Source of the DNA: Escherichia phage vB_EcoM_IME537
Length of the DNA stretch: 64,000 bases
Sequence record: NC_054921.1
Strand: one strand, 5' to 3'
Shown: piece by piece, positions 1 through 64,000 of the stretch
Layout of the letters: the number at the start of each line of letters is the position of its first letter
Numbering within the stretch: the first letter of the stretch is position 1
Made by a program: the position numbers and the translations under genes
The notes under the pieces: model-generated
Database searches by the model: none
Told to the model about the DNA's origin: nothing
The model's input: only the letters and a program-made list of their open reading frames with translations

Positions 1-1003
1 GAATTTTATCAATTGCTTGAACTGATTCTACGTCAATGATGTTATAACTAATGTATCGTTGATGATTAGTCTCACGAAGTTTATTAATAGGACCATCGTA
101 CGGCAATTTACCTTTTTTGGTTTCGTGCTGAGCAACTGATTCCAAAGAGAACGATGGCAAATTAGTAAATGCGAACTTCTTGTACAAATCTAAATAATCA
201 AGAATAGATACGCCATCAATAGAATAAATTTCTTTGCTACCGTACATATTTTGAATTAGTTTAGATTTTACTCGACCGATTGGAGAGAAACGTTTCATAC
301 TGCGTTCACCGAGAACCATTTTAACACGATTCATGATATACGGAACGTCAAATCCCTCAATATTCCAACCAGTAAAAATAGCAGGTCGTTTCTGTTCCCA
401 GAGATTAATATATTCCATGAGCATATCACGCTCATTATCAAATGGCATATAAATTACTCGGTCAAGAATTTCTTGAGGAACTTCATCACCACCTTCACAG
501 TCAAGCTTAGCAGCTAACTTTGCATCCCATTTTGATACTGAGCCGTACATTGAATTCAACAAATCAAAGACGTAAAAACGGTCGTCAATTGAATCATAAT
601 GAGTGATAGCATCAATTTCATATTCTGCTTTCATTGGGTCAGGAAATTTATCGCCAGTAACCTCAATGTCACAGTTAGCTACACGAACAAATTTTCGGTC
701 ATAAACAATTTCTGAACCATATGTATCACTGATATAAGCGAGTTTAAAATCGTTCATACCGAGAGCTTCGAGACCGATGTCTTCCATTCGTTTCATCCAA
801 TCTCGTGCATCTTTCATTGATGGAAATTTTTGAGGAGCACAGTTTTTACCGTAAATGTCTTTGTATTTTGATTCTTCCTTACAGTGTCTAAACATAGTCG
901 GAAGATATTCTACTTCACGAGTACGTTCCTTTCCGTTTTCATCAATATAACGTTCAATAATGTTATTTCCGACTGTTTCAATAGAGATATAAAATTCTTT
1001 CAT
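1..1003 (-). CDS. 43: DNA polymerase gp43, N-terminal part (C-terminus lies beyond window start)
   Basis: ATG at 1003..1001; translation begins MKEFYISIETVGNN, as T4 gp43; runs off the window edge. Confidence 0.9.
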   Translation of the reverse strand, partial: MKEFYISIETVGNNIIERYIDENGKERTREVEYLPTMFRHCKEESKYKDIYGKNCAPQKFPSMKDARDWMKRMEDIGLEALGMNDFKLAYISDTYGSEIVYDRKFVRVANCDIEVTGDKFPDPMKAEYEIDAITHYDSIDDRFYVFDLLNSMYGSVSKWDAKLAAKLDCEGGDEVPQEILDRVIYMPFDNERDMLMEYINLWEQKRPAIFTGWNIEGFDVPYIMNRVKMVLGERSMKRFSPIGRVKSKLIQNMYGSKEIYSIDGVSILDYLDLYKKFAFTNLPSFSLESVAQHETKKGKLPYDGPINKLRETNHQRYISYNIIDVESVQAIDKI

Positions 1004-1061
1004 AGATATTCCTTAGTTTATAGCCCGAGTTATTAGGCTCTTGATATATTATACTCCAAAT

Positions 1062-1078
1062 AAGGGCCGAAGCCCCTT
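1062..1078 (-). other. intercistronic C(UUCG)G tetraloop hairpin on minus-strand transcript
   Basis: GGGCCGAAGCCCC on plus strand = GGGC-UUCG-GCCC on the transcript; lies between regA and 43. Confidence 0.4.
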
Positions 1079-1080
1079 GC

Positions 1081-1449
1081 TTAATTACCAATCGTATATT
1101 TGGGAACGAGTTTCCATTCATGTTTTTGCTTAAAAGAAATAACTCGGAAGTTATTAGTTAAATCTTTCATAAAAGTTCTTTGACCTGGAGCGATTTCAAT
1201 CAGTCCCCAATCTTCTAACAGCCATGCAATCGAATCACGACGAACTTCATCTTCTTCTGTCATTTCAACCTGGCGACCATCCATACGAAGCATTTCTTTA
1301 AAATGAACGATATAGTATAGTCCTTTTTTCTGGAGAATATGACAGGATTGATACAGAACTTTATCTTTATTATTAGCAATTCCCATACGAGTCAAAGTTT
1401 CTTTAACTTTCAGAAAATCTTCAGGTTTTTTAAGAGTAATTTCAATCAT
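1081..1449 (-). CDS. regA: translational repressor RegA
   Basis: 122-aa ORF, ATG start; matches remembered T4 RegA length and sequence. Confidence 0.93.
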   Translation of the reverse strand: MIEITLKKPEDFLKVKETLTRMGIANNKDKVLYQSCHILQKKGLYYIVHFKEMLRMDGRQVEMTEEDEVRRDSIAWLLEDWGLIEIAPGQRTFMKDLTNNFRVISFKQKHEWKLVPKYTIGN

Positions 1450-1450
1450 T

Positions 1451-2014
1451 TTACCATTCCAATGCTAGTTTTTTGAGTTGTTTCTGTTCTTTTACATTCT
1501 TAGTCACTTCTTTCAAAAAATCATCCGTGACTAAACCTTTTAGTTCTTTTAATACTAAAGAAAGTTTTCCATTTTTAGTAAGAATTGATTTATAGTTAAT
1601 TGCATCATTTGTATTAACTTGATACCGCTTAGCAAGTAACTTAATAATCAATACTTCGGTAGAATCTTCAACCAGTTTTGCCCATTTACCATATCTTTTA
1701 CCACGAGGAACAGCAGCCATTAGATAATTAAAATGGGCTTCATCGCTTAAACCTGATCCAATTAAATTCATAGCATATACAGCTGGCATGCACTCAGGAA
1801 ATTGTGATAATGCATTCTCAACCATGTATTTTGAATAATCTTTTTGAGCAATAGAGCATTTAGTTTTATTATTAATAGCTCCAATTATTTCAAAAAACTC
1901 ATTTTCAGCTTTTTCCTTAAAAGAATCAGCAGCAGATTGGACAGCTGTCCAATCTTTTGAATACCAAGCAACTTGATGCTCGTTTAATTGAATATCATCT
2001 TCAAATAAGCTCAT
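1451..2014 (-). CDS. 62: clamp loader small subunit gp62
   Basis: 187-aa ORF, ATG start; T4 synteny regA-62-44. Confidence 0.92.
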
Positions 2015-2015
2015 A

Positions 2016-2975
2016 TCACTTCCACTGCATTTCGCATGCCAATTGAATGAAAAGATATGCTAAATGTAATTCCGTATTAGCCGCAATTCCATGATACTGG
2101 TTATTTTCACCAACAATTTCATACATACGAATAATACTTTGCGGAGTTACGCGTGTATAAATTTCTTCGGCAAGTTTACCTACGAACCACGAATAATCAG
2201 CTGCATATTTTGGTGCTAAAGCTCTGAGCTGTTTAACATCTTTATTTTTGAGAGATTCAAGAACATCATCAATAGCACCACGATCGTTAGTAACCAGTGA
2301 TAAAATACCAGCATCCAAAACACCTTTAGATGAATAACTATCGAGCTCGCCAATAGTTTTACGAAAATCAGGAAAATTCTTTTTAACCAAAGCTGCTACA
2401 ACTTTCATATCAGCTATAGCAATTCCTTCACGCTTACAGATTTCAGTCAATCGCCGAATCATCTGCTTCATCATTTCAATTTTATCTTCATCGGTCGGTT
2501 GACCGAACGTAATAACTCGACAGCGTGACTGAAGTGGTTTAATAATACCATCAATATTGTTAGCAGTAATAATAATACTACAGTTTGAACTATAAGCTTC
2601 CATAAAGGAACGAAGATGTCGCTGAGACTCTGCTAATCCTGAACGGTCAAATTCATCAATGACGATTACTTTTTGACGGCCATCAAATGAAGCTGCACTA
2701 GCAAAATTGGTCAAAGGACCGCGAACGAAATCAATTTTACAATCTGACCCATTCACAAACATCATATCAGCATTTACGTCATGACACAATGCTTTTGCTA
2801 CGGTTGTTTTACCTGTTCCTGGAGAAGGAGAATGAAGAATAATATGTGGAATCTTACCTTTACTTGTAATAGATTTAAAGGTTTCTTTATCAAAGGCGGG
2901 AAGAATACATTCATCGATAGTAGATGGACGATATTTCTGTTCAAGAATGTGTTCTTTTTCATTTACAGTAATCAT
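2016..2975 (-). CDS. 44: clamp loader ATPase gp44
   Basis: Walker [11 protein letters not shown]; start set to ATG 2975 ([16 protein letters not shown]), giving 319 aa; the track start at 2990 is TTG. Confidence 0.93.
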
Positions 2976-3007
2976 AATTTCCTCATTCAAGTTTTAGTGT
3001 AAATTAT

Positions 3008-3025
3008 AAAGGGCCGAAGCCCTTT
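3008..3025 (-). other. intercistronic C(UUCG)G hairpin followed by U-rich tract (terminator or RNA stabiliser)
   Basis: AAAGGGCCGAAGCCCTTT between genes 45 and 44. Confidence 0.4.
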
Positions 3026-3026
3026 A

Positions 3027-3713
3027 TTAAAAGTCGTGGGTAGAATCAGCTTCAAGAGCTACTACATAATTCGCGTGTTCACCTTCAAATTTAGCAGCAC
3101 CTTGTTTACCTTTTGCCCAGAGCAGAAGTTTATAATTTCCTGGTTGCATTTTCATATTTGCCATATTGATAATGAAATTAAATGTATTTTCACCATCATA
3201 ATCACCAAGAGTCAAAGAATATTTAACACGAGTCAAAGCAGAATCTTCTACTTTATTAAAACCGTTAATTACGATTTTACCTTCTTTTACTGTGATAGCA
3301 ATTGTATCAATCTGCAGACCACGAGATACACGCAATAGCTGTTGAAGGTCTTCAGCTTTAATTTCAGTAACAACAGATGCTACCGGGAATGGAATTGGTT
3401 TATTAGGAGCAACTACTGTACTCGGATCGGCTGCTGGCCAAAAAATTGTTGAACGGGCATCAGCAATTTTAATATTACCATCTTCTGACTGGGAAATTTC
3501 TGCATCATCATTAACTAGAGACAGAATACCGAGAAAACCGTTCAAATCGTAAATTGCTACATCAAAATCAATAGTGTCAGAAATATTTGCTTCCGCATAA
3601 GTTGTACCATTAACCGCGCGAGTCATAATAAATTGACCGGATTTAAGCATAATACCAGAGTTAATAGTAGCGAAATTTTTAAGCAGAGCAGTAGTATCTT
3701 TAGACAGTTTCAT
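3027..3713 (-). CDS. 45: sliding clamp gp45
   Basis: 228-aa ORF, ATG start; sequence as remembered for T4 gp45. Confidence 0.93.
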   Translation of the reverse strand: MKLSKDTTALLKNFATINSGIMLKSGQFIMTRAVNGTTYAEANISDTIDFDVAIYDLNGFLGILSLVNDDAEISQSEDGNIKIADARSTIFWPAADPSTVVAPNKPIPFPVASVVTEIKAEDLQQLLRVSRGLQIDTIAITVKEGKIVINGFNKVEDSALTRVKYSLTLGDYDGENTFNFIINMANMKMQPGNYKLLLWAKGKQGAAKFEGEHANYVVALEADSTHDF

Positions 3714-3768
3714 GTAATTTCCTTCAATTCAAATGAGATTTAATTTTATAACTAATTTAATAAAGCAA

Positions 3769-4158
3769 TTAACGATTAAAATCAGCAGCAATTGTTTCCG
3801 CAACAATTTGAGCAGCAACAATTAGACGTTCATCTGCATTACCGCAATAATTATCTTCAAGGCGTTCACCGCATGAAGTCATAATAAATTTAGCACCAGC
3901 ATTTAGAGATTCTGCCGTATGTTTGCGCATCAGTTCAATCCATTTATCACTCACTTCACGATCGATAGCTTCATAATATGCATGACGAGCAGGTGCAGAT
4001 TTAATTTTGTTCTGAATAACTTCCATTGCGTTATCAGAAAGAGACAAAACCCATGCTCGACGAATTTTATTTTGGTTTTGTGGATTTGATTCAGAACGCA
4101 CGTGTTTTGGCTGAATATCTTTTACATCAACAGTATAATTCACAGTAATTTTAGTCAT
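3769..4158 (-). CDS. rpbA: RNA polymerase-binding protein RpbA
   Basis: 129-aa ORF in the T4 rpbA position. Confidence 0.8.
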
Positions 4159-4167
4159 AATACACCT

Positions 4168-4356
4168 TTAGTCATAATAATCAGTAACAGTCCAAGCATC
4201 ATTTCTGTTGGACATTATTTTCGTATATTCTGATTTAAATGCATTCTTAAGCATAGATTCAGTAACTATATGCTCTTCATTAGAAAAATTATTTCTCAGA
4301 ATATATCGTTTTATTTCAGGAATAGTTAATAGATGCTGTCCAGTTGAATATTCCAT
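4168..4356 (-). CDS. 45.2: hypothetical protein (T4 45.2 position)
   Basis: 62-aa ORF with ATG start; synteny. Confidence 0.55.
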   Translation of the reverse strand: MEYSTGQHLLTIPEIKRYILRNNFSNEEHIVTESMLKNAFKSEYTKIMSNRNDAWTVTDYYD

Positions 4357-4411
4357 GTTTTTCCTCCATAGAGATTATACTCTAATAAATTAAAGCATAA
4401 TCTCTTATAAA

Positions 4412-6094
4412 TTAAACCATTACAGTAAACCGACCAACTTTCTTCATTTGAAGATGCTGACCATATGCTTGTGGGTCATGGTCTCTATGTGAAATAACAA
4501 AAACATTAGTATTTTTTAAACTATCTAAAATAGTTGAAATAGCTTTTACACCTTCAACATCGGTTGCTGAATCAAAAACTTCATCGAGAATTAGTGTGTT
4601 TATTTTAACACCTGAAACTTTTTCAGCAATATCACGCCAAGTAAATAAAAGAGCAATATCAATTCGTGCTTTTTCACCTTGACTAAATGAAGCATAACTA
4701 AAATCTTCACGACCACGGGATTTAATTGTCTCATTAAATTCTTCATCTAATGTAAACACATAATCCGCTTCCATTATTTTAAGATAATGGTTAATCTGCT
4801 TATTAAATAATGGAATGTACTTTTTAATAATAGCACCTTTAATACCAGAATCTTTGAGCATGTCAGTCAAAATTCCTCTGTGGTATTTTTCCATTACTAA
4901 ATTAGTTTTTGTCTTAACAATTTTATCAAGTTCTTCTTGAAGCAGTGCTATTTCATCAGCATGGTCAATAAACTCAGATGATGCTTTTTCTATAGCCGCT
5001 TTAACTTTTTTAGCTTTATCTACCGTCGTGATTAAGGATTGCTTTTTATTGCGAATATCATTTGCCAACGTCTGCTGGGTTTTAATATTATCTCGGTATT
5101 CATCAACAAGAACTTTTAAATTATCACGATGTGTTGAAAGCTGTTCAAACGAATGCGTGCATTCAGAAACTTTATCTTTAATTTTAGAAACAACTTTATC
5201 ACCGGAACTTAATTGTGACAAACAGGTTGGACATAATCCACCTTCGTGATACATATTAATGACTTTATTATATGAGTCAATTTTTGATTTAATTAAAAAT
5301 GCTTCTTGACCGATTTTATTAAATGCATCAGTCGGGTCTTCATCTAAAACAATATTAACTAATCTTTCATTAGCTTCTTCTATTTCCGATTTTAGCGTTC
5401 TAGCTTCTTTTGCCAAATCATCGTACATATTCTGCAGACGAGTAAGGTTGTCACCAGACAATTTTTTCTGGCGTTCAACATTATCATTATATATTTTAAT
5501 TTGCTGGATAATACTATCTTTTTTAACATCAAGCACTTGGTTTTGTGAATTTAATTCACGTATTAGTGCTTTATTAAGCTTATCCATTTCAGCTAATGTT
5601 CCTACCTCGAGCAGGTCTTCGACGAGTTTTCTTCTTGCAGGAGTGGATAGGCCCATAAAAGGGGTATATCCAGCCGTGCCGAGTACGACGATCTGTTTGA
5701 AACTGGCGTATGACATTCCGATAAGCTGTTCAAATTCTGCTTGGAAATCTTTACTGCTGGCAGATTCATTAAGACGTGTACCGTTAACGGTGATTTCGAA
5801 AACATTTGGTTTTTGTCCTCTTTTGATATAGTACTTTTTCTCATCATATTCCATCCACAGCTCAACTAAAAGCTCTTTCTTATTTGTGCTGTTTATTAAT
5901 TGGCCTTTCTTTACATCACGAAATGGCTTGCCAAAAAGCCCAAATGTGATGGCTTCTAACATAGTAGACTTACCACCGCCATTTCGTCCAGTAATAAGAG
6001 TTTTTTGAACCTTATCTAATTGAATGTCAATAGGATTTCCACCTACTGACATTATATTTTGATACCTAACTCGGTTTAGTTTAAAATTCTTCAC
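4412..6094 (-). CDS. 46: recombination endonuclease subunit gp46 (SbcC/Rad50-like ATPase)
   Basis: 560 aa; Walker A GRNGGGKST; long coiled coil; apparent GTG start overlapping the upstream stop. Confidence 0.9.
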   Translation of the reverse strand: MKNFKLNRVRYQNIMSVGGNPIDIQLDKVQKTLITGRNGGGKSTMLEAITFGLFGKPFRDVKKGQLINSTNKKELLVELWMEYDEKKYYIKRGQKPNVFEITVNGTRLNESASSKDFQAEFEQLIGMSYASFKQIVVLGTAGYTPFMGLSTPARRKLVEDLLEVGTLAEMDKLNKALIRELNSQNQVLDVKKDSIIQQIKIYNDNVERQKKLSGDNLTRLQNMYDDLAKEARTLKSEIEEANERLVNIVLDEDPTDAFNKIGQEAFLIKSKIDSYNKVINMYHEGGLCPTCLSQLSSGDKVVSKIKDKVSECTHSFEQLSTHRDNLKVLVDEYRDNIKTQQTLANDIRNKKQSLITTVDKAKKVKAAIEKASSEFIDHADEIALLQEELDKIVKTKTNLVMEKYHRGILTDMLKDSGIKGAIIKKYIPLFNKQINHYLKIMEADYVFTLDEEFNETIKSRGREDFSYASFSQGEKARIDIALLFTWRDIAEKVSGVKINTLILDEVFDSATDVEGVKAISTILDSLKNTNVFVISHRDHDPQAYGQHLQMKKVGRFTVMV

Positions 6095-6306
6095 AAAAGA
6101 TTCCTTTTAATGTATCTTTTAGACCATTCTATCATATCATCATAATCTAAAAAGTATTCATCAAATTCAGCCATGCAAACAACACCTTGTGCTGCTTTTG
6201 ATGTGATATAAATTATTCCAACATATCTAGAATCTTCTTCGGTGTAATCAATATTTGCTATGAATTCATCGTTAATGTCAAATGTCGAAAACTTCACAGT
6301 ATGCAT
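6091..6306 (-). CDS. 46.1: hypothetical protein (T4 46.1 position); start uncertain
   Basis: ORF in frame to 6354; in-frame ATGs at 6354, 6306 and 6174, none with a strong SD. Confidence 0.4.
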   Translation of the reverse strand: MHTVKFSTFDINDEFIANIDYTEEDSRYVGIIYITSKAAQGVVCMAEFDEYFLDYDDMIEWSKRYIKRNLL

Positions 6307-6541
6307 CCTTAATACAAGATACAGCCATATCTTGTAATGATTTAGGTGTGTCATTATCTAAAATGTTGAAGTTAAAAGATACAGCCCAGTCAGTGCAGAC
6401 CGTAACCTTTTTAATACAATTATCTTCAACTTCTAGCGGTTCAAACCAATATTCAATAATTTCTTTATGCCCAATATCATCTTTTACTTCGCATTCAAAA
6501 TGCTGACTCATCATAACATTTTTAAATTCATCAAAAGTCAT
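6278..6541 (-). CDS. 46.2: hypothetical protein (T4 46.2 position)
   Basis: 87-aa ORF; ATG overlaps the gp47 stop (ATGA). Confidence 0.55.
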   Translation of the reverse strand: MTFDEFKNVMMSQHFECEVKDDIGHKEIIEYWFEPLEVEDNCIKKVTVCTDWAVSFNFNILDNDTPKSLQDMAVSCIKDAYCEVFDI

Positions 6542-7557
6542 TGTGTTGCCTCTACATATAACTGATTTGCATATTGAATAAGTGCTTCGCGATCAGAATC
6601 AGTGATGTCTGGAATTGCATTAATGTATTCTTCCATCAATGTCTGAAGAGATTGAACTTCAACTTCTTCATTATCATCTGACTCAACAGAGTTATCAATC
6701 TTTGACACAACTCGTAATGAATGCACAACTTTTTCTAGTTCAGATTCGAACTTCGTCAGATTTTTGTCTACCTCAGTTACTATAACACGTACTGACAGAT
6801 TTGTAAAATCTTTGTAGTCAATTTTTCCCTTAAATGGGTATTGAATTCGACGATGCCAAGTAGTGTTGTTTGGAATAAATTCCATTCGTTCTGTTTCTGT
6901 ATCAAACATCCAGAACCCGCGAGGGTCATTCTCGTCACCTGCAGTTAGTGTCCATGGTGTCCCAATATATCTGACGTTAGCAGCCTCAGAGATAGTATGG
7001 AAGTGACCAGACCACACTTCTTTATAAGTCTTAAGGAAATCAGGTTCAAGACCGTGAGATTTCATTCCTTTATAAAAATAAAATCCATTCAGTTCCCAGT
7101 GACCAACACAAAAAGAAGCAGATGAAGTTTTGATGTGTTCAAGAATTTCACCAGTATTTTCTTCACACATCCAAGGAATTAAATCAATCAAACATCCGTC
7201 AAAATCTACTGTAGTAGGCTTATCATATACTTTAACATTAGGATATTTAGCCAAAAGCTCAGTAGAAGCATTTGGAGTTAAAGTATTTTTAAAGTGCATA
7301 TCATGGTTTCCTACAACAGTATGTAGGGTAATACCAGCATCATCAAGCATTTGAACTATTTCACGGGCAAACTCCATAGTTTTATGTGTGATTGCTTTTC
7401 GCACATCAAAAATATCACCATATTGAATCCATGTAGTAATTCCATTTTTCTTAGAATATTCTATCGCCTGCTTAATTCCATCCAACTGGATTGATTGAAC
7501 CCACTCATCATCGGCTTTAACGCCTAAATGCCAATCACCTAAATTTAAAATTTTCAT
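6538..7557 (-). CDS. 47: recombination endonuclease subunit gp47 (SbcD/Mre11-like)
   Basis: 339 aa; phosphoesterase motifs GDWH, GDIFD, GNHD. Confidence 0.9.
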   Translation of the reverse strand: MKILNLGDWHLGVKADDEWVQSIQLDGIKQAIEYSKKNGITTWIQYGDIFDVRKAITHKTMEFAREIVQMLDDAGITLHTVVGNHDMHFKNTLTPNASTELLAKYPNVKVYDKPTTVDFDGCLIDLIPWMCEENTGEILEHIKTSSASFCVGHWELNGFYFYKGMKSHGLEPDFLKTYKEVWSGHFHTISEAANVRYIGTPWTLTAGDENDPRGFWMFDTETERMEFIPNNTTWHRRIQYPFKGKIDYKDFTNLSVRVIVTEVDKNLTKFESELEKVVHSLRVVSKIDNSVESDDNEEVEVQSLQTLMEEYINAIPDITDSDREALIQYANQLYVEATQ

Positions 7558-7694
7558 ATATCAAGAACCGTCATTGAAATGCAAAATAAAATTATTGAAA
7601 TAAATCCATCTGGAGTGCTAAAGAACCCAATCCAACATGCTCTAGCAAATAGATAAAATGCAAGAAAAAGTATCACATATCCAAGAAATATCAT
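7554..7694 (-). CDS. small hydrophobic peptide, translationally coupled to gene 47
   Basis: 46-aa ORF MIFLGYVILFLAFYLF...; stop overlaps the gp47 ATG; below the track's 60-aa cutoff. Confidence 0.3.
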   Translation of the reverse strand: MIFLGYVILFLAFYLFARACWIGFFSTPDGFISIILFCISMTVLDI

Positions 7695-7717
7695 TATATC
7701 AAACTCCGTATAAAGCT

Positions 7718-7735
7718 AAAGGGCCGAAGCCCTTT
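7718..7735 (-). other. C(UUCG)G hairpin overlapping the a-gt stop
   Basis: AAAGGGCCGAAGCCCTTT. Confidence 0.35.
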
Positions 7736-8936
7736 ATTTTGTAATAATGTCAAACTGTTCTTTAAAGCAGAAGCTTGAATCTTGGTGCTGATACAAAAAT
7801 TCATAAGCTTTTTCACGTTCACGGTCATAAAGAGCTCGGTCAGATGACAGTTCTTTAATACGTTCAAATGTTGATTCCATGTCATTTTCATCAAACCAAA
7901 CGATACCGCTATCGTGCGAAATTAATGGAGTATTATCAACACGGAATTTTAAATTTTCGCCAGTAGATTTCCAAAATACTGGAATTGTTCCACATGCACC
8001 AAGCTCGAGATGAGTATATTCTAAAGAACGCTGTAGATATTTTTTATCTAATTTACTCAGCTGATAACCAAATCCGGATTTACTCATGCGTTCAAGCATT
8101 TCGCTATTTACATAACGGTCGAGAATTTGCGTCGGCAAATTAGGAGCAATTTTAATTTGGTCTACTTGATGAAGACGATAATACTCGTATGGAATTCCTT
8201 TTTCTTTAATAGGAATGAACGCTGGAGAACGTTCCAGACCTTCCATAATAGTACTTAGTCCTGCAGGTTTAAGATGTTTTTCGTGAAAATCAAACATCTG
8301 ATAAAAGCCTTTCCATGTAGTAGTACGACCAATCCAACGATTGATATTCATGTTAATTTCAGAAACATCTTTCCAGTAGGTTGATCGAACCTTCGCAATA
8401 TCCATGGGAGGCTGAAAGTTATATACGGTCGGTGCTTCTTCAATATCATCAAATAGAGAAACAGTTTCCGGATACCATTCTTTCATCAGAACTTTATTAA
8501 AATCACCATTATCAGAATGGCTAAAAATAACATCAGCCCGACGAACAGTTTCTTCTAATCCCAAATTTCGACGCAAAGAAAGAGAAGAATGGTCATGCTG
8601 ATAAACTACAACACGAACCGAAGGTTTAATGTTATCAATAATTTTTTTATAGTTATTAATGGTGTCTTCTTCAACTGAAGTAGCAGGAACTGAATTGATA
8701 ACTAGAATATCACAATCATTTACCAGCTTAAGCGTTTTATCGTATTCTTTTGCCAATAAAACCGGAATTGAAAATGATTTATAATCATGCGCGCAATTAC
8801 GAGTAAATGATTTATCTTTAGCATAAACCAAAGTTACTTCATGACCATTTTTAATAAACCAATCACGCTGCTCAAGAGAAAATTTAGTTACACCGCAACC
8901 TTCAAGACCTCGAGCCATAAAAATGCATACTTTCAT
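7734..8936 (-). CDS. a-gt: DNA alpha-glucosyltransferase
   Basis: 400-aa ORF; close to remembered T4 a-gt sequence. Confidence 0.9.
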   Translation of the reverse strand: MKVCIFMARGLEGCGVTKFSLEQRDWFIKNGHEVTLVYAKDKSFTRNCAHDYKSFSIPVLLAKEYDKTLKLVNDCDILVINSVPATSVEEDTINNYKKIIDNIKPSVRVVVYQHDHSSLSLRRNLGLEETVRRADVIFSHSDNGDFNKVLMKEWYPETVSLFDDIEEAPTVYNFQPPMDIAKVRSTYWKDVSEINMNINRWIGRTTTWKGFYQMFDFHEKHLKPAGLSTIMEGLERSPAFIPIKEKGIPYEYYRLHQVDQIKIAPNLPTQILDRYVNSEMLERMSKSGFGYQLSKLDKKYLQRSLEYTHLELGACGTIPVFWKSTGENLKFRVDNTPLISHDSGIVWFDENDMESTFERIKELSSDRALYDREREKAYEFLYQHQDSSFCFKEQFDIITK

Positions 8937-9002
8937 TTAATATCCTCATTGTTTTGGTTTATTTTACCAAAAATTTATAAAGCAATATAGGAGCCGAGGC
9001 TC

Positions 9003-9176
9003 CTATCCGCATAATACGCCATACAGAGGCTCATTAGAGCTTCTAAATTTTATGCGCTTATATGTTATAGTTCCTTCTGCTTTAGCTTTATCGTGAGCCT
9101 CTTTAAAGCGTCTCATCATTTCTACTTTAGAGGAACGAATTTTATTATAATCTATTTCAGAAGTCTGGGTGTTCAT
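9003..9176 (-). CDS. small hypothetical protein
   Basis: 57-aa ORF MNTQTSEIDYNK...; stop lies within a palindromic hairpin. Confidence 0.3.
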   Translation of the reverse strand: MNTQTSEIDYNKIRSSKVEMMRRFKEAHDKAKAEGTITYKRIKFRSSNEPLYGVLCG

Positions 9177-9179
9177 CTT

Positions 9180-9383
9180 TCACAGTTGCCACCATTTTTT
9201 GACTTGATAAGAATCAACCCACACTTTCATATTAGGGTCTGCTCTTACAATAGGAGGATTAACTTCTTTAATTGAACTATCATGGTATTCTTTTTCAGAA
9301 ATTTTCACACAAAGATGACCGTTCAAAGATTCAGTAAATCCTGCATTAATTTTAAGACGCTTGAATTTTACGTGTGTAAGCAT
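9180..9383 (-). CDS. hypothetical protein
   Basis: 67-aa ORF from ATG 9383 (track start 9386 is TTG). Confidence 0.4.
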   Translation of the reverse strand: MLTHVKFKRLKINAGFTESLNGHLCVKISEKEYHDSSIKEVNPPIVRADPNMKVWVDSYQVKKWWQL

Positions 9384-9669
9384 CAATCATATCCTCAATC
9401 TGCGATCTAGTAGTCTTCCAAAGAATACTAATGAGTTCATCATTATATGGCTGTTTTAGAATATCCCGACTTTTCTTGATAGCATATTCGTATTGAGCAA
9501 AATTATTATTTTCAGCTGCAATTTGAGCGTGTTTATAAAGACGGTTCAGTTCGCGTTTATTTTTAGACAATAACTTATTTGCTTTTCTTTCTGCTTCAAG
9601 ACGGTTCTTTTCTTCAATAGAAGAAATAAGCTTTTCCACTTCATCATTAATTTCGGGTTTATCAGTCAT
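9352..9669 (-). CDS. hypothetical coiled-coil protein
   Basis: 105-aa ORF, ATG start. Confidence 0.5.
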   Translation of the reverse strand: MTDKPEINDEVEKLISSIEEKNRLEAERKANKLLSKNKRELNRLYKHAQIAAENNNFAQYEYAIKKSRDILKQPYNDELISILWKTTRSQIEDMIDAYTRKIQAS

Positions 9670-9670
9670 A

Positions 9671-9889
9671 TTATTTCTCTAATATAAAATAAAAATCATC
9701 ATCTGTTAAATGATACCGATAGTTTAATTCTACACCATTAGATTTAAAAGCGGTATCATACGGATTTTCTGGATCAATATCAATGTCAAGAGCTAAAACT
9801 TCCCTGAGATACATTTTAAGTAAATAGGGAATAGCTTCAACTTCAGGTATTTCTTCCAAGAATCCGGAGAGGTTAATCGTTAGCCTCAT
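9671..9889 (-). CDS. hypothetical protein
   Basis: 72-aa ORF, ATG start, immediately downstream of gene 55. Confidence 0.45.
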
Positions 9890-10430
9890 ATAAAAAATCC
9901 AAACTAGGAGAATCGTCTACAACACTTTTCTTTTCAGCCCCTGGTGTTCTATAGGTTGATTCTTCGTAATGCGTCATTTTATCGTAGATGTCTTGAATAA
10001 AAGTTTCATCTACTAACGCAACCATATCGTCGTCACGACTGTCATAGACATTGTGAACGAAGTAACTGTATTTCTTTGCAACTTCCTTACGTTCTTTTTT
10101 AATACGTTGGACGAATGCATTAAAACAAGCTTGAGTTATATATGCATGTGGGTTTTTATATTTCGTTTCATCAAAATTATGAAGTCCTTTAATAGAAGCT
10201 TCTATACCATCTGCAATCATTTCTTGTTTCCAAGACTGGGTGTATCCTGAAAAGTTGAAACGTTTAGATAAGCCTTCTGCAATAAGCATAATGGCTAATC
10301 CGATAGTATCATTCTGACGAACTACTTTATTTGGGTCTTTATTATTTGCTAATTCTGTTTTCCAATCAATAATAGCTTGTAAAAGCTCTTTATTGTTTAC
10401 GTAATTATATTTAGGCTTAGTTTCTGACAT
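9873..10430 (-). CDS. 55: late-transcription sigma factor gp55
   Basis: ATG 10430 with SD AAGAGGTGA; 185 aa starting [16 protein letters not shown] as in T4. Confidence 0.9.
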
Positions 10431-10508
10431 TTTCACCTCTTAGCTCAATTCATAGATCTATTATATCATAATATTTGAAGATCTATCTTAAAGCATAGAG
10501 GATATCAG

Positions 10509-10778
10509 TTATCTAAGTAAACAGTATGCTTGGAACACTTTCTCCATCATCTTTTTAAATTCATGAATATCTATGTAATGACTAGTTAAATCAGCATGAT
10601 ATAAAAAGTCTAAAAACTTTTCATGTGTGCTAACATATTCGCTTTCATTTAATTCAGAAACATGGCTTTCCCAATATCCAACACCAGTCTTATTTGGGAA
10701 AAATGAAATTTTCATATATTGGTCAACATAGAAAATTCCATAATTTTCAATAGTAATAGAAATATTAATAAATTTCAT
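10509..10778 (-). CDS. hypothetical protein
   Basis: 89-aa ORF, ATG start. Confidence 0.45.
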   Translation of the reverse strand: MKFINISITIENYGIFYVDQYMKISFFPNKTGVGYWESHVSELNESEYVSTHEKFLDFLYHADLTSHYIDIHEFKKMMEKVFQAYCLLR

Positions 10779-10990
10779 ACATTCATCAACTTAGCCGCTT
10801 CAAGAGCTGCATCTAGTGAATCAAATTGGTCAACATATTCAATCAGTTTACCGTAATTGGCATATAACCACCATTGGCTAAATTCATACTCAAGGATGAA
10901 TCCGTTTCCTTCAATTTGAGTTAAACCAATGCCGTTTGTATTTACTTCATATCCGGCAAGACGTAAATCGTTAATAAGAGCTTCGTTCAT
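10775..10990 (-). CDS. hypothetical protein
   Basis: 71-aa ORF; ATGA overlap with the downstream gene. Confidence 0.45.
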   Translation of the reverse strand: MNEALINDLRLAGYEVNTNGIGLTQIEGNGFILEYEFSQWWLYANYGKLIEYVDQFDSLDAALEAAKLMNV

Positions 10991-10992
10991 AA

Positions 10993-11319
10993 TTATGCCT
11001 TAGTAATTTTCAGGTCAGCAAATTTTTTCTTGCGTTGATTTTTCATACGACGAATAGTTTTATCAGAAATTTCATGCTTTTGATAAGCTTTAGATTCTAC
11101 ACCAAAAGCTTTAACATCAAATTCTGACAAGATATATTGAACCATCAATTCACGGACAGTATTTCGTCCAATCTTCTGATCATTCTGTTTCATCGTCTGA
11201 TGAAGCTCTTTTTCCCATTTATCCAAAATTTGAGGAGTTACAATATCGCCTTTTTCTAGCAGAGAAACTACTTTATCATATGCATAAGAATTGATAGCGT
11301 TTTTAATTTGAATAGTCAT
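10993..11319 (-). CDS. hypothetical protein
   Basis: 108-aa ORF, ATG start. Confidence 0.5.
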   Translation of the reverse strand: MTIQIKNAINSYAYDKVVSLLEKGDIVTPQILDKWEKELHQTMKQNDQKIGRNTVRELMVQYILSEFDVKAFGVESKAYQKHEISDKTIRRMKNQRKKKFADLKITKA

Positions 11320-11357
11320 ACATTATCCTCAATTGCATTAAAATTTTATTATCCAAA

Positions 11358-11373
11358 AAGGGCCGAAGCCCTT
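11358..11373 (-). other. C(UUCG)G hairpin followed by U-rich tract
   Basis: AAGGGCCGAAGCCCTT. Confidence 0.4.
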
Positions 11374-11572
11374 ATTTAAATTGTTTGGCACCCTTCCAGC
11401 CTTCGTACATCATTGCGGCTGATATTAATATTGCCCCTGAACAGCTTGAATATTTGTGATTCCAAAACCAGTTCAGAAAAACTTCGTCATCAATACCTTG
11501 GGCTATCATATTTTCAAAGAACTGACGACGAGCTTCGGCAATTCGTTGTGATAATTTAGATTCAGGATTCAT
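11372..11572 (-). CDS. hypothetical protein
   Basis: 66-aa ORF, ATG start. Confidence 0.45.
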   Translation of the reverse strand: MNPESKLSQRIAEARRQFFENMIAQGIDDEVFLNWFWNHKYSSCSGAILISAAMMYEGWKGAKQFK

Positions 11573-11704
11573 TTAAATTTTCCAGTTACCATTTTCATCA
11601 ATGAATTTAATCCAGTCATTTACTGACCACTTGGTCGTATCGCCTTTTGGAGCAACATTTAAAGTGTATAATCCTTGTTTAAAAAGCATTCGTTTGATAT
11701 TCAT
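11573..11704 (-). CDS. small hypothetical protein
   Basis: 43 aa from ATG 11704 with SD GAGGA; the longer track ORF starts at a TTG. Confidence 0.35.
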   Translation of the reverse strand: MNIKRMLFKQGLYTLNVAPKGDTTKWSVNDWIKFIDENGNWKI

Positions 11705-11711
11705 ATTTTCC

Positions 11712-12005
11712 TCAGCTATAACGATAACACTCGTTTGATTTGCGCTTAGCAACTCGTTGAGAAGTATTGTAATCAAAATCGTCATCAATGTAAACTGATT
11801 TTTTCAACTTTCTTACTTCACTGCGTAATTGACGATTTAGCTCATCTTTAACTTCTGAATCAATGCCTTTCATTCTACGCCATTTATCTGAGCGAAAAAT
11901 GTTTTCAACCATATCTTTATGACTTACACCATCAGGAGCTTTACGCTTTCCGAAATAGTCATAATCACGTACTTTTAAATCTTTACGACGATACGTTTTA
12001 CCCAT
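11712..12005 (-). CDS. hypothetical basic protein
   Basis: 97 aa from ATG 12005 (track start 12050 is GTG). Confidence 0.45.
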   Translation of the reverse strand: MGKTYRRKDLKVRDYDYFGKRKAPDGVSHKDMVENIFRSDKWRRMKGIDSEVKDELNRQLRSEVRKLKKSVYIDDDFDYNTSQRVAKRKSNECYRYS

Positions 12006-12180
12006 GGAGTTTAATTTCCTTAGCAACTGAACTAAATACAGCACGGTCACAAATCATCTGTTTATGTAACTTAAGTATAAGATAATAAACTTCAAAACCG
12101 TTTACGTAAGTAACACGAACAACATTACCATTAATAAAATAATATTGTCCCTTTTTAATTTCTTTATCAACCACAACCAT
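11998..12180 (-). CDS. hypothetical protein
   Basis: 60-aa ORF; early promoter immediately upstream. Confidence 0.4.
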   Translation of the reverse strand: MVVVDKEIKKGQYYFINGNVVRVTYVNGFEVYYLILKLHKQMICDRAVFSSVAKEIKLHG

Positions 12181-12210
12181 ATCAAATCCTCAAAGGCAAT
12201 TCATATGTTA

Positions 12211-12240
12211 ATAATACCATAGTTTGAACTTCTTGTAAAC
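12211..12240 (-). promoter_or_regulatory. sigma70-type early promoter (-35 GTTTACA, 17-nt spacer, -10 TATTAT)
   Basis: reverse complement reads GTTTACA-N17-TATTAT. Confidence 0.5.
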
Positions 12241-12318
12241 AACTTTGTGAAAACTATTTTAGGGAATGATAAGAAGGGAACGATAGCTTAGAATGGTAAT
12301 ATACAGAATGTGAGAAAG

Positions 12319-12336
12319 AAAGGCCCAGAGGGCCCG
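12319..12336 (-). terminator. hairpin plus U-tract downstream of the glutaredoxin gene
   Basis: GGCCCAGAGGGCC; transcript reads GGGCCCUCUGGGCC then UUUCUUUCUC. Confidence 0.4.
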
Positions 12337-12338
12337 TC

Positions 12339-12632
12339 TTAGTCTTCTATGATATCTCTATCATATCCAAGTGAAATGAGAGTTTCTTTGAAGTGTTTAA
12401 TGTTCTTTTGTCTAGAATCATTGATGAAAATGACTGGATAACGAATGTTAAGAGATGTGAATCCAGCGCGTTTAGCAAGAGATACAATCAGCGGACGATC
12501 ATACTCAATCTTACCATTATTTGTAAGAACTTTATAGAAAGTAAAAGGAGCATTGAGCTCCTTTAGAAGTTTTGTAACTGATTGACATCCAGGACAACGA
12601 CCTACTTCATCTGGAATTCCATAGACTTCAAT
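12339..12632 (-). CDS. nrdH: glutaredoxin/NrdH-like redoxin; start codon uncertain
   Basis: CPGC redox motif; no in-frame ATG after the upstream gene's stop; feature drawn from the ATT codon just after that stop. Confidence 0.5.
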   Translation of the reverse strand: MEVYGIPDEVGRCPGCQSVTKLLKELNAPFTFYKVLTNNGKIEYDRPLIVSLAKRAGFTSLNIRYPVIFINDSRQKNIKHFKETLISLGYDRDIIED

Positions 12633-12633
12633 C

Positions 12634-12945
12634 TTATTCTTTAAGTTCGAGTTTTGTTCCACGAGAAATAATTCCTTGATAAGCCCAGTATGGCGGGTTA
12701 ACAGAATCATCGCCAGAATTTTCTTCAGGAAAATAAACCTGGATAACAAATCCAGATGCATCAAAGGTAAAATAAACCGTAGGTAATTCACCTAACAATT
12801 CAGCACGGTTATTAATTTCTTCGAGTTCTCGTTCTCGTCCAGCCCAAAAACTAGGATTTAGATTACATTCATAGAAATAATAGTCATTACCGAACATATC
12901 AAAACCCTTCCAACTCTCTACCACATACCGCTCAAAACTAATCAT
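12634..12945 (-). CDS. hypothetical protein
   Basis: 103-aa ORF, ATG start. Confidence 0.5.
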   Translation of the reverse strand: MISFERYVVESWKGFDMFGNDYYFYECNLNPSFWAGRERELEEINNRAELLGELPTVYFTFDASGFVIQVYFPEENSGDDSVNPPYWAYQGIISRGTKLELKE

Positions 12946-12947
12946 AA

Positions 12948-13163
12948 TTAAGCCTTTTTATCAAGAACAGCATTCAGTTTGTTAGTAATTTTATCCAGAC
13001 GCTCATTGAACTCGCTAGAAGACAGTCCTTTTTCTGGAGAAATTAAGCTAATCACGAAAAATATAGCAATAAAAGGAATAAGAAAAATAGCACCAACTGC
13101 CATAAACAAAAAGAACGTCACAGTTGTAAGAAAATCAGCTAAACCTTTACGAAATTTATACAT
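12948..13163 (-). CDS. small membrane protein
   Basis: 71 aa from ATG 13163 with SD AAGGG; hydrophobic core. Confidence 0.45.
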   Translation of the reverse strand: MYKFRKGLADFLTTVTFFLFMAVGAIFLIPFIAIFFVISLISPEKGLSSSEFNERLDKITNKLNAVLDKKA

Positions 13164-13277
13164 ATTTACCCTTAATTTATTAACCAAGCATTGATAAGTA
13201 CTAAACTATACTGCGAATAAAATTCTGGACCAAAATGAAAAATCATATCATTTATAGTATCAATAATATAATTCAGT

Positions 13278-13748
13278 TTAATCATGTTTCCACACCCCAT
13301 CGGTATTTGACCAAAGCCGCTGATTATCTGAACCTCGCCACAGCTTTTTGGTCGGAAGATTTTTCTCATACTTCCCATCAATAATAACATCAACATATTT
13401 AAGCATTTCTAGTTGTTTAATATCTTCAAACTTATATCCTGTCCACAACCAAATGCTTTTATTCGGATAAAGATTTTTTACCGTTTGAACAATGCAATGA
13501 ACATCATCTCGGTTATCAGGATAAAGAGGGTCTCCTCCAGTTATAGTTAATCCTTCTATATAATCATTATTCAAACATTCAATTAATTGTTCTAGTGTTT
13601 CACCAGTGAATGGAACGCCATTTCTAGCATTCCATGTTGATTTATTATAACACCCTTCACATTTATGCAAACACCCCGTAACGAAAAGAACGACCCTGCA
13701 TCCAGGGCCATTTACAAAATCGCAGGGATAAAATCTATCGTAATTCAT
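13278..13748 (-). CDS. nrdG: anaerobic ribonucleotide reductase activating protein NrdG (radical SAM)
   Basis: 156 aa; CxxxCxxC-type cluster (CLHKCEGC). Confidence 0.9.
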   Translation of the reverse strand: MNYDRFYPCDFVNGPGCRVVLFVTGCLHKCEGCYNKSTWNARNGVPFTGETLEQLIECLNNDYIEGLTITGGDPLYPDNRDDVHCIVQTVKNLYPNKSIWLWTGYKFEDIKQLEMLKYVDVIIDGKYEKNLPTKKLWRGSDNQRLWSNTDGVWKHD

Positions 13749-15024
13749 TGGTGTTTAACCCTATGCATGATTTCTTTATTTTTGCCGAGATTAAATCCGC
13801 GTTCATTCGGATTTCCCAAATAACCACAAGTTCTTCTTATTGTGTTCATCTTTTTAGGATCAGTTTCTCCACAAACAGAACAAACAAATCCGTTTTCAGT
13901 AGGAGTCATTTCATGGGTACTTCCGCATGTAAAACATTTATCTACTGGCATATTAACACCAAAATAATCTAAATGTTGTGCAGCATAATCCCATACAGCC
14001 TCAAGACCTTTTAGGTTATTTTTCATATCAGGAAGTTCAACATAAGAAATGTGACCACCTGTCGCAATGAAATGATATGGGGCTTCGCGAGAAATCTTTT
14101 CAAACGGAGTAATATTTTCTTCTACTGAAACGTGGAAACTGTTAGTGTACCAGCCTTTATCAGTAACATCCTTTACACTTCCATATTTTTCGGTATCAAG
14201 TTTACAGAAGCGATAGCACAGGTTTTCAGCAGGTGTAGAATACAAACTAAAAGCAAAACCGGTTCTTTCAGTCCACTGCTTAAGATGAGCATTCATTTTA
14301 GTTAAAATTTCTTGTCCAATATCACGACCGACAAGAATATTCAATTCGTGAATACCAATGTATCCTAAGGACACTGAACTTCTACCGTTTTTAAATAACT
14401 CAATTATATCGTCATCAGGTTTAAGACGAACCCCGAATGCGCCTTCTTGGTAAAGAATAGGAGCAACAGTAGCTTTAACTCCTTTTAAGGAACTAATTCT
14501 ACACATCAATGCTTCAAAACATAAATCCATTCGCTCATTGAACAATTCGGCAAATTTCTGTTCATTGAACTGTGTTCCAATATAAGAATCTAACGCAATG
14601 CGAGGAAGATTCAGTGTTACAACACCAAGATTATTACGTCCATCAAGAATTTCATTACCAGTCGAATCTTTCCATACACTCAAGAAACTACGACAACCCA
14701 TTGGAGAAACAGGAATAGATGAACCGGTGATAGCTTTATTGTTCTTAGCCGAAATGATGTCAGGATACATTCTTTTGCTTGCACACTCTAGAGCAAGCTG
14801 CTTAATATCATAGTTCGGATCGTCTTTATAAAGATTAACACCTTCTTCAACGAACATAACAAGTTTAGGGAAAATAGGAGTTATCCCATCACGACCGAGA
14901 CCTTTAATACGATTTTTCAGAATTGCTTTCTGAATCATTCGTTCAGTCCAGTCAGTTCCCGTGCCAAATGTAATTGTTACAAAAGGCGTTTGTCCATTAG
15001 AGCTGAAAAGTGTATTTACTTCAT
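13745..15024 (-). CDS. nrdD: anaerobic ribonucleoside-triphosphate reductase NrdD, exon 2
   Basis: open frame continues upstream of the track start; predicted 3' splice site after G at 15025; C-terminal glycyl-radical region. Confidence 0.8.
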
Positions 15025-16069
15025 CATTATATTCAGCATGAGTCGCAAATTCATGCCCGTTTATATGAAACAACAAAATTTGGATAGTCCATAGATATGC
15101 AACGTTCTTTTATAGTGCTAGGATGAAAATTTAGCGCTTTAGCTGCTTCTATATAAGACGTATACTTAATACCGTCAACAACCACATATTCAGGAACTTT
15201 ATGAATAGTAGTCTTAATACTCAAAACAAGAGGATGAGTTTCGACTTCACTTTCAGTGCAATTTAAATATTCCGCTGCTTTTTTAAAACTTCTAAAAGTT
15301 TTATTTTTAAGCTTTATCGATACTTGTTTTTTACTTTTTCGACTATTGATATTATTTTGCACATGTTCCTTAGATCTTCCGTTTTTAGCATAATATTCAG
15401 CTACAGAAGATTTTATATTGTTTTTATGAGATTCGGATAACACTTTACCCTTATGAGCATCTCTTAATTTTTGAATATGTTCTTCAGTATCCGGATGCTT
15501 ATAAAACTTTTTACCGCCTATGGATTTATTTAAACATTTTTTGCTATAAAAATATTTACGTATGACCTCTTCTTCATGTTTTAATGCATCTTTATAACTA
15601 TCAAATGTTTTTAAAATTATCCATTTAGTAGGTGTATCAGTTTTTAAGCGTTCATTTATATACTTAGATGACGTTGTGTAAGTTTTCCAGTTTGTGGGCT
15701 TGTTTTTAATTGTTCTAAATTTTTTATAACCGATATAAATGTCGCCATTAGAAAACTTAACTAAGTATGTAAATGCGTCTTTATCTTTTATTTTAGTACA
15801 ACGTCTTTTTATCCATTTCATTGTTTCACCTCGTATTCATAAGATAATCTTATTTATACAAGATGACTGCTGCATGTCGCCATGCAGATTAGACTATATC
15901 TTCATCTTTCGATGCCGGCCGTTTCGAATAGCATTAGCTTCTATTCTACACCGCTACATTCATCACGGTTAGTCGTTAGGCATTTAGTTCAAAAGAACAT
16001 TTAGCACGGGATTGTCTACTAGAGAGGTTCCCCGTTTAGACCGGTTTTACATGAGCCTGAATTAAATTA
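15025..16069 (-). mobile_element. group I self-splicing intron in nrdD carrying a homing endonuclease ORF
   Basis: splits nrdD; exon 1 ends in U, intron ends in G; contains I-TevII-like ORF. Confidence 0.8.
15051..15821 (-). CDS. I-TevII: intron-encoded GIY-YIG homing endonuclease (I-TevII-like)
   Basis: 256-aa ORF with its own SD GAGGTGA; N-terminal GIY-YIG-type motifs (DIYIGYKK). Confidence 0.8.
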   Translation of the reverse strand: MKWIKRRCTKIKDKDAFTYLVKFSNGDIYIGYKKFRTIKNKPTNWKTYTTSSKYINERLKTDTPTKWIILKTFDSYKDALKHEEEVIRKYFYSKKCLNKSIGGKKFYKHPDTEEHIQKLRDAHKGKVLSESHKNNIKSSVAEYYAKNGRSKEHVQNNINSRKSKKQVSIKLKNKTFRSFKKAAEYLNCTESEVETHPLVLSIKTTIHKVPEYVVVDGIKYTSYIEAAKALNFHPSTIKERCISMDYPNFVVSYKRA

Positions 16070-16607
16070 ACTCATAAGCTTGGAATGCATCGTATACGTC
16101 TTTTTCTGTTTTAGATTGGGCATAATTCAATGCATCAGCGATTTGCCATTTTTCTGCATCCTCAATATGTTTTGCATAGGTGCGTTTAACATAAGGAGAA
16201 AGTACTTTATCTACATTCGCAAAAGTCGTTCCGCCATATTGATGAGAAGCAACCTGCGCAGTAATTTGTGCCATAATTGCAGTAGCAACGCCAATTGATT
16301 TAGGAGTTTCAATCTGCGCATTACCAAGCTTAAATCCGTTCTCAAGCATTCCTTTTAAATCTACTAAACAACAATTAGTAAATGGAAGAGCAGGGGAATA
16401 ATCAATATCGTGGAAATGGATAATTCCGCTTTCATGCGCTTTCATAATAAAAGACGGGACCATATTTTTGGCAATGTGTTTAGACACAATACCAGCCATA
16501 AGGTCCCGTTGAGTTGGAAAAACACGAGAATCTTTATTAGCATTCTCGTTTAAAAGGTCTTTATTAGTTTTATGAATCAATCCTTCAATTTCTTTTTCAA
16601 TTGTCAT
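16070..16607 (-). CDS. nrdD: anaerobic ribonucleoside-triphosphate reductase NrdD, exon 1
   Basis: ATG 16607; joined with exon 2 gives 605 aa across junction AYE|YEVNTL. Confidence 0.8.
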
Positions 16608-17077
16608 TTTAAACTCTTTCTAAGCTGCTTCTTAAATGAAGCTATTAATTGTGTTTTGGTGTCAGATTCATTATATTCAAATCCTCTTTGAAGCATCTCA
16701 GCTATCATTTCCTCTTTTCCTAAACGAGAAAATTCCTTTGATTTATCTCCAACAAAGTTAGGGTGAATATTATTTTGGGTGTAATCGGATTTTAAATAAG
16801 TAAGTAAATTTTCTAACCATTCAAGATAATCAACGCCTTGTCCCTTTAAGCCAGAACGATTAAATTTGTGCTTCATTTGACCTTCCGCAGCATTGCAGAG
16901 ATTACAGAGCAATCCACGTACCTTTCCTGCTTTTGGTCCATTTAATTCATGGTCATGGTCAAGGTGATTAGCTTGAACATCAGGATTTAGTTCTCGTTGG
17001 CAAATTAAGCATTTACCGTTTTGTGCATTATAAAATTTTTGTTTTTCTTCTTTGTATAATTTGCCAGTCAATAACAT
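16604..17077 (-). CDS. 49: endonuclease VII (Holliday junction resolvase) gp49
   Basis: 157 aa; sequence as remembered for T4 endo VII (zinc-binding CxxC motifs). Confidence 0.92.
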   Translation of the reverse strand: MLLTGKLYKEEKQKFYNAQNGKCLICQRELNPDVQANHLDHDHELNGPKAGKVRGLLCNLCNAAEGQMKHKFNRSGLKGQGVDYLEWLENLLTYLKSDYTQNNIHPNFVGDKSKEFSRLGKEEMIAEMLQRGFEYNESDTKTQLIASFKKQLRKSLK

Positions 17078-17119
17078 AATAAAACCCTTACCTTGAATAG
17101 ATAAGGGTATTTATTATTT
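17078..17119 (-). terminator. hairpin plus U-tract downstream of the small ORF
   Basis: transcript reads CCCUUAUCUAUUCAAGGUAAGGG then UUUUAU. Confidence 0.35.
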
Positions 17120-17296
17120 TCAAGTATTGTAAAACATTCGATGCAATCGCTTATATTGTCGAATCATCTTTTTAGTAGGACGAGAATAAGTTCCTACACA
17201 AGTGGTCATATTAGGGTCAGTAGGACTTCCTTTAATAAAAAGTTTCCAGACTTTACCACCATTTAGCTTTTCAGTATAAATCAATTCAGTTTTCAT
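17120..17296 (-). CDS. small hypothetical protein, translationally coupled to the upstream gene
   Basis: 58-aa ORF MKTELIYTEKLNGGKVWKLF...; TAATG overlap; below the track cutoff. Confidence 0.35.
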   Translation of the reverse strand: MKTELIYTEKLNGGKVWKLFIKGSPTDPNMTTCVGTYSRPTKKMIRQYKRLHRMFYNT

Positions 17297-17742
17297 TAGA
17301 ATGGCCTATCAGAAAAAGAAATTTGAGTTTCAAGCCATTCAATATATTCTGCCGCAGCTTGCATCAAATTTCCTTCATAACCATCGTTGTTTTCTTGCGC
17401 AGCTAATTTAGCTAATGCATATGAAATGCGTTCACCCTGAAAAGCGGCTTTAGGTTTATGAATAGCTTGATCAACTCGTTCTACAACTTCTTCAATTTCG
17501 CCATTTTCTACTGATTCAGTATTCCACAAGCACCAATACGTAATTGGCTTATCATAGATGTTAATAACCTTTCCGTCAGAAAGTTCAATTTCAATAATTC
17601 CAGTATCAGGTTCTATGTCATCTTCACATTCTTTTACAAGTTCACGAACTTTAAAGACAGTACCTGCACTAAGTTCCGGCCAGTAATTACACAGCCCCTT
17701 ATCAGCACGATTAATTCTAAACCACTTATCTACTGTAATCAT
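17296..17742 (-). CDS. pin: hypothetical protein; possible Pin (host Lon protease inhibitor) by synteny only
   Basis: 148 aa from ATG 17742 with SD GGAGA; sits next to gene 49 as pin does in T4. Confidence 0.4.
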   Translation of the reverse strand: MITVDKWFRINRADKGLCNYWPELSAGTVFKVRELVKECEDDIEPDTGIIEIELSDGKVINIYDKPITYWCLWNTESVENGEIEEVVERVDQAIHKPKAAFQGERISYALAKLAAQENNDGYEGNLMQAAAEYIEWLETQISFSDRPF

Positions 17743-17864
17743 GTCCCATCTCCATATCAATTATGTCATTTATTGTAGGTTCATTATATACTGTTTCTTC
17801 ATCAGTGTAAACCGGTTCTTCCGGCTCTGGCTCTACAGTTTCCCATCTAACCGCCCACCAAGGT

Positions 17865-18035
17865 TTAACCCCGAAGCTTATTAAGTTCTTCATAATCAAT
17901 CCAGGATTCTAGTCCTGATGGCAAATCATATTCAATTTCCCAAAGAAGTTCTTCAATTTTCTGAAGACGATCTAATTCTTCAGCTGGAATAGTAACCATT
18001 GACGGAGTTCTTGATACATTAATATCGTAAATCAT
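17865..18035 (-). CDS. small hypothetical protein
   Basis: 56 aa from ATG 18035 with SD GGGGTAA. Confidence 0.35.
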   Translation of the reverse strand: MIYDINVSRTPSMVTIPAEELDRLQKIEELLWEIEYDLPSGLESWIDYEELNKLRG

Positions 18036-18037
18036 AT

Positions 18038-18253
18038 TTACCCCAGTTTGACCATACAATCGCCGTATTTCCATTTAGAAATAGACTTTTCACCGTTAGA
18101 ATAATAAACTTCGAGTTTAGCACGGTTATTTTTAATTTGAATAATCTTTGCTGTCATCAAAGTTCCATATCCATAATAAACTGCAACTTCATCACCTACA
18201 TATACCGCGCTTCCGCGGTAGTCATGGATATAATCAGTTCCTTCGAGCATCAT
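18038..18253 (-). CDS. hypothetical protein
   Basis: 71-aa ORF, ATG start. Confidence 0.45.
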   Translation of the reverse strand: MMLEGTDYIHDYRGSAVYVGDEVAVYYGYGTLMTAKIIQIKNNRAKLEVYYSNGEKSISKWKYGDCMVKLG

Positions 18254-18513
18254 TTGAAGTATTCCCGCAATTGGTCAAATCCACCAATATGACTTCCATC
18301 AGGAGCAAATACCTGAGGCATCGTCAATCCGATTTGAGTATCACGACCTAGTTTAGTCAGAAGCTCAGCAATTTTCTCATCATCAAAAACACCTTTTTCC
18401 GGCATAATGTTGATAAATTCAAACGGCTGTTTCTTCACGGTCAAAAGACGTTTTGCATTATCACAATACACGCATTTATGAATGTTGCTATCATAACCAT
18501 ATACTTTAAACAT
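18250..18513 (-). CDS. nrdC: thioredoxin/glutaredoxin NrdC
   Basis: 87 aa; CVYC redox motif; matches remembered T4 NrdC. Confidence 0.92.
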   Translation of the reverse strand: MFKVYGYDSNIHKCVYCDNAKRLLTVKKQPFEFINIMPEKGVFDDEKIAELLTKLGRDTQIGLTMPQVFAPDGSHIGGFDQLREYFK

Positions 18514-18581
18514 ATTATTCCTTAATTCCTAATACTTGTTTAAAAGTCTCGTCGTAATCAAGACTTTGGCCCGTTTGTTCT

Positions 18582-18755
18582 TTATGTTTGTATAATATCA
18601 CTTACTTCTGATAGCATATTTTTATATGAACGAGTTAAAGCTGATTTAAGCACGCTGTATCTATCAGGAAATTTACCATGTTCATTATAATAAGCTATTG
18701 CTAATTCACGGACTGCCTTTTCAGCAGTCTCCATATATTCTTTACGCTTTGTCAT
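18582..18755 (-). CDS. small hypothetical protein
   Basis: 57 aa from ATG 18755. Confidence 0.35.
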
Positions 18756-19059
18756 TTTCTTCTCGGTCAAATCGATGTTTACAATGACGACATTTATATT
18801 CAAGCTCTGGTTTACGCCAGTTAATCAATTGGACCTGTTCAGTACCACATTTTGGGCAGTTCGGAACATTCTTAGAAGCCCTTTCGCGGCGTTCAACCAT
18901 AACCATAATGGCATCCCAAGCAGGAGGTTTAAAGTCTAGATCGTCACAGCCATGAATCTTTCCACGCATTTCTAAATCGTCTTCTTCACCAGCCATAATA
19001 ATTTTAATTAGACTGGAATTACTTGAAGCTGCAATATCTTCTAATAAGCGCTTTTTCAT
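18742..19059 (-). CDS. hypothetical zinc-ribbon protein
   Basis: 105 aa; CPKCG...CRHC. Confidence 0.5.
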
Positions 19060-19985
19060 TTCAATACCTCAATAGCATTACGTAAACCATTTGCTTTGGC
19101 AGTTAAAGCCTTAAGAACTTTAGTATGCTCTTCAATCTGTTTTTCAACTTCAATTAAGCGTGTATTAAGATATTCGCGTTCTTCACTCAGGTTATCAATC
19201 TTTTCTACTTTAGGTTCTTTTACAACTGGCTTATATGTATTAGGGTTCTTCAGTTTAATTAGAATGCGTGAACTGTATAACATTGAACCATTATCTTCGG
19301 TTTCGTCATACATTTCCACTACGTCCATCATCTCCACCATCGTGCAGAGTTTATAAGACAACGAACGAATAGTTTTGTTATGCTTATTAATTTCTCTAGC
19401 TGTCATGGTGCCGAGATTACGTGAGTAATAATAAGGAACCTGGATATTAATTAATACTGATGAACCACCTGGCTTGTGTGTTACTTCATCAGCAATAACC
19501 CAGTCCTTAACATGAACTGTATTTGTACGGTCATCGCCCGCGGTAAATAGTTTACGAGCATGCTTAAAAAGCATATTCACTTGGTCATTGAATTGACAAG
19601 CGAATTTATCAGCAAATTTAGTTTCAGGAATGGTAGATAACCAATCAGCCAAATGGGTCTTTTTAACATCGTTAACAATAGTAAATTCAACCAAATCGGT
19701 TATAGATGTCGCAGATTTAATGAAGCTCGGCTTCATAAAGTTTTTAATGTTATCACTAGCTACAGTAGAAGATAACAGACGAGAACGTTTAAACCATTGA
19801 AGCAAATTGCCTAACGAATGAGAATAAGCGTTTTGAGTATCTTTACAGATATGATTTTCCTGGCCAACATATTGAAAGAAATCACGAAGAATATTATTGA
19901 TTACTGCTCTGTGCCCAATCTGATAATTACGGTGTTTAGTAATAAGACTATCAAAATAATCAATATAATGTTTACGAGTTTTCAT
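19056..19985 (-). CDS. paralog-family protein 1 with C-terminal coiled coil (function unknown)
   Basis: 309 aa; C-terminal heptad-rich tail; related to the next three genes. Confidence 0.6.
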   Translation of the reverse strand: MKTRKHYIDYFDSLITKHRNYQIGHRAVINNILRDFFQYVGQENHICKDTQNAYSHSLGNLLQWFKRSRLLSSTVASDNIKNFMKPSFIKSATSITDLVEFTIVNDVKKTHLADWLSTIPETKFADKFACQFNDQVNMLFKHARKLFTAGDDRTNTVHVKDWVIADEVTHKPGGSSVLINIQVPYYYSRNLGTMTAREINKHNKTIRSLSYKLCTMVEMMDVVEMYDETEDNGSMLYSSRILIKLKNPNTYKPVVKEPKVEKIDNLSEEREYLNTRLIEVEKQIEEHTKVLKALTAKANGLRNAIEVLK

Positions 19986-20037
19986 GTTCTTCTCACTTGG
20001 TTAATGATTTATACTCCGAGCCATCCTTGGCTTTAAA

Positions 20038-21039
20038 TTACTTAATTAACTGTAAAGCTTGTTCAAGACGATCCAGGCGATTAACAGATTCTTCCCAAAT
20101 CCTTTTAGCCTGCTCATATTCTTTCTGTGCTTTATTAGAAATTTCTAGAACTTCTTTATAAGCTTTTTCTAGTGCAATAACTTCTGGACGAATTTCTACC
20201 GGTTCAAGTGAATCATCAAGACATTCCATTAGTTCCTCAAGGGTAGTTTCTTCTTTAGGAGTATTCACAATTTCATCACATTTTTGTTGGTAAATTTCTT
20301 TATCAGTCGGTGAGTACGCGCACTTTACTTCACGGAGACTAACTACAATTTTATATCCTTCCCAACCGCACATATTCTTAAAAGGATAAGTATGAATATT
20401 TTCTACCGTTTCCATACAAAATAATGCAGTCTCTAATTGACGAGTTATATCACTAGCAATTGAGAAAAATTTATTAATGTTCTTTTGATTAGCTTCTGGT
20501 GTAAAAAATCCATAATTCACAAAAATAGCTGCTTTATTTTTATCAAGTTCATATTCTTTTATGATAATCATGTCAGAAGCCCAAGGATGAATTTGACGAT
20601 AATCACCATAGCATAATTTAGAAGCTGATTTTAGAATTTGCTTTTTGAAAAGTCTGAAATTACTAATCCAACGACGAGTAAAAATATTCTCAGGGTCTTC
20701 TTTATTATTAAGATGATAAGAATTAACATCACCGAACCAATTATATCCTACTACATCTTTGGTTCGTTTAATTTCTTTCCCAAAATTACCAAGAATATCC
20801 TGATTAACTAAATATGAAAGAAGACGAGAACCTTTAAAGGTTTCCTTAATATCACCTTTATCTTCGCGACTAGAAATTTTATGAACTTCATGAATAAATT
20901 TGCTGGAAGAAACAATGCTTACATCAATATTATTGAGCCATTGATTGATAATGGAAATAACGTTATTCTGACTAGACATAGGTTTAACTTTATCATCAAT
21001 AACGCTATTAAATGATTTGATATATTCGTTACGAGTCAT
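20038..21039 (-). CDS. paralog-family protein 2 with C-terminal coiled coil
   Basis: 333 aa from ATG 21039 with SD GAGGAG; shares FRLFKKQILKSASKL-type core. Confidence 0.6.
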   Translation of the reverse strand: MTRNEYIKSFNSVIDDKVKPMSSQNNVISIINQWLNNIDVSIVSSSKFIHEVHKISSREDKGDIKETFKGSRLLSYLVNQDILGNFGKEIKRTKDVVGYNWFGDVNSYHLNNKEDPENIFTRRWISNFRLFKKQILKSASKLCYGDYRQIHPWASDMIIIKEYELDKNKAAIFVNYGFFTPEANQKNINKFFSIASDITRQLETALFCMETVENIHTYPFKNMCGWEGYKIVVSLREVKCAYSPTDKEIYQQKCDEIVNTPKEETTLEELMECLDDSLEPVEIRPEVIALEKAYKEVLEISNKAQKEYEQAKRIWEESVNRLDRLEQALQLIK

Positions 21040-21096
21040 ATTAATCTCCTCAGTAGAAAGTAAGAACATTATACCACATCCTTGTGGTAAAGTAAA

Positions 21097-22119
21097 CTAG
21101 TTCAGTGCATTTAGTGCATTGTTCAGTTTAGAACGTTGCTTCGTGAGATTTTTGACTTTTTCTTGAGCTTTTTCTAGCATCTTTTCAGCTTCTAGCACTT
21201 CATTAGTTGCTTTAACGAGTTCATCATCTACTGCCTTGATAGACTTCTCAATCGCATCTGCATGCCATTTTTCAACAGGTTTAAGACTCGGATTTTCAAT
21301 AGGAAGAAAATTCACTTTATTGAATTTCCATGCATCTTTATTACCTGAACTATACATCCAAAATTTAGGATCGTTTGATGAGTAATTGGATAAATTTAAG
21401 TTATCTTGCACTTCCTGCTTTTTCTCTTGTGTGACTTCGTCCTTTCTCAAAAAATCGTATTTAAATGAAACGATCATATCAAGTTCATATGTTGTTGTAT
21501 GTTCCCAATTTCGCTCAAAATGAGGTAAAATCTTAGACTGAACAGCGGCAACAACATCCATATACTTAAATGCTTCTGTTAACTGCGATTTAAGGCATTC
21601 ACAAATTGAAAGAGAATTTTTTGTATTAGGTTTAAAGCTAATTCGTGCAGTTCTATTATTTTCTTTTAATGGTCTTACTTCCATCTGAAGAGTATAACCA
21701 TCAAATTTCAGATTCTTTAAGTTAATATCAGAACCTTTTAATCGACTCGCAGTTGATAAAATTTGTTTTAATTGTTTACGGAATAGAGCAATAAATCTCC
21801 ATTCAATACGATAATGATTTGGATTGAAAAATCCAGATGATAAATCGACCTTACTTTGACCGACGCCTTGAACAAATAGAGGATTTTTATAATCAATAGT
21901 TTTACAGAAATCGGTGAGCTGCTCACGAGCCGTCATTTGCGTAATATACCCTGCTTCGCTAAAATTACGCACCCATTCACCGCTATTCGTATACTTAAAG
22001 TGATGAATAACACGATTAACTTTATCAGGGTCTAAATTATTTTCACACAAAAATGTCATAACATCACGGGTATAGCTGGCATTACGAACCATATCTTCAA
22101 TTTGAGAACGAGTTTTCAT
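21097..22119 (-). CDS. paralog-family protein 3 with C-terminal coiled coil
   Basis: 340 aa; SD AAGGAA; core FRKQLKQILSTASRL. Confidence 0.6.
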   Translation of the reverse strand: MKTRSQIEDMVRNASYTRDVMTFLCENNLDPDKVNRVIHHFKYTNSGEWVRNFSEAGYITQMTAREQLTDFCKTIDYKNPLFVQGVGQSKVDLSSGFFNPNHYRIEWRFIALFRKQLKQILSTASRLKGSDINLKNLKFDGYTLQMEVRPLKENNRTARISFKPNTKNSLSICECLKSQLTEAFKYMDVVAAVQSKILPHFERNWEHTTTYELDMIVSFKYDFLRKDEVTQEKKQEVQDNLNLSNYSSNDPKFWMYSSGNKDAWKFNKVNFLPIENPSLKPVEKWHADAIEKSIKAVDDELVKATNEVLEAEKMLEKAQEKVKNLTKQRSKLNNALNALN

Positions 22120-22127
22120 GGTGTTCC

Positions 22128-23015
22128 TTAAGATTTAAGTAAATCAACAATTTTAATTAACTTTTCACGCTCAGATTTAGCTTTACTACTCAATCCAGAT
22201 AGTCTGAAAATTTCATCATCATATTGCTGAATAGAAATATTTAGCTCTTCAATTTGCTTATTAAAATAATCAATTTGTTCAGAATGTTTTTCGTTACTAC
22301 GAACTGGTACAGGTTTTGTAGGCAATTTAGTTGAACTGGATTCATCCGGGCGATAAATTAAAATACAACTTGAACCAATCGGACATTTAGCACCAGACAC
22401 ATATTCTAATGTTCCGGCTTCTTTTAAAACTTCAAAAGCTAAACAGAGATGATGACCCATATTGGCATAATCTGTAGAGTGAGCTCTGATGTAATAATCA
22501 TCTCCACGAGTACTAAATTTAAAGCATTTAAGGTCTTCTGTATTATTGGTCTTAAAAATCATTTGTTTATCTAGACCTTTAGCTAATCGAGCGCCTAATG
22601 CTAATAATCGTCGTTGATTTTTCCACAAATCCGCAATCATTTGATCGAATGATAATTTTGGCATTAGTCGACCATAAAGGTCATATCCTTTATTATAATT
22701 ACGAAGGATTTCACTCGCATTAATGCGAGACAACGCTCCAATTTTATTAAGGGCTTTCATAATGCGTTTAGATAAAAGCATTCCAGACCCGTTTGGTCGC
22801 TGTAAATGTTTTTCTAATCCAAATCCAATATCAACTTTAAACTTATCTAAAATTTCGGCATGAACATCTTTATCAATAACATTCAAATCCAAAGTTGGGT
22901 TAAATCTATGAAAAAATTTATCTGGCTCTCCACGACGAAGTACAGTCCATTCATTTGATTTTTTATTAACTAAAGATTTAATTACTGCATTGACATTATT
23001 AATTGCTACTGACAT
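22128..23015 (-). CDS. paralog-family protein 4 with C-terminal coiled coil
   Basis: 295 aa from ATG 23015 with SD GAGGAA; core NQRRLLALGARLAKG. Confidence 0.55.
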   Translation of the reverse strand: MSVAINNVNAVIKSLVNKKSNEWTVLRRGEPDKFFHRFNPTLDLNVIDKDVHAEILDKFKVDIGFGLEKHLQRPNGSGMLLSKRIMKALNKIGALSRINASEILRNYNKGYDLYGRLMPKLSFDQMIADLWKNQRRLLALGARLAKGLDKQMIFKTNNTEDLKCFKFSTRGDDYYIRAHSTDYANMGHHLCLAFEVLKEAGTLEYVSGAKCPIGSSCILIYRPDESSSTKLPTKPVPVRSNEKHSEQIDYFNKQIEELNISIQQYDDEIFRLSGLSSKAKSEREKLIKIVDLLKS

Positions 23016-23022
23016 ATTTTCC

Positions 23023-23430
23023 TCACTCAATTTCAATTTTACTAAATACACAGAATATGATTGAACAGACTACATAAGCACCGCACACAGATTGAACTAA
23101 TACCATCCCAAAGAACCAAACAATATTATCAAACAGTGTCTGTTTTACGTCGAAAGGACGTAAACTTACAGTAATATTATCACCTTTTTCTATTGAAGAA
23201 TACATCTCTGGGGAAATATATTCACTAAATCTATAACCGTCTTTGAGTTCATATACAGCAATAAACGATAAACTAGACCCTTTTCCTTGTGTTCCTGTAA
23301 TGGTATTAACTACAGTAACATCATAATCTTTATAATGCATATAATCATTAATTGCGTAATAACCGTATGCAATTGCTATACATAAACAACATATCAATAA
23401 ATTCAATCTTTTAATTATCAACTGTTTCAT
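23023..23430 (-). CDS. membrane protein
   Basis: 135 aa; hydrophobic N-terminal and C-terminal segments. Confidence 0.5.
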   Translation of the reverse strand: MKQLIIKRLNLLICCLCIAIAYGYYAINDYMHYKDYDVTVVNTITGTQGKGSSLSFIAVYELKDGYRFSEYISPEMYSSIEKGDNITVSLRPFDVKQTLFDNIVWFFGMVLVQSVCGAYVVCSIIFCVFSKIEIE

Positions 23431-23485
23431 AATAATCTCAATTAAAAGGGCTTAGAACCATTATACCATCCTTGGTATAAAGCAG

Positions 23486-24013
23486 TTATGCGAGTACCGT
23501 CTTTAACCGTTCTTCAAACTTCCGAAGAGTATTTTGGCGTTCAGCTCTTTGCTTTTTGTAAGTTTCAATACGCTCTGAAATGAGAGTGTATCGTTCATTT
23601 ACTGATTCTTTCATAAAATCAGGAATTTCACGAGAAGCTTTAATCTCGTCAAATTTATCAATAACAGCTTGCTCTTCAGCAATTAAGTTATCATACATTA
23701 AAATATCTTTCTTGATGAACTCAATATCTTCTTGAGTTACACGAGATAATTTAGATGCTTTATCCTTTTTGTACTGTTCGTTAGTATCACGAGACCAGTG
23801 TAATGTACGATTTTTATTCGTATTTTTGTAAATTTCTACAATACCGATCTCATCAATAATAACGATCCAATTCCAACGGGATTTGTAAATTTGTCCTCCA
23901 TCAACAATGATTTCACCTCCGATTGAGATGTCGTTAAAGAACTTGCTTTGTGCTTCAGATTTAAATTTACCATCGTTGTAATTTACCAGGTTGAAAATAT
24001 CTTTAGCGTTCAT
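23486..24013 (-). CDS. hypothetical protein
   Basis: 175 aa; early promoter directly upstream. Confidence 0.5.
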   Translation of the reverse strand: MNAKDIFNLVNYNDGKFKSEAQSKFFNDISIGGEIIVDGGQIYKSRWNWIVIIDEIGIVEIYKNTNKNRTLHWSRDTNEQYKKDKASKLSRVTQEDIEFIKKDILMYDNLIAEEQAVIDKFDEIKASREIPDFMKESVNERYTLISERIETYKKQRAERQNTLRKFEERLKTVLA

Positions 24014-24041
24014 TTTCTGTTCCTCCGTAGTTGATAGTTGT

Positions 24042-24071
24042 ATAGTACCACAGAGGAACAGTCTTGTAAAC
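24042..24071 (-). promoter_or_regulatory. sigma70-type early promoter (-35 GTTTACA, -10 TACTAT with TG extension)
   Basis: transcript strand GTTTACAAGACTGTTCCTCTGTGGTACTAT. Confidence 0.55.
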
Positions 24072-24073
24072 CA

Positions 24074-24388
24074 CTAAAAGAAACTTCTTTCACAATTTTT
24101 TCCACTGAACCATGCGCTCACTGCTTTCTTAGTCTCAGGAGCAGTGTTATCCATAAACCATTCAAAGGCAGCCTTTTTATGATTCTGGAGGGCTTCTCGG
24201 GCTTTAATCTGCTCACGGTCTATTAACACTAACATATGAGCCTTTCTTGTCACCATGGGCTTCTTATGATTTTTTGAATACTCCCAGTCATTTGTCCATC
24301 GCATTGTCGTTGCGAACTGAAATACTGCTTCTTTAATTTTAGTTTCGTAAATTTCACGAGCCTTTGAGTATAACATCACTACCTCCAT
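24074..24388 (-). CDS. hypothetical protein
   Basis: 104-aa ORF, ATG start. Confidence 0.45.
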   Translation of the reverse strand: MEVVMLYSKAREIYETKIKEAVFQFATTMRWTNDWEYSKNHKKPMVTRKAHMLVLIDREQIKAREALQNHKKAAFEWFMDNTAPETKKAVSAWFSGKNCERSFF

Positions 24389-24458
24389 TCACCAGTTTAA
24401 TTCTAGTCATCTTTTTAATGGCAGTCCATATAATCTATTTCTGAACTGCCTTTTTGTC

Positions 24459-25178
24459 TTAGGATTCTTCTAAATGTCTTTTCTGAAAAGTTGATACCAT
24501 ACTACGATACGGTTCATTTGGATATCCGTGTTTTATAGCTTCCTTTGTAAATTTTCTCCATCCATATTTAGTTTCTTTCCAAAGCTCGAATAATTCATCT
24601 TCATACTGCCATATAGTTAAATGAGAACGCTTTGCAGCTTTAATTCCATTAATATGCTTTTCTTTTACTGCAGGATTGCTTAGTTTCTTTTTAATAATAT
24701 TACTAACTTTTCTAACAAAAACTGGGTCCTTATATCGTTGCGAAGTTTTTATTGAAGTGTTTAATTTAGCTTCCGGCGTGGATGTAACCTCTTTCATCTT
24801 TTTCTTCATATGCTGTATATGATTAGGATTTTTCCATAAATTTATAGAATGCTTTTTGCATTTTATCCTAGTTTCATCTGCAACCTTTCCTCCTTCACCC
24901 CCGTATGACAGGTTAACACAGTTTTTTCCATATTTCAATTTACCTGCCATGATATATAATATTTCAGCTTGTACCATTTTATCATAATTATCAAAAACTT
25001 CTAAAACCGTTTTTGATAATATGTGGTCATTTGACACTTTTACACGTTCTATATAATTTCCACTACCAACATACGAATCATTGATGTTATTAGTTATATG
25101 TCGACCATAATAGTATTTCTTAATACCTGTCTTTAAATTTAATATTTCAGTTTTATAGATAGTAAAATATTTTTTCAT
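24459..25178 (-). CDS. free-standing Seg-family GIY-YIG homing endonuclease
   Basis: 239 aa; N-terminal GIY-YIG-like motifs and GGEGG, as in the segB product in this window. Confidence 0.65.
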   Translation of the reverse strand: MKKYFTIYKTEILNLKTGIKKYYYGRHITNNINDSYVGSGNYIERVKVSNDHILSKTVLEVFDNYDKMVQAEILYIMAGKLKYGKNCVNLSYGGEGGKVADETRIKCKKHSINLWKNPNHIQHMKKKMKEVTSTPEAKLNTSIKTSQRYKDPVFVRKVSNIIKKKLSNPAVKEKHINGIKAAKRSHLTIWQYEDELFELWKETKYGWRKFTKEAIKHGYPNEPYRSMVSTFQKRHLEES

Positions 25179-26143
25179 TTTAATAATACCGTTTCAGCAA
25201 TTTCTTCCCAACCGTTTTTATCGGTCATAATAAAGTCAGCAAGATAAAGAGCAGTACGCAGTGAAACATTGCGTAAACGATTAACATTGACTTTCATCCA
25301 TGATAATGCTTTATAAGTTTCTTCATCAGAAAGACCGCGCTTTTGCATCATGTCGGTTGAAAGAATAACATCTTCAACCCTGACCATAATTTCTTCATTA
25401 GTGTGAACACCCAAATCCAAATAAACTGAGCGGGATACTAATGCTTGTAAATGTGGAGCAAGTTTAGTACCACGGTCTAATTCGCGGTCAATGTCAACGT
25501 TTGTGATAAAAACAATCGTTCCTTTAAATTCAAACTCACGCTCAATGCCTTTTTCTTCTAAGTAAGAAGATGCAGTGCTCCAGCAGACTTTACGGGTCTC
25601 TCCAGTGTCCAGAGCGGCTTTTAGAAGATTAAGAATGTCCATATCAGAGAAAACATCCACATCATCAATCAAAAGGACAGAATTCTCTTCACGATTATTC
25701 CAAAGTTGTTCATAAAGACCGATACCGGAGATTTTACCGTTAATGCTTTTATATTCAATGTATCCATTATCATTTGCTTTATTCAAAGCTTTATCTAAAG
25801 AATACGTTTTACCAATACCTGCTGCACCAGAGATAATTAATGAACGAATGTTTCCGTTAATAATACCATTCGTCATCATTCCCATAACATTAAATCTTTT
25901 ATTAATGCGGGTTTTCATATCTTCATATGATTCTTTAACTTCTTCAACTTTTACACCATCATATGAAATGTCTGATTTGTAAACCCAAACACCGCGACGT
26001 TTACCGTCAATTTCAACAAAAACTTTACCATCTCCTTGTGCATCTACCGGAGCATTATCTGGGAACCATTCACCTAAGAGCTCAAAAGTTCCAGAGATTT
26101 CTTTACCGAAGTAGATACCCTTATTGATAGTTACAGTTTTCAT
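25175..26143 (-). CDS. P-loop NTPase (AAA-like)
   Basis: Walker A GAAGIGKT, Walker B VLLIDDVD; start set to ATG 26143 with SD GGAGA. Confidence 0.6.
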   Translation of the reverse strand: MKTVTINKGIYFGKEISGTFELLGEWFPDNAPVDAQGDGKVFVEIDGKRRGVWVYKSDISYDGVKVEEVKESYEDMKTRINKRFNVMGMMTNGIINGNIRSLIISGAAGIGKTYSLDKALNKANDNGYIEYKSINGKISGIGLYEQLWNNREENSVLLIDDVDVFSDMDILNLLKAALDTGETRKVCWSTASSYLEEKGIEREFEFKGTIVFITNVDIDRELDRGTKLAPHLQALVSRSVYLDLGVHTNEEIMVRVEDVILSTDMMQKRGLSDEETYKALSWMKVNVNRLRNVSLRTALYLADFIMTDKNGWEEIAETVLLK

Positions 26144-26179
26144 TTTATTCTCCAATTTTACATTTGTTTTGATAGGGTA

Positions 26180-26209
26180 ATAGTATCACACTACTACCCT
26201 GCTGTAAAC
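26180..26209 (-). promoter_or_regulatory. sigma70-type early promoter within an inverted repeat
   Basis: GTTTACA-N17-TACTAT; flanked by GATAGGGTA / TACCCTGC. Confidence 0.5.
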
Positions 26210-26212
26210 AAT

Positions 26213-26476
26213 TTATTTTAATGTTCGCCAAATTTTTACTGCTTCGCGACGAGATACTTCTACAGCTCCAAGTTCTACAGCTTTTTGGCGTCGCCGAGCG
26301 TGTAAGTCATAATGTTTAATGCGTTTATCTTGAAACCAAGAACGTTTCATTCCTATTGCTTCTGCCATTTCGTGAAGCTCTTCAATATCTCCATCAGTGA
26401 ACATATGACAATTTTTAGTTGGATGACCGCGAAGTTTCCATCCATGATTCATTAAAACATCTACGTAAACTGTCAT
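26213..26476 (-). CDS. small conserved protein, DUF4031-like (recalled motif only)
   Basis: 87 aa; GWKLRGH...EELHxxAxxIG...WFQ...HYDL pattern. Confidence 0.45.
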   Translation of the reverse strand: MTVYVDVLMNHGWKLRGHPTKNCHMFTDGDIEELHEMAEAIGMKRSWFQDKRIKHYDLHARRRQKAVELGAVEVSRREAVKIWRTLK

Positions 26477-26622
26477 TGATTCTTCTCCAAATAAGTTTCG
26501 ATAATTTTCTGAGCGAGATAAACTGCATTATCTTCAGTTGCATCTTCTAAGAAACTTTCAAAACACTCTGAAATTTCTTCTGTGTCAATCAACTTTTTTA
26601 CTTCAATTGGTGTAATTTTCAT
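26473..26622 (-). CDS. small acidic hypothetical protein
   Basis: 49 aa from ATG 26622; the track's N-terminal extension spans a hairpin. Confidence 0.3.
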   Translation of the reverse strand: MKITPIEVKKLIDTEEISECFESFLEDATEDNAVYLAQKIIETYLEKNQ

Positions 26623-26687
26623 TTTGTTTTTCCGTTTAAGTGTTTGTTTTGATAGTTGTATAGTACCATAAGCCCGAAGGCTCCCTA

Positions 26688-27701
26688 TCATTTATAATAA
26701 CTTCGGTGGTTTTCAAGATAGACCTTCTCAAGGAAGTCATCCCAGAAACTCATGTCTACTGTTTTAGGCATACCGTTCTTAGAAGCTTCAGTAGATGCTG
26801 CTTCTACTTGATCGACCACATCTTCCAAAAACTCTTGAACCGTTTTAAATGGATGTTTACCCAACTTCACGTCAAGAATAAATGGAGCGTCTTGAAGTGG
26901 ATAAACCAAGTCACCAGTTTTGTAAATTTCCAATAGTTGAAGTCCACCACGACAAGCATGGCTCAGAGCTTTCCAGTCAATACCTTCGTTGGCTTCGGCC
27001 TTACGGGCACGTTCACCATATTCAGCATCTAATTTGTTCAGTGACTGCTTAAGCTCAATAAGAGAAAGCGTTGTCTGATATTTACGACCCAACACAGTGT
27101 AGAACATTTGCGGGCCTGTTTTCTCATAATTATGGAACACCCATTCACAGAACTCGTTTTCTGGAAGACGATGCTTAATATCTTCAACTTTAGTGCGACG
27201 AAGTCTATCAGGGATTCCTTCTTGATAGTCGACCCACTGGTCAGGGATTTGATTAACTACTTTCAATACATCACGTAATGCGGCCAAACGAGAACCCTTG
27301 ACACCGTATTTAGAAGCTTGCTTACGGACATATCCTAAATAGGATTTCATGTTAGTCGTATAAAAACGAGAACGGTTGTCTTGAATAAACTTCCACACAT
27401 CAGGCAAATCAGATTTAACCACTAGCTCAGGTGGAGTGTGAAGCATATCTAATGCTACAGTTTCACCATCTGCTGCTAATTTAAAGAAATACTTAAGACT
27501 GTATAGTTCATGGTCAATATCATCTTTAGTGTTTTTAGATGATGTGTTGTTAGTGTTTTTACTCATGTGCTCTTTAACGTTTCCAATAAGAATATCACGA
27601 GCAGGAGGAACAAAGATTTCTTTAAAATCTACATCAGATTCTGGTGTAGAAGTTCCATAAAGATGACTACCAAAATAACTTTTCATTACTGTTTTCATCA
27701 T
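26688..27701 (-). CDS. Pol-beta-superfamily nucleotidyltransferase, specificity unknown
   Basis: 337 aa; N-terminal GS-x10-DVD motif (GSHLYGTSTPESDVDF) and a downstream acidic residue (ALDMLH). Confidence 0.55.
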   Translation of the reverse strand: MMKTVMKSYFGSHLYGTSTPESDVDFKEIFVPPARDILIGNVKEHMSKNTNNTSSKNTKDDIDHELYSLKYFFKLAADGETVALDMLHTPPELVVKSDLPDVWKFIQDNRSRFYTTNMKSYLGYVRKQASKYGVKGSRLAALRDVLKVVNQIPDQWVDYQEGIPDRLRRTKVEDIKHRLPENEFCEWVFHNYEKTGPQMFYTVLGRKYQTTLSLIELKQSLNKLDAEYGERARKAEANEGIDWKALSHACRGGLQLLEIYKTGDLVYPLQDAPFILDVKLGKHPFKTVQEFLEDVVDQVEAASTEASKNGMPKTVDMSFWDDFLEKVYLENHRSYYK

Positions 27702-28159
27702 TCAGCCTTATATTCAATAACAGGACACACTTTAGCTTTACGAGCTTTTAAAAATTCAACGATAATCGATTTCTTGGGTTGAATAGGAGGTAAACCTTTA
27801 TACGCCCTATCAATGTTTTCTACGTGTAAAGCATAATCCTTTTTCCATTTATAATCTTTATATTTTTCACGCAAATGTGCAGGAATAACAAATGAACCGA
27901 TAATAAGTAAAACAACAAAAAGCGCAAGTATAAATGCCGATGGAAGAAGAATCCATAAACTACCGAAAATAAGCCAACGTTGTAGGCTTTCTGCACAAAT
28001 AATTGTTAGCCCTACGAGTATAGCACATCCAAAAATAGAAACGAAAAATGTAGGAATGGCAATAGACCAAAAATATGCGCATAGTGTCTTAGGTCGTTGC
28101 CATTCATCGTTAAACAATTTGAATAATTTATAGTGCCAAGAGTTTTCATTAATAATCAT
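27698..28159 (-). CDS. membrane protein
   Basis: 153 aa; 3-4 predicted transmembrane helices. Confidence 0.5.
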   Translation of the reverse strand: MIINENSWHYKLFKLFNDEWQRPKTLCAYFWSIAIPTFFVSIFGCAILVGLTIICAESLQRWLIFGSLWILLPSAFILALFVVLLIIGSFVIPAHLREKYKDYKWKKDYALHVENIDRAYKGLPPIQPKKSIIVEFLKARKAKVCPVIEYKAE

Positions 28160-28161
28160 AA

Positions 28162-28683
28162 TTATCCTTTCATTGAAGGTGTAACAGTTGTTAAATACTT
28201 AATCATAGCCTCAGCTTCTGATTTTGATAATGAAATTTCTCCATTGTTTTGACGAATAGAAATAAAATCCGGATGACGGTCACCACCAGCTTTTAAAACA
28301 CACATATAAGTATCAGTTTCATCTTCAATATTTGAAATGATTGAAGCAGTTCCACATGAATGCGGTTTTTGATAAATCAATACAGCTTTTCTTCCGCCAT
28401 TTGACTGTTCATAAACTTTTAATACATCAAACAAATCACTTCTTTTATCAATAGCTAAAATGTTATTTTCATCTTCAATGTTAAATCCTTCGGATACTTC
28501 ATAAAGTGTCACCCATAAATCGCCAATATCAATAACAGCGTTCACTTTTCCATGACTTTCAAGAGCATGACAAATTTTCTTGATTTCGTCATAACTCATT
28601 TTAATAATATCATCTCCTTGACTAAGAAAGATGTCATTTTTAAATTCAACACGAATTAAACCGCTTCCACTTGAAATAAACAT
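28162..28683 (-). CDS. hypothetical protein, intact member of a two-gene paralog pair
   Basis: 173 aa; GFNIE motif; C-terminal domain homologous to the out-of-frame region upstream. Confidence 0.5.
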   Translation of the reverse strand: MFISSGSGLIRVEFKNDIFLSQGDDIIKMSYDEIKKICHALESHGKVNAVIDIGDLWVTLYEVSEGFNIEDENNILAIDKRSDLFDVLKVYEQSNGGRKAVLIYQKPHSCGTASIISNIEDETDTYMCVLKAGGDRHPDFISIRQNNGEISLSKSEAEAMIKYLTTVTPSMKG

Positions 28684-29231
28684 ATTTCCTCACTTTGAAA
28701 TCATAGTTGGAATAACAGAATCAAGATAAGTCTTTAGCGCAATAGCTTCGTCTTTGGTAAATGTGACAATATGTGCTCGAGAATCATCAATTTGACGAAT
28801 AGTTAAGACATCTCCTTCTTCATAGCATTTTGATACATTTAAAACAGTTTCATCATTCTGATCGCACTGATCGCAAGCGTTAGTAATAATAGCATTGCAA
28901 TTTTAAGCCATTTTAAACTATGTTTTCTTTCATTAGAATAATAAAAATATTTAATGTAAGTTATAAAATTATCCCAATTATTAATTGATAAGCATATTGA
29001 CTCGCTTTCAATGTTAAATCCTGGGCATAAAGAATAGAAATGAATTTTATGCTCATCATTAATGCTTACAATTTTATCAGTATAAGGATATTCAATTTGG
29101 GTTAAATGAATGATTTCACTAGGCGTAAAATATAGCATATCGTCTTCTTGCGTCAAACGATACATGTTATTTACTTTTTCTATAGCCAATTCACCAAAAA
29201 GCGGACTAACTTCTAGTACTAATCGTTTCAT
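28684..29231 (-). pseudogene. frameshifted paralog of 28162..28683
   Basis: ORF 28839..29231 carries the GFNIE N-domain; the homologous C-domain is encoded in a different frame at 28684..28838 with no start codon. Confidence 0.45.
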
Positions 29232-29232
29232 A

Positions 29233-29499
29233 TTAATCCTTTTTATTGGCACGAATTTGTTCTAAAATTTTAGAATATTCCTTTGTATCAGATTTACGTA
29301 CAATTGATACACTATAAGGCATACTATCGGTGTCTTTTATAAAGCGTTCCAAATGACACTCTAACAAAATTTCTGGATTATAAATCGTGTACATCAAATT
29401 ACCTGTTGCTCCACGATATTGGCAGATTTCTACTGATTGAACACCATTCCATAATTTTGTTAAAACTAAATCACCTACTTCTAATTTAGGAAAGCCCAT
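29233..29499 (-). CDS. hypothetical protein
   Basis: 88 aa from ATG 29499. Confidence 0.4.
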   Translation of the reverse strand: MGFPKLEVGDLVLTKLWNGVQSVEICQYRGATGNLMYTIYNPEILLECHLERFIKDTDSMPYSVSIVRKSDTKEYSKILEQIRANKKD

Positions 29500-29500
29500 G

Positions 29501-29686
29501 TTATTCACCAATTAAAGTTTCAATATAAGAATCAAGATTTACTTTAGCTTCTTCCATAAGAGTTTTGTATTTAATCTTGTTAGCATGTCCGGAGAAAGCT
29601 GATTCATCAATAATTGTTGATGTATGAACAGCTTTACTATACGTCTCAATTAATTCTCTTAATTTAAAAGCCTGCTCACTTGTCAT
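29501..29686 (-). CDS. small hypothetical protein
   Basis: 61-aa ORF, ATG start. Confidence 0.4.
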   Translation of the reverse strand: MTSEQAFKLRELIETYSKAVHTSTIIDESAFSGHANKIKYKTLMEEAKVNLDSYIETLIGE

Positions 29687-29818
29687 TACATACTCCTTTG
29701 AATAATATCAATAATGTTATTCACCAGATTATAAGTAAACATTGGGTAATTATATTGAATCATCACATACACAACAAACAAAACTTTCATTCTCTTCTCC
29801 TTGGCAGTTGACAAGATT

Positions 29819-29848
29819 ACTATACCATAACCTTGCCAACTTGTAAAC
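29819..29848 (-). promoter_or_regulatory. sigma70-type early promoter (-35 GTTTACA, -10 TATAGT)
   Basis: GTTTACAAGTTGGCAAGGTTATGGTATAGT on the transcript strand. Confidence 0.45.
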
Positions 29849-29850
29849 CA

Positions 29851-30024
29851 TTAAATGACGTTTTCAATAAAATTCTGAAGCTTTGTATGAGCATCAACCA
29901 TGATTTTCATTTCTTCTTTGGCGAAAGCTGTACCTCTTTCCCGAGCAGAACACTCATAGTCAGAAACTGCATTAGCATATTCTTCAATTAGTTTCATTAA
30001 AAACATCTGCTTTTCAGTTTTCAT
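29851..30024 (-). CDS. small hypothetical protein
   Basis: 57-aa ORF MKTEKQMFLMKLIEEY...; below the track cutoff. Confidence 0.3.
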   Translation of the reverse strand: MKTEKQMFLMKLIEEYANAVSDYECSARERGTAFAKEEMKIMVDAHTKLQNFIENVI

Positions 30025-30208
30025 TATTCCACCTAATCATTTCAAGATATTGAACTAACTTAGCTTTGGATTTATCCAAATCCTTTTTAGCTGCTTCTAT
30101 ACCGTCGTATGAATATCCTTCACAATGCTCAACTGCCAATTGATATGAATCTATTTCAATATCACGTGCTAATTTAATGATTTTTTCAAACTGTTCGCGT
30201 GTTAGCAT
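30014..30208 (-). CDS. small hypothetical protein
   Basis: 64-aa ORF. Confidence 0.4.
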   Translation of the reverse strand: MLTREQFEKIIKLARDIEIDSYQLAVEHCEGYSYDGIEAAKKDLDKSKAKLVQYLEMIRWNNEN

Positions 30209-30210
30209 AA

Positions 30211-30393
30211 TTAAACTCTCGTATTATGATCGATAATTTCATCAAGAAACATATCTAACGCTTCTACAGCATTATCAACTTTAGCTTCAAGTTCTTCAAT
30301 ACCTGATAAGGCAAAGTTAATGCGTTCCTCATCTGCTTTACGAATTGAAGCCACTAATTCCTTGATTTTATCCGCTTGTTCGATACTAATCAT
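30211..30393 (-). CDS. small acidic hypothetical protein
   Basis: 60 aa from ATG 30393 (track start is GTG). Confidence 0.4.
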   Translation of the reverse strand: MISIEQADKIKELVASIRKADEERINFALSGIEELEAKVDNAVEALDMFLDEIIDHNTRV

Positions 30394-30581
30394 TATTCCA
30401 CCACATATGAAAGAGAGAATATTGCACACGCCATGTGAGTTGCAACTTCATCACACATATTATAACGTTTCTTAAGAAGTTCTACAAGTTCTTCACTAGT
30501 AACTTCATCCATGTCGACGAAAAAATCACCATTAATGATGACGTAGATATTTCCTTCTTGATTGAGTGCTTCAATTTTCAT
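30393..30581 (-). CDS. small acidic hypothetical protein
   Basis: 62 aa from ATG 30581 with SD AGAGGAGAA; promoter upstream. Confidence 0.45.
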
Positions 30582-30609
30582 GATGTTCTCCTCTTTATCC
30601 GATGGTTGT

Positions 30610-30639
30610 ATAGTATCACAGCTCAAATGGAAAGTAAAC
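30610..30639 (-). promoter_or_regulatory. sigma70-type early promoter (-35 GTTTACT, -10 TACTAT)
   Basis: GTTTACTTTCCATTTGAGCTGTGATACTAT. Confidence 0.5.
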
Positions 30640-30676
30640 CGGTAAAATGAAAAAAGTCTCCCGAAGGAGACTAATG

Positions 30677-31063
30677 TTATTCGAGGGAAAGAAGATACTT
30701 ACTCTGGTAAAACATTCCAGTAATATCATCTATCGTGCTTTGAATGGCTGGAGGCATTTCTTTATAAATGCTGTTAGATTGGTCTAGTATACGATCAATC
30801 ATTTTAATTGTGTCGGTAGGAAGTTTACTGGCATCCGGAATTGACGGCGTGTATTTTCTACCAGAATACCCCAAATATTGCTCACCAAATTTATCAATCA
30901 AATCTGGCAACTCGGAGAAAATAAAATCGTATGCTTTGTGTCTAGCATAATTTTTAGTTTCAAAATGCGCAGAATGAAAATAAGCTTGTGCAGCCATTAA
31001 TAAACCTAAGTATTCATCTGCCTTTGAAGGTTTTCCACTTTGTGAAAAGTCGCTGAATTTCAT
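30677..31063 (-). CDS. rI.-1: hypothetical protein (T4 rI.-1 position)
   Basis: 128-aa ORF; synteny only. Confidence 0.45.
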
Positions 31064-31353
31064 TCAGTCTCCAATTTAATGTTCATAATTCTAGCGTATG
31101 ATTGTGCCATCTCCGCGCCTCGCTCTATACATTCAAAATCGGAAGAGCACGGGTCATTTTTATAAGTCGTTCGCATAAAACTATAGAACTGTTCAGATGA
31201 TTCTACGCTTTTGTTTTCAAAAAGCATATAAACGTGTCTAATACCAGATTCCATAAATTTATCAAAATGAGGATCGGCATTCGCTTCAATCGGTGGAGAT
31301 AAAGCAAACGCTAATCCTAGCATGGCAAATAGTGCCGTTGCTTTTAAGGCCAT
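31060..31353 (-). CDS. rI: lysis inhibition regulator rI (periplasmic antiholin)
   Basis: 97 aa; N-terminal signal anchor; matches remembered T4 rI. Confidence 0.85.
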   Translation of the reverse strand: MALKATALFAMLGLAFALSPPIEANADPHFDKFMESGIRHVYMLFENKSVESSEQFYSFMRTTYKNDPCSSDFECIERGAEMAQSYARIMNIKLETE

Positions 31354-31365
31354 AAAGGCCTCCTA

Positions 31366-31578
31366 TCATTTTTGTCCTGTATTTACTTTATGCCGATGCA
31401 CGGCCTTAACTTTATCAAGGTATTTTTCAAAATTTCGCAATCTAGTATAGTCTGCCGGAGATTGGTTGAGTGATACTTCTCGACGCAAAGCTGAAATGAT
31501 ATTTCCAACTTCCCTACGAATTTCATCTAATTGAAGAACAGTAAGATTGCGAAGTTGCTTTTCAGTTAATTGTAGCAT
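31366..31578 (-). CDS. rI.1: hypothetical protein (T4 rI.1 position)
   Basis: 70-aa ORF; synteny only. Confidence 0.45.
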
Positions 31579-31620
31579 ATATACCCCTTTAGTTAGATAA
31601 ACCTATTTATAACTTTTGCA

Positions 31621-32202
31621 CTAACCGAGCTTTTTAGTTAATTCATTCCAATGTTTTCTACACAAAGAAACATAAATTTCATCACCAATACAGATTTGAT
31701 TACCTTCTTTAACGGGTGTTCCATCTTCCATTAATCGAGCTGTCATAATAGCTTTTTTACCACAATGACAAACTGCCTTTAGTTCAATAAGTTTATCTGC
31801 AATCGCCAAAAGTTCTTTAGAACCTTCAAATAATTTTCCGGCGAAATCAGTCCTTAGACCATAGGCCATAACAGGAACATTATATGTATCAACAATTCGG
31901 CTCAATTGATGCACCTGTTCAGTTTTTAAAAACTGGGCTTCATCTACAAATACGCAATGAATATCTTTTTGTGCTTCAGCCCATTTATAGAACTCGAAAA
32001 TATCCATATCATCTGTAATAATATTTGCTTCCTGCTTAATTCCAATGCGAGAAACGACTTCACAGACAGAATCGCGAGTATCAATAGCAGGCTTAAGAAC
32101 TAATACACTCATTCCGCGCTCTTTATAATTATGCGCAGCAGTCAAAAGAGAAGCAGATTTTCCAGCATTCATTGCTGCATAAGTAAAAATTAAACTCGCC
32201 AT
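31621..32202 (-). CDS. tk: thymidine kinase
   Basis: 193 aa; P-loop AAMNAGKS; C-terminal zinc-ribbon cysteines. Confidence 0.9.
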   Translation of the reverse strand: MASLIFTYAAMNAGKSASLLTAAHNYKERGMSVLVLKPAIDTRDSVCEVVSRIGIKQEANIITDDMDIFEFYKWAEAQKDIHCVFVDEAQFLKTEQVHQLSRIVDTYNVPVMAYGLRTDFAGKLFEGSKELLAIADKLIELKAVCHCGKKAIMTARLMEDGTPVKEGNQICIGDEIYVSLCRKHWNELTKKLG

Positions 32203-32211
32203 ATCACCTTC

Positions 32212-32397
32212 TTAAAGCGTATTCACATAAGCTATTAATTCGTTTTCTTTCTTATCAAACCGATCAGCAAATTCTTCTTGCTGTTCGGGAGATAGCGGGC
32301 CGTATTCATCATAAAAGGTGTTTGCTTCTGTATGCTCATCTAGAAGTTCATGGATAAGCTCAAACAATTTATCTTTTTGTTCTTTACTCAGACTCAT
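32212..32397 (-). CDS. small highly acidic protein
   Basis: 61 aa, strongly D/E-rich. Confidence 0.45.
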   Translation of the reverse strand: MSLSKEQKDKLFELIHELLDEHTEANTFYDEYGPLSPEQQEEFADRFDKKENELIAYVNTL

Positions 32398-32563
32398 ATA
32401 TTAATTTCCAGGAGTTTTAAAATAATTCGCTTTTGCTTAAATATTTCCATAGTTAAATGACCAGTATCTTTTTGACCGATTCCAATGGCAAAACCTTTAT
32501 TGACAGCGAGTTCAATTAAATTATCAAGCTCACGTAACACTTCATACTGTAACTCAGAACTAT

Positions 32564-32776
32564 TCATTTCGGTTTACCTTCTTTAACGAAATCTGGATAA
32601 GGATAAAATCCCGAATAAAATCCTTCACCTTTATGATTGATGCATCCTTTATTAGAACAATAGCACCAATAATCGAAATCACAAGCCATTTCATCGTTGC
32701 ATAAAGCAAAAACAACTGGCCATTTACACTTTTCACAATGGGCATTTTTAAGAATACTAGTTTGGCTCATAACCAT
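32564..32776 (-). CDS. small cysteine-rich (zinc-binding?) protein
   Basis: 70 aa; CEKC...CNDEMAC...CYC...C. Confidence 0.4.
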   Translation of the reverse strand: MVMSQTSILKNAHCEKCKWPVVFALCNDEMACDFDYWCYCSNKGCINHKGEGFYSGFYPYPDFVKEGKPK

Positions 32777-32994
32777 GTAACCTTTAAGCAGTATTCTTCT
32801 ACATGCTGTTTACGACCTTTCTTATCAATAAAGGTATATTCAACGAATGTTCCAATGTAGTCTTTATCTACGTCATGTGGACTATTAATTGGGCATTTAG
32901 TACGGCAAATGCGTTCCCATTGACGAATAATTACTGCCTTATTCTTTGGGTCATATGGATGTGGATAATGTATATTCATAATAATGGTTCCCAA
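32767..32994 (-). CDS. hypothetical protein
   Basis: 75-aa ORF. Confidence 0.4.
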   Translation of the reverse strand: MGTIIMNIHYPHPYDPKNKAVIIRQWERICRTKCPINSPHDVDKDYIGTFVEYTFIDKKGRKQHVEEYCLKVTWL

Positions 32995-33443
32995 TCAACA
33001 ATCACAATTTCTAATTTAGAGGAATATGTATCTAAAATCCCCTCAATAATATCCCAGTTCCCTTTACCTATGCCTGCACCAATCCTAGGCATATAGATTG
33101 TAGGTTTAATCAGTTTATTTTCACCAAACTCATTTAATTCTAACATACAATTCATTAAAGCGGAATACTCAAAATTTGGCCCTGGTTGAAATTGAGTATA
33201 AAGGTTGAAGCAATACGCTTTATGAGTCCTAAAGTATTTTTCATAGACTGAGTAAGAACCAAGTTTAGTTACATCACCCCATTCAGTCTGTAATTTATCA
33301 GCTTCCAAAATTTTAGGGAAAGCTTTGGTTAATTGACCCGCTACGCCTGAACCCATAGTATGAAAACAATTGCATCCATGCGCAATATTTTTACCTTCAG
33401 CGAAAAGGGCGACAATATCGCCCTTGATATATTTTACAATCAT
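32976..33443 (-). CDS. macro-domain-like protein (ADP-ribose binding or processing)
   Basis: 155 aa; HGCNCFHTMGSGVAGQL resembles the macro-domain N-x(6)-GGGV loop. Confidence 0.5.
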   Translation of the reverse strand: MIVKYIKGDIVALFAEGKNIAHGCNCFHTMGSGVAGQLTKAFPKILEADKLQTEWGDVTKLGSYSVYEKYFRTHKAYCFNLYTQFQPGPNFEYSALMNCMLELNEFGENKLIKPTIYMPRIGAGIGKGNWDIIEGILDTYSSKLEIVIVDWEPLL

Positions 33444-33787
33444 CTAGTACTCAATCCTCGATTATAAGAATCTACCAAACGGTCAACCATTGAATGACAA
33501 GCGGCTTTATCTTTCTCCTCCGCAACTGAACATTCTAAGGTATTCCACTTTTTAGCATATCGTTTTAATAATGTATCGTTTTTGTATCTGCTTGATTTAT
33601 CTCTTTCTCCGTCTTTATATGCATATATTAATTTCTGCGCAAATTCAGCTTGGCATGCTTTATTTTTCCCACAATAATCTGCCGCAGTGCGATTTACATA
33701 CTCTCTAATTTCAGTATATGATGTATTTGCTAACGCAGAAGCAGAAAATGAAATTAATCCTATACATAAAACCAAAATTTTAGTCAT
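33440..33787 (-). CDS. vs: valyl-tRNA synthetase modifier Vs
   Basis: 115 aa with signal peptide; T4 synteny. Confidence 0.75.
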   Translation of the reverse strand: MTKILVLCIGLISFSASALANTSYTEIREYVNRTAADYCGKNKACQAEFAQKLIYAYKDGERDKSSRYKNDTLLKRYAKKWNTLECSVAEEKDKAACHSMVDRLVDSYNRGLSTR

Positions 33788-34325
33788 TTACTATTTCCAA
33801 AAGTTTATTATTTTTAAGGTAATTAGCCTTTTCTAGGACTTCAGAAGCATATTTAGAACCTGCTTTAACATTCCATCCCGAATTATAAGAGGATATTGCC
33901 TTTCTTATATCGCCCTTATGTATATTTAACCAATAAGAAAGTTCAATGTACGCCCAGGAAGCTGAATTGGACCGTTTATTCAACATTCTTTTTATTTCAG
34001 CATCGGTCATATTATAACCAAGTTCCTTAACTCTCGCTCGCATAGTAGGCAAATAATTTTGGAACATTCCATAAGCGTGATGCTTTGGTTTAGATTTTAA
34101 ATTAACTCCGGCAGAGCTTTCTTGCCATAAAATAGCAGCCATTATATGACCTAATCCACCCTTGTGGATATTTTTATGTGTTTTATATTTTCCATCCTTA
34201 GAAAATTGTTCCCCGAATTGATACGCGTAACGCATGTTATCGAGTTGGACATTACTGAAAGTATGCTCGGAGCTATGTGCCATCATTGAAATGGCCAATA
34301 GACCAGCGAGTAGTGCTTTTCTCAT
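33780..34325 (-). CDS. vs.1: secreted lytic-transglycosylase-like protein
   Basis: 181 aa; signal peptide; SLT-like motif region. Confidence 0.6.
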   Translation of the reverse strand: MRKALLAGLLAISMMAHSSEHTFSNVQLDNMRYAYQFGEQFSKDGKYKTHKNIHKGGLGHIMAAILWQESSAGVNLKSKPKHHAYGMFQNYLPTMRARVKELGYNMTDAEIKRMLNKRSNSASWAYIELSYWLNIHKGDIRKAISSYNSGWNVKAGSKYASEVLEKANYLKNNKLLEIVND

Positions 34326-34332
34326 GCTTACC

Positions 34333-34794
34333 TCATTGAGTTTTAATTACTGCTTTAGAAGCCTTTCCTGGTAAACGACGACTGTTGATAATTGCCATCC
34401 TACATTGAAGTGACGGGTCTTTGAACTTCGCGTTAGGTTTACAAACTGTAAATCCAAGCCAAAGATTTCCATCTGTGATTTCTAAACGTCCAGGACGATA
34501 TTCAACCCCATCAATAAAATCCTCGTCAATGTCAGGACGCGGAGGCATACTCAGGAATTCATTAACTTCTAAAACATGGTCTTTTATTTTGTGGAATAAT
34601 TCAAAAACATATGTCTCATCAATCTCCCGTTGAATTGCACGGTCAAGAAGATGCTGAGAATATTTTAGATGAAACGATGAGACCCCTGCTGCTTTTGATG
34701 CCTCACGAATCTCATTGTTAATTTGACGAAACTCCGACTCAAAGTGACGACGAAGCTTATTTCGACGGATAAAAACTTCTGTATTGATAGTCAT
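34333..34794 (-). CDS. regB: site-specific RNA endonuclease RegB
   Basis: 153 aa; matches remembered T4 RegB. Confidence 0.9.
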   Translation of the reverse strand: MTINTEVFIRRNKLRRHFESEFRQINNEIREASKAAGVSSFHLKYSQHLLDRAIQREIDETYVFELFHKIKDHVLEVNEFLSMPPRPDIDEDFIDGVEYRPGRLEITDGNLWLGFTVCKPNAKFKDPSLQCRMAIINSRRLPGKASKAVIKTQ

Positions 34795-34853
34795 ATTATT
34801 CTCCTCTTAACTGATAGAAAAATTATACCACAGTCAAGAGGAAAAGTAAACAG

Positions 34854-35132
34854 TTATTCTTTAAATCTAATCAATTTATTCATAGACTTTGAAACTTCTG
34901 CACGAACCTCATGTAGATTTTTGAGCTGTTCAAGACGCTGCTCATAGTAAGCAATTTCATCTTCTTCGAGACAGTCCTGTGAATCTTCTTTAAGATAACG
35001 TGCATAGTCCTGGAAAGCGTTACGAACTACTTCCTGGAAGTCATCAAGACTTTGAATTTTCTTAGGAGCAACAGATACACGACGAGGGGCAGTATAATAC
35101 TCATAACCAAACCCTGCGCTTAATTGGGCCAT
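34854..35132 (-). CDS. vs.3: hypothetical protein (T4 vs.3 position)
   Basis: 92 aa from ATG 35132 with SD GAGGAA. Confidence 0.45.
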
Positions 35133-35398
35133 TAATATTTTTCCTCTGGTTGGAACACAGCACGGCAAGCCCACATACTGGCTTCTTTGAGCTTCGTTTT
35201 AGCAATAGTTAACTGATCGATGCTTTCAGCATAATTCTTCGCGAATTCATAGTCTTCGCAATTATTTAGCACTTCCCAGAATTCGTCATATAAAGCATCA
35301 AAGATAAGTCCTAAACGAACTTCAGCGTCTTTAATAGCATTTACTTTACCGATTTTCTCTTCAGTGTGCGGCTTATAACCTTTAATATCTTCAATCAT
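35132..35398 (-). CDS. vs.4: hypothetical protein at the T4 vs.4 position; candidate Acb2-type cyclic-oligonucleotide sponge
   Basis: 88 aa from ATG 35398 with SD GAGGA; assignment by gene order from regB only. Confidence 0.45.
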
Positions 35399-35612
35399 AT
35401 TTGACTTCCTCACCAGTACATAAATCGTATTCAACTAAACGAATAGGTTCATGAATTCCATATCCTTGAACAGAAATTTCTGTCGTAGGATAAATTCCAT
35501 CAATATCGCCCATATTCCACGCTTCATTAAATTGCTGTTCGCCTGAATTACTAAACCACTCGGCGAAAGCATTTAGCACATCTTCAGAACCTTCAATAAT
35601 TATCTTTGCCAT
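35391..35612 (-). CDS. vs.5: hypothetical protein (T4 vs.5 position)
   Basis: 73-aa ORF. Confidence 0.4.
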   Translation of the reverse strand: MAKIIIEGSEDVLNAFAEWFSNSGEQQFNEAWNMGDIDGIYPTTEISVQGYGIHEPIRLVEYDLCTGEEVKYD

Positions 35613-35974
35613 TACAAACTCTCAGTAAAGGTACGAGCAATAACGTCGCGTTGCTGTTCCGGAGTCAGAGAGTTAAAGCGAACTGCGTATCCGGATACAC
35701 GGATGGTCAGCTGCGGATATTTTTCCGGATGCTTAACTGCATCTTCCAGAGTTTCACGACGCAGAACGTTTACGTTCAGGTGTTGACCACCCTCAATTTT
35801 AACTGTAGGCTGTGTTTCAATTTCAATTTCACGGGCATGCAAACCATAGAAAATTTCTGGGTCTACAAAAGAGTCCTCTTTAAAGGTTTTAGAGACAATA
35901 ATTCGTGCTTGAATACCATCTTCAAAATAAATAGTACCTTTATGTGTGCCTTCAAGAATTTGATATGCTTTCAT
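35612..35974 (-). CDS. vs.6: autonomous glycyl-radical cofactor (GrcA/YfiD-like)
   Basis: 120 aa; C-terminal glycyl-radical motif RVSGYAVRF. Confidence 0.75.
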
Positions 35975-35981
35975 ATAAACC

Positions 35982-36311
35982 TCAATTAGAAAATAAATTT
36001 ATCCAAGATTGTTCTTTAATTAAAAATGGCTCAGAATCATATGCCATTAAACTCTGTGTGATTAGTCCTTTAAAAGGCCCATCAATAAATTCCATGGTAA
36101 AGTATGGAATTTTATTCATTAATCTCGCATTAGGAGCAGTACATAAAACTCTGCATCCTTTGAATACGCCTTTTTGCAATTTGTATTGCTTAGGATAAAA
36201 TTCGCTTAAAATGTTATTTTTTGCCAAAATTTCAAAATGATTCACCAATTTATTTTTAATAGTTTTTGGTGAAAAATAAAGATATTCGAAAAGCTGAGTG
36301 TCTGTCATCAT
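35982..36311 (-). CDS. vs.7: hypothetical protein (T4 vs.7 position)
   Basis: 109 aa from ATG 36311, overlapping the upstream stop. Confidence 0.4.
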
Positions 36312-36850
36312 TGCATTCCGATTACGAAAAACTGTGGACGAGTAATACCACCAATGCAGCATTTACTATTGCAGCAGTGTTGCACAGTTTCAATATGAAT
36401 ATCGTAAATTTTATCCATATCAGGAGATTTAACAGGCTCATCGATTATATACAAAATTCGAGAAAGCGATAAACCTCTGAACTTGCTACCTCTATTACCA
36501 ACAAAACTACGGACAGAATCAGTAAATAAACGGAATCGAATATCATCGCTAGAATAACGAGAAAATTCTTTTTTAATGCGGCCCGCAGAAATTTTAGCGT
36601 AAGCTGAAGTATTAGAAAGAACAATAACTGTTCCACCATCATACAACCAATTAGCGGCAAAATTAGTTACTGCAGTTGATTTACCAGATTGTCTGCCACC
36701 ATCTAAACGAAGTGTACAATATTCTTTAAATAAATGCGACGAATCAGGTACATAAAATCCACTATTACAAATTTCTTCTACTCTAGCATCAGAATGGTGT
36801 GTAAAAGCATTCATCAGGGATAGATAAGGACCAGTTAAAAATGTTCTCAT
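36308..36850 (-). CDS. vs.8: small P-loop NTPase
   Basis: Walker A GGRQSGKST, Walker B ILYIIDEP; start set to ATG 36850. Confidence 0.45.
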   Translation of the reverse strand: MRTFLTGPYLSLMNAFTHHSDARVEEICNSGFYVPDSSHLFKEYCTLRLDGGRQSGKSTAVTNFAANWLYDGGTVIVLSNTSAYAKISAGRIKKEFSRYSSDDIRFRLFTDSVRSFVGNRGSKFRGLSLSRILYIIDEPVKSPDMDKIYDIHIETVQHCCNSKCCIGGITRPQFFVIGMQ

Positions 36851-36991
36851 TTTATTCTCTCTAAATTTGGGCCATTCCATGGCGCATGAATTGTCCATTT
36901 CTGTATTTACCCATTACCGCACTTGGGCTCGACCTTATTACAGGTTGGCGGGAATCCCTCACAGAATCATGAGGTCCAGGTTGTTCCCATG

Positions 36992-37465
36992 TTATTTGAA
37001 CGATTTAACGTACTGAATAGAACCTTTACTATTCACGAAAGCGATTTTACCATTTTTATTATACATGGTAGCAGTACGCTGATAACCATAAGTTTGTTTA
37101 CCAGATTGATAACCAACTAATGCGAAATTATCTTCACCCATTTTATTCTGTTTAGCGCGAATACGTTCATGTCCATGCGCCATAAGAACCTTAGCATCAC
37201 CAGTTGCAATGGATCGACGAGTTTTTTCATCTTCAACTGTATTAACAAAATCATCAAATGAATCAAATTTAGCATGAGATTTATTATACAGTTTTCCATC
37301 TACTGCATAATTATATCCCTGTACATCCATCTCAACTTCTGTACCATCATCTAATACAGCAGTAATTTTCTGTCCTTTTTTAAATTTCAAAAGATCAGTA
37401 AAAGATTCAGCAATAATTTGAGAATTAATAGCTGCTTCAGTAATAAATTCTTGATATGTTTTCAT
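36992..37465 (-). CDS. internal-protein-like gene with N-terminal capsid targeting sequence (ipII/ipIII locus)
   Basis: 157 aa; N-terminus MKTYQEFITEA matches the T4 internal-protein targeting sequence. Confidence 0.65.
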   Translation of the reverse strand: MKTYQEFITEAAINSQIIAESFTDLLKFKKGQKITAVLDDGTEVEMDVQGYNYAVDGKLYNKSHAKFDSFDDFVNTVEDEKTRRSIATGDAKVLMAHGHERIRAKQNKMGEDNFALVGYQSGKQTYGYQRTATMYNKNGKIAFVNSKGSIQYVKSFK

Positions 37466-37508
37466 ATGTTTCCTTTAAATGTAAATATTTTAATTAGTAA
37501 CTGTGAAT

Positions 37509-37538
37509 ATACTATCACAGTTCTAGGAGAAAGTAAAC
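37509..37538 (-). promoter_or_regulatory. sigma70-type early promoter within an inverted repeat, upstream of the internal-protein-like gene
   Basis: GTTTACT-N17-TAGTAT; flanking ACTGTGA / TCACAGT. Confidence 0.5.
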
Positions 37539-37542
37539 AACT

Positions 37543-38073
<531 letters not shown>

Positions 38074-38529
38074 TTAAAAGAGGTTGTTCATTATTCGGTA
38101 AAGTGAAGGACCCATCACATATTGCCACTGAGTACGAGGAATAAGAGCAAAAGCGTCCATCTCTGGAATCATAACGCCATCTTTATTTTCAAAATAAGAC
38201 TCGCAATGGCAATTTCTAAACATCTCATGCTCTACTGGAATCGTATAATAAAATAACTGTAAGTCTTTATTACTAGAATATTTAAATACACCTAGGTCTT
38301 CTAGAAGGTCTGGATTATAATTGCTAAAACCAGTCTCTTCTAAACATTCTCTTCGTGCTGCATCTAGTACGCTTAAATCAGAATTTTCTACGCGGCCCTT
38401 TGGGATATCCCAGCGATGTGCCATCATTCCAGGCTTACGAGAACCAGTAACCCGTCCCATGAATAAATCTTTATCTTCGGTCATAAAGATAATACCAGCT
38501 GATAGTGTTTTCATTTTAATTTCCTGCAT
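38074..38529 (-). CDS. nudE: Nudix hydrolase NudE
   Basis: 151 aa; Nudix box GRVENSDLSVLDAARRECLEETG; an alternative ATG at 38514 has a better SD. Confidence 0.8.
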   Translation of the reverse strand: MQEIKMKTLSAGIIFMTEDKDLFMGRVTGSRKPGMMAHRWDIPKGRVENSDLSVLDAARRECLEETGFSNYNPDLLEDLGVFKYSSNKDLQLFYYTIPVEHEMFRNCHCESYFENKDGVMIPEMDAFALIPRTQWQYVMGPSLYRIMNNLF

Positions 38530-38999
38530 TCAGTGATAAAGTTATTTAAATTTTGAGTATATTTCTTTTCATCAAAAATCTTTTGTTGTCTGCGTAGCCG
38601 CCATGGCATTTCAATGAACGTGTACCATATCCCAGATAATATTGCTGCTGTAAAAATATTAACAAGTATGGTTAAAAGAATCCAATCTCCTATTCTGTCC
38701 ATTGGATTTTTTATAAAAAAGTAAAATACGAATGATGTCACAGGAAGACTAATAATATACCACAGAATCATAATCTTATCTGTGAACCAATCAGCGTTCG
38801 TTAATTTAGCGCGACCATTATGAATACACACGAATTTATCATCTGTTGCAGTAGATGGCTTAACTGGTTGATATCCCATTCTAAACTCCCTAATCAGCAA
38901 ATTTTTCATATCTTCGGAACAGCCATTCCAGTCAACTCTATCAACTGGAATGCCATCATCCCCATCATCTAAATCATACCAGCGAGTTTTTAAAATCAT
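38511..38999 (-). CDS. membrane protein, tandem paralog 1 of 3
   Basis: 162 aa; transmembrane segments; C-terminal FITECRK. Confidence 0.5.
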   Translation of the reverse strand: MILKTRWYDLDDGDDGIPVDRVDWNGCSEDMKNLLIREFRMGYQPVKPSTATDDKFVCIHNGRAKLTNADWFTDKIMILWYIISLPVTSFVFYFFIKNPMDRIGDWILLTILVNIFTAAILSGIWYTFIEMPWRLRRQQKIFDEKKYTQNLNNFITECRKLK

Positions 39000-39358
39000 C
39001 TGATTTTCCTACAATCACTTACAAACTCTTTCATTGATTCATTTTCAATATAAGACATGTAGTTATTATATTCTTTTAATTGTATTTTGTAATCCTTTTT
39101 TCTTTGCCAATTTATTTTAAAATTATCATAATGAAAATATAACATGGTACCAAAGAATGAAAATAATGAAATCGCTATAGTAAAACGAAGTTCACTCCAA
39201 ACCTCTGTTATAATTGCTGAACCATCGATGTTTAAAATAATACAGTCAATCATTAATCCAATAAGACTACCCGCAAGAGCTGTAAATACTGATACAGCAA
39301 GAATTAATAGTGCCTCAGGAAACGAATATTTGACTTTATTTAGTTTTGGCTTTTGCAT
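38996..39358 (-). CDS. membrane protein, tandem paralog 2 of 3
   Basis: 120 aa; C-terminal FVSDCRK. Confidence 0.5.
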   Translation of the reverse strand: MQKPKLNKVKYSFPEALLILAVSVFTALAGSLIGLMIDCIILNIDGSAIITEVWSELRFTIAISLFSFFGTMLYFHYDNFKINWQRKKDYKIQLKEYNNYMSYIENESMKEFVSDCRKIR

Positions 39359-39732
39359 CGTGATTCCTTAACAAATTTCATAATTTCATCAAATTCATAC
39401 GCAGCAAGTTTAAGCTGATGTTCTTTTTTAATCTTTTTGCACTGGGCTTTCCACTCACGTACGCGTTTACGATAATGTCTTCCTTGATACCAGTATCCTA
39501 CCCAATTTACAGGTACTAATAAAAGCGGAATTATTAATGGAAGAATTAGTGTTGCTCCAAATATTGCACCAGATTCAATATCAGTCATAACGTCTATAAC
39601 CATTCCAGCAATCAGCAGAATCACAAATGATACAGCTACCACAGGACCTATTAATACATCAGTAGGAATTAGCTGACGCTTTAGTTCATACTTCACAGGT
39701 TTACTTGGAAGGTATAGTGATGGCTTTGACAT
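39340..39732 (-). CDS. membrane protein, tandem paralog 3 of 3
   Basis: 130 aa from ATG 39732; C-terminal FVKESRCK. Confidence 0.45.
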   Translation of the reverse strand: MSKPSLYLPSKPVKYELKRQLIPTDVLIGPVVAVSFVILLIAGMVIDVMTDIESGAIFGATLILPLIIPLLLVPVNWVGYWYQGRHYRKRVREWKAQCKKIKKEHQLKLAAYEFDEIMKFVKESRCKSQN

Positions 39733-40315
39733 ATTCTCTACATTCCTTAACAAATTTTTCTAGTAATAAATCGCTTTCAAAATTAGGATTTTCCACGAAT
39801 TTATCAAAAAGATCATCAACAATAGTCAAGATATTCTTTTTACTAAGAATACGCTTATTTTCATATTTTGTTTCAGAATCAACTATAAGAGTAAAGAAAT
39901 ATTTCTTTCCCTGAAATTTTACCGTAGTATCAATATAGAACAAATTTGACTTTTGTAAATTACGTTTAAACCATGCATCACTTAAACTATAAACGCCAAG
40001 ATAATCATAATCGTCGTTTAAATAACAAACCGTCCATTCAGGAGAAATGAAATCAGTAAATTCAACATCAAAATCACACGTCAATGAATGAATTGATTCA
40101 ATACTGTTAATGAGTATTCCAGGACGTATTAAAGACTTTTTACCTCTAGAAAATCTTCCAGAAAGACTTTCATCAGTTTCATATGAAGACCCCCAATAGT
40201 AATTACGTCCTTCTGCCATACGTTTAAGAGCATTTAGTAATTGGTCTGGAACATCAACCTGTCTTTGGAACTCTTCAAACATTGAATTGAAATCACTTTG
40301 CATTTTCATTTTCAT
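39701..40315 (-). CDS. hypothetical protein
   Basis: 204-aa ORF, ATG start. Confidence 0.5.
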   Translation of the reverse strand: MKMKMQSDFNSMFEEFQRQVDVPDQLLNALKRMAEGRNYYWGSSYETDESLSGRFSRGKKSLIRPGILINSIESIHSLTCDFDVEFTDFISPEWTVCYLNDDYDYLGVYSLSDAWFKRNLQKSNLFYIDTTVKFQGKKYFFTLIVDSETKYENKRILSKKNILTIVDDLFDKFVENPNFESDLLLEKFVKECREYVKAITIPSK

Positions 40316-40334
40316 TCCTATTTACTCCAAGTAT

Positions 40335-40352
40335 AAGGGGCCGAAGCCCCTT
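40335..40352 (-). other. intercistronic C(UUCG)G hairpin
   Basis: AAGGGGCCGAAGCCCCTT. Confidence 0.35.
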
Positions 40353-40356
40353 ATCA

Positions 40357-40950
40357 TTATTTCAGAGAATTAATGTATTCCTGAACATCGGCAGAGGTAG
40401 TTTCAACCCCGGAAATATTACCGTTAAAGGTTTCAACTCGAGCAAGAGTATCTTCAATATCAACCTTAGTCAGTGCTGCGATTTCAACTACATCATCAGC
40501 AGTACTAATTCCAAGGGCATTTGCCGCACGAGTTTCACGGATATATTCCAATTTAACTGCAAGTTCTTGGCGAGCATCATCTAACTCAACTACTTTCTTG
40601 GCGATTTCAATTCGCATTTCAGCATAACCATCAGCTTTAGTAGTCAACTGCTCAGCTGTTCGACGATATAGTAAACCGAGCTTAGCATGCATTGTTACAT
40701 CTTGACCTTCGGAAAGAAGTTTGCGAATTTCACGCTCTTTTGATTCGGCTTGTCGATTCTTTTCGATAACAAGTTCACGAATACGTTTTTCTTCATTAAT
40801 AGATTTAACAGAAGCAGTTTTTAGGTCTTTAATTTTATCAAGAAGTTTTGCTGCTGCAGCAGTATACTGTTCTTCGACAGATAGATTTTTAGCCATAGCA
40901 GAACCAAGTTTAGTGCGAATAAACTCAACAATTTTCTTCAGTGTGTTCAT
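40357..40950 (-). CDS. coiled-coil protein with PspA/IM30-like character
   Basis: 197 aa; almost entirely heptad-rich helix. Confidence 0.45.
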
Positions 40951-40993
40951 AGTATTTCCTTAGGTTAATTGAGATTTAAAATCTGCGGAAGAA

Positions 40994-41524
40994 TTATATC
41001 CCATTATTTGAGAGATGTAAACTATTTTTAATTTTACAAATTCGTTCAGCTTCATCGATAGCAGCATTAATAATGCTTTTAGCTATAGGAGTACTAATAC
41101 TAGTAGCTTTTACACTTAACACGATTTCTTTATCTTTACCAGGCCAACCCCACGATTTTTCACCGTGAGTGCCTTTAATTACAGCAGACACCTCAAGTGA
41201 GCATCCATTATCACATGTTTTTACATTAACAACCCAAGGGTCACTTTTCTCAATCGGTTTCTCAATCGGTTTATCCCAGTAAATATTAAGAATACGTGGA
41301 ACATCAAATTTGGCAGGACAAATCTTAACCGTAAGACCTTCGCTTTCTAGCCAATTAATAAGAGGGCGTTCATACAGGCGACGATGTGGGCTTGGGATTC
41401 GACAAGCCTTATGTCCGTTGCTTGCGGCTTCACTAAGCTGTTCTAATACCTGCTTTTGCATTATTGATAAAATACCATCAAAAGATCTTTCGGAAGTTTC
41501 ATTCAGTTCGGTATAAAGAGACAT
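40994..41524 (-). CDS. hypothetical protein
   Basis: 176-aa ORF, ATG start. Confidence 0.5.
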   Translation of the reverse strand: MSLYTELNETSERSFDGILSIMQKQVLEQLSEAASNGHKACRIPSPHRRLYERPLINWLESEGLTVKICPAKFDVPRILNIYWDKPIEKPIEKSDPWVVNVKTCDNGCSLEVSAVIKGTHGEKSWGWPGKDKEIVLSVKATSISTPIAKSIINAAIDEAERICKIKNSLHLSNNGI

Positions 41525-41579
41525 AACAGTTTCCTCAAATTATAGGCTCATAATATCTCAATCATGAGCCTATGTAAAC

Positions 41580-41843
41580 TTATTTCATATTATTGAAATA
41601 TTCTTCTGCGATTTCGTCGTTATCATGGTAAACTTTAGAAGACAGTTTAACATAACCTTCAGCAGTGAACATGTTAATCACAACCTTTACAGTATACCAC
41701 TGACCGTCTTCATTACCCATTACTGCATAAGTTTCAAACATCGGATGGTCAGGACCGATAACTTTAATATCATTCACTGTACGACCGAAATCTTCTGAAA
41801 CACATTTCATAAAGAAGTTGAACAGTTCGCCGTAATTATCCAT
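41580..41843 (-). CDS. hypothetical protein
   Basis: 87 aa from ATG 41843 with SD GGAGA; the track's longer ORF would begin upstream of the promoter. Confidence 0.4.
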   Translation of the reverse strand: MDNYGELFNFFMKCVSEDFGRTVNDIKVIGPDHPMFETYAVMGNEDGQWYTVKVVINMFTAEGYVKLSSKVYHDNDEIAEEYFNNMK

Positions 41844-41886
41844 TTCATTCTCCAAGTTGTTTTCTGTATCAGTAGTTGATAGTTGT

Positions 41887-41916
41887 ATAGTACCATGGAA
41901 GAACAGAGATGTAAAC
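41887..41916 (-). promoter_or_regulatory. sigma70-type early promoter (-35 GTTTACA, -10 TACTAT)
   Basis: GTTTACATCTCTGTTCTTCCATGGTACTAT. Confidence 0.5.
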
Positions 41917-42053
41917 AGTTTTGTGAAAAAAAAAAATTTTAAAAAGTTTTGGGGAATTCTAGGGCAGGGAGGGGCAATTAAAAGATAGGATAATATATTA
42001 TAAAGGGTATAAACTAAATGATGCCTAGAGAGGTCCAAAAAGGCCTAGATACC

Positions 42054-42081
42054 AAAAAGCCCCAACCTTTCGGCTGGGGCT
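42054..42081 (-). terminator. rho-independent terminator, copy A of a direct repeat
   Basis: transcript AGCCCCAGCCGAAAGGUUGGGGCU then UUUUU; 8 nt downstream of the 42089 stop. Confidence 0.6.
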
Positions 42082-42088
42082 AAGAATG

Positions 42089-42562
42089 TTATTTAATTTG
42101 TTTAGCAGACCAAATGCGGTCTTTGATAATTTTTTGGATGTCTTCAACATACTCAAGAGAGTGAGCATGCGGGTTATCTTTGAAACTATAAGCACGAGCT
42201 AACTTTTGGCCTTCAGTTTTGATTACTAAAAGCTCTTTAAGGATAGCTTCATATTTAGAAATAATTCCTTTAACAATATTTTTTTCTTGTGCAGCTTTAG
42301 GATCTGCTTTAGGAGCAGGTTTACCCGAAGCCTTTGCAAAAGCAGCGCCAGTAGCAACTAAACTTTTCCAGGCCATACTAACTGCATTTCCCGTAAATCC
42401 TTCTGCTTTCATGTCGCGAGCAAACTGGAATCGTGATTCGTCAGAAGCATCTTTATAGGAATATTTACCCGCTGCAATGGCTGCTTTTGCGACAGCTTGA
42501 ATTTCGGTGCTAGATGCTTCATTTAACACCGCTTCATTTAAAAATTGAGCATATGATTTCAT
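42089..42562 (-). CDS. internal-protein-like gene with capsid targeting sequence, lying between two terminator repeats
   Basis: 157 aa; N-terminus MKSYAQFLNEA; late promoter upstream. Confidence 0.6.
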   Translation of the reverse strand: MKSYAQFLNEAVLNEASSTEIQAVAKAAIAAGKYSYKDASDESRFQFARDMKAEGFTGNAVSMAWKSLVATGAAFAKASGKPAPKADPKAAQEKNIVKGIISKYEAILKELLVIKTEGQKLARAYSFKDNPHAHSLEYVEDIQKIIKDRIWSAKQIK

Positions 42563-42599
42563 CTTATTTCCTGTTCTAATTCGTGGATTTAATATATTA

Positions 42600-42607
42600 T
42601 ATTTATA
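42600..42607 (-). promoter_or_regulatory. late promoter TATAAATA
   Basis: TATAAATA on the minus strand about 38 nt upstream of the 42562 start. Confidence 0.5.
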
Positions 42608-42609
42608 CT

Positions 42610-42637
42610 AAAAAGCCCCAACCTTTCGGTCGGGGCT
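42610..42637 (-). terminator. rho-independent terminator, copy B of the direct repeat (end of tRNA/stable-RNA transcript)
   Basis: transcript AGCCCCGACCGAAAGGUUGGGGCU then UUUUU. Confidence 0.6.
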
Positions 42638-42640
42638 AAG

Positions 42641-42944
42641 CCTTGCGGCAACCTTGTAGGGGTTCCACCTGCTAAGGCAAGTGTTTGTACGAAACGCCGG
42701 GATTCGAACCCGGTTATTAAGTAGTTGACGCTACTCAATATTTTTAAAAGGCCATATCTCGACCATATCCGAACGTTCCGTCAAAAACGCTACTCGGCTT
42801 ACGGCAAAGATATTTCCTCGAATCGATAATTCGGTGCGCCGTTTCTGCTGTGATAGTAAAGAGCCAGAACACAGTAAAACTGTGGGAGGAAACTATACTC
42901 CAGGGAACATCAGTCCGACGACTTACCGGTAGCGACCCGGTTTC
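42641..42944 (-). ncRNA. putative stable small RNA region (T4 RNA C / RNA D equivalents)
   Basis: no convincing ORF; tRNA-like T-arm GGGTTCGAATCCC; T4 synteny downstream of tRNA-Arg; boundaries not resolved. Confidence 0.35.
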
Positions 42945-43295
42945 TTAATATTCTTTTAAAGAATCAATATATTCACGGCGTTTACGCCACAAATCAATTG
43001 CTTCATACGCGGATTCAGCATTTCGAATTAGCCGGCATTTATGTAAAGACTTATGATTTTGATATTGTGTAGATAACGGAATTGTATCTAAAAGGTCTTT
43101 ACGATCAAAATATTCGTAACCATCTAAACCAAATGAACGATTTTTGAGAAATTGCCAATGACCATATTCGTTTTCGACATAAACATAATCTGCATGCTGA
43201 TAAAGCAAATTAATTACACGTTCAGAAATAACAGTATCATTATGATTAAAATAGAATGTTAAATCATGAACTACTAAATAAACATTACCTTTCAT
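42945..43295 (-). CDS. hypothetical protein
   Basis: 116-aa ORF, ATG start. Confidence 0.45.
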   Translation of the reverse strand: MKGNVYLVVHDLTFYFNHNDTVISERVINLLYQHADYVYVENEYGHWQFLKNRSFGLDGYEYFDRKDLLDTIPLSTQYQNHKSLHKCRLIRNAESAYEAIDLWRKRREYIDSLKEY

Positions 43296-43313
43296 ATTTT
43301 CCTCACTTATAAT

Positions 43314-43389
43314 TGGTCGAGGCAGTAGGGATCGAACCTACGACCTAGGACTTAGAAGGTCCTTGCTCTTCCTTCTGAGCTATGCCCCG
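43314..43389 (-). tRNA. tRNA-Arg: tRNA-Arg (anticodon UCU), CCA encoded
   Basis: hand-folded cloverleaf; T-arm GGTTCGATCC; anticodon loop CTTCTAA. Confidence 0.8.
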
Positions 43390-43392
43390 TAA

Positions 43393-44058
43393 TTAAAATT
43401 TCATTTTTCGACCTTTAAACCATCCTTCTGGAATTGGGTCAGTTTTCTTAATACGTTTAGAAACTTTTTCATCTAATGAATGAATCCACATCATACCAAA
43501 TTGGGAATTCTTTTCTCCTTTCTGGTGATTATTTTTAGCGTGAATTTCTTTCATTTTATTAATAGTTTCAGGAGTATGATGCTTATTTAAAAATCTGCTA
43601 TTATTTAAAAATTTTTCCTTGTATTCAGGAGTTGACCACAAACGTTTAAATACATTTGAACCAATTTTACGATATTTTTCTTGAAGTAAAATATCATTTT
43701 CAAAACGTGATTTAAACGATTTAGCTCCTTTTAAGCTAGCATCTTTCTTCTGGTTTAGCATCCCAGGAATATTTATATGGTCCCATCCACCTTCACCGCC
43801 AAGTTTTAAATTATACACATCTGGTCTATTTAAAAACTCTTCTGTGACAATATTTTTCTCGGCTTCAAGCATAGATTCTTTATCATCAAAATACTCTAAT
43901 ATTTCTTTAGAGAAATTTTCTATACCATACTTGTCTTGGGCTCTTTTTAATAATTTACCAGAACCCATATATCCATCATCTAAATTTTCGGTAGAATGCA
44001 CACCAATATAAATTTTATTATTAATTTTATTTGTTATTTTATAAGTGTAATGGAACAT
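43393..44058 (-). CDS. segB: GIY-YIG homing endonuclease SegB
   Basis: 221 aa; YTYKITNKINNKIYIG...GGEGG; embedded in the tRNA cluster as in T4. Confidence 0.85.
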   Translation of the reverse strand: MFHYTYKITNKINNKIYIGVHSTENLDDGYMGSGKLLKRAQDKYGIENFSKEILEYFDDKESMLEAEKNIVTEEFLNRPDVYNLKLGGEGGWDHINIPGMLNQKKDASLKGAKSFKSRFENDILLQEKYRKIGSNVFKRLWSTPEYKEKFLNNSRFLNKHHTPETINKMKEIHAKNNHQKGEKNSQFGMMWIHSLDEKVSKRIKKTDPIPEGWFKGRKMKF

Positions 44059-44099
44059 AAATATCTCCTATTTCTAAGAGTATTTATGTTCCCAAAATA

Positions 44100-44171
44100 T
44101 GGCCCTGGGTGGAATTGAACCACCATCTGGCGATTATGAGTCGCTTGCTTGAACCTTCCAGCTACAGGGCC
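44100..44171 (-). tRNA. tRNA-Ile: tRNA-Ile (anticodon CAU; lysidine-type assumed by T4 gene order)
   Basis: cloverleaf; T-arm GGTTCAATTCC; anticodon loop CTCATAA. Confidence 0.7.
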
Positions 44172-44177
44172 TTGATA

Positions 44178-44250
44178 TGCTGATTGACGGAATCGAACCG
44201 CCGACATCCTCATTACAAGTGAGGTGCTCTACCTACTGAGCTAAATCAGC
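44178..44250 (-). tRNA. tRNA-Thr: tRNA-Thr (anticodon UGU)
   Basis: cloverleaf; T-arm GGTTCGATTCC; anticodon loop CTTGTAA. Confidence 0.8.
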
Positions 44251-44257
44251 GAAATTA

Positions 44258-44344
44258 CGGAGGCGATAGGATTTGAACCTATGAGTCGCCGGAGCGACTG
44301 CCGGTTTTCAAGACCGGTGCATTAAACCACTCTGCCACGCCTCC
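44258..44344 (-). tRNA. tRNA-Ser: tRNA-Ser (anticodon UGA), long variable arm
   Basis: 87 nt; anticodon loop CTTGAAA; T-arm GGTTCAAATCC. Confidence 0.8.
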
Positions 44345-44346
44345 AG

Positions 44347-44420
44347 TCTCCGCGGCAGGATTTGAACCTGCGACATTCTGCTCCCAAAGCAGACGCTCTA
44401 CCAAACTGAGCTACACGGAG
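44347..44420 (-). tRNA. tRNA-Pro: tRNA-Pro (anticodon UGG)
   Basis: anticodon loop TTTGGGA; T-arm GGTTCAAATCC. Confidence 0.8.
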
Positions 44421-44432
44421 TAAATTAAATTT

Positions 44433-44504
<72 letters not shown>

Positions 44505-44509
44505 AAATT

Positions 44510-44596
44510 TGGTGCGAGAAGTGGGACTCGAACCCACAAGGAAATCATTCCGCAGCATTTTAAGTGCTGTGCCTTTACCAATTTGGCCATTCTCGC
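44510..44596 (-). tRNA. tRNA-Leu: tRNA-Leu (anticodon UAA), CCA encoded
   Basis: 87 nt with long variable arm; anticodon loop CTTAAAA; T-arm GGTTCGAGTCC. Confidence 0.8.
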
Positions 44597-44597
44597 G

Positions 44598-44670
44598 CTG
44601 GGAATAAAGGACTCGAACCTTTGCATCCTGGAATCAAAATCCAGTGCCTTACCAACTTGGCTAATTCCCA
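44598..44670 (-). tRNA. tRNA-Gln: tRNA-Gln (anticodon UUG)
   Basis: anticodon loop TTTTGAT; T-arm GGTTCGAGTCC. Confidence 0.8.
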
Positions 44671-44767
44671 ATTATTAACAAAGGCTCTTAAGCAAGAACC
44701 CTTGATGATAGAGGGTATTAATCAGTGCGATATGAGTTAATAATAACAAATAATTCTTAAAGCATAT

Positions 44768-45055
44768 TTACCATTTATAATAATACATATTTACGATGCA
44801 TTCAAGACCCAAAGGATTCTTGAAAATATCATATTCAAGAGGACCTTTTTCTGTTTCAATAAAGAAATCAAAATTTACTGTATTAAATTTACGTTCTTCC
44901 TTCACTAATTTAACTTGAGAAGATGAACGGTCAATGTAAACCTTTTCAACTTCAAAACATGTTAAAATGCCATAATCATCAATCAAAGCTTTAGCCGCGT
45001 CTTGATCATATTTATATCCATTTTCAATGGATGATACTTTCGCATAAAGAATCAT
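44768..45055 (-). CDS. hypothetical protein
   Basis: 95-aa ORF. Confidence 0.45.
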   Translation of the reverse strand: MILYAKVSSIENGYKYDQDAAKALIDDYGILTCFEVEKVYIDRSSSQVKLVKEERKFNTVNFDFFIETEKGPLEYDIFKNPLGLECIVNMYYYKW

Positions 45056-45057
45056 TA

Positions 45058-45441
45058 TCAGCCTTCATCAACAATAGTGTGAGTATGGGCATTTACGATT
45101 TGCCACCAGTCAAAACTATCGCCAAATCGTTTTGATTTATTGTCTTCAATAATTTGGCGTAATTCATCTTCTGTTTCAGCATACGCAATCAAATCATCAT
45201 ATCCACCACGAGGATAATAATTATCACCTGCAAAAAGTAAAAAGTTTGGTTTAATGTTATTGAACTCTTCAAGAGTAATAACTTTTCCTGACGGTTGAAC
45301 AATCTCTACATATTTATATCCCAATTTTTGAGCAGCATCTACTGCTTCAAGCAGGGTATCATGAGCCCATCCAATTTGGCAATCTGGCTTTTCAGATGGA
45401 TTAGCCTGATAATCCGCGTACACTTTATACATTCTATTCAC
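45058..45441 (-). CDS. hypothetical protein
   Basis: 127-aa ORF. Confidence 0.5.
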   Translation of the reverse strand: MNRMYKVYADYQANPSEKPDCQIGWAHDTLLEAVDAAQKLGYKYVEIVQPSGKVITLEEFNNIKPNFLLFAGDNYYPRGGYDDLIAYAETEDELRQIIEDNKSKRFGDSFDWWQIVNAHTHTIVDEG

Positions 45442-45619
45442 CTTTAGAAATTTTATCCATAACGATAGCGATTAAACCAATTAAAAATGCTACTACAAGT
45501 GAAAAAACATTTTCTGCTGTAGTCAATAATCCGCATATAAATCCAACAAACATTGAAAAACTAAAAGCGGAAACAGAAATTGCAATAGCAACATTTCGAA
45601 TTAATTCACAACGTTTCAT
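45434..45619 (-). CDS. small membrane protein
   Basis: 61 aa; two hydrophobic helices. Confidence 0.4.
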   Translation of the reverse strand: MKRCELIRNVAIAISVSAFSFSMFVGFICGLLTTAENVFSLVVAFLIGLIAIVMDKISKGE

Positions 45620-45647
45620 TTTATTCTCCTCAGTAGTTGATAGGGTA

Positions 45648-45677
45648 ATAGTATCACTACCCTATCTAAAAGTAAAC
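45648..45677 (-). promoter_or_regulatory. sigma70-type early promoter within an inverted repeat
   Basis: GTTTACT-N17-TACTAT; flanking GATAGGGTA / TACCCTATC. Confidence 0.5.
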
Positions 45678-45911
45678 TTATTTTTTACGAAAAATTGATT
45701 TATTTTCTGCTGCCCATTTTTCAATAACTGCAGCAGGACCAGTAACAACAATTTTATCACCGTAATCTTCTGCGGCGAGTTGACCGAAATTATCTAATGC
45801 ATCACGAAGAACTCCATGAGGCATTTCACCCATTTTATCTTTCTTACCAGTGTAAATAAACTCAACTTTTACATCAGCCGCTTCATTGATAAATTCTTTG
45901 AAAGTTTTCAT
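45678..45911 (-). CDS. internal-protein-like gene (ipI locus) with capsid targeting sequence
   Basis: 77 aa from ATG 45911; N-terminus MKTFKEFINEA. Confidence 0.5.
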   Translation of the reverse strand: MKTFKEFINEAADVKVEFIYTGKKDKMGEMPHGVLRDALDNFGQLAAEDYGDKIVVTGPAAVIEKWAAENKSIFRKK

Positions 45912-45945
45912 TTTGATTTCCATTTGGTTTTGTTTTGATAGGGTA

Positions 45946-45975
45946 ATAGTATCACAACTAAAACTCCATGTAAAC
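45946..45975 (-). promoter_or_regulatory. sigma70-type early promoter within an inverted repeat
   Basis: GTTTACA-N17-TACTAT; core GATAGGGTAATAGTATCAC also found at 26171 and 45640. Confidence 0.5.
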
Positions 45976-45987
45976 AACTTTATGAAA

Positions 45988-46245
45988 TTATTTCAAATCT
46001 TCTAATCGTTTCTTCATCTTAGAACCATTTTTAGCAATTTCTCCTGCATCGGAGCATAATGCTAAAAGTGCTTTAACTTTAGTTTGGTCTCCTTTAAAAG
46101 ATGAAGGATCGACTGCAGCAGCAAGTTCTTTAATACGAGAGAAAAGACGCTCAGCTTCAGCTAAAGCCATTCCAAGCTTTACTTCCATACCGTGAGAAGA
46201 TTCAGTGATAGTAGTTTTTGTAGCAAACTCTTTGAAAGTTTTCAT
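45988..46245 (-). CDS. internal-protein-like gene (ipI locus) with a degenerate targeting sequence
   Basis: 85 aa; N-terminus MKTFKEFATKT lacks the xEA cleavage context. Confidence 0.5.
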   Translation of the reverse strand: MKTFKEFATKTTITESSHGMEVKLGMALAEAERLFSRIKELAAAVDPSSFKGDQTKVKALLALCSDAGEIAKNGSKMKKRLEDLK

Positions 46246-46275
46246 TTTATTTTCCTAATTAATTTTGATGAGGTA

Positions 46276-46305
46276 ATAATATCACTACCTCATCAGTATG
46301 TAAAC
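46276..46305 (-). promoter_or_regulatory. sigma70-type early promoter within an inverted repeat
   Basis: GTTTACA-N17-TATTAT; flanking TGATGAGGTA / TACCTCATCA. Confidence 0.5.
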
Positions 46306-46317
46306 AACTTTGTGAAA

Positions 46318-47014
<697 letters not shown>

Positions 47015-47015
<1 letters not shown>

Positions 47016-47740
47016 TATAGTACCTTTAGTGTATTTTTAATTTTAGAAAAAAGTTCTTCAAGAGAACCATCGTTTGTAATTACTAAATCACCATCACGAA
47101 TTGGCAATCCAGCTTCTGTAATATGTGTATCATTGGATTTTTGACCAGGACGAACTACATGAATTACTGTAGCACCCATCGCCCTAGCCGCATCCATTTC
47201 ATGATCTTGACGAGTATCAGGAACGATATAATAATCATAACCTGAGTTAAATTTATCAAGATAATCTAAAGCAAATAATTTTACCCAATACATGCGGTCG
47301 AAGTTATTAACAATCAAATCCGTACCTAGGGCTTGCATCAGACGACGGACTGACCATTGATCTTCAATATTATTTATAACGTCAATAATCTTGTTACATG
47401 CTACGGAATCAACTGATTCTTGTCCTTCGTCCTCAAAAACACACACCCCCTTAATTGGGCTTTTACCGTTAAGATAGCAAAATGCTTGTTCCATAATCGT
47501 GATTACTTCTGATTTAGTCAGATTTAAATTAGTCTCACGATCATAGTCAATTCCTTCAAACTCTTTACGAGTTAAGCAAGGATAGTCAGTGTTTTCTGCA
47601 AATACACCCCATGCATAAGCCAATGCATCTTTAATAGGACCAGCAAGTTGATATTTAACTGCAGAATAATTATTCATGATAAAATCTGCAGTAGTATCTT
47701 TTCCACTACGCTTTACACCACTTAAAAAGATTAGTTTCAT
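47015..47740 (-). CDS. 1: deoxynucleoside monophosphate kinase gp1
   Basis: 241 aa; P-loop GVKRSGKDT. Confidence 0.9.
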
Positions 47741-47789
47741 ATGTTTCTCCTCAAATTTAGTTAAGATTATAACACATGAAACTGAAGCA

Positions 47790-48320
47790 TTAAACTTCTG
47801 CTATAATTTTGCCATCTTTTTCTACTTGAAAATACGTATAAGGAATCGTTGCTGTACATACTAAAGCTGGGTCTGAATCTTCAGTGTAGCTAAATTCTAC
47901 TTCAGACAGGTCAGAAACCCAAGGCTTATAAAAATTTATTGACATCACGATTTCAGTTTTACTATTATCTAAAATGTAAAGCGTAATGTATTCAGGACCT
48001 GTTTTTTGGGCAGTATTTTCACCTGTAAGATAGTTGCTAGTTCCTAGCATCCATTCATACATTCCTATCCACGACTTAAGCTCTTCATCAACTATAAATC
48101 TCACAATGAGTGGGTCGTACTCAAATGTAACACCTGGACGTTGTGCTCGGCCCAGTCCAAACGGCCCAGTCACGGTATCAGTAACAGGTATTCTAATTCC
48201 TGGAATAGGAACTGATTGAGCATTTAAAGTAAAAGCAGATGTAGTATTACTATGTGGTATTGATACTACAAAGTTAGTTGTATTTGCTTGGTTAAAAATT
48301 TGTTGTAGTGCTTGCGACAT
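47790..48320 (-). CDS. 3: tail completion and sheath stabiliser gp3
   Basis: 176 aa from the ATG at 48320 (MSQALQQIF), chosen to match remembered T4 gp3 length; Shine-Dalgarno not checked; track ORF is longer. Confidence 0.75.
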   Translation of the reverse strand: MSQALQQIFNQANTTNFVVSIPHSNTTSAFTLNAQSVPIPGIRIPVTDTVTGPFGLGRAQRPGVTFEYDPLIVRFIVDEELKSWIGMYEWMLGTSNYLTGENTAQKTGPEYITLYILDNSKTEIVMSINFYKPWVSDLSEVEFSYTEDSDPALVCTATIPYTYFQVEKDGKIIAEV

Positions 48321-48426
48321 ATATTCCTCATAATGCTTTATAAATGTTGGTGGTATAATGGGTCTAAGTCCCTTCCATTCAATTCCAATTAGAACAAACA
48401 ATAGAAAAGAATGGAAGATAATAGAA

Positions 48427-49251
48427 TTAGATATTTGACCAGACTTTGTTTGCAGAGAAACGTTTTCCTTTTGAAACGAACTGCTGAAGTGGCATCAACA
48501 CAACGTTCGCCCAGTCTTTCGGGGCGATTTCAACAAGGCTACCCATGATATTACCAGGTATATATGCCTTAATCATTTGGTCTGCACCCCTAAATCCTTT
48601 CACTTGACTCCAATCAATTTTTAATTTCGTTTTATTAGTAATAGTAGGTGTATTTGAATATTGCTTTAAAAGCTCTTCTAGAAACTGTTGACGAGCTTTA
48701 GGTGGAATATAGTGCAAGTTCAATCCATACATTAAATTATGTTTACCTAAACCGAGGTAAATTATCAAAGGAAATTTATCCCAATAAGGAAGAGTTTCTT
48801 TGTGTTTAGCATCGTAAGCAAAAGCATATATTCGTCCCGGCTGCGGGCGAACAACTTTATGTCCTTTTACCTGCTTAATAGTTTCAGCAAACCACTTTCT
48901 GGTTTTATTATTAATTGCTGCGCCTTCATTACGAATTTTATCACGCAATGTTTGTCTGAATGAATTTATCATAAGCAGTTGTCTTTCTTGCTTATTGAGT
49001 TTATTCATTGGTTTTGATTCAAGCTTTTGAATCTTTTCGGCTGTTTTAATTCCTGAAGCATATTTTGACATTGCCGAAGTAAACGTAGAGTATTTGATTC
49101 CTCTTTCTTCAGCAAATTGCTTTCCTGTCATTCCTTTTGCTTTGGCCTTTTTGTATTCAAGACCTATCTGAATCCATTTCTTTTCGTTTAATGATTGCTT
49201 AACCTTTGGAACTTGGGGAGTGCTTTCATTAATTATTTGAAAAATAGCCAT
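48427..49251 (-). CDS. 2: DNA end protector gp2
   Basis: 274-aa ORF; synteny. Confidence 0.85.
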
Positions 49252-49703
49252 TATGCCCCCTTAAAGCCAAGAGCTCGTAATCCATCTTCTGTTAGAATTC
49301 TAAATTTTATTCCACGCTTTTCAGCTAACGATTGTGCTGCTTTCCATTTGTCAGTATTAACTGAATATGTATAAATTTCATTCATAAATCTTTTCTTCGC
49401 TGCGGTTGTTAGATGTGCTGGTTTAACTGGTGGTTGTGTTTCTTTTTTAGGCTTTATTTCAATAAAAAATTCTTGTCCAGAAGAATCTTTCATCCAAATA
49501 TCCATGAAGTATCTACGTTTTTTCCCTTCTGCATTACAAAAATAAGGAATTACTGCTGTTTCACTGCCCCATGCAATAATTTCTGGATTTTTATCTAACC
49601 ATTCAAAAAAGAATTTTTCCCAATTTGATCTATACGTAATTTTTTTAGGGTCACCTCTATATTTTGATATATTTTTAGGAACCCATTTTCCAGAATATGC
49701 CAT
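49251..49703 (-). CDS. 4: head completion protein gp4
   Basis: 150 aa; SD AAGGAGA; late promoter upstream. Confidence 0.85.
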
Positions 49704-49714
49704 TGGATTCTCCT

Positions 49715-49722
49715 TATAAATA
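49715..49722 (+). promoter_or_regulatory. late promoter TATAAATA for gene 53
   Basis: TATAAATA about 29 nt upstream of the 49751 ATG; SD AGGAGGG. Confidence 0.6.
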
Positions 49723-49729
49723 GATAATA

Positions 49730-49737
49730 TATTTATA
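49730..49737 (-). promoter_or_regulatory. late promoter TATAAATA for gene 4 (divergent)
   Basis: TATAAATA on the minus strand upstream of the gp4 start. Confidence 0.55.
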
Positions 49738-49750
49738 AACAGGAGGGCCC

Positions 49751-50341
49751 ATGCTCTTTACATTTTTTGATCCGATTGAATATGCGGCCAAAACGGTGAA
49801 TAAAAACGCGCCGACTATTCCTATGACAGATATTTTTAGAAACTATAAAGACTATTTCAAACGCGCTCTTGCGGGATACCGCTTACGTACTTATTATATT
49901 AAAGGTTCACCACGCCCGGAAGAATTAGCAAATGCTATATATGGAAATCCACAGTTGTATTGGGTTTTATTGATGTGTAATGATAATTATGATCCGTATT
50001 ATGGATGGATTACTTCACAGGAAGCTGCTTATCAAGCATCTATACAAAAATACAAAAATGTAGGTGGAGACCAAATAGTATATCATGTGAATGAGAATGG
50101 TGAAAAATTTTATAATTTAATATCATACGATGATAATCCATATGTTTGGTATGATAAAGGCGATAAAGCTAGAAAATATCCTCAATATGAAGGAGCACTT
50201 GCTGCGGTCGATACGTATGAAGCTGCTGTTCTTGAAAATGAAAAACTTCGTCAAATAAAAATAATAGCAAAATCAGACATCAATTCATTTATGAACGACC
50301 TTATACGTATAATGGAGAAATCTTATGGAAATGATAAGTAA
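49751..50341 (+). CDS. 53: baseplate wedge subunit gp53
   Basis: 196-aa ORF; synteny. Confidence 0.88.
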   Translation: MLFTFFDPIEYAAKTVNKNAPTIPMTDIFRNYKDYFKRALAGYRLRTYYIKGSPRPEELANAIYGNPQLYWVLLMCNDNYDPYYGWITSQEAAYQASIQKYKNVGGDQIVYHVNENGEKFYNLISYDDNPYVWYDKGDKARKYPQYEGALAAVDTYEAAVLENEKLRQIKIIAKSDINSFMNDLIRIMEKSYGNDK

Positions 50342-52052
50342 TAACCTCAACTGGTTTGTTGGTGTTGTTGAAGATAGAATGGACCCATTAAAATTAGGTC
50401 GTGTTCGTGTTCGTGTGGTTGGTCTGCATCCACCCCAAAGAGCGCAAGGCGATGTAATGGGTATTCCAACCGATAAATTGCCATGGATGTCAGTTATTCA
50501 ACCTATAACTTCTGCAGCAATGTCTGGAATTGGAGGTTCTGTTACAGGACCAGTAGAAGGAACTAGAGTTTATGGTCATTTTTTAGACAAATGGAAAACT
50601 AACGGAATTGTCCTTGGCACGTATGGTGGGATAGTTCGCGAAAAACCTAATAGACTTGAAGGATTTTCTGACCCAACTGGGCAGTATCCTAGACGTCTAG
50701 GAAATGATACTAACGTATTAAACCAAGGCGGAGAAGTAGGATATGATTCGTCTTCTAATATTATCCAAGATAGCAATCTAGACACTGCGATAAATCCTGA
50801 TGATAGACCATTATCAGAGATTCCAACTGATGATAATCCAAATATGTCAATGGCTGAAATGCTTCGCCGTGATGAAGGATTAAGACTAAAAGTTTATTGG
50901 GATACCGAAGGATATCCGACAATTGGTATTGGTCATCTTATCATGAAGCAGCCAGTTCGTGATATGACCCAAATTAATAAAGTTTTATCAAAACAAGTTG
51001 GTCGTGAAATTACCGGAAATCCAGGTTCTATTACAATGGAAGAAGCGGTAACTTTATTTGAACGCGATTTGGCTGATATGCAACGTGACATTAAATCACA
51101 TTCTAAAGTTGGCCCAGTTTGGAAAGCAGTTAATCGTTCTCGTCAAATGGCGTTAGAAAATATGGCATTCCAAATGGGCGTTGGTGGCGTAGCTAAATTT
51201 AACACAATGTTAACTGCTATGTTAGCCGGAGATTGGGAAAAAGCATATAAAGCCGGTCGTGATTCATTGTGGTATCAACAAACAAAAGGCCGTGCATCCC
51301 GTGTTACCATGATTATTCTTACAGGGAATTTGGAATCATACGGTATTGAAGTGAAAACGCCAGCTAGGTCTTTGTCTGCAATGGCTGCTACTGTAGCAAA
51401 GTCTTCTGACCCGGCTGACCCTCCTATTCCGAATGATTCGAGAATTTTATTCAAAGAACCTGTTTCTTCATATAAAGGTGAATATCCGTATGTTCACACA
51501 ATGGAAACTGAAAGCGGTCATATTCAGGAATTTGATGATACCCCTGGGCAAGAACGATACAGATTAGTTCATCCGACTGGAACGTATGAGGAAGTATCAC
51601 CATCAGGAAGAAGAACAAGAAAAACCGTTGATAATTTGTATGATATAACAAATGCTGATGGTAATTTTTTAGTAGCCGGCGATAAAAAGACTAACGTTGG
51701 TGGATCAGAAATTTATTACAACATGGATAATCGTCTTCACCAAATAGATGGAAGCAACACAATATTTGTGCGTGGCGATGAAACTAAGACAGTTGAAGGT
51801 AATGGAACTATCCTAGTTAAAGGTAATGTTACTATTGTAGTTGAAGGTAATGCTGACATTACAGTTAAAGGGGATGCTACTACTTTAGTTGAAGGAAATC
51901 AAACTAATACAGTAAATGGAAATCTTTCTTGGAAAGTTGCTGGGACAGTTGATTGGGACGTTGGTGGTGATTGGACAGAAAAAATGGCATCTATGAGTTC
52001 TATTTCATCTGGTCAATACACAATTGATGGATCGAGGATTGACATTGGCTAA
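50325..52052 (+). CDS. 5: baseplate hub subunit and tail lysozyme gp5
   Basis: 575 aa; internal lysozyme domain (MAEMLRRDEGLRLKVYWDTEGYPTIGIGHL); C-terminal beta-helix repeats. Confidence 0.93.
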   Translation: MEMISNNLNWFVGVVEDRMDPLKLGRVRVRVVGLHPPQRAQGDVMGIPTDKLPWMSVIQPITSAAMSGIGGSVTGPVEGTRVYGHFLDKWKTNGIVLGTYGGIVREKPNRLEGFSDPTGQYPRRLGNDTNVLNQGGEVGYDSSSNIIQDSNLDTAINPDDRPLSEIPTDDNPNMSMAEMLRRDEGLRLKVYWDTEGYPTIGIGHLIMKQPVRDMTQINKVLSKQVGREITGNPGSITMEEAVTLFERDLADMQRDIKSHSKVGPVWKAVNRSRQMALENMAFQMGVGGVAKFNTMLTAMLAGDWEKAYKAGRDSLWYQQTKGRASRVTMIILTGNLESYGIEVKTPARSLSAMAATVAKSSDPADPPIPNDSRILFKEPVSSYKGEYPYVHTMETESGHIQEFDDTPGQERYRLVHPTGTYEEVSPSGRRTRKTVDNLYDITNADGNFLVAGDKKTNVGGSEIYYNMDNRLHQIDGSNTIFVRGDETKTVEGNGTILVKGNVTIVVEGNADITVKGDATTLVEGNQTNTVNGNLSWKVAGTVDWDVGGDWTEKMASMSSISSGQYTIDGSRIDIG

Positions 52053-52086
52053 TATACTTCCAATGAGCGCTGATTTAGGAGAATCC

Positions 52087-52581
52087 ATGGAAGGTTCTTC
52101 TATCGACGTCACCTTTACCGCTCAATTAGAAACAGGTGAAACGTTAGTATCTATAAATATAACTAGTTACGAAGAAACTCCTGGGGTTTTAGTAGAAGAA
52201 AATCGTTTATATGGAACGTATGAATCTGTGTTTGGATTTGGAAATGACGCATTGAAATATCGTTTAGATGATGAATTTAAAACTGCTGCTTCATGGGAAG
52301 ACCTTCCAACTGATTCTAATACTCAGTTATATCTATGGAAAGCTCCTCAAAACCTCCAGAAGACATTCACTTATGAAGTAACATTAATATATGACTACCA
52401 AGAACAAAGTGAATCTGGAGGTTCTGGCAGTAATTCTAGGTCATCTTCTGATACTACTGAACCAACGGATCCTCCTGCTCCAATAAGAAAAACTCTTGTT
52501 AAAAATTACACAAAAACTATAGTTGGAAATTGGAGCCGTTGGGCTAATAAATTGAGAAGCTACGTATATGAGAGGCAATAA
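52087..52581 (+). CDS. 5.1: gp5.1
   Basis: 164 aa from ATG 52087 with SD AGGAGAA; track start 52024 is TTG inside gene 5. Confidence 0.6.
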
Positions 52582-52874
52582 TGTCAGGATTAAGTTATGA
52601 TAAGTGTGTTACTGCTGGCCATGAAGCATGGCCTCCAACAGTTGTGAATGCTACACAAAGTAAAGTATTCACTGGAGGAATTGCTGTTCTCGTAGCAGGT
52701 GATCCAATTACAGAACATACAGAAATTAAAAAGCCATATGAAACACATGGCGGAGTGACACAACCTAGAACTTCTAAGGTATATGTCACTGGAAAGAAAG
52801 CTGTTCAAATGGCTGATCCAATATCATGCGGTGATACTGTGGCTCAGGCATCATCTAAAGTATTCATTAAATAG
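52581..52874 (+). CDS. 5.4: PAAR-repeat spike tip protein gp5.4
   Basis: 97-aa ORF; synteny. Confidence 0.8.
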
Positions 52875-52882
52875 GATTTAAA

Positions 52883-54865
52883 ATGGCAAATACCCCTGTA
52901 AATTATCAATTAACAAGAACAACAAATGCTATTCCCGAGATATTCGTCGGGGGTACATTTGCTGAAATAAAACAAAACCTCATTGAATGGCTTAATGGCC
53001 AAAATGAATTTTTGGATTATGATTTTGAAGGCTCAAGATTAAACGTTCTGTGTGACCTTTTAGCTTATAATACATTATACATTCAGCAGTTTGGTAATGC
53101 TGCCGTATATGAAAGCTTTATGCGTACTGCTAACTTACGTAGTTCAGTAGTTCAAGCGGCGCAAGATAATGGATATTTACCTACTTCAAAATCAGCTGCT
53201 CAAACTGAAATTATGCTAACTTGTACAGACGCATTGAATAGAAATTACATTACTATTCCTCGTGGTACTCGCTTTTTAGCATATGCAAAAGATACTTCTG
53301 TTAATCCTTATAACTTTGTCTCTACCGAAGATGTTATTGCTATTCGTGATAAAAATAACCAGTATTTTCCACGTTTAAAATTAGCCCAGGGACGTATAGT
53401 AAGAACTGAAATCATTTATGATAAATTAACACCTATTATCATTTATGACAAAAATATAGATAGAAACCAAGTTAAACTATACGTTGATGGAGCAGAATGG
53501 ATTAACTGGACAAGAAAGTCAATGGTTCATGCTGGTTCTACATCAACAATTTACTACATGCGTGAAACTATTGATGGAAATACTGAATTTTATTTTGGTG
53601 AAGGTGAGATTTCTGTTAACGCGGCAGAAGGAGCATTGACCGCTAATTATATTGGAGGTCTTAAACCTACCCAGAACTCTACGATTGTTATTGAGTACAT
53701 CAGTACTAACGGTGCAGATGCGAATGGTGCAGTCGGATTTTCATACGCAGATACATTAACAAATATAACTGTCATCAATATTAACGAAAATCCAAATGAT
53801 GACCCAGATTTTGTTGGGGCAGATGGCGGCGGCGATCCAGAAGATATTGAGCGTATTCGCGAATTGGGTACTATTAAACGCGAAACCCAGCAACGCTGCG
53901 TAACTGCAACCGACTATGATACATTCGTCTCAGAAAGATTCGGTTCTATTATTCAAGCGGTTCAGACTTTCACTGATTCTACTAAACCTGGTTATGCATT
54001 TATTGCTGCTAAACCTAAATCAGGACTATATTTAACTACTGTACAACGTGAAGATATTAAAAATTATCTAAAAGATTATAATTTAGCTCCTATTACACCA
54101 TCAATTATTTCTCCTAATTATCTTTTTGTTAAGACTAATTTAAAAGTCACATATGCTTTAAATAAGCTGCAAGAATCAGAACAGTGGCTAGAAGGTCAAA
54201 TAATTGATAAAATTGATCGTTATTATACCGAAGACGTAGAAATTTTTAATTCATCTTTCGCTAAATCTAAGATGTTGACATATGTAGATGATGCAGATCA
54301 TTCTATCATTGGCTCATCCGCGACAATTCAAATGGTACGTGAAGTACAAAACTTCTATAAAACGCCTGAAGCGGGTATTAAATACAATAATCAAATAAAA
54401 GATCGTTCTATGAAATCTAATACGTTTTCATTTAATTCTGGACGAAAAGTTGTAAATCCTGATACTGGTTTAGAAGAAAATGTATTATATGACGTTCGTA
54501 TAGTATCAACAGACCGAGATTCTAAAGGAATTGGTAAAGTTATTATTGGTCCATTTGCTTCGGGTGATGTTACAGAAAATGAAAACATTCAGCCATATAC
54601 AGGCAATGATTTTAATAAATTAGCAAGTTCCGATGGACGTGACAAATACTATGTTATCGGTGAAATAAATTATCCAGCTGACATGATTTATTGGAATATC
54701 GCTAAAATTAATTTAACATCCGATAAATTTGAGGTTCAGACTATTGAGCTATATTCTGATCCAATAGACGATGTTATTTTCACGCGCGATGGTTCACTGA
54801 TTGTATTTGAAAATGATTTACGTCCACAATACTTAACTATCGATTTGGAGCCTATATCACAATGA
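52883..54865 (+). CDS. 6: baseplate wedge subunit gp6
   Basis: 660-aa ORF. Confidence 0.9.
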   Translation: MANTPVNYQLTRTTNAIPEIFVGGTFAEIKQNLIEWLNGQNEFLDYDFEGSRLNVLCDLLAYNTLYIQQFGNAAVYESFMRTANLRSSVVQAAQDNGYLPTSKSAAQTEIMLTCTDALNRNYITIPRGTRFLAYAKDTSVNPYNFVSTEDVIAIRDKNNQYFPRLKLAQGRIVRTEIIYDKLTPIIIYDKNIDRNQVKLYVDGAEWINWTRKSMVHAGSTSTIYYMRETIDGNTEFYFGEGEISVNAAEGALTANYIGGLKPTQNSTIVIEYISTNGADANGAVGFSYADTLTNITVININENPNDDPDFVGADGGGDPEDIERIRELGTIKRETQQRCVTATDYDTFVSERFGSIIQAVQTFTDSTKPGYAFIAAKPKSGLYLTTVQREDIKNYLKDYNLAPITPSIISPNYLFVKTNLKVTYALNKLQESEQWLEGQIIDKIDRYYTEDVEIFNSSFAKSKMLTYVDDADHSIIGSSATIQMVREVQNFYKTPEAGIKYNNQIKDRSMKSNTFSFNSGRKVVNPDTGLEENVLYDVRIVSTDRDSKGIGKVIIGPFASGDVTENENIQPYTGNDFNKLASSDGRDKYYVIGEINYPADMIYWNIAKINLTSDKFEVQTIELYSDPIDDVIFTRDGSLIVFENDLRPQYLTIDLEPISQ

Positions 54866-57800
54866 CAGTAAAAGCACCTTCAGTCACTAGTCTCAGAATT
54901 TCCAAGTTATCCGCAAATCAGGTGCAAGTACGCTGGGATGACGTTGGTGCTAATTTCTACTATTTTGTAGAAATCGCTGAGACAAAAACAGACTCGGGGG
55001 AAAATCTCCCGAGTAATCAATACAGATGGATTAACTTAGGATATACTGCAAATAACAGCTTCTTTTTTGATGATGCCGACCCATTGACATCATACATTAT
55101 TAGAGTAGCCACAGCTGCGCAAGATTTTGAGCAGTCTGATTGGATTTATACCGAAGAGTTTGAAACTTTTGCTACAAATGCTTATACATTTCAAAACATG
55201 ATTGAAATGCAATTAGCCAATAAATTCATTCAGGAAAAATTTACTCTTAATAATTCTGATTATGTTAATTTTAACAATGACACTATAATGGCTGCGTTGA
55301 TGAATGAATCATTTCAGTTCAGCCCATCATATGTTGACGTTTCATCAATAAGCAATTTTATTATTGGTGAAAATGAGTATCATGAAATACAAGGTTCTAT
55401 TCAGCAAGTATGTAAGGATATTAACCGAGTTTATTTGATGGAATCAGAAGGGATTTTATACCTTTTTGAGCGTTATCAACCTGTAGTTAAAGTATCCAAT
55501 GATAAAGGACAAACTTGGAAAGCTGTAAAGCTCTTCAATGACCGTGTAGGATATCCTTTATCTAAGACAGTATATTACCAATCTGCGAACACAACATACG
55601 TTCTAGGATACGACAAGATTTTCTACGGCCGCAAATCTACTGATGTTAGATGGTCAGCTGATGATGTCAGATTTAGTTCGCAGGATATAACATTCGCTAA
55701 ACTTGGCGACCAATTACATCTAGGATTTGATGTAGAAATTTTTGCCACTTACGCGACTTTGCCAGCTAATGTATACCGCATTGCAGAAGCTATTACTTGC
55801 ACTGATGATTACATTTACGTTGTCGCCAGAGACAAAGTTAGATACATAAAAACGAGTAATGCACCTATAGATTCTGACCCATTATCTCCAACATATTCGG
55901 AAAGACTTTTTGAACCTGATACTATGACTATAACTGGAAATCCTAAAGCAGTATGTTATAAAATGGATTCTATTGGTGATAAAGTTTTTGCTCTTATTAT
56001 TGGAGAAGTTGAAACATTAAATGCTAATCCTAGAACATCAAAAATAATTGATTCTGCTGATAAAGGAATATATGTTTTAAATCATGACACGAAAACATGG
56101 AAAAGAGTTTTTGGCAACACTGAAGAAGAAAGAAGACGTATTCAACCGGGATATGCGAATATGTCAACTGATGGTAAATTAGTTTCTCTATCTTCGAGTA
56201 ATTTTAAATTTTTAAGTGATAATATTGTTAATGACCCTGAAACTGTGGTGAAGTATCAGTTAATCGGTGCTGTTAAATATGAATTTCCTCGTGAATGGCT
56301 AGCTGATAAGCATTATCATATGATGGCATTTATAGCAGATGAAAAATCTGATTGGGAAACTTTTACACCTCAGCCGATGAAATACTATGCAGAACCATTC
56401 TTTAACTGGTCTAAAAAATCTAACACACGCTGTTGGATAAACAACTCTGATAGAGCTGTAGTAGTTTATGCTGATTTAAAATACACCAAAGTTATAGAAA
56501 ATATTCCGGAAACATCGCCAGATAGATTAGTTCATGAATACTGGGATGATGGTGATTGTACGATAGTAATGCCAAATGTTAAATTCACGGGATTTAAAAA
56601 ATACGCGTCTGGGATGCTTTTTTATAAGTCTTCTGGTGAAATAATTTCTTACTATGATTTTAACTATCGTGTTAGAGACACGGTTGAAATAATTTGGAAG
56701 CCAACTGAAATATTTTTAAAAGCATTTTTACAAAACCAAGAGCATGAAACTCCTTGGTCGCCTGAAGAAGAGCATGGATTAGCTGACCCTGATTTAAGAC
56801 CATTGATTGGCACAATGATGCCTGATTCTTATTTGCTACAGGATTCGAATTTTGAGGCATTTTGCGAAGCATATATTCAGTATCTTTCTGATGGATATGG
56901 AACTCAGTATAACAATTTACGAAATTTAATTCGTAACAAATATCCACGAGAAGAGCATGCATGGGAATATTTGTGGTCAGAGATATATAAAAGAAACATT
57001 TATTTAAATGCTGACAAACGCGATGCTGTTGCAAGATTTTTCGAATCACGTAGCTATGATTTTTATTCTACTAAAGGAATTGAAGCATCATACAAATTTC
57101 TTTTTAAAGTTCTTTATAATGAAGAGGTTGAAATTGAAATTGAGTCTGGGGCTGGTACTGAATATGATATAATCGTTCAATCTGATTCTTTGACTGAAGA
57201 TTTAGTAGGACAAACGATTTATACTGCTACAGGAAGATGTAATGTTACTTATATAGAAAGAAGCTATTCCAATGGCAAATTGCAATGGACCGTAACTATT
57301 CATAATCTTTTGGGAAGATTAATTGCCGGTCAAGAAGTTAAAGCAGAAAGACTCCCTAGTTTCGAAGGCGAAATTATTCGCGGGGTTAAAGGAAAGGATT
57401 TGCTTCAAAATAATATAGACTATATTAATAGAAGTAGATCATATTATGTAATGAAAATTAAATCAAATTTACCTTCTTCCCGCTGGAAATCTGACGTTAT
57501 TCGTTTTGTTCATCCAGTAGGATTTGGATTTATAGCAATTACTCTTTTAACAATGTTTATTAATGTCGGTTTAACTCTTAAACATACAGAGACTATAATT
57601 AATAAATACAAAAACTATAAATGGGATTCTGGATTGCCTACTGAATATGCTGATAGAGTAGCTAAATTAACTCCAACCGGTGAAATTGAGCATGACTCAG
57701 TAACAGGCGAAGCAATTTATGAACCTGGCCCAATGGCTGGTGTAGAATATCCTCTTCCTGATGACTATAATGCTGAAAATAATAATTCAATATTTCAAGG

Positions 57801-57960
57801 TCAATTGCCATCTGAACGACGTAAATTAATGAGTCCTCTATTTGATGCATCTGGAACAACATTTGCGCAATTTAGGGATTTAGTTAATAAACGTCTAAAA
57901 GATAATATAGGAAATCCAAGAGACCCTGAAAATCCAACACAGGTTAAAATAGATGAATGA
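54862..57960 (+). CDS. 7: baseplate wedge initiator gp7
   Basis: 1032-aa ORF. Confidence 0.9.
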   Translation: MTVKAPSVTSLRISKLSANQVQVRWDDVGANFYYFVEIAETKTDSGENLPSNQYRWINLGYTANNSFFFDDADPLTSYIIRVATAAQDFEQSDWIYTEEFETFATNAYTFQNMIEMQLANKFIQEKFTLNNSDYVNFNNDTIMAALMNESFQFSPSYVDVSSISNFIIGENEYHEIQGSIQQVCKDINRVYLMESEGILYLFERYQPVVKVSNDKGQTWKAVKLFNDRVGYPLSKTVYYQSANTTYVLGYDKIFYGRKSTDVRWSADDVRFSSQDITFAKLGDQLHLGFDVEIFATYATLPANVYRIAEAITCTDDYIYVVARDKVRYIKTSNAPIDSDPLSPTYSERLFEPDTMTITGNPKAVCYKMDSIGDKVFALIIGEVETLNANPRTSKIIDSADKGIYVLNHDTKTWKRVFGNTEEERRRIQPGYANMSTDGKLVSLSSSNFKFLSDNIVNDPETVVKYQLIGAVKYEFPREWLADKHYHMMAFIADEKSDWETFTPQPMKYYAEPFFNWSKKSNTRCWINNSDRAVVVYADLKYTKVIENIPETSPDRLVHEYWDDGDCTIVMPNVKFTGFKKYASGMLFYKSSGEIISYYDFNYRVRDTVEIIWKPTEIFLKAFLQNQEHETPWSPEEEHGLADPDLRPLIGTMMPDSYLLQDSNFEAFCEAYIQYLSDGYGTQYNNLRNLIRNKYPREEHAWEYLWSEIYKRNIYLNADKRDAVARFFESRSYDFYSTKGIEASYKFLFKVLYNEEVEIEIESGAGTEYDIIVQSDSLTEDLVGQTIYTATGRCNVTYIERSYSNGKLQWTVTIHNLLGRLIAGQEVKAERLPSFEGEIIRGVKGKDLLQNNIDYINRSRSYYVMKIKSNLPSSRWKSDVIRFVHPVGFGFIAITLLTMFINVGLTLKHTETIINKYKNYKWDSGLPTEYADRVAKLTPTGEIEHDSVTGEAIYEPGPMAGVEYPLPDDYNAENNNSIFQGQLPSERRKLMSPLFDASGTTFAQFRDLVNKRLKDNIGNPRDPENPTQVKIDE

Positions 57961-58957
57961 TTCAAGTGTTATCTATCGTGCGATAGTTACTTCAAAATTT
58001 AGAACAGAAAAAATGTTGAATTTTTATAATTCAATTGGAAGTGGTCCGGATAAAAACACTATCTTTATTACATTTGGAAGATCAGAACCGTGGTCATCAA
58101 ATGAAAATGAGGTGGGCTTTGCTCCACCTTATCCCACCGATTCTGTATTAGGTGTAACTGACATGTGGACTCATATGATGGGAACAGTAAAGGTTCTTCC
58201 ATCTATGCTTGATGCAGTTATTCCTCGTCGTGATTGGGGAGATACTAGATATCCGGATCCATACACATTTAGAATTAACGATATTGTAGTGTGTAACTCA
58301 GCTCCTTACAACGCTACCGAATCAGGCGCAGGCTGGTTAGTATATCGTTGTTTAGATGTTCCTGATACTGGAATGTGCTCAATTGAGTCTTTAACTAATA
58401 AGGATGAATGCCTTAAGCTAGGTGGAAAATGGACTCCTTCTGTTAGGTCAATGACTCCTCCTGAAGGTCGAGGAGACGCGGAAGGAACAATCGAACCTGG
58501 AGACGGGTATGTATGGGAATATCTTTTTGAGATTCCGCCTGATGTATCTATAAACAGATGCACGAATGAATATATCGTGGTTCCTTGGCCCGAGGAATTA
58601 AAAGAAGACCCGACTAGATGGGGGTATGAAGATAACCTCACTTGGCAGCAAGATGATTTTGGATTAATTTACCGGGTTAAGGCAAATACTATTCGTTTTA
58701 AAGCATACTTAGATTCAGTTTATTTTCCTGAAGCTGCATTGCCAGGAAATAAAGGATTTAGACAAATATCGATAATCACGAATCCTCTTGAAGCTAAAGT
58801 TCATCCAAATGACCCAAACGTTAAAGCTGAAAAGGATTACTATGATCCGGAAGATTTAATGAGGCATTCGGGCGAAATGATTTATATGGAAAATAGGCCA
58901 CCTATTATTATGGCAATGGATCAAACGGAAGAAATCAATATTCTGTTTACATTTTAA
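57953..58957 (+). CDS. 8: baseplate wedge subunit gp8
   Basis: 334-aa ORF. Confidence 0.9.
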   Translation: MNDSSVIYRAIVTSKFRTEKMLNFYNSIGSGPDKNTIFITFGRSEPWSSNENEVGFAPPYPTDSVLGVTDMWTHMMGTVKVLPSMLDAVIPRRDWGDTRYPDPYTFRINDIVVCNSAPYNATESGAGWLVYRCLDVPDTGMCSIESLTNKDECLKLGGKWTPSVRSMTPPEGRGDAEGTIEPGDGYVWEYLFEIPPDVSINRCTNEYIVVPWPEELKEDPTRWGYEDNLTWQQDDFGLIYRVKANTIRFKAYLDSVYFPEAALPGNKGFRQISIITNPLEAKVHPNDPNVKAEKDYYDPEDLMRHSGEMIYMENRPPIIMAMDQTEEINILFTF

Positions 58958-58962
58958 ATTAA

Positions 58963-58988
58963 GGGAGCCCATGGGCTCCCTTTTTCTT
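58963..58988 (+). terminator. rho-independent terminator after gene 8
   Basis: GGGAGCCCATGGGCTCCC then TTTTT. Confidence 0.65.
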
Positions 58989-58996
58989 TATAAATA
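58989..58996 (+). promoter_or_regulatory. late promoter TATAAATA for gene 9
   Basis: TATAAATA about 25 nt upstream of the 59021 ATG. Confidence 0.6.
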
Positions 58997-59020
58997 CTAT
59001 AAACTCATAAGGAAACCGCT

Positions 59021-59887
59021 ATGTTCATTCAAGAACCAAAGAAATTGATTGATACCGGCGAAATTGGTAACGCTTCTACTGGTGATATCTTATTCGACGG
59101 TGGTAATAAAATTAATAGTGATTTTAATGCAATTTATAACGCGTTTGGCGATCAGCGTAAAATGGCAGTAGCAAATGGAACTGGAGCAGATGGCCAAATT
59201 ATCCATGCTACTGGATATTATCAAAAACACTCTATTGCAGAGTACGCAACTCCAGTAAAAGTTGGCACTAGGCATGATATTGATACCTCTACTGTAGGTG
59301 TTAAAGTTATCATTGAAAGAGGCGAACTCGGCGATTGTGTTGAATTCATTAACTCTAATGGATCAATATCAGTTACTAATCCTTTGACAATTCAAGCTAT
59401 TGATTCAATTAAAGGTGTTTCAGGTAATTTGGTAGTAACTAGCCCATATAGTAAAGTTACTTTACGTTGTATTTCATCTGATAATTCTACGTCAGTTTGG
59501 AATTATTCTATTGAAAGTATGTTTGGCCAAAAGGAATCACCGGCCGAAGGTACATGGAATATTTCTACATCTGGGTCAGTTGACATTCCATTATTTCATC
59601 GTACTGAATATAACATGGCTAAATTGTTAGTTACATGCCAATCAGTAGATGGAAGAAAAATTAAAACGGCAGAAATAAATATTCTTGTAGATACTGTTAA
59701 TTCAGCGGTCATTTCTTCTGAATATGCTGTCATGCGAGTTGGGAATGAAACCGAAGAAGACGAAATCGCTAATATTGCATTTAGTATTAAAGAAAATTAT
59801 GTAACGGCGACTATAAGTTCTTCAACTGTCGGTATGAGAGCAGCAGTTAAAGTTATCGCTACGCAGAAAATCGGGGTGGCTCAATAA
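59021..59887 (+). CDS. 9: baseplate wedge / long-tail-fibre connector gp9
   Basis: 288-aa ORF. Confidence 0.9.
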   Translation: MFIQEPKKLIDTGEIGNASTGDILFDGGNKINSDFNAIYNAFGDQRKMAVANGTGADGQIIHATGYYQKHSIAEYATPVKVGTRHDIDTSTVGVKVIIERGELGDCVEFINSNGSISVTNPLTIQAIDSIKGVSGNLVVTSPYSKVTLRCISSDNSTSVWNYSIESMFGQKESPAEGTWNISTSGSVDIPLFHRTEYNMAKLLVTCQSVDGRKIKTAEINILVDTVNSAVISSEYAVMRVGNETEEDEIANIAFSIKENYVTATISSSTVGMRAAVKVIATQKIGVAQ

Positions 59888-61692
59888 TGAAACAAAATAT
59901 TAATATCGGTAATGTTGTTGATGATGGTACCGGTGACTACCTGCGTAAAGGTGGTATAAAAATAAATGAAAACTTTGATGAACTTTATTATGAACTTGGT
60001 GATGGAGATGTTCCATATTCAGCCGGTGCCTGGAAAACTTATGATGCTTCATCTGGACAAACACTAACGGCAGAATGGGGAAAATCATATGCCATTAATA
60101 CTTCGTCTGGAAGAGTAACTCTACAACTTCCTAAAGGAACTGTTAATGATTACAACAAGGTAATTAGAGCTAGAGACGTATTCGCTACATGGAACATCAA
60201 TCCAGTTACTTTAGTAGCTGCTTCCGGAGATACAATTAAAGGGTCGTCATCGTCAGTTGAAATTAATATTCAATTTAGTGATTTAGAGCTCGTTTATTGC
60301 GCTCCAGGACGTTGGGAATATGTCAAAAACAAACAAATTGACAAAATTGTTAGTTCAGATATTAGTAATGTAGCTCGCAAAGAATTTTTAGTTGAAGTTC
60401 AAGGACAAACTGACTTTTTAGATGTTTTCAATGGAACTAGTTATAATGTCAATAACATCAGAGTAAAACATCGTGGTAACGAATTGTATTACGGTGATGT
60501 ATTTAGCGAAAATAGTGACTTTGGCTCTCCGGGCGAAAATGAAGGCGAATTAGTTCCTCTTGATGGATTTAATATTCGATTAAGACAGCCTTGTAATATT
60601 GGTGACACCGTTCAAATTGAAACATTTATGGATGGTGTATCACAATGGAGAAGTTCATATACAAGACGCCAAATAAAAGTACTAGATTCAAAACTAACAT
60701 CAAAGACTTCTTTAGAAGGAAGCATTTATGTTACTGATTTATCGGCGATGAAATCAATTCCATTTTCTGCATTTGGATTAATTCCTGGTGAACCCATTAA
60801 TCCTAATTCTCTTGAGGTTCGTTTTAATGGAATTTTACAGCAGCAGGCTGGAACCGCTGGATATCCTCTGTTTTTGTGTGAAGGCGCTAGTTCAGATACG
60901 CGAGAAGGTTGTATATCTCTTGGTGGTGAATGGAAAGAATCAAACACAGATTATTCTATAGAATATGAAGATGGAAAACCTACCAGTCTTTTATTTGATA
61001 GAAAATTTGAATCAGGTGATATAATCGTTATAACGTGGTTCAATAATGATTTAGGAACTCTTTTAGAAAAAGATGACATTATTGAATTAACGGATGACCG
61101 TTATGTTAGCAAAGGATCATCTACCGAAGTTACTGGTGATGTAGCCTTAACAGATTTTGATAAAATCGGTTGGCCAAATGTTGAAAAAGTTGATTCTTAT
61201 ACTAGAATGTATAATTCAATATCATCTATTTTCGACAGCATTTATCCTGTTGGTTCAATTTATGAAAATGCTATAAATCCAAATAATCCGGTGACTTATA
61301 TGGGATTTGGTTCATGGAAATTATTTGGTAAAGGACAAGTTTTAGTAGGATGGAATGATGATGTTACGGATCCAAACTTTGCTTTAAACAATAATGATTT
61401 AGATTCTAGCGGAAATCCTTCACATACTGCCGGTGGAACAGTTGGAACAACATCGGTGACACTTGAGAACGCAAATCTTCCTGCGACTAAAACTGATGAA
61501 AAAGTTTTAATTGAAGATGAAAACGGATCAGTTATTATTGGAGGTTGTCAATATGACCCAGACGAAACTGGTCCTATATATACAAAATATCGTGAAGACT
61601 ACGCAACAACAAACTCTTCACATACTCCTCCTACTAATATTAGTAATATTCAACCGTCTATTACTGTATACCGTTGGATAAGGATTGCATAA
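59887..61692 (+). CDS. 10: baseplate wedge subunit and tail pin gp10
   Basis: 601-aa ORF. Confidence 0.9.
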
Positions 61693-62351
61693 TGAGTTTA
61701 CTTAATAATAAAGCGGGAGTTATTTCCCGCTTAGCAGATTTTCTTGGTTTTAGAACTAAGAAAAATGATATTTCGGTTATGAATAATCAGCCAGTAGGCG
61801 CTGTAACAATTTCACAAATAGCAAAGGGTTTTTATGACCCAAATGTAGAATCTGCTATCAATGATGTTAGAAATATGGCAGAGCAACAAGTTGGAGCTGT
61901 ATTAGTTAATATAAGCGGCGTATCTCCTACTGGCGTGCAGCAAACAGACTATTGGTCATTTGAAGGAACTGTTACTGATACTTCAGCTAAACCCGGAGAC
62001 CCAGTTATTGTTAACATGTTTGGCATTCCTGTTAAAGCTACCAACGGAATGACTTCAATCGAATTTACCAGTGCCGTTAGAACAGCTCTACAGGAAATGG
62101 TTGCAAAATTTATTGCAATTGATTCATTTGAAGACCATCCTACCATAGGAAATAAAATACAAGTTAAGTATTTAGATAACCAAGAACATATCTTAGAACA
62201 ATACTCTGATAAAGGAATTACTTTCAAACAGGAAATAATTTCTCCTTCTAAACCTGGATACGGAACTTGGCAATTATTAGGTGCGCAAACTGTCACGCTA
62301 GATAGTCACACACAACCTACGGTATTTTATTATTTTGAGAGAATAGCATGA
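61692..62351 (+). CDS. 11: baseplate wedge subunit and tail pin gp11
   Basis: 219 aa from ATG 61692 (MSLLNNK), overlapping the gp10 stop. Confidence 0.85.
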
Positions 62352-63898
62352 GTAACAATACATATCAGCACGTATCAAATGAATCAAAATATGTTAAATT
62401 CGATCCTACTGGATCGAATTTTCCTGACACTGTCACGACAGTGCAGTCTGCATTATCAAAAATAAGTAATATCGGTGTAAATGGTATTCCTGATGCAACT
62501 ATGGAAGTTAAAGGAATAGCAATGATTGCGTCAGAGCAAGAGGTTTTAGATGGAACTAATAATTCTAAAATCGTTACACCAGCTACATTAGCAACAAGAT
62601 TATTGTATCCAAATGCTACTGAAACTAAGTATGGTTTAACGCGCTATTCAACAAATGAAGAAACATTAGAAGGCTCAGATAATAATTCATCAATAACGCC
62701 GCAAAAACTGAAATACCATACTGACGATGTGTTCCAAAATAGATATTCGTCTGAGTCATCAAACGGGGTTATTAAAATATCATCTACACCTGCAGCTTTA
62801 GCTGGAGTTGATGATACTACAGCAATGACTCCATTAAAAACGCAAAAACTTGCAATAAAATTAATTTCACAAATAGCTCCTTCCGAAGATACTGCATCAG
62901 AATCTGTGAGAGGTGTAGTTCAATTATCTACTGTTGCGCAAACTCGTCAAGGAACTCTCCGCGAAGGATATGCAATTTCTCCGTATACCTTTATGAATTC
63001 TGTTGCAACACAAGAATATAAGGGTGTTATACGTTTAGGAACACAATCAGAAATTAACAGTAATTTGGGAGATGTTGCAGTAACAGGTGAAACACTAAAT
63101 GGTCGAGGAGCTACTGGTTCTATGCGTGGAGTAGTTAAATTAACGACGCAAGCCGGTATTGCCCCTGAAGGTGATAGCTCTGGTGCATTAGCATGGAACG
63201 CAGATGTAATTAATACTCGTGGTGGACAAACTATTAATGGTTCTTTAAATTTAGACCATCTTACAGCAAACGGAATTTGGTCGCGTGGCGGAATGTGGAA
63301 AAATGGCGATCAACCTGTTGCCACTGAAAGATATGCGTCCGAAAGAGTTCCAGTTGGAACTATTATGATGTTTGCGGGAGATTCAGCACCTCCGGGTTGG
63401 ATTATGTGCCACGGTGGAACAGTGTCAGGAGATCAATATCCTGATTATAGAAACACAGTTGGAACAAGATTTGGTGGGGATTGGAATAATCCAGGGATTC
63501 CTGACATGCGAGGTCTTTTTGTTAGAGGAGCTGGCACGGGCGGTCATATTTTAAATCAACGTGGACAAGATGGTTATGGGAAGGATAGACTTGGTGTAGG
63601 ATGCGACGGAATGCATGTTGGTGGCGTTCAGGCACAACAAATGTCATACCATAAACACGCTGGTGGTTGGGGGGAATATAACAGAAGTGAAGGCCCATTT
63701 GGCGCGTCTGTTTATCAAGGATATCTTGGAACTAGAAAATATTCCGACTGGGACAATGCTTCATACTTCACCAATGATGGATTTGAATTAGGTGGACCGA
63801 GAGATGCCCTTGGTACACTTAATCGTGAAGGATTAATTGGTTATGAAACTAGACCATGGAATATATCATTAAACTATATTATTAAAATTCATTACTAA
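62348..63898 (+). CDS. 12: short tail fibre gp12
   Basis: 516-aa ORF; repeat-rich. Confidence 0.88.
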
Positions 63899-63907
63899 GG
63901 ATTACAA

Positions 63908-64000
63908 ATGATTGAATTAAAAGAGTTACCTTTTGTTGATAGCGTTCCTGGCGAAGGCCAGGAACGTATTTCATGGATTAAAAACGGTGAAGAAATACTA
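63908..64000 (+). CDS. wac: fibritin (whisker) Wac, N-terminal fragment cut by the window end
   Basis: SD AAGGA; begins MIELKELPFVDSVPGEGQERISWIKNGEEIL. Confidence 0.7.
   Translation, partial: MIELKELPFVDSVPGEGQERISWIKNGEEIL

Follow-up and report, generated by a model that had tools for sequence, protein, structure and literature searches.

The nrdD (sunY) gene of phage T4 carries a group I intron of subgroup IA2 that is 1033 nt long and harbors the ORF of the homing endonuclease I-TevII (258 aa). This ORF is looped out between P9.1 and P9.2, and its Shine-Dalgarno sequence is paired within a hairpin that also contains the T4 late-promoter motif TATAAATA, a layout that restricts translation of the endonuclease to late transcripts (PMC2988022). 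A sequence upstream of the ORF that mimics the homing site has also been reported for I-TevII (PMC3984707, PMC2988022). Another T4 gene, td, contains an intron of the same subgroup, which in its full-length form has its ORF (I-TevI) in P6a and not after P9.

We analyzed a 64-kb stretch of the genome of Escherichia phage vB_EcoM_IME537, hereafter the window, in which nrdD is interrupted by an insertion 12 nt longer than the T4 nrdD intron (Table 1). The two elements share the insertion site (GAGU/...G/AUGAAG), the UAA at intron nt 6-8, the order of the helices, the looped-out position of the ORF between P9.1 and P9.2, the TATAAATA motif within the hairpin in which the Shine-Dalgarno sequence is paired, and the 3' end CUGAAYAYAWUG, which the td intron has as well. 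The original prediction described this as the known T4 sunY/nrdD arrangement, and the arrangement and the site are indeed those of T4. The element itself, however, is not the T4 intron: the two are 66-68% identical at the nucleotide level, and their endonucleases share 56% of their residues.

Table 1. Features of the interrupted nrdD gene and its intron; positions are those of the window, and intron nucleotides (nt) are numbered from the 5' splice site.
Feature	Position	Strand	Basis
nrdD exon 1, codons 1-179 and base 1 of codon 180	16070..16607	minus	Pfam NRDD profile positions 1-141, E = 1e-40
Group I intron (W-type nrdD intron), 1045 nt	15025..16069	minus	removal restores 605-aa NrdD; absent from intronless allele at exact boundaries
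Ribozyme core, intron nt 1-200: P1 3' strand, P3, P4, P5, P6/P6a, P7, P7.1, P7.2, P8, P9	15870..16069	minus	RF00028; MFE fold; T4 helix comparison
In-frame UAA, intron nt 6-8, ending exon 1 translation just 5' of the internal guide sequence	16062..16064	minus	ORF end at 16062; T4 UAA at same intron position
Internal guide sequence, P1 and P10 pairings	16050..16061	minus	P1 in MFE fold; P10 read from sequence
P4-P5-P6 segment, intron nt 30-71	15999..16040	minus	42/42 identical to T4 td intron; T4 nrdD intron 32/42
P9.1 hairpin, 10-bp outer stem, pairs with endonuclease Shine-Dalgarno	15827..15865	minus	fold and T4 comparison
TATAAATA, T4 late-promoter motif, in 5' arm of P9.1	15851..15858	minus	read from sequence; annotated late promoter in near-identical SA20RB record; same place in T4
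Homing endonuclease ORF, 256 aa, GIY-YIG N-terminal domain and NUMOD1, I-TevII homologue	15051..15821	minus	Pfam; I-TevII homology; dN/dS
P9.2 hairpin (GCAUGA...UCAUGC), contains ORF stop codon	15036..15056	minus	six standard pairs; four with both bases changed from T4 GUAGAG/CUCUAC; centroid fold of natural mini-intron
3' terminal segment CUGAAUAUAAUG ending in terminal G (15025), 3' splice site	15025..15035	minus	CUGAAYAYAWUG common to T4 nrdD and td introns
nrdD exon 2, remainder of codon 180 to stop, with glycyl-radical domain	13745..15024	minus	Pfam NRDD profile positions 145-562, E = 9e-123; Gly_radical

The reading frame of nrdD is split in the manner first proposed from the DNA. The exon 1 ORF (16607..16062, minus strand) ends in ...AYELI followed by a stop, and the exon 2 frame is open from 15076 to 13745 (minus strand) with neither an ATG nor a Shine-Dalgarno sequence. 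Joining the exons at the predicted positions, after the U at 16070 and after the G at 15025, gives 538 + 1280 = 1818 nt, that is, a single frame of 605 codons plus the stop, with the junction reading AYE/YEVNTL. The joined product was aligned to the crystal chain of T4 NrdD (PDB chain 1h78_A, 605 residues), a class III reductase, over residues 1-605 without a gap, the junction included; five residues distinguish the two proteins. The intronless allele of phage ECO07P2 reads GCTTATGAGT directly followed by ATGAAGTAAATAC, matching the predicted ligation product base for base; a shift of 1 nt at either boundary would not give the ECO07P2 sequence, so the boundaries are fixed to the base. The annotated nrdD join of T4 has the same insertion site in the same exon context. 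The splice junction that had been predicted is thus correct on both counts, the gapless protein alignment and the identity of the intronless allele. Downstream, the start of nrdG (13748..13278, minus strand) overlaps the nrdD stop in an ATGA (13745-13748).

If the insertion were not spliced, nrdD would be either a split gene encoding two polypeptides or a pseudogene. Public records do give two nrdD CDS without a join, and a functional split nrdA without an intron exists in phage Aeh1 (PMC3653736). However, at the junction exon 2 has neither a start codon nor a ribosome-binding site, the spliced junction of T4 and intronless alleles place the boundaries at exactly the same bases, and the insertion matches the group I model above threshold and keeps its helices through compensatory changes, as detailed below. 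We regard an unspliced insertion as very improbable. The gene is dispensable under aerobic laboratory growth, so selection would be slow to remove a copy that had lost splicing. An intein was also considered and rejected, as the insert has in-frame stops and an independent ORF.

The assignment of the insertion to the group I introns was upheld by a covariance model and by folding. In a local scan of 1.3 kb, RF00028 (the Rfam group I intron family) matched 16105..15870 with 72 bits (E = 5e-18; model positions 1-253, full model), 22 bits above the gathering score of 50 bits. In the same test, the experimentally proven T4 nrdD intron reached 105 bits, 33 more than the intron of the window. A gathering-threshold Rfam scan of the whole 64-kb window reported eight tRNAs only and missed the intron, which is lost to the speed filters at that search size. 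The eight tRNA genes form a cluster at 43317-44670 (minus strand), resembling the tRNA region of T4.

Thermodynamic folding of the first 248 intron nt together with 10 exon nt yielded an MFE structure with P1, P3, P4, P5, P6, P6a, P7.1, P7.2, P8, P9, and the P9.1 hairpin (z = -3.55), and none of 200 shuffled sequences folded as well. When the helices of the window and T4 introns were compared one by one, all were fully paired in both, the P3-P8 core including P7, and none was broken. In thirteen pairs both partners differ from T4 and pairing is kept (two in P3, two in P4, three in P6a, two in P7.1, and four in P9.2), a count taken between just two divergent lineages, to which no formal statistics apply. 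In P1, intron nt 13-20 pair with exon 1 positions -7 to -1 and intron U1, all eight pairs being standard, U(-1)•G14 included. A weakly supported P10 of only 4 bp is possible between UUCA (intron nt 9-12) and UGAA of exon 2 (+2 to +5). P9.2 was also predicted in the centroid fold of a natural mini-intron, described below. Several helices differ in detail from their T4 nrdD counterparts: P7.2 has 6 bp and a 9-nt loop against 5 bp in T4, P8 has 4 bp and a GAAA loop against 6 bp, both remaining perfect hairpins, and P9.1 is longer, with a 10-bp outer stem and an extra inner stem where T4 has an 8-bp hairpin.

The predicted 256-aa GIY-YIG ORF with its own Shine-Dalgarno sequence (GAGGT, six nt 5' of the ATG) is also present. 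Its Pfam match to PF19835 (SegE_GIY-YIG) is marginal (26.6 bits against a cut-off of 25), and NUMOD1 is matched with 25.3 bits against a cut-off of 22.8. Homology to I-TevII is full-length and takes in the DNA-binding C-terminal half: 256 of 258 aa align at 56% identity (E = 1e-101). The two proteins are collinear, occupy the same genomic position, and have the same N-terminal GIY-YIG and C-terminal NUMOD1-type regions, with the motifs FTYLV...IYIGY, HEEE, and LNKSIGG conserved between them, whereas 44% of their residues differ and the window protein is 2 aa shorter. A MAFFT alignment of the window ORF with I-TevI was poor in the region of the N-terminal motif. Between the window ORF and the I-TevII gene, dN/dS is 0.25 at a dS of ~1.5, and both ORFs have therefore been kept as proteins; this value compares the W-type with the T4-type lineage (defined below), as W-type copies are too nearly identical for an estimate of selection within the lineage.

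The layout that governs I-TevII expression in T4, hairpin and late promoter alike, is kept in the window despite a 9-nt insertion and an altered stem sequence. We also searched for a mimic of the homing site by 34-nt ungapped comparison; the best intron match was 17/34, not above that of shuffled introns, for W-type and T4-type alike. From the exact boundaries, the fold signature, the intact and conserved ORF, and the signs of horizontal spread among phages described below, we conclude, with a probability of roughly 0.93, that the insertion in nrdD of this phage is a mobile group I intron of the T4 sunY/nrdD type.

Among the phage records compared, nrdD introns at this site fall into two classes. 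The W-type, to which the window belongs, was found in 42 records from Tequatrovirus and Mosigvirus that are 99.6-100% identical to the window; the T4-type was found in 25 records, about half of them T4 itself, that are at least 99.2% identical to one another. A megablast count of 60 consisted of these 42 W-type records and 18 T4-type records bridged at lower identity. No intermediates between the two classes were found in the phage collection. A tblastn search with the endonuclease returned no full-length relatives outside them, and an exact-pattern scan of IMG/VR for the W-type 5' end gave no match.

It could be argued that the element is simply the T4 nrdD intron with I-TevII, already characterized, since gene, insertion site, ORF position, and regulatory layout are all as in T4. 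The sequences speak against this. Compared with T4, the window exons are 94.9-97.4% identical (79 differences in 1818 nt, dS 0.22; exon 1, 97.4%), far above the identity of the introns and endonucleases, and dS between the two types is 1.5 for the ORF against 0.22 for the exons. Within each class the copies are nearly uniform, and nothing lies between the classes. We give the proposal that this is T4's own intron next to no credence, and identity with the element found in T4, PST, and U5 was ruled out by the same sequence comparison (66-68% as against at least 99.2% among the known copies). Judged by sequence, the W-type is a discrete second lineage of the nrdD intron/I-TevII family, previously uncharacterized, although as a kind of element it is ordinary. 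Full-text searching of the literature turned up no account of a second lineage of nrdD introns; an earlier account may exist.

The mobility attributed to the element is borne out at the level of populations. In six W-type phages from two genera, the intron differs from that of the window at 1-2 of 1045 positions (99.8-99.9% identity), while exon 1 is 90.7-98.0% and exon 2 91.9-97.5% identical, and polymorphic tracts of differing length adjoin the intron in the exons. More than 15 genomes carry an intact ORF of 100% identical sequence. In other W-type copies it is frameshifted, and in two it has been deleted internally, leaving mini-introns of 345 nt (BYEP01, L004 801-1145) and 479 nt (215Ecol030PP, L005, ending at 1279) that still score 71-72 bits on the group I model. 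The endpoints of these deletions lie at short repeats, GACGTTG and AAAGAC. A near-identical intron in diverged exons, together with losses of the ORF, is the pattern expected if recent horizontal spread had been followed by decay of the endonuclease.

The ribozyme might instead be functional in an intron that now spreads passively or by means of another nuclease, for example through ordinary recombination or through trans-homing by free-standing mobC/segH-type endonucleases nearby, its own endonuclease being inactive or irrelevant. There is precedent in T4, where the defunct I-TevIII intron is trans-homed by mobE (PMC2790892). The W-type copies with deleted or frameshifted ORFs and the endonuclease gene found just downstream of nrdD in some W-type genomes would fit such a course; in T4 and SA20RB an endonuclease gene of the mobC or segH type separates nrdD from nrdG. 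The window, in contrast, has no endonuclease gene there, and the intact ORF, invariant across so many genomes, and its long-term dN/dS of 0.25 also argue against an irrelevant endonuclease. We consider spread without the intron's own endonuclease unlikely and retain the reading of a self-mobilizing intron.

We propose the following course of splicing, expression, and homing, the splicing steps being drawn from homology and structure. On the pre-mRNA, translation of exon 1 would end at the UAA at intron nt 6-8, and because both introns have the UAA at this position, ribosomes would leave before the guide sequence. The first 200 intron nt could then form the P1-P9 catalytic core, in which the internal guide sequence, by pairing with the final 7 nt of exon 1, would define the 5' splice site, after U(-1)•G14, for attack by an external guanosine. 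On the far side of the looped-out ORF, some 800 nt further downstream, P9.2, the terminal G (15025), and the short P10 would bring in exon 2, and the ligated exons would form the mRNA for the 605-aa NrdD. If the T4 arrangement holds here, the ribosome-binding site of the endonuclease ORF, which lies between P9.1 and P9.2, would be paired in P9.1 in the long transcript, and late transcripts from the TATAAATA promoter in the 5' arm of P9.1 would present it free. The endonuclease would be expected to cut the intronless nrdD of co-infecting phages near the exon junction, and repair from the intron-bearing allele would copy the intron with some of the flanking exon.

The core of the W-type intron appears to be a mosaic. 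Its P4-P6 segment is td-like and not sunY-like, forming a 42-nt exact block with the T4 td intron, while the longest exact run shared by the W-type and T4 nrdD introns is 19 nt. A second exact block of 17 nt, covering P6'-J6/7-P7, is also shared with the td intron, from which the window intron differs in P1, P2, P7.1, and the host gene. The two kinds of intron can reside in one genome: Salmonella phage GRNsp7 has both a W-type nrdD intron and a td intron with the identical 42-mer (L013 929-970). In its td gene (L013 886-1140) the intron is roughly 250 nt long, has no ORF, and carries the same P6a hairpin (CAGCAGTAGCTG) as the T4 nrdD intron, a further hint of segment exchange between td and nrdD intron cores. 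The 42-nt block suggests gene conversion between co-resident introns, and the simplest reading would be an exchange of core segments between td and nrdD introns sharing a genome. Similar core sequences occur elsewhere. Krischvirus phiS (PP449093, L012 268-381) has a different group I core, 83% identical to the P7-P9 region, directly upstream of an nrdD CDS that is truncated, probably representing an nrdD intron with a different insertion site, and a similar match lies beside an HNH endonuclease in Vibrio phages F93 and F95.

A broader scenario, which we put forward as tentative and somewhat less likely than its negation, is that the W-type is an old independent lineage, outnumbering the T4-type (42 versus 25), that is a chimera with a td-derived P4-P6, and that the endonucleases of the two lineages differ in recognition, so that the lineages compete for one site. 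Beside the T4 intron, the exon 2 flank departs from that of the W-type at +8, +11, +14, +15, and +17. If true, this would be a case in the wild of intron domain shuffling, with P4-P6 acquired through gene conversion from td.

In the W-type records examined (L002, L007-L011, and others), nrdD is given as two separate CDS that are never joined, sometimes with invented internal starts, and the endonuclease is often labeled "hypothetical protein" or, generically, "homing endonuclease". Once the intron is recognized, these annotations can be corrected to one 605-aa NrdD. The finding changes no concept; what it adds is a natural pair of endonucleases at one insertion site, I-TevII and a 56%-identical relative, along with intact, frameshifted, and ORF-deleted copies that offer material for the study of specificity drift, intron invasion and decay, and domain exchange.

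Follow-up and report, generated by a model that had tools for sequence, protein, structure and literature searches.

The tandem genes nrdC.3–nrdC.6 of a T4-like phage as a candidate family of host immune protein inhibitors

The nrdC.3–nrdC.6 Locus

The window analyzed here, 64,000 nucleotides from Escherichia phage vB_EcoM_IME537 (NC_054921.1), is a stretch of a Tequatrovirus (T4-like) genome. On its minus strand lie four consecutive open reading frames, all present as a first-pass annotation of the bare sequence had described them: the orthologues of nrdC.3 (19056–19985, 309 aa; recognized by synteny with T4 nrdC.3 and a phrog_1435 match), nrdC.4 (20038–21039, 333 aa; phrog_1435 match and identity to T4 nrdC.4), nrdC.5 (21097–22119, 340 aa; identity to T4 nrdC.5 and a match to PF23882, DUF7235) and nrdC.6 (22128–23015, 295 aa; identity to T4 nrdC.6 and a phrog_2257 match). 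Each has a Shine-Dalgarno-like sequence, and two of the proteins begin with MKTR, as had been noticed before. The mechanically called frame of nrdC.6 extends to a GTG at 23051, and we set the start at the ATG at 23015 because it agrees with orthologues of 295–296 aa.

The comparison with the T4 nrdC.x genes that the annotation had recommended identifies all four. Identity to the T4 proteins is 62% for nrdC.3, 91% for nrdC.4, 94% for nrdC.5 and 95% for nrdC.6 (the last over 259 aa), and the genes stand between nrdC.2 and nrdC.7 in the order and orientation that they have in T4 (NC_000866, 48933–52893). By sequence and gene order, they are one-to-one orthologues of T4 nrdC.3, nrdC.4, nrdC.5 and nrdC.6. 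This 4-kb stretch is spanned over at least 80% of its length by 461 phage records, and we agree with the earlier view that it belongs to an accessory region.

Existing family definitions distribute the four proteins over three separate families. The nrdC.5 orthologue matches PF23882 over its full length with 435.8 bits, against a Pfam gathering threshold of 30 bits, while nrdC.3, nrdC.4 and nrdC.6 gave no match to PF23882 at E-values up to 1 and are therefore outside this family as defined by Pfam. In precomputed tables, cluster representatives 96% identical to nrdC.3 carry PF26897, and those 96% identical to nrdC.6 carry PF26899 (Phage_T4_Y05B); the Pfam search of nrdC.3 and nrdC.6 themselves gave no match, and neither of these two families was matched by nrdC.4.

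A Common Architecture Ending in a Coiled Coil

All four proteins open with a variable N-terminus, which is helical and poorly conserved. Two conserved helices and a small sheet-helix-sheet core follow, and a flexible linker then leads to a heptad coiled coil of 47–56 residues; four blocks are shared in the superfamily alignment. The second conserved helix is the motif that the first-pass annotation had quoted as a common core, and the quoted motifs indeed fall in the same alignment columns, along with FNDQVNMLFKHARKL of nrdC.3, the first gene. In these columns we find KFACQFNDQVNMLFKHARKLFTAGD in nrdC.3 (aa 127–151; 19533–19607, minus strand), RWISNFRLFKKQILKSASKLCYGD in nrdC.4 (aa 123–146; 20602–20673, minus), RFIALFRKQLKQILSTASRLKGSD in nrdC.5 (aa 108–131; 21727–21798, minus) and QMIADLWKNQRRLLALGARLAKGLD in nrdC.6 (aa 125–149; 22569–22643, minus). 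The columns are common to all four paralogues and to the single-copy relatives described below, and in the nrdC.6 family the motif is the least variable stretch, with invariant columns N133–N157 (alignment A1).

The C-terminal tails had been described as rich in heptads and about 40 residues long; the heptad repeats are real, but the tails are longer than that. We called a tail a coiled coil when four to five heptads or more followed one another without a gap and had hydrophobic residues at a/d; all four tails have this form, their register unbroken throughout. Hydrophobic residues occupy 86% of the a/d positions in nrdC.3 (aa 263–309; 19059–19199, minus strand) vs. 21% elsewhere, 79% vs. 26% in nrdC.4 (aa 285–333; 20041–20187, minus), 94% vs. 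17% in nrdC.5 (aa 285–340; 21100–21267, minus) and 80% vs. 18% in nrdC.6 (aa 242–295; 22131–22292, minus). The tails are similar in length and share the end pattern L..A(l/i)..L(K/N).

Common Ancestry of the Four Genes

Pairwise comparison by BLASTP is insufficient by itself, because four of the six pairs are not significant; the sole pair that it supports is nrdC.3–nrdC.4 (24% identity over 270 aa, E = 4e-8). One explanation would be that the four genes are unrelated and that their similarity stems from shared composition, with an AT-rich genome and coiled-coil tails. The weak BLASTP scores would fit this explanation, as would the three separate families in which PHROGs and Pfam place the proteins. 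Profile-profile alignment argues strongly against it. A natural nrdC.5::nrdC.3 fusion protein exists (P0056); it was removed from the profile sets, together with weak cross-matches, since these inflated the E-values. With the cleaned profiles, hhalign links nrdC.3 to nrdC.4 (E = 4.8e-13) and nrdC.4 to nrdC.5 (E = 1.8e-6). The direct family profiles of nrdC.4 and nrdC.6 (E = 0.16) and of nrdC.5 and nrdC.6 (E = 0.17) are not significantly similar, so that nrdC.6 is joined to the others only via intermediates.

Single-copy relatives stand in more distant T4-like phages: the metagenomic P0204, P0205 and P0207, Kanagawavirus (IME523), Pectobacterium phage PM2 and Edwardsiella phages PEi20/26. Single-copy intermediates align with both nrdC.5 (E = 1.4e-12) and nrdC.6 (E = 1.7e-14), and the nrdC.3/4 profile aligns with an nrdC.6 profile that includes the intermediates (E = 3.3e-8). 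By hmmsearch, the nrdC.5 profile also matches the intermediate from P0205 (E = 8.5e-12). A related-locus search of viral contigs found no further relatives of the intermediates.

The profile alignments, with E-values from 1e-6 to 1e-14, span 200–250 columns both within and beyond the tails, whereas all controls (15 column-shuffled and one reversed profile per pair) gave E-values of at least 0.02. Blocks 1 and 2 of nrdC.5 (51–129) and nrdC.6 (87–146) align even without the tail (E = 1.6e-8). Further, the family profiles did not match the neighbors nrdC.1, nrdC.2 and nrdC.7–nrdC.10 or the homing-endonuclease ORF, and the coiled-coil-rich nrdC.8 is among these non-matching genes. These alignments and controls, together with the agreement between structure and sequence searches reported below, effectively refute an artefact of composition, to which we give hardly any credence. 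On the evidence of the profiles, nrdC.3, nrdC.4, nrdC.5 and nrdC.6 are one superfamily derived from one ancestral gene. The annotation had proposed a paralogous family whose members share a core and a C-terminal coiled coil and differ in their N-termini; hhalign, which joins all four members, supports it.

Structure Models and Library Searches

The AF2 model of nrdC.6 is of usable quality (pLDDT 76) and places tail helices at residues 241–273 and 277–294. The nrdC.5 model, built from a mixed-paralogue alignment, reached a pLDDT of only 44, its sole confident part being a single helix at 284–339, and for this reason it was left out of the fold searches. The nrdC.6 model and the low-confidence nrdC.5 model agree only in the order of their secondary-structure elements. 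Because the latter is poor, a common fold is no more than tentative, proposed from one good model, that of nrdC.6, plus the profile alignments. Foldseek with the nrdC.6 model matched the IME523 and PM2 proteins, the same proteins that tblastn retrieved with an intermediate, and no entry named nrdC.3, nrdC.4 or nrdC.5 was among its matches.

Sequence searches of the PDB with all four proteins and the nrdC.6 profile gave no match; for the four proteins, Pfam returned nothing besides DUF7235 for nrdC.5 and NCBIfam nothing informative. The only PADLOC match, of 12.7 bits, was between the nrdC.4 tail and a coiled region of BrxC, and none of the four was recognized as a known defense protein. As the first-pass annotation had also concluded, no enzyme or known fold appears assignable to these proteins. 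It is conceivable that they are enzymes nonetheless, for example kinase-like or NAD+-restoring proteins that repair the damage done by a defense system rather than bind defense proteins, and we regard this as very improbable.

Copy Number, Divergence, and Selection

The place of the ancestral gene in T4-like phages is beside nrdC.2. Kanagawavirus and two metagenomic T4-like phages have one copy per genome, Mosigvirus, Dhakavirus and Gaprivervirus three, and Tequatrovirus four, and some phages are without individual members, either lacking nrdC.4 or retaining mere remnants of nrdC.3 or nrdC.6. Between genera, identity is at most 29% for nrdC.5 and 32–52% for nrdC.6, compared with 74–78% for the neighboring nrdC.10.

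The description of the array as "diversifying" accordingly holds for copy number and for the fast divergence between genera relative to neighboring genes, but not for selection within the genus. Between this phage and T4, gene-wide dN/dS is 0.13–0.31 across the four genes, and therefore all four are under purifying selection. Positive selection was considered and rejected, given that gene-wide dN/dS is below 1 for each gene and shows no sign of an arms race within the genus. The nrdC.3 gene is very divergent from its T4 counterpart, with a dS of 0.94, and this combination indicates an old allele that was brought in rather than rapid adaptive change.

Function of nrdC.5 and Possible Functions of Its Paralogues

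T4 nrdC.5 counteracts the SIR2 defense protein Dsr1: supplied alone from a plasmid, it allows a deletion clone to plate again on MG1655 with ECOR17 dsr1 (Srikant, Guegler and Laub 2022; PMC9391042). The counter-defense role that the first-pass annotation had guessed for the array was thus already published for one member, as the T4 protein, from which the orthologue studied here differs at 6% of positions, with the same length and in the same position. For nrdC.3, nrdC.4 and nrdC.6, an anti-defense role is suggested by paralogy and by proven inhibitors nearby: in the same gene block, gp49.2 inhibits OLD (PMC13096335) and nrdC.1 inhibits Septu (bioRxiv 10.1101/2025.11.20.689424). We found no paper on the function of these three genes, and none that treats nrdC.3–nrdC.6 as one family. 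The annotation had taken identity with characterized T4 genes as counting against its proposal; such orthology exists for all four, but a known function for nrdC.5 only. The alternative that it had raised, a pattern typical of receptor-binding proteins, finds nothing in our data that ties the family to receptor binding.

It is possible, although in our judgment unlikely, that counter-defense is confined to nrdC.5. The other three would then act outside immunity, for instance in taking over the host or regulating its proteins, or they would be redundant and serve as reserves against the same target. The only published phenotype is that of nrdC.5, and the paralogues, at no more than 24% identity, are very old and have therefore had ample time for functional change. 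In a T4 transposon screen, nrdC.3–nrdC.6 are all non-essential and can thus be dispensed with in the laboratory, with no significant effect for nrdC.3, nrdC.4 or nrdC.6 among the rows listed, and the natural phages with missing or decayed members point in the same direction. However, hundreds of genomes keep all four genes intact and under purifying selection, proven inhibitors surround them, and patchy loss with divergence between genera is usual for host-specific accessory anti-defense genes.

Alternatively, the four proteins might join via their similar tails into one complex with a single function, for which the common end pattern and length of the tails and the adjacent, co-oriented genes could be cited. 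Such a hetero-oligomer seems improbable to us, since related genera have one or three copies, single members are missing from natural Tequatroviruses, and plasmid-borne nrdC.5 alone was sufficient for rescue, with the proviso that the text of PMC9391042 does not say how far the deletion reaches in the "evo 3" clone, in which the other three genes were possibly present.

Building on orthology, common ancestry, the architecture that the proteins share, the dispensability of the genes and the effect of T4 nrdC.5 against Dsr1, we hypothesize, with a probability of about 0.55, that nrdC.3–nrdC.6 encode an early family of coiled-coil-oligomerized, stoichiometric inhibitors of host immune proteins, with one target per paralogue. 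The products, present from an early stage of infection, would be oligomeric, non-enzymatic binders, and each would block a host immune protein of its own, that of nrdC.5 being the SIR2 NADase Dsr1. The Dsr1 sensor recognizes phage major capsid proteins (PMC13581612). Most likely, nrdC.5 would occupy this sensor, or keep Dsr1 inactive, before the late triggering capsid protein appears, and nrdC.3, nrdC.4 and nrdC.6 would act likewise on other defense proteins or on Dsr1 variants. We infer both direct binding of nrdC.5 to Dsr1 and, from the heptad pattern, oligomerization via the coiled coil.

A narrower version of this stoichiometric-inhibitor hypothesis concerns the Avs7-type sensors, a widespread class that recognizes phage capsid proteins and to which Dsr1, Avs7 and fusions with HEPN or other effectors belong. 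We consider it rather doubtful that the whole family consists of blockers of such bacterial pattern-recognition sensors, each paralogue plugging a different Avs7-type sensor as a coiled-coil oligomer. If this were true, copy number and allele exchange among T-even phages would follow the range of sensors present in their hosts.

No phage has been studied better than T4, and yet a function is lacking for about half of its genes. As nrdC.5 is known to disarm Dsr1, its three paralogues are good candidates for further anti-immunity factors, and ORFs that had been anonymous can be examined specifically as possible new means of immune evasion. The conserved scaffold, made up of the helix pair, the small sheet and the coiled coil, would provide a frame for mapping specificity. 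In phage therapy, the set of members that a phage carries or lacks may be of use in predicting its host range on defense-rich clinical strains.

Comparison with Known Systems

The nearest characterized protein is T4 NrdC.5 itself (PF23882), to which nrdC.3, nrdC.4 and nrdC.6 appear as distant homologues with the same architecture, filed elsewhere under phrog_1435, phrog_2257, PF26897 and PF26899. In outline, nrdC.5 also resembles DSAD1, a phage inhibitor of the sirtuin defense protein DSR2, which is reported to repress the activation of DSR2 by the tail tube protein; in both cases, a phage protein acts against a SIR2-domain NADase whose trigger is a structural protein of the phage. No sequence or fold similarity between DSAD1 and the family was found.

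The proteins gp49.2, nrdC.1 and Pin (the Lon inhibitor) are encoded in the same dispensable, co-oriented block, from gene 49 to nrdC.11, and, like nrdC.5, gp49.2 and nrdC.1 each inhibit one host defense system. Unlike nrdC.3–nrdC.6, however, these three proteins are unrelated in sequence, much shorter (about 80–160 aa vs. 295–340 aa), single-copy and without a coiled-coil tail.

By contrast, the single-copy relatives share with nrdC.3–nrdC.6 the locus, the length, the coiled-coil end and the motifs R.FLA.GARLC.G..R.M.FK and HYAD.[IM]E.SI, match the nrdC.5 and nrdC.6 profiles alike, and differ in having one copy rather than four. Found in other T4-like genera, they carry the family past the phages of E. 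coli and would offer natural variants for studying how Dsr1-type sensors are silenced.

Results

Comparison with the T4 nrdC.x genes gave one T4 counterpart, at the same position, for each of the four minus-strand genes of the array: nrdC.3 (19056..19985), nrdC.4 (20038..21039), nrdC.5 (21097..22119) and nrdC.6 (22128..23015), which in T4 (NC_000866) are flanked by nrdC.2 and nrdC.7, with gene 49, pin and nrdC upstream of them. Identity between the window and T4 proteins is 62, 91, 94 and 95%, respectively; given these positions and identities, the array therefore consists of already named T4 ORFs, annotated in T4 as hypothetical proteins. Nearly all of the 658 phage records that match the 4-kb four-gene stretch are from Tequatrovirus, the closest being Salmonella phage pSe_SNUABM_01 (97.7%). 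The first-pass annotation described the genes correctly: the ORFs encode 309, 333, 340 and 295 amino acids, two of the proteins begin with MKTR, and the C-terminal coiled coils are recovered as candidate tails of 47–56 residues in all four, each in a single uninterrupted heptad register with 79–94% hydrophobic residues at a/d positions vs. 17–26% at others. Each gene is preceded by a ribosome-binding site. A strong sigma-70-like site (21068-21096, minus strand; TTTACT, 17 nt, TATAAT with a TG extension) in the 57-bp gap directly upstream of nrdC.4 could, judging from its sequence, be a T4 early promoter within the array.

BLASTP significantly links only nrdC.3 and nrdC.4 (E = 4e-8, with 24% identity across 270 aa), the remaining pairs being weak or absent; profiles that include intermediate sequences join all four. 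In PHROGs, nrdC.3 and nrdC.4 fall in phrog_1435, nrdC.5 in phrog_2351 and nrdC.6 in phrog_2257, and among the four proteins only nrdC.5 matches Pfam DUF7235. Family alignments combined database homologues with orthologues from Gaprivervirus VR26, Dhakavirus VR5 and IME281, and Mosigvirus JS09, and the profile sets for the reported hhalign values were cleaned of a natural fusion protein and of cross-hits. These sets matched nrdC.3 to nrdC.4 (E = 4.8e-13, 231 columns), nrdC.4 to nrdC.5 (E = 1.8e-6, 234 columns) and nrdC.3 to nrdC.5 (E = 2.5e-4), with no convincing match of nrdC.6 to any other family before intermediates were added.

When the nrdC.6 profile was run with HMMER against the full set of 1.84 billion representative proteins, only 14 were retrieved, three of which (P0204, P0205, and P0207) are remote, full-length and single-copy, each at the equivalent locus of a distant T4-like phage; Kanagawavirus IME523 carries a fourth single-copy gene of this intermediate type. 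The intermediates have the nrdC.6-type motif R.FLA.GARLC.G..R.M.FK, also similar to nrdC.4 ASKLCYGDYRQI, together with an nrdC.5-type tail start (HYAD.[IM]E.SI vs. WHADAIEKSI). Their profile matches both the nrdC.5 family (E = 1.4e-12, 247 columns) and the nrdC.6 family (E = 1.7e-14, 213 columns), and the nrdC.5 profile finds P0205 by hmmsearch (E = 8.5e-12). With intermediates added, the nrdC.6 profile is joined to nrdC.5 (E = 1.6e-8) and to nrdC.3/4 (E = 3.3e-8, 202 columns). These E-values are supported by controls, as for each pair neither the 15 column shuffles nor the single reversal gave E under 0.02, and neighbouring genes matched none of the family profiles. Chance similarity, despite the sparse BLASTP matches, is extremely improbable, and the four proteins very likely share a common ancestry, as judged from their profiles.

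Joint alignment of the paralogues revealed four common blocks: a helix with G.(l/i)(S/T)...A...L..F, the core motif reported earlier, F....(F/L)......(I/L)L...A(R/K)L..G, a further helix with L..L..A...(M)(D/E).V, and the tail, which closes with L..A(l/i)..L(K/N). The N-termini do diverge as proposed, their first 50–90 residues being unalignable between paralogues. An AlphaFold2 model of nrdC.6 from 29 diverse homologues (pLDDT 76, pTM 0.63) predicts a helical domain (residues 1–150) holding blocks 1 and 2, a hairpin (165–178), a helix (186–199), a second hairpin (204–221), a disordered linker, and a helical hairpin (241–294). For nrdC.5, whose usable homologues all share 81% identity or more, the model is consequently poor (pLDDT 44); the predicted order of long helix, three strands, helix, two strands, linker and long terminal helix is the same as in the nrdC.6 model. 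Foldseek against viral predicted structures matched the nrdC.6 model to its orthologues and to 300–335-aa proteins from Pectobacterium phage PM2, Enterobacter phage IME523 and three Acinetobacter phages; a 370-aa Serratia phage PS2 protein matched more weakly (E = 2e-3). The IME523 and PM2 proteins were independently retrieved by tblastn with an intermediate. Taken together, nrdC.3–nrdC.6 are a real, well-delimited gene family.

The family has one copy in Kanagawavirus and two metagenomic T4-like phages, three in Mosigvirus, Dhakavirus and Gaprivervirus, and four in Tequatrovirus. The three-copy genera all have nrdC.6 and nrdC.5, accompanied by an nrdC.3-type gene in Mosigvirus and by an nrdC.4-type gene in the other two. 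Since the nrdC.3-type or nrdC.4-type gene adjoins nrdC.2 in each genus having just one of the two, the fourth copy in Tequatrovirus may have been acquired by recombination, not in-place duplication. That the four proteins form a single hetero-oligomeric machine, which their adjacency and coiled coils might suggest, seems improbable beside genomes with one or three copies. Between genera, identity is at most 29% for nrdC.5 and 32–52% for nrdC.6 vs. 74–78% for the neighbouring nrdC.10. Three nrdC.3 allele classes occur among matching phages (93–99%, 74–78% and ~61% identity to the window), and the window nrdC.3 is nearer the Mosigvirus allele (e.g., ST0, JS09; ~74–78%) than the T4 allele (62%). 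This affinity, with dS values vs. T4 of 0.64 for nrdC.2 and 0.94 for nrdC.3 against 0.09–0.24 in flanking genes, indicates that 18742-19985 (nrdC.2–nrdC.3) is an imported recombination block of foreign ancestry. Gene-wide dN/dS vs. T4 is 0.13–0.31 across the four genes and 0.00–0.04 for gene 49 or nrdC, a pattern of purifying selection that is relaxed relative to the latter.

Family members are now and then lost, fused or internally duplicated. The T4 reference nrdC.6 (locus L002, 12067-12894; 275 aa) has a frameshifted C-terminus without the coiled coil, probably a reference-strain mutation or sequencing error; the full form (281–331 aa) occurs in the window (22128-23015), T4_ev151, the HIDEN-SEQ T4 stock (891 bp), and the examined Mosigvirus, Dhakavirus and Gaprivervirus orthologues. 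In 167-kb metagenomic contigs, a natural deletion that takes out nrdC.4 fuses nrdC.5 residues 146–272 out of register to nrdC.3 from residue 137 (protein P0056). Shigella phage Sf25 nrdC.6 (P0057) carries an 83-residue internal tandem duplication, and among other Tequatroviruses phage CJY920 (L005) lacks nrdC.4, whereas ACG-C40 (H175) and Pinarejo (H145) have C-terminal remnants, with matches confined to the final 72 residues of nrdC.3 and the final 47 of nrdC.6, respectively. In phages that carry a single family member, a conserved 256–259-aa protein (L011 5994-6773, L012 6301-7071, L013 3250-4020) is encoded slightly upstream of it; Pfam records no family for this protein in L011 and L012, and it does not match the family profiles.

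Elsewhere in the window, a 239-aa minus-strand ORF (24459-25178) between nrdC.9 and nrdC.10, absent from this position in the T4 reference, carries a homing-endonuclease annotation in T4_ev151 and gave no Pfam match at E up to 0.01. Two small minus-strand ORFs (87 and 72 aa; 26213-26691) occupy a nrdC.10/nrdC.11 gap of ~530 bp that is ~115 bp in T4 and T4_ev151, and therefore represent an extra insertion. Eight clustered tRNA genes on the minus strand (43314-44670; Arg, Met/Ile-CAT, Thr, Ser, Pro, Gly, Leu, and Gln) recall the T4 tRNA region.

Discussion

The array had been proposed as a counter-defence or host-takeover module, and for nrdC.5 this agrees with published work. A T4 clone with compensatory deletions lost infection of ECOR17 and regained it when dsr1 was deleted from this host, plasmid-borne dsr1 shielded MG1655 from the same clone, and T4 nrdC.5, supplied by itself on a plasmid, was the factor that restored plating of a deletion clone on MG1655 with dsr1 from ECOR17 (Srikant, Guegler and Laub, eLife 2022, PMC9391042). 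Window nrdC.5 is likely to have the same role. Dsr1 is a SIR2-domain protein, and the sensor it has in common with Avs7 senses phage major capsid proteins (PMC13581612). The same gene block encodes inhibitors of OLD (T6 gp49.2; PMC13096335) and of Septu (T4 nrdC.1; bioRxiv 10.1101/2025.11.20.689424), and supplementary tables of the latter study rate nrdC.3–nrdC.6 as non-essential. In our literature search, no publication dealt with nrdC.3, nrdC.4 or nrdC.6 or treated the four as one family; for these three, a counter-defence role is suggested by kinship with nrdC.5. An anti-defence role limited to nrdC.5, the member with the published phenotype, is possible but doubtful.

The family has no enzyme signature and its conserved columns are for the most part hydrophobic; that the four proteins are enzymes is very unlikely. 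Because these features occur together with a long coiled coil and, in nrdC.5, with description as an early gene, we hypothesize that the proteins act as oligomers that bind host immune proteins stoichiometrically. NrdC.5 would directly engage Dsr1 ahead of the appearance of the late capsid protein, while nrdC.3, nrdC.4 and nrdC.6 may be tuned to other targets, probably via the variable N-terminal region and the core surface. We give this whole picture, a family of oligomeric anti-immunity binders with different targets, a probability of roughly 0.55.

Anti-defence genes in the T4 nrdC region will come as no surprise to T4 specialists, but the paralogy of nrdC.3–nrdC.6 opens concrete, inexpensive experiments. 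Among known systems, DSAD1, the phage inhibitor of DSR2, is a functional analogue that shows no detectable kinship to the family. The nearest known entity is T4 NrdC.5 itself; nrdC.5 is the part already known, and what is new is its three paralogues and the wider superfamily, to which single-copy relatives in other genera also belong.

Follow-up and report, generated by a model that had tools for sequence, protein, structure and literature searches.

The stretch of DNA analysed here (the window) comprises 64,000 nt of Escherichia phage vB_EcoM_IME537 (NC_054921.1) and is a segment of a Tequatrovirus (T4-like) genome in which the early genes lie on the minus strand. Relative to the annotated T4 record it spans from gene 43 through the nrdC, mobD, rI, tk, vs and regB region and the denV, e, tRNA, ipI and 57B region to gene 5. 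A megablast search with positions 23000-27000 matched 768 phage records, the best of them at 98% identity. For the segment at 20-44 kb the nearest records are phages of the vB_EcoM_F1/RB51 type, which match 94-96% of the query at 95% identity, and PD112 (98.8% identity over 91%). The T4 GenBank record is without promoter features, and tRNAs were the sole matches in an Rfam search. The largest dispersed repeat families of the window are promoter modules, UUCG terminators, and leaders that span the Shine-Dalgarno sequence and the ATG.

The promoter modules were identified by motif scans. The preliminary description had listed at least nine minus-strand promoters matching GTTTAC(A/T)-N17-TA(C/T)TAT, and a scan of the window finds this pattern exactly nine times, always on the minus strand, where 0.01 matches would be expected. 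The published consensus of the PST/T4 PeSLs, TTTACW-N17-TAYWAT, has 14 minus-strand matches (15 if the spacer may be 16-18 nt) and no match on the plus strand of the window. A variant that requires TGn has 13 matches and adds the promoters at 37514 and 29824. For the T4-specific patterns, all or nearly all matches lie on the minus strand. A generic sigma-70 scan of the window did not discriminate in this AT-rich genome (90 matches compared with 82 expected), and the T4-specific patterns were used instead for this reason; the signal is specific to the T4 motif. Three intragenic matches were dropped, leaving 15 intergenic early-promoter modules, which take their names from the position of the first -10 base (see table).

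Most of the modules begin directly 3' of the stop codon of the upstream gene, and all lie on the coding strand. In 12 of the 15, a Shine-Dalgarno sequence and an ATG follow 20-45 nt downstream. The elements of T4 early promoters are present: GTTTAC from -36 to -31, ~17 nt of spacer, TGn, and TAnnnT as the -10 element. The upstream regions, judged by eye in the aligned sequences, also resemble those of T4 early promoters (e.g. ttttttttttcacaaaactGTTTAC and aaataatttcacaaagttGTTTAC). In ASO78A, the sites orthologous to those of nrdC.8 and nrdC.10 were independently annotated as resembling the T4 early promoter GTTTAC(N14)gtggTAttaT. The match to the T4 consensus, the position on the coding strand and the ASO78A annotation support the earlier reading of these elements as early promoters, and agreement with the consensus suggests that they are active.

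Two classes of long identical core recur among the modules. The class-A core, an 18-mer (GATAGTTGTATAGTACCA), occurs exactly at 24033-24050, 26651-26668 and 41878-41895, with 0.02 such occurrences expected by chance, and a copy with two mismatches is found at 30601. The class-B core, a 19-mer (GATAGGGTAATAGTATCAC), occurs exactly at 26171, 45639 and 45937 (0.00 expected by chance). Both sets of repeats had been noted before and are exact, although the third class-A copy had been placed at 41877 and the last two class-B copies at 45640 and 45938. Each T4-like genome carries 5-8 copies of the class-A core, which stands before at least 11 different genes; the spacer and leader segments form mosaic combinations.

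Early-promoter modules, associated stem-loops and accessory cassettes of the window
Feature	Position	Strand	Identity and promoter elements	Stem-loop	Predicted fold
P12216	12211-12240	-	early promoter upstream of the 55.6 homologue	no hairpin; terminator ~110 nt upstream	
P21073	21068-21097	-	nrdC.4 early promoter	small spacer hairpin CCACA-AGGA-TGTGG	z -1.8
P24047	24017-24071	-	nrdC.8 early promoter; GTTTAC 24071-24066; TACTAT 24047-24042; class-A core 24033-24050	arms 24047-24061 and 24017-24031; inverted repeat of 15 nt, 87% complementary; 3' arm covers Shine-Dalgarno GGAGG	-23.2 kcal/mol, z -6.3, 0/200 shuffles
nrdC.10/11 accessory cassette	26156-26670	-	leader, 49-aa ORF (26473-26622), 87-aa DUF4031 ORF (26213-26476) and P26185; PHROG 6888, PHROG 4887, PF13223		
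P26185	26174-26209	-	class-B promoter, drives nrdC.10; 3' end of the two-ORF cassette	arms 26190-26200 and 26174-26184; 11 nt, 91% complementary	-16.4 kcal/mol, z -3.3
P26665	26651-26690	-	promoter remnant; nrdC.11 stop 26688-26690; TGG-TACTAT 26660-26668; class-A core	GAGCC-TTCG-GGCTT, 26670-26683	
P29824	29806-29848	-	mobD.2 early promoter; -10 TATAGT	-10-centred hairpin	-19.0 kcal/mol, z -4.25
P30615	30610-30672	-	mobD.5 early promoter; class-A core with two mismatches	no -10-centred hairpin; upstream terminator 30655-30672 (minus strand), canonical UUCG, then T-run	
P34827	34799-34851	-	regB early promoter	arms 34831-34845 and 34799-34813; inverted repeat of 15 nt, 87% complementary; 3' arm covers Shine-Dalgarno GAGGAG	-21.6 kcal/mol, z -6.0
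P37514	37495-37538	-	early promoter of Ip4-like internal virion protein (36992-37465); -10 TAGTAT	perfect 8-bp inverted repeat, AACTGTGA/TCACAGTT, flanking the -10 element	
P40998	40993-41022	-	e.6 early promoter; carried at 3' end of the e.7-replacing gene	no hairpin	
P41555	41542-41579	-	early promoter of the RB32ORF130c-like gene (40994-41524) replacing T4 e.7	arms 41561-41573 and 41542-41554; 13 nt, 92% complementary	-18.1 kcal/mol, z -4.55
P41892	41878-41916	-	e.8 early promoter; class-A core	no significant hairpin; terminator 42058-42081, ~140 nt upstream	
P45653	45639-45677	-	class-B promoter; trna.4 early promoter	perfect 9-bp inverted repeat, GATAGGGTA/TACCCTATC, around GTGATACTAT	-16.4 kcal/mol, z -3.4
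Internal-protein cassette	45661-45935	-	internal virion protein gene 45678-45911 (PHROG 8111) and P45653		
P45951	45937-45975	-	class-B promoter; early promoter of the internal virion protein gene	5' arm diverged (ATGGAGT); hairpin weak	
P46281	46266-46305	-	early promoter of Ip5-like internal head protein (45988-46245, PHROG 3499)	arms GATGAGGTA/TACCTCATC	-17.4 kcal/mol, z -4.55

The class-A copy at 26651 had been taken for a possible promoter remnant with a hairpin where the -35 element should be. That hairpin is present, and the full module is kept in T4, RB32, RB51, PD112 and the IMG/VR phage L024, which bears out the remnant as well. In these five phages the stop codon of nrdC.11 is followed first by the terminator GGGAGCC-TTCG-GGCTCCC-TTTTTT, then by an AT-rich UP region, GTTTACA, the spacer AGCATAAAGCTTTATGG, and finally TACTATACAACTATC. 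In the window and in ZN18, 52 bp are missing between GGGCT/ and AAGCT/. This deletion joins the truncated hairpin to TATGGTACTAT, so that the T-tract, the UP element and the -35 element of P26665 are all lost. The alignment with the intact relatives establishes how the remnant arose, and by this comparison the hairpin at 26651 represents the shortened nrdC.11 terminator and did not arise as a new structure. ZN18 shows a deletion of this kind at a further locus (L018 compared with L020).

Recombination between modules is visible at the internal-protein locus. The cassette there is bounded by an identical 21-nt core (45637-45657 and 45935-45955). RB51 and PD112 are without the cassette; on the window side the gap spans 274 bp, and in the relatives the flanking alignments overlap by 24 bp. 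Both phages carry a single hybrid promoter in which the 5' half corresponds to P45951 and the 3' half to P45653. Sequence comparison places at this locus the excision or insertion of a cassette between two PeSLs. The nrdC.10/11 cassette (515 bp, block ends 26155 and 26671) is missing from T4, RB51 and RB32, and stands in place of 11 bp between CTATCAA and TTGGAGAATAAAATG. It occurs once per genome in 155 phage records, compared with the 768 that match the surrounding region. This replacement accounts for the different promoters of nrdC.10, which are class-A in T4, as also in RB32 and RB51, and class-B in the window.

Further junctions are found at the e.7 and Ip4 loci. T4 and the window share P41555 as far as GAGCCTATA, the end of the 3' arm, and then continue into different genes, each of which carries its own e.6 promoter; in ZN18 a deletion fuses the two regions. 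At the Ip4 locus the relatives diverge just 3' of the 3' arm of the P37514 hairpin. L070 and L089 contain hybrid promoters in which the arms are mismatched. In the RB32 record a 43-bp direct repeat flanks Ip7 and Ip9, and in the records of both RB32 and RB51 another ORF is flanked by a 34-bp imperfect repeat.

The preliminary description had proposed that the repeats are substrates for the shuffling of accessory genes, with coincidence between repeats and synteny breakpoints as a check. Breakpoints were called against five relatives over 85 gene junctions. Breaks were found at 9 of 15 promoter junctions and at 30 of 70 promoterless ones (odds ratio 2.0), and as the Fisher test gives p=0.18, no enrichment is claimed. 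Nearly all breakpoints lie at gene boundaries, with or without a promoter, and none was found against the five relatives at the copies at 24033 and 30601. The promoter core was used in only one of six clean repeat-flanked indels. A second uses the two copies of a terminator hairpin (42049-42084 and 42605-42640), and other short homologies serve in the remainder; the repeat-flanked indels at nrdC.4, e.2, 17.3 kb and ORF 42089-42562 lie away from early promoters. The proposal therefore holds in that junctions lie inside modules at four loci, but not in the sense of a significant excess of breakpoints over other junctions. Taken together, the counts and the junctions indicate that the modules are demonstrable crossover sites, but not the main ones of the region.

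The similarity among modules might instead reflect convergence on an optimal UP/-35/TGn/-10 promoter, with the cores playing no part in gene shuffling. The T4 early-promoter consensus is unusually long, with conserved positions beyond the sigma-70 elements, and a C(T/C)ATC motif recurs near +1 even among promoters that are otherwise different. The lack of breakpoint enrichment at the level of junctions would also agree with this explanation. However, the cores form discrete classes (ACAACTATC and TACCCTATC) rather than a graded consensus, and the modules have non-consensus spacer and upstream sequence in common (85% identity over 48 nt, 80% over 71 nt). In addition, crossover points can be read within the cores, and one and the same gene is found behind different promoter classes in different phages. 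Convergence is thus an unlikely explanation, and the long identical cores are better attributed to common descent.

Inverted repeats of 8-10 nt had been reported to flank the -10 element in several of the promoters. They are borne out at 8 of the 15 modules, where they are centred on the -10 element and have arms of 8-15 nt that are 87-100% complementary. In seven of these the predicted RNA fold has a free energy of -16.4 to -23.2 kcal/mol (z -3.3 to -6.3), with 0 of 200 shuffles as good. When 60-nt segments were refolded, z was <= -3.1 in 8 of 14 modules, a value reached by 3% of 60-mers drawn at random from the same strand. The GTG...TAT wobble (G-U) pairs within these folds are partly forced by TGn and the -10 consensus itself. 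The fold is better in the mRNA sense than in the antisense for 12 of 14 modules, and the mean sense-antisense difference in z is -1.09 for the modules compared with -0.14 (sd 1.14) for random segments, in a set of modules that are paralogous and so not independent. The better fold of the sense strand favours a structure at the RNA level over a symmetric DNA cruciform.

This bias bears on the possibility that the inverted repeats act as DNA, where cruciforms or single-strand hairpins would stall forks or be cut by an endonuclease VII-like nuclease and so make the promoters recombination hot spots. Arbiol et al. speculated on a recombination protein that binds stem-loops (PMC2839356). Several of the junctions lie directly at the edge of the 3' arm, and both the 52-bp deletion and the second deletion like it end in a hairpin arm. 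A symmetric DNA structure, however, would not cause the sense fold to exceed the antisense beyond the composition baseline. Breakage is also similar in hairpin-bearing (5 of 8) and hairpin-free (3-4 of 7) modules, and the two most stable hairpins, those of nrdC.8 and regB, are without a breakpoint in the five relatives. The regB promoter and hairpin are unchanged in all five, bar one base upstream of GTTTAC in RB32. Action at the DNA level consequently appears improbable.

The arm sequences differ among promoters while the geometry is constant. A dimeric DNA-binding protein that used the inverted repeats as operators, and thereby shut off the early promoters, would fit the centring of the symmetry on the -10 element, and the shut-off of T4 early promoters is incompletely explained. 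The arms of the different promoters are, however, unrelated (CTGTTCCTC, GATAGGGTA, ATAGGCTCAT, AACTGTGA and TCCTCTTGACTG), and the loops vary from 4 to 17 nt, so that there is no common operator. The unrelated arms largely refute this idea, which is very improbable. In the class-B family, two compensatory pair changes separate the arms GATAGGGTA/TACCCTATC from the arms GATGAGGTA/TACCTCATC. A set of 55 class-B promoters, drawn from IMG/VR, metagenomes and five phages, shows that each type of 5' arm goes with its own type of 3' arm, bar a few evident hybrids. An IMG/VR scan with a 16-mer of the class-B loop returned mostly chance matches (promoter context in 6 of 110), and a longer pattern scanned against metagenomes was in promoter context in 55 of 77. 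This covariation, again among paralogous and non-independent sequences, is compatible alike with selection for pairing, with simple linkage and with templated quasi-palindrome correction.

In the original PeSL interpretation, the -10-centred hairpins would be terminators or attenuators of upstream transcription, and not elements of translation or stability. The stem-loop of an RB49 PeSL cut lacZ expression as strongly as rrnB T1 (PMC2839356), and WebGeSTer called the orthologous nrdC.10 hairpin of ASO78A a terminator. The distribution of hairpins and canonical terminators is also complementary. A separate upstream terminator accompanies none of the 8 hairpin-bearing modules and 3 of the 6 hairpin-free ones (30655-30672, 42058-42081, and one upstream of 12216); the chance of such a split is 20/364 = 0.055. 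This suggests that the -10-centred hairpin and the upstream terminator are alternative stem-loops. On the other hand, no U-tract follows any of the 8 hairpins, a terminator scan calls none of the 8, and their AT-rich stems differ from the G(n)/C(n) stems found in RB49. Given hairpins that are without a U-tract and uncalled by the scan, a terminator role like that in RB49 is doubtful, and for lack of the U-tract their identity as intrinsic terminators was rejected. Termination or attenuation of upstream transcription, taken more broadly, is possible but not probable.

Neither form of stem-loop is universal. P40998 and P45951 have no significant stem-loop, and three modules in all have neither hairpin nor terminator. 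As recombinants with broken arms also survive, the hairpin is not essential. The nrdC.8 and regB hairpins are the only 2 of the 8 in which the 3' arm pairs with the Shine-Dalgarno sequence. At both promoters the predicted +1 falls within the loop or where the 3' arm begins, and the Shine-Dalgarno sequence is therefore predicted to be hidden in read-through transcripts only.

The explanation that best fits these observations, with a probability of roughly 80%, is that T4-type early promoters read by sigma-70 form PeSL cassettes together with their stem-loops, and that these are copied and recombined with their accessory genes. Host sigma-70 RNA polymerase would read the modules through an AT-rich UP element, the GTTTAC -35 element, the 17-nt spacer, TGn and TA(C/T)(A/T)AT, each module being followed directly by a small early gene with its Shine-Dalgarno sequence and ATG. 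A typical cassette would consist of a leader, one or more genes, and the promoter for the next gene. The modules were probably duplicated and recombined along with the genes that they drive, such as those for the internal virion proteins, the e.7 replacement and the DUF4031 cassette. The likely pathway is crossover in short conserved patches, namely the -10/+1 core, the sequence just after +1, or the patch formed by the Shine-Dalgarno sequence and ATG.

The stem-loop of such a cassette would take one of two alternative forms, a UUCG terminator upstream of the -35 element or an inverted repeat centred on the -10 element. Because a transcript from the module's own promoter starts in the loop or the 3' arm, the -10-centred form would fold only in read-through RNA, where it may insulate the cassette at the RNA level by attenuating or marking that RNA. 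For nrdC.8 and regB, burial of the Shine-Dalgarno sequence would restrict translation to own-promoter transcripts. It can tentatively be proposed, at less than even odds, that the -10-centred hairpins in general are RNA-level insulators that give each early cassette autonomy and that own-promoter transcripts escape. The folded read-through RNA would then either hide the Shine-Dalgarno sequence, as in nrdC.8 and regB, or be protected or processed by a structure just 5' of the RegB-sensitive GGAG. If this is true, the hairpin would substitute for an upstream terminator, and the cassettes would be insertable into any early operon.

The label 'PeSL-like' in the preliminary description was accurate. 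The consensus is that of the published PST/T4 PeSLs, and the PeSL subclasses described in the literature include one whose stem-loop overlaps the -10 element. The layout also corresponds, with the upstream stop codon at the 5' end and the Shine-Dalgarno sequence and start codon at the 3' end. As for the stem-loop, it is -10-centred in 8 of the 15 modules, represented by a canonical upstream terminator in three more, and truncated in the remnant. Since these sequence-level features are present and earlier papers describe them, the finding is correct and already known. What the present analysis adds is the descent of the remnant from a full module through deletion, the absence of a statistically significant excess of breakpoints at the promoters of this region, the complementarity of hairpins and terminators, the bias towards the sense-strand fold (a hint of action in the mRNA sense), and the two early promoters, of nrdC.8 and regB, that lie inside predicted hairpins hiding the Shine-Dalgarno sequence.

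PeSLs were defined in RB49 and phi1 by Arbiol et al. in 2010 as a strong early promoter of the sigma-70 type with an AT-rich upstream region and a stem-loop, most commonly located between -35 and -10 or overlapping -10; promoter and terminator activity were shown experimentally, and mini-circles were formed (PMC2839356). The modules of the window resemble these in being composites of promoter and stem-loop, and the RB49/phi1 system likewise exchanges PeSL-ORF cassettes between direct repeats, including by a mini-circle route (PMC2839356). The RB49 promoters, however, are near-perfect TTGACA/TATAAT, with G(n)/C(n) stems that are working terminators (PMC2839356), whereas the modules of the window have GTTTAC as their -35 element and AT-rich stems that vary in sequence and have no U-tract. 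The T-even elements were regarded by Arbiol et al. as analogues, not homologues, of the RB49 PeSLs (PMC2839356).

The closer counterpart is the set of PST/T4 PeSLs reported by Comeau, Arbiol and Krisch in 2014, with the consensus TTTACW-N17-TAYWAT and degraded ('1/2') copies beside indels (PMC4122927). These agree with the modules of the window in phage group, consensus, AT-rich upstream sequence, stem-loop, 3' Shine-Dalgarno sequence and start codon, adjacency to indels at individual loci, and the presence of degraded copies (PMC4122927). According to the figure legend their stem-loops are just upstream of the promoter (PMC4122927), whereas the commonest form in the window is -10-centred. Their degraded forms retain the -35 element (PMC4122927), in contrast to the remnant at 26651, of which the -10 element and a truncated stem-loop are all that is left. 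The first observation of repeats at the internal-protein loci is traced in these papers to Repoila et al. 1994 (cited in PMC4122927 and PMC2839356). As far as that work is represented there, its T-even internal-protein loci are the modules at 45.6-46.3 kb and 37.5 kb of the window. They are alike in having a conserved early promoter before each internal-protein gene, a common N-terminal leader, and internal-protein genes that vary in number and identity among phages, with no substantive difference apparent from that account.

Promoters embedded in hairpins are also known from T4, where they take part in controlling the translation of e, soc, 49 and I-TevI (Uzan and Miller 2010, PMC3014915). 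For P24047 and P34827 only, the predicted behaviour is alike: a long transcript buries the Shine-Dalgarno sequence (-22 to -23 kcal/mol), and the transcript from the embedded promoter is without the 5' arm. The embedded promoter of the T4 genes is late (TATAAATA) and provides temporal control (PMC3014915), while that of the window is of the early type, and 6 of the 8 hairpins of the window do not touch the Shine-Dalgarno sequence.

The window can serve as a worked example of how T4-like phages pack accessory genes with expression signals and swap them at short regulatory patches. Because internal virion proteins are injected effectors, this is relevant to the turnover of genes for host range and anti-defence. 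Small accessory genes also travel with their own expression signals in morons and integron cassettes. The window differs from these in having no integrase or attC, exchange apparently taking place via short homology in regulatory sequence, and the orientation and G+C content of its cassettes match the rest of the genome.

Two segments of the window that vary among the relatives lie away from the promoter modules (T4-type early promoters with an associated stem-loop). The first is a 239-aa ORF between nrdC.9 and nrdC.10, which the RB32 and RB51 annotations describe as a homing endonuclease, seg-like in type. It is absent from T4 and PD112, with block ends (alignment breakpoints against the relatives compared) at 24462 and 25194-25196, and its insertion site is not at a promoter module. 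The second is a ~440-bp segment containing two small ORFs, which is present in PD112 and absent from T4, RB51, RB32 and ZN18. Its junctions fall where one gene abuts the next, and no promoter module is present there.

The 157-aa ORF (PHROG 2280) is flanked on either side by a 36-bp direct repeat whose two copies are 92% identical. The repeat unit is an intrinsic terminator hairpin, AGCCCC..GAAA..GGGGCT followed by a T-run. The ORF is missing from T4, whose alignments on the two sides share a 35-bp overlap. The boundaries of this cassette are terminators, not promoters. Terminator hairpins with a UUCG tetraloop also form a dispersed family, located 3' of several genes, which is the second largest repeat family in the window after the promoter modules. 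In addition, a small AGGA-loop hairpin is repeated in three nrdC intergenic regions, just upstream of a -10-like element; the promoter contexts of these three hairpins include one of middle type and one of late type.

Features of the window, with coordinates
Feature	Coordinates	Sequence or content
AGGA-loop hairpins	19986-20037, 21068-21097, 23431-23485	GCCA-AGGA-TGGC, CCACA-AGGA-TGTGG, ACCA-AGGA-TGGT
UUCG terminator hairpins	3002-3027, 7712-7737, 11351-11376, 40329-40354, 1059-1086	GGGC-TTCG-GCCC
nrdD insertion	15024-16072	1047 bp
ORF in nrdD insertion	15051-15821	256 aa
seg-like ORF	24459-25178	239 aa
~440-bp segment	29229-29685	ORFs 29233-29499, 29501-29686
PHROG 2280 ORF	42089-42562	157 aa
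36-bp direct repeat	42049-42084, 42605-42640	terminator hairpin
tRNA cluster	43317-44670	eight genes, minus strand
trna.3 consensus match	45214-45241	16-nt spacer

The nrdD insertion aligns with T4 and is missing from RB51, RB32, ZN18 and PD112. It contains an ORF and a 240-nt gap that appears structured, and is presumably the counterpart of the T4 nrdD group I intron and its I-TevII-type homing endonuclease. No intron was called in it by Rfam at the gathering threshold. The tRNA cluster contains several block ends, and the tRNA set varies among the relatives, with 8 genes in T4, 9 in RB51 and 11 in ZN18. In RB51 a truncated segB lies between the tRNA genes.

A match to the early-promoter consensus within the coding region of trna.3 falls together with block ends (45234-45247), and at these the relatives have another N-terminal segment. 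This match may reflect chance or an old junction. In the T4-like contig L089 (IMGVR_UViG_2706796299_000001) the -10 core is duplicated in tandem (TACTATTACCTCATCAAGATACTATTACCTCATC), and at locus L070 the arms of a hybrid promoter belong to two different classes. These two cases look like footprints of slippage and crossover within the core. The T4 reference record AF158101 carries an ambiguous base (N) at ~30343, in the e.8/e.7 intergenic region, within the 5' arm of the e.7-promoter hairpin (GGCTNATG).

Follow-up and report, generated by a model that had tools for sequence, protein, structure and literature searches.

RNA repair as a means of counter-defence was discovered in phage T4, whose RNA ligase and Pnkp genes lie elsewhere in the T4 genome than the genes considered here. 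RlaP enzymes add one or two NMP to RNA 3'-OH ends, an activity demonstrated only for PfRlaP and PaRlaP; among E. coli macromolecules, the characterised enzymes labelled RNA alone (bioRxiv 10.64898/2025.12.29.696909). In the crystal structure of PfRlaP a C-terminal helical domain and a terminal helix are packed on the nucleotidyltransferase (NTase) domain. T4 NrdC.11 was named as a member of the family in the same 2025 preprint, where it falls in similarity cluster 5, apart from the assayed enzymes (bioRxiv 10.64898/2025.12.29.696909). An RNA-repair role of phage RlaP-type NTases was predicted earlier (Burroughs and Aravind 2016, as described in later papers), and the hypothesis that NrdC.11 restores nucleotides lost to trimming anticodon nucleases is also found in Carruthers et al. 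2025. The AAA domain of NrdC.10 and the NTase domain of NrdC.11 were already recorded in 2006 (PMC1524935). Genes inserted into T4-type phages can be bracketed by a terminator hairpin and an early promoter, as in the promoter-early stem-loop (PeSL) cassettes (PMC2839356, PMC4122927).

We analysed a window of 64,000 nucleotides from the T4-like (Tequatrovirus) genome of vB_EcoM_IME537. A preliminary description had singled out three neighbouring ORFs as one early cluster with a possible anti-defence or host-modification function. All three are present, on the minus strand, and their products had been typed correctly as a P-loop ATPase, a DUF4031 protein and a Pol-beta-fold NTase (GS/DxD and a further invariant Asp). 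A fourth gene, encoding 49 amino acids, had been overlooked. The flagged genes are genuine and not chance ORFs, since homologs of the NTase were found by tblastn in 1516 phage records and homologs of the ATPase in 1310. They are the catalogued T4 genes nrdC.11 and nrdC.10 with a small mobile two-gene cassette between them. Two of the three ORFs are therefore known T4 genes, which largely undoes the proposal of a new cluster by its own terms. The features of the region are:

24459..25178, minus strand: homing-endonuclease-like gene, 239 aa (phrog_314 'homing endonuclease', E 1.4e-30)
25175..26143, minus strand: nrdC.10 ortholog, AAA+ ATPase of 322 aa (beta-rich N-terminal domain, about 62 residues)
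26180..26209, minus strand: T4-type early promoter driving nrdC.10, part of the downstream PeSL-type motif as its promoter half (promoter scan, pattern search)
26213..26476, minus strand: 87-aa basic DUF4031 protein, pI 9.7, second gene of the cassette (Pfam PF13223)
26473..26622, minus strand: 49-aa acidic ORF, pI 4.2, first gene of the cassette (phrog_6888, fPS-65 annotation)
26660..26685, minus strand: remnant of a PeSL-type terminator/early-promoter motif (alignment with T4 and fPS-65)
26688..27701, minus strand: nrdC.11 ortholog, RlaP-family (PF10127) Pol-beta-fold NTase (Pfam, identity to T4, invariant residues)
27698..28159: membrane protein, 153 aa, upstream of nrdC.11 in the direction of transcription

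The membrane protein gene had been placed after the cluster; it precedes nrdC.11, and its stop is overlapped by the nrdC.11 start. The homing-endonuclease-like gene directly follows nrdC.10 with overlapping start and stop, and is annotated in relatives as a DNA endonuclease or segE-like. T4 has no homing-endonuclease gene at this position, only nrdC.9 and then nrdC.10. We treat this gene as context, outside any module.

The nrdC.11 nucleotidyltransferase and the RlaP family

The window's nrdC.11 product was found to be 95% identical to T4 NrdC.11. In its 337-aa reading, G-S is followed after ten residues by D-V-D; in T4 and the homologs translation begins at the next ATG (27698), one codon further on, giving 336 aa. 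NrdC.11 matched the Pfam RlaP profile (PF10127) with an E value of 3.2e-11 (43.8 bits, gathering cutoff 23), as did 30 of 30 diverse relatives (best E 2.2e-19), and it was assigned to phrog_388 'nucleotidyltransferase'. Residues G10, S11, D22, D24 and D62 were invariant among 30 relatives of 33-54% identity, with D62 aligning with the third Asp (LDL strand) of canonical RlaP. Judged by its sequence, NrdC.11 is a member of the RlaP family with the catalytic residues kept.

Other families gave no comparable match. NTP_transf_2 (PF01909) stayed below threshold (13.6 bits, cutoff 21, E 0.09, residues 10-27 only), no SMODS or CD-NTase family was hit in Pfam even at E 0.1, and a PADLOC-DB search returned zero matches at E 0.01; PADLOC and NCBIfam searches gave nothing informative. 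Of the profile matches envisaged in the preliminary description, DUF4031 and, through RlaP, the NTase fold were recovered, but SMODS, CD-NTase, MNT and NTP_transf_2 were not reached. Against PDB chains, nothing significant was found in sequence searches with NrdC.11, NrdC.10 and the DUF4031 protein or in profile searches with NrdC.11 and the DUF4031 protein; no RlaP sequence was found among the chains searched.

NrdC.11 shares with RlaP the N-terminal NTase domain, above the Pfam cutoff, including GS, DxD and the third Asp. It differs in size (about 336 aa, where canonical RlaP has about 250-270) and in its C-terminal two thirds, which neither the Pfam model nor hhalign aligned. The Pfam match covers the N-terminal NTase half only (model positions 23-143 of 249), and the hhalign alignment with canonical RlaP, itself of low probability (26%), ends at residue 89. 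As the C-terminal 200 residues lie outside the RlaP alignments, NrdC.11 may have a different substrate specificity. A Deferribacter relative (338 aa, 25% identical to NrdC.11) matched positions 2-246 of the RlaP model, suggesting that the homology could be continuous into the C-terminal part of NrdC.11.

Bacterial homologs were found near RNA-repair genes. RtcB is 2.5 kb away from the Deferribacter homolog. A homolog on an Asticcacaulis plasmid (35% identity over the full length, E 2e-59) belongs to a Hen1-Pnkp-NTase-NTase operon, in which the NrdC.11 type and the canonical RlaP type stand side by side. Because both are present in one operon, the two types are probably non-redundant, with distinct roles. 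The name RlaP stands for RNA ligase-associating, whereas phage nrdC.11 has no adjacent RNA ligase gene: neither RNA ligase nor Pnkp adjoined it in the window or at 40 distant phage loci. Clustering of the neighbours at distant loci gave lineage-specific synteny only, for example with NadV/NatV-like and Macro-domain genes at 7-10 of the 40 (recognised by motif only).

The DUF4031 cassette and its PeSL-type motifs

The 49-aa ORF matched phrog_6888 over its full length (E 5.5e-31) and ends in a TGA that overlaps the DUF4031 start codon (ATG). A 72-aa reading from ATG 26691 was rejected as probably having the wrong start; both the full-length phrog_6888 match and the annotation of the ORF in fPS-65, as a CDS of 150 nt, favour 49 aa. 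The DUF4031 protein is a full-length match to PF13223 (E 8.2e-22, 77.7 bits, cutoff 25.6), including the H-Y-D motif of the family, with H55, Y56 and D57 invariant. The invariant Asp, His and His-Tyr-Asp residues point to a small enzyme that uses a metal ion or acid-base catalysis. Its weak fold matches include the tRNA-related MnmE and tRNA splicing endonuclease.

The cassette is not in T4; we found it in 309 phage records. The 49-aa ORF was directly upstream of DUF4031 at all 13 DUF4031-carrying T4-like loci, which represent two insertion sites, one between nrdC.11 and nrdC.10 and the other about 2 kb downstream of nrdC.10. Across the DUF4031 family at large, the pairing was seen in T4-like phages only. 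No RlaP, RNA ligase or RNA-repair gene and no recurrent partner was found beside DUF4031 in three metagenomic/genomic sets and ten bacterial genomes.

We found that the sequence at 26180..26209 is an exact match to the T4 early-promoter pattern GTTTAC-N-TG-N-TACTAT, with 17-18 nt between GTTTAC and TG-n-TACTAT. The pattern occurs 19 times in the window, against 3.3 expected, with 18 of the 19 matches on the minus strand. The site coincides in position with the nrdC.10 promoter of T4 and is a predicted early promoter in the fPS-65 annotation. It had been described as driving the whole cluster. The promoter is real and of T4 type, but it lies downstream of nrdC.11 and DUF4031, so that it can drive only nrdC.10 and the homing-endonuclease gene behind it.

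On the other side of the cassette, alignment with T4 and fPS-65 revealed a 52-bp deletion that took the 3' stem, the T-run and the -35 box GTTTAC. What is left at 26660..26685 is the 5' half of the hairpin (GGGAGCC TTCG GGCT) fused directly to the -10 box (TGGTACTAT). The T4 hairpin has a folding energy of -17.3 kcal/mol (z -3.9), and the remnant -8.4 kcal/mol (z -1.0) with no U-run. No terminator-like site was found in 24000..29500, while both T4 and fPS-65 have a terminator and an early promoter between nrdC.11 and the next gene. With the upstream terminator and the -35 box gone, the cassette of vB_EcoM_IME537 is predicted to be co-transcribed with nrdC.11 by read-through.

This arrangement resembles the PeSL cassettes in that terminator-hairpin and early-promoter motifs flank the inserted genes, that the -10 box and downstream sequence (TACTAT..CTATCAAAACAAA) are repeated on both sides and that related phages carry the cassette at differing positions. 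In the window the downstream promoter is complete, and fPS-65, which carries the same cassette, has a complete upstream motif. The window differs in that its upstream copy is truncated, leaving the cassette with neither a promoter of its own nor a preceding terminator.

nrdC.10 and its linkage to nrdC.11

The nrdC.10 product is 99% identical to T4 NrdC.10 over 316 residues and is the same protein as this orphan AAA+ ATPase (phrog_1250). Its gene starts at ATG 26143, preceded by a GGAG ribosome-binding site; TTG 26155, the start in the ORF list, was rejected, as annotated homologs begin elsewhere. The protein has the AAA+ fold, with Walker A (GAAGIGKT), Walker B (LLIDDVD), sensor-1-like N, SRS and sensor-2-like R motifs, the P-loop core motifs being accompanied by an alpha-helical lid. 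For a specific AAA+ clade (clamp loader, MoxR, Orc/Cdc6 or STAND), no profile scored above its cutoff and no structural match was clearly best. NrdC.10 is essentially confined to T4-like and some jumbo phages, with almost no bacterial relatives. Neighbour clustering found no conserved partner at distant NrdC.10 loci. A 26%-identical NrdC.10-like gene of one marine T4-like lineage has a YqeY-like gene nearby and an RNA ligase about 2 kb off.

NrdC.10 was found within 6 kb at 31 of 78 NrdC.11 loci, in identical order and on the same strand, in phages of Escherichia, Klebsiella, Enterobacter and Acinetobacter. At all 31 of these loci, NrdC.11 is at least 51% identical to that of the window. NrdC.10 was missing nearby at several NrdC.11 loci of 64-81% identity and at every locus of 50% or less. 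In the reverse count, NrdC.11 lay within 6 kb at 9 of 43 NrdC.10 loci and was absent at 34. In Aeromonas phage 25 about 105 kb separate nrdC.10 from nrdC.11, and the numbers of records by genus are differently distributed for the two proteins. The adjacency is confined to close T4 relatives, and the genes are unlinked in distant ones; NrdC.10 presence is independent of RlaP.

Proposed roles of the early genes and alternatives

The reading of nrdC.11, the cassette and nrdC.10 as a single new anti-defence module is not supported. Against one functional cluster stand the location of the DUF4031 cassette elsewhere in other phages, the terminator and promoter in T4 and fPS-65, and the lack of linkage between nrdC.10 and nrdC.11 beyond close relatives. 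Taken as a whole, the region is in our judgement probably a mosaic stretch of the T4 hyperplastic (accessory-gene) region, with an RlaP NTase, an inserted cassette and an orphan AAA+ ATPase as independent early genes. By homology to the characterised Pseudomonas RlaP, NrdC.11 would most likely add one or two nucleotides, untemplated, to the 3'-OH of broken RNA. Likely substrates would be tRNA halves cut and trimmed by host anticodon nucleases, and the phage Pnkp and Rnl1/Rnl2, whose genes lie elsewhere in T4-type genomes, could afterwards join these into full-length tRNA. We infer both the substrate and the role in infection from this homology. Recombination at the PeSL-type motif that separated nrdC.11 from nrdC.10 would have brought in the cassette, which after the 52-bp deletion would be expressed by read-through from nrdC.11. 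The nrdC.10 gene, encoding the orphan ATPase, would be expressed from its own early promoter.

A different possibility is that NrdC.10 and NrdC.11 cooperate, with the ATPase remodelling damaged tRNA, ribosomes or RNA-protein complexes or delivering them, which would give the NTase access to the broken 3' end. The shared order and strand of the pair across many genera of close T4 relatives is consistent with this, as is the marine lineage in which an NrdC.10-like gene neighbours YqeY-like and RNA ligase genes. We nevertheless consider such cooperation unlikely: the two T4 genes have a strong terminator hairpin and a distinct early promoter between them, and the gap is a cassette insertion site. 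The pair is also unlinked at most NrdC.10 loci and at all those with the more divergent NrdC.11, it is widely separated in Aeromonas phage 25, and its members differ in distribution among genera. Bacterial RlaP operons have no such ATPase, and NrdC.10 itself is almost without relatives in bacteria. Another suggestion is that the 49-aa and DUF4031 proteins have become RlaP accessory factors in this phage (for instance an enzyme that processes RNA ends, with a regulator) through the transcription unit fused by the deletion. With the terminator and -35 box lost, read-through from nrdC.11 is the only evident route of cassette expression, the invariant Asp and His residues of DUF4031 are typical of a small enzyme, and some of its weak fold matches are tRNA-related. 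The cassette of fPS-65, however, has its own terminator and promoter next to an nrdC.11 with an in-frame stop codon, other phages carry the cassette beyond nrdC.10, and DUF4031 was never beside RlaP or RNA ligase in the phage and bacterial loci examined. We regard this suggestion as highly improbable.

The preliminary description had proposed that the NTase acts by adenylylating a host target or by producing or destroying a nucleotide messenger, which would make the cluster an anti-CBASS, anti-Thoeris or anti-Pycsar module. The Pol-beta fold does include CD-NTases and protein-adenylylating enzymes, the C-terminal 200 residues of NrdC.11 extend past the RlaP model, and nrdC.11 is an early gene that laboratory growth does not require. 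Yet RlaP was the sole Pfam family above cutoff, with neither the nucleotide-signal families nor PADLOC giving a match, full-length homologs in bacteria were found at RNA-repair loci (Hen1-Pnkp, RtcB), and characterised RlaP enzymes labelled only RNA (bioRxiv 10.64898/2025.12.29.696909). Signal synthesis, signal degradation and protein adenylylation thus found no support, and we hold this proposal to be very unlikely. An anti-defence function survives only in the form of repair of tRNA cut by host anticodon nucleases, not as a nucleotide-signal module.

The genes nrdC.10 and nrdC.11 and the RNA-repair hypothesis are already known, and the additions are modest: that the genes form no module, that DUF4031 and its overlooked 49-aa partner make up a mobile cassette, and that a deletion rewired the transcription of this cassette. 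A further addition is the occurrence of NrdC.11-type and canonical RlaP paralogs together in a bacterial Hen1-Pnkp operon. A bolder view, which we put forward as doubtful, is that the 49-aa and DUF4031 proteins are an enzyme and its partner, together a self-contained mobile unit whose activity would be new (perhaps counter-defence, or nucleic-acid or nucleotide modification), spread among T4-like phages through PeSL recombination, and that, separately, NrdC.11 with its unmatched C-terminal region of 200 residues is an answer to nucleotide-excising anticodon nucleases such as RloC. If true, the latter would add a third enzyme to the classic Pnkp/Rnl1 tRNA-repair pathway of T4. If NrdC.11 restores the nucleotides removed by trimming anticodon nucleases, it would close a gap in how phages cope with RloC-type enzymes.

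Gene content of the nrdC region

The interval 24400..28700 matched 712 phage records by megablast, and nearly all of these belong to Tequatrovirus or related T4-like phages; identity over the full length reached 97% at best. The plus strand of the window follows the standard T4 map order, with the early genes on the minus strand. We confirmed the three open reading frames of the preliminary description, and its protein typing was correct (DUF4031 by Pfam, E 8.2e-22; nucleotidyltransferase as detailed below), but it had overlooked a 49-aa ORF:

24459..25178, minus strand, 239-aa homing-endonuclease-like gene (phrog_314), starting on the nrdC.10 stop codon
25175..26143, minus strand, nrdC.10, 322-aa AAA+ ATPase
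26213..26476, minus strand, 87-aa DUF4031 protein
26473..26622, minus strand, 49-aa acidic ORF, stop codon overlapping the DUF4031 start; matches phrog_6888 end to end (E 5.5e-31)
26688..27701, minus strand, nrdC.11, 337-aa nucleotidyltransferase
27698..28159, minus strand, 153-aa membrane protein (phrog_944), stop overlapping the nrdC.11 start

NrdC.10 and NrdC.11 are 99% and 95% identical, respectively, to their counterparts in the T4 reference. Pfam gave only AAA and STAND matches for NrdC.10, all sub-threshold. As the T4 nrdC.11-nrdC.10 gap is only 114 bp, the DUF4031 gene is extra in the window. T4 has no gene at the site of the homing-endonuclease-like gene and carries mobD, a homing endonuclease gene, where the window has the membrane-protein gene. 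The C-terminal end of NrdC.10 reads …IATGYSSEINS in T4 and …IAETVLLK in the window phage and most relatives. Full (100%) identities came from different phages: Shigella phage SP21535 for NrdC.11, EC128 for NrdC.10 and PD112 for the DNA of the DUF4031 gene and the small ORF (hereafter the cassette). By these matches 25175..27701 is a mosaic, which fits frequent recombination in the hyperplastic region.

The DUF4031 cassette and its regulatory motifs

A word-indexed search found 92 DUF4031 relatives, in which D6, H24, Q49, H55, Y56, D57 and G70 are invariant. Structure prediction gave a confident DUF4031 model (pLDDT 93), but a structural search with it returned no convincing relative. In a Drouetiella MAG (L137 5001..5612), a 204-aa ORF has DUF4031 at its N-terminus and continues for ~110 further residues, possibly a domain fusion that could hint at function. 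Its neighbours in other phages, prophages and bacteria are early, DNA-metabolism or mobile genes; no recurring partner or RNA-repair genes were found near it in those examined. In T4-like phages the 49-aa ORF always precedes DUF4031, even where the two have diverged to 72-76% and 45% identity. The cassette is carried by 309 phage records in total and occupies two sites, the nrdC.11/nrdC.10 gap or ~2 kb past nrdC.10. A 72-aa version of the small ORF, which the ORF lister and certain annotations give, has its start codon within a regulatory-motif remnant (described below) and is probably wrong; the 150-nt version is the annotated form in phage fPS-65.

The window has 19 matches to the T4 early-promoter pattern where 3.3 are expected, 18 of the 19 on the minus strand, and the early promoter proposed at 26180..26209 fits the pattern exactly. 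In T4, the gap holds a strong hairpin with a T-run (-17.3 kcal/mol, z -3.9) followed by an early promoter. This is a motif of the PeSL (promoter-early stem-loop) type, described as driving the shuffling of modules among T4-type phages (PMC2839356, PMC4122927), and in fPS-65 such a motif flanks the same cassette on both sides. A 52-bp deletion in the window and in phage ZN18 removed the 3' stem, T-run and -35 box, fusing the 5' half of the hairpin straight to the -10 box; the remnant in the window folds no better than shuffled sequence. With these parts lost and the nearest early-promoter match further upstream on the minus strand at 29819..29848, the cassette in the window would most likely be transcribed by read-through from nrdC.11.

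Linkage of nrdC.10 and nrdC.11

The preliminary description had proposed that ATPase, DUF4031 protein and nucleotidyltransferase form a single anti-defence or host-modification module. An HMM search found an NrdC.11-type gene within 6 kb in 9/43 NrdC.10 loci from IMG/VR. NrdC.10 lies within 6 kb in 31/78 NrdC.11 loci. NrdC.11 was at least 51% identical to that of the window at all 31 linked loci; NrdC.10 was absent within 6 kb from several NrdC.11 loci at 64-81% identity and from every locus at or below 50%. The two genes lie ~105 kb apart in Aeromonas phage 25, and genus-level counts of NrdC.11 and NrdC.10 differ (Klebsiella, 286 vs 149; Vibrio, 59 vs 121). The single module is thus not supported: these distributions, the terminator and promoter between the genes and the mobile cassette point to inherited synteny rather than functional coupling.

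One other arrangement was seen:

L037 4341..9613 (IMG/VR marine T4-like contig), NrdC.10-like AAA+ gene (26% identity) between YqeY-like and Rnl2-type RNA ligase genes

The gp59 and gp32 genes are close by. This arrangement was confined to one lineage (L035-L037), and such proximity is not enough to alter the verdict of inherited synteny.

NrdC.11 and RNA repair

NrdC.11 is a member of RlaP (RNA ligase-associated Pol-beta nucleotidyltransferases; PF10127), a family already known from RNA repair; its Pfam score is 43.8 bits, above the cutoff of 23. CD-NTase, SMODS and MNT profiles gave no match. A PADLOC search found nothing for NrdC.11. Searching 1.84 billion cluster representatives yielded 3497 relatives (830 with E below 1e-30); the best 150 of these were mostly 300-350 aa with 34-59% identity, save a few fragments. 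All 30 diverse members examined matched RlaP and no other family; they share G10, S11, D22, D24 and D62 without exception and almost always keep D60 and D84. Profile alignment paired the third catalytic Asp of a canonical RlaP with D62, at low probability and over the first 89 residues only. The assignment is not new: the nucleotidyltransferase domain was noted in 2006 (PMC1524935), and a preprint already counts T4 NrdC.11 among the RlaPs, with its function unknown and in a different similarity cluster from the enzymes assayed there (bioRxiv 10.64898/2025.12.29.696909).

Relatives in bacteria link NrdC.11-type proteins with RNA repair. One of them (35% identity over full length, E 2e-59) is encoded third in a Hen1-Pnkp-NTase-NTase operon, where the fourth gene encodes a canonical RlaP (236 bits):

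pASDW145_1 (Asticcacaulis plasmid), locus L145 1077..6790, Hen1-Pnkp operon with two tandem RlaP paralogs, NrdC.11-type (327 aa) and canonical (269 aa)

The tandem suggests that the two types differ in job. Another relative, of 338 aa and matching the whole RlaP model, is encoded 2.5 kb from RtcB on a megaplasmid of Deferribacter. The RNA-repair reading agrees with the literature: linkage to RNA ligases gave RlaP its name, and two Pseudomonas RlaP enzymes extend the 3'-OH ends of RNA by one or two NMP, both preferring damaged RNAs (bioRxiv 10.64898/2025.12.29.696909). A jumbo-phage survey had earlier predicted that phage RlaPs restore nucleotides lost to nucleases such as RloC, before ligation.

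NadV/NatV-like NAD salvage and Macro-domain genes, recognised by sequence motifs only, lie a few kb from NrdC.11 in 7-10/40 loci (Aeromonas, Vibrio and Cronobacter-type T4-like phages; L092-L103 and related), probably as lineage synteny. nrdC.11 is deletable in T4, and one ortholog carries an in-frame stop codon beside an intact DUF4031 cassette:

L133 2035..3045 (Yersinia phage fPS-65), minus strand, nrdC.11 ortholog annotated as two ORFs, in-frame stop (…RGGL*LLEIY…)

Given this stop, the fPS-65 gene would be either inactivated or suppressor-dependent.

The window also holds a tRNA cluster, which presumably resembles the T4 tRNA region:

43314..44670, minus strand, eight tRNA genes (Arg, Met, Thr, Ser, Pro, Gly, Leu, Gln)

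The cluster may be relevant here, with phage tRNAs and tRNA repair as parallel answers to anticodon nucleases.

Follow-up and report, generated by a model that had tools for sequence, protein, structure and literature searches.

A private one-base homopolymer frameshift in mobD.1, a frequently broken accessory gene of T-even phages, in Escherichia phage vB_EcoM_IME537

Results

Genes at the mobD.1 locus

The DNA analysed here is a stretch of 64,000 nucleotides from Escherichia phage vB_EcoM_IME537 (NC_054921.1), referred to below as the window. The 1.2 kb around the mobD.1/paralog pair matched 491 phage records, all of them T4-like (Tequatrovirus), the nearest being Escherichia phage vB_vPM_PD112 (PD112; 99.9%). 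Longer stretches of the window are mosaic, and no identical record was found among those compared. All genes of the mobD.1 neighbourhood lie on the minus strand, in the order small DUF7438 genes, phage-tudor gene, mobD.1 ortholog, RB32ORF097c-type paralog, membrane-protein gene and nrdC.11. The features of this region are as follows.

29233..29511, minus strand: phage-tudor gene, whose 92-aa product has a 'Phage tudor' domain (PF24144, E=2.7e-40)
28839..29231, minus strand: truncated mobD.1 ortholog, 130 aa, with 110 native residues that include the complete N-domain, 20 out-of-frame residues (IAMLLLLTLAISAIRMMKLF) and then TAA at 28839..28841
28901..28904, minus strand: frameshift site, a homopolymer A4 formed by codon 110 (AAA) and the first base of codon 111, read as TTTT on the plus strand
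28693..28902, minus strand: stranded mobD.1 C-domain remnant of 70 codons, set in the -1 frame with respect to the N-domain ORF, with TGA at 28690..28692
28858..28875, minus strand: in-frame 9-nt tandem duplication, TGCGATCAG x2 (CDQCDQ), within the stranded C-domain
28681..28693, minus strand: mobD.1/paralog junction GTGAGGAAATATG, where the Shine-Dalgarno sequence of the paralog (GAGG) overlaps the normal TGA stop of mobD.1
28162..28683, minus strand: intact downstream paralog of RB32ORF097c type, 173 aa (PF24449, E=2.4e-34; PF24448, E=4.6e-23; PHROG 1502)
27698..28159, minus strand: membrane-protein gene (RB32ORF096c type), next downstream of the paralog
26688..27701, minus strand: nrdC.11, the last gene of the order given above

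The position of mobD.1 in the nrdC.11 to mobD.5 block is conserved, since the same order is present in PD112, T6, RB14 and nine environmental contigs. The phage-tudor gene is missing at the corresponding position in T4, Salmonella phage pSe_SNUABM_01 and T2. In T4 the homing-endonuclease gene mobD sits where the window has the paralog and the membrane-protein gene (PMC2988022). About 26 nt of the paralog start (ATGTTTATTTCAAGTGGAAC, MFISSG...), equivalent to positions 28658..28683 of the window, remain between mobD.1 and mobD in T4 and pSe_SNUABM_01, and this 5' scar in mobD-bearing phages indicates that mobD replaced the paralog together with the membrane-protein gene. A tblastn search of the window for further members of the MobD.1 family found just the two copies. 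Scanning the region for promoters gave a background level of sites (17 vs 14.2 expected), and the terminator scan of the same region found none. Orthologs of mobD.1 bear the RefSeq label 'molybdopterin-guanine dinucleotide biosynthesis protein MobD', and are called integrase/recombinase or prohead core scaffold protein in other records. The MobD label is a name collision with bacterial mob genes, and all labels of this kind look spurious.

A two-domain gene split between two frames

The initial annotation, made from the sequence and its open reading frames, had described a paralog pair with an intact 173-aa gene at 28162..28683 and a frameshifted upstream copy that shares its N-domain. The intact gene is present at this position, and the frameshift is borne out by a comparison with PD112, against which the upstream copy is one A short; with that A put back, the upstream copy has a 180-aa reading frame. 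Both mobD.1 and the 173-aa paralog match PF24449 (T4_y05I_N) and PF24448 (T4_y05I_C) well above the gathering scores, so that the shared N-domain holds as well, and both fall into PHROG 1502. The intact 180-aa ortholog of PD112 aligns end to end with the 173-aa paralog at 28% identity (E=2e-11). The upstream gene is an ortholog of T4 mobD.1 (Y05I), a two-domain accessory protein of T-even phages. For the MobD.1/Y05I family a single continuous ORF of about 176-185 aa is expected, while the ORF in the window has 130 aa; the locus is a member of the family by descent, but it is broken.

The annotations of PD112 and T6 begin mobD.1 at the ATG corresponding to 29231, which is the start in use, and the GTG at 29252 only gives the mechanically longest ORF. 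The N-domain of the truncated ORF covers profile positions 1-98 of 99 of PF24449 (E=4.6e-41, 139.9 bits vs a gathering cut-off of 24.9), and residues 1-110 are 100% identical to the PD112 protein YP_010073042. The 20-residue tail that follows is out of frame and hydrophobic. Translated in the other frame, the stranded C-domain matches PF24448 over its 70 codons (E=4.2e-21, 75.5 bits vs a cut-off of 27), and the out-of-frame similarity to which the initial annotation had pointed is thus far beyond chance. That the C-domain lies in a different frame was correct, but it had been placed at 28684..28838 and actually spans 28693..28902, with its TGA at 28690..28692; the remnant therefore overlaps the 20-residue out-of-frame tail of the truncated ORF. 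As had been proposed, its frame has no usable start, since a TAA stands directly upstream and no ATG, GTG or TTG occurs earlier than codon 67. At the DNA level the stranded C-domain does not differ from its counterparts in PD112 and in the environmental Logan contig L024, whose alleles are intact. The TGCGATCAG duplication within it is a length polymorphism, doubled in the window, PD112 and T6 and present as a single copy in RB14, T4, T2 and pSe_SNUABM_01.

In the intact allele the stop of mobD.1 lies 6 nt ahead of the ATG of the paralog. In the window allele, ribosomes on mobD.1 terminate 155 nt sooner than in the intact allele, so that any translational coupling to the paralog, itself presumed from this arrangement, would be lost.

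Like the T4 MobD.1 (Y05I) family at large, the locus in the window has both domains above the Pfam cut-offs and occupies the family's place in the mobD region, preceded by the phage-tudor gene and followed by nrdC.11. It differs in that the two domains stand in separate frames through a 1-nt deletion, leaving the N-domain with a 20-aa nonsense tail. The window also departs from T4 in having a tandem paralog and a membrane-protein gene in place of mobD.

One missing A that is private to the record

The frame change had been assigned to an A/T-rich stretch at about 28895..28920, and the AAAA run at 28901..28904 falls inside it. The run reads GGCTT-AAAAA-TTGC in PD112, T6 and RB14, and the window is one A short. 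Its length is thus A4 in the window, A5 in PD112, T6, RB14 and the Logan contigs, and A6 in T4. Over 1201 nt the missing A is the sole difference between the window and PD112, and one A added at 28901..28904 yields a 180-aa protein identical to that of PD112.

Fourteen contigs on record encode exactly this 173-aa paralog, and nine of them were examined, namely eight Logan assemblies of separate sequencing runs and PD112. Beside the identical paralog, the upstream gene is intact (177/180 aa) in eight of these nine of 14 contigs and is a 166-aa piece cut off by the contig end in the ninth; the run is A5 in all nine. Contig L024 (SRR20950936) is identical to the window across 2858 nt apart from having A5 instead of A4. 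Without flanking differences, and with an unchanged stranded C-domain, the event is either extremely recent or not real. The truncated mobD.1 product, taken from either the ATG or the GTG start, had no exact match in a large protein collection, and the allele is therefore without an independent sighting. IMG/VR scans for relatives and for A4/A5 alleles gave four loci and one match, too few for a census, and the scan of a single metagenome gave two contigs with the locus, both intact.

In an ORF-by-ORF comparison with PD112 over 49 kb, mobD.1 was the sole genuine gene of the window that is split between frames. The window contains 331 A5/T5 runs and 64 A6/T6 runs, and the lack of any other split gene in 49 kb despite 331 A5/T5 runs argues for a low error rate per run.

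Alignment with PD112 brought up further length differences. PD112 carries an extra base at window position 27715, in the gene at 27698..28159, and reads TATTCCAATA where the window, T6, RB14 and the Logan contigs read TATTCAATA. This insertion alters the C-terminus of the RB32ORF096c-type membrane protein (453 nt vs 462 nt) and looks like a second singleton indel of the homopolymer type, located in the reference record rather than in the window. Intergenic A/T runs also differ from PD112 in a more diverged stretch, with a longer A-run at 41933 (four extra bases, A/T-rich) and A5 vs A4 at 42054.

Recurrent breaks in the gene family

With the intact protein as query, tblastn matched 725 phage records, of which an evenly spaced 60 were sampled; the gene is a single full-length piece in 57 of the 60 (∼95%). 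Full-length proteins also make up 30 of the 35 clusters in the large protein collection. The T4 gene is intact. Even so, a variety of lesions recurs in the family. All eight records of the T2 lineage, which are separate accessions, carry a contraction of the same A-run from A6 to A5 on a T4-type allele. T2 mobD.1 has also lost 2 nt at a T-run in codon 34, within the N-domain; with this second lesion upstream, T2 mobD.1 is a plain pseudogene. We also considered that the T2 'escape mutant' gained its mobD.1 lesion during escape and rejected this, since the lesion is common to all eight T2-lineage records. The T2 copy of the paralog (L010, 1538..2056) has 57% identity to that of the window, is annotated as three small CDSs and appears to be an older and more decayed pseudogene than T2 mobD.1.

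In Salmonella phage pSe_SNUABM_01, whose background is 95.8% identical and has mobD downstream, the same run goes from A5 to A4. The broken alleles of T2 and pSe_SNUABM_01 resemble that of the window in being one A short in the same homopolymer, so that the protein is truncated at the same point and the C-domain is stranded in the same way, whereas their backgrounds are at 91% and 95.8% identity to the window, respectively. T2 differs further by its 2-nt N-domain deletion and its decayed paralog, and pSe_SNUABM_01 by the downstream mobD and the absence of the paralog.

Other lesions lie elsewhere in the pair. In RB14 a T-run is shortened from T4 to T3 at codon 130 of mobD.1, which spares the N-domain. 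ECO4 has a T-run contraction from T5 to T4 at mobD.1 codon 95 and a C insertion in the paralog, so that both copies are broken, and JEP6 has a T-run deletion in the paralog; the ECO4 and JEP6 lesions were placed at the equivalent window positions 28162..28683 and 28937..28952. ECCR664, with an ortholog of 47% identity, shows A5 to A4 in a linker run close by, KMB40 a tandem duplication of about 55 nt, and the family members P0034 and P0035 are deletion fusions to nrdC.11. A 179-aa hybrid found on six contigs (P0021) joins the N-domain of mobD.1 to the C-domain of the paralog, with the crossover at ...CDQNDET/DTYMCVLKAGG..., which indicates unequal recombination between the tandem paralogs with deletion of the intervening DNA. 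Lesions this varied and this recurrent mark the gene pair as dispensable and under weak constraint, in a genome region known as variable.

Predicted fold of the domain that is retained

A literature search on mobD.1/Y05I found only a review of homing endonucleases, which names mobD.1 as the neighbour of mobD. A PDB sequence search gave no hit, and no solved structure of the family was found. Pfam labels the family 'putative transcription factor'. An AF2 model of the truncated product has pLDDT values of 84-95 across residues 1-100 and predicts the N-domain as bbbba-bbbba, which corresponds to the bbbba-linker-bbbba type I topology of the PC4-like/PUR/Whirly fold. The model of the intact paralog gave the same PC4-like fold hits. 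Proteins with a PC4-like fold bind single-stranded nucleic acid, and in Pur-alpha the third repeat dimerises and C-terminal truncations cause loss of function (PMC7549692).

The predicted arrangement of MobD.1 resembles that of Pur-alpha, Whirly and MRP1-2 in its bbbba-bbbba N-domain, a two-repeat domain followed by a third b-rich module with a helix, and differs in a sequence identity of 4-15% and in the poor modelling of the third module. The C-domain was modelled as strand-rich with a terminal helix at low confidence (pLDDT 41-63). An hhalign comparison of repeat I with the C-domain gave a weak match (E=9e-4, probability 23%; LTQEDD..E vs IRQIDD..E), and the other repeat pairs gave nothing; we put forward the presence of three PUR repeats in the family as a hypothesis. 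On the basis of the models, the truncated product would keep a complete putative nucleic-acid-binding N-domain of the Pur-alpha/Whirly (PC4-like) type, and the predicted fold, which fits the Pfam label, suggests a role of the family in single-stranded nucleic-acid binding. By analogy with PUR repeat III the C-terminal domain may mediate dimerisation, and the product encoded in the window would then retain the binding module but lose self-association. With the C-domain lost, function is probably lost or reduced.

Discussion

On our preferred reading, the window carries an early-stage pseudogene or a truncation allele of mobD.1, a dispensable and often-broken gene, and no recoding device. The break is best read as a private and very recent slipped-strand deletion of one A, which we consider probable. 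Such an event would have shortened by one A the A5 run at codon 110/111, right where the C-domain begins. As the sequence stands, translation exits the native frame after Lys110, adds 20 residues and ends at 28839..28841, and the C-domain, its coding sequence wholly preserved, is left in the -1 frame with no start codon. Among the spontaneous mutations of T-even phages, a classic type is the frameshift at a mononucleotide run. The Streisinger-type slipped-strand frameshifts at the rII hot spots of T4 share with mobD.1 a one-base contraction of an A-run that recurs in independent lineages, and differ in that the mobD.1 run is short (5; 6 in T4).

Three causes had been offered by the initial annotation, of which recent pseudogenisation and a sequencing error in the homopolymer are both still live, while a programmed frameshift has to be dismissed. 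We infer that the deletion is present in the phage DNA and not merely in the record. If a base had been dropped in base-calling or consensus, the phage would truly have A5 and an intact 180-aa gene, the main rival explanation, which we hold to be rather unlikely but take seriously, since a single-base homopolymer difference that is private to one record, with zero flanking SNPs against an intact environmental contig, resembles an error, and since the truncated product is on record nowhere else in the large protein collection from either start. PD112 has its own private 1-nt insertion in the same near-identical block of 8 kb, 1.2 kb away, so that such singletons do occur in database records, and some of the broken records are of doubtful quality (ECO4 is a 'partial genome' with both paralogs frameshifted, ECCR664 has 134 kb with 100 features). 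However, A4/A5 is a short run, and an error-prone consensus would be expected to leave traces in the many other A/T runs of five or six bases in the window (331 and 64, respectively), yet no second real gene is split between frames over 49 kb against PD112. In addition, eight separately deposited records of the T2 lineage show that this run has truly become shorter there.

Programmed recoding at the A-run, by -1 ribosomal frameshifting or transcriptional slippage, would produce both an N-domain-only and a full-length protein from the A4 template, and if the Lys tRNA slipped by -1 on U-AAA-A, exactly the native ...KWLK-NCN... sequence would be restored. Also in favour are the position of the break, between two domains, and the shortening of this run in three lineages. 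We nevertheless rejected this explanation, which is highly improbable. The site lacks an X XXY YYZ heptamer, as the zero frame reads UGG CUU AAA AUU and -1 re-pairing would take place on GCU/UAA, which would put UAA in the slipped position; a 111-nt stretch covering the site and its downstream side folds no better than shuffled sequences (MFE -16.4 vs a shuffle mean of -16.3 kcal/mol, z=-0.03), leaving no stimulatory RNA structure. Transcriptional slippage needs a long A or T run of about 8 or more, and A4 is far below a supporting length. Moreover, the two-frame layout is not conserved, given one ORF in ∼95% of the family (57/60 sampled) and A5 in 9/9 of the nearest relatives, and the second, upstream lesion of T2 speaks against recoding as well. 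E. coli dnaX and the phage tail chaperone G/GT resemble the locus in having overlapping frames that encode successive parts of one protein with an A-rich junction, but unlike these and the cases of transcriptional slippage, mobD.1 has no heptamer, no structure and no conserved split, and its run is too short; the locus neither works like nor belongs to programmed-frameshift or slippage systems. Trace spontaneous slippage at the A-run is possible, and nothing indicates a device. Selection for truncation, in which loss of the C-domain would be favoured in some hosts or during laboratory propagation and the A-run would act as a contingency locus toggling between full-length and N-domain-only protein, is very unlikely. 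It would account for the contraction of the same run in three independent backgrounds (the window, pSe_SNUABM_01 and T2) of a gene with four runs of five and eight runs of four, for the A5 to A4 deletion in the nearby linker run of the 47%-identical ECCR664 ortholog, and for the RB14 lesion at codon 130, which likewise leaves the N-domain whole. The numbers are tiny, though, with a chance of about 0.06 that both further hits match if they were random among the four 5-nt runs, and other lesions ruin the N-domain (T2 codon 34, ECO4 codon 95, the KMB40 duplication) or strike the paralog (JEP6, ECO4). Lesions scattered in this way over N-domain and paralog are in keeping with plain decay. With 4-6 nt, the run is also rather short to serve as a contingency locus. 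The gene has no known phenotype, and no papers on its function were found. There is a slim chance that the A-run at the N/C boundary is a recurrently used mutational switch, by which T-even phages would repeatedly lose, and could regain, the putative dimerisation domain of a nucleic-acid-binding protein resembling Pur-alpha. If so, the full-length protein might be costly or sensed by some hosts, and the tandem paralog might buffer its loss.

Positions 28690..29231 should be annotated as a frameshifted mobD.1 (Y05I-family) gene or pseudogene, and not as a short hypothetical protein next to a non-coding gap. In sum, a known accessory gene family of T-even phages, whose members are frequently broken, here shows an ordinary one-base homopolymer frameshift that is private to this record. 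The case neither opens nor settles a long-standing question; the minor leads that it leaves are the Pur-alpha-like fold and the repeated hits on a single A-run where two domains meet. For the T-even phages, it shows the mobD.1/RB32ORF097c pair of the variable nrdC-tk region to be dispensable and subject to repeated decay via homopolymer slippage.
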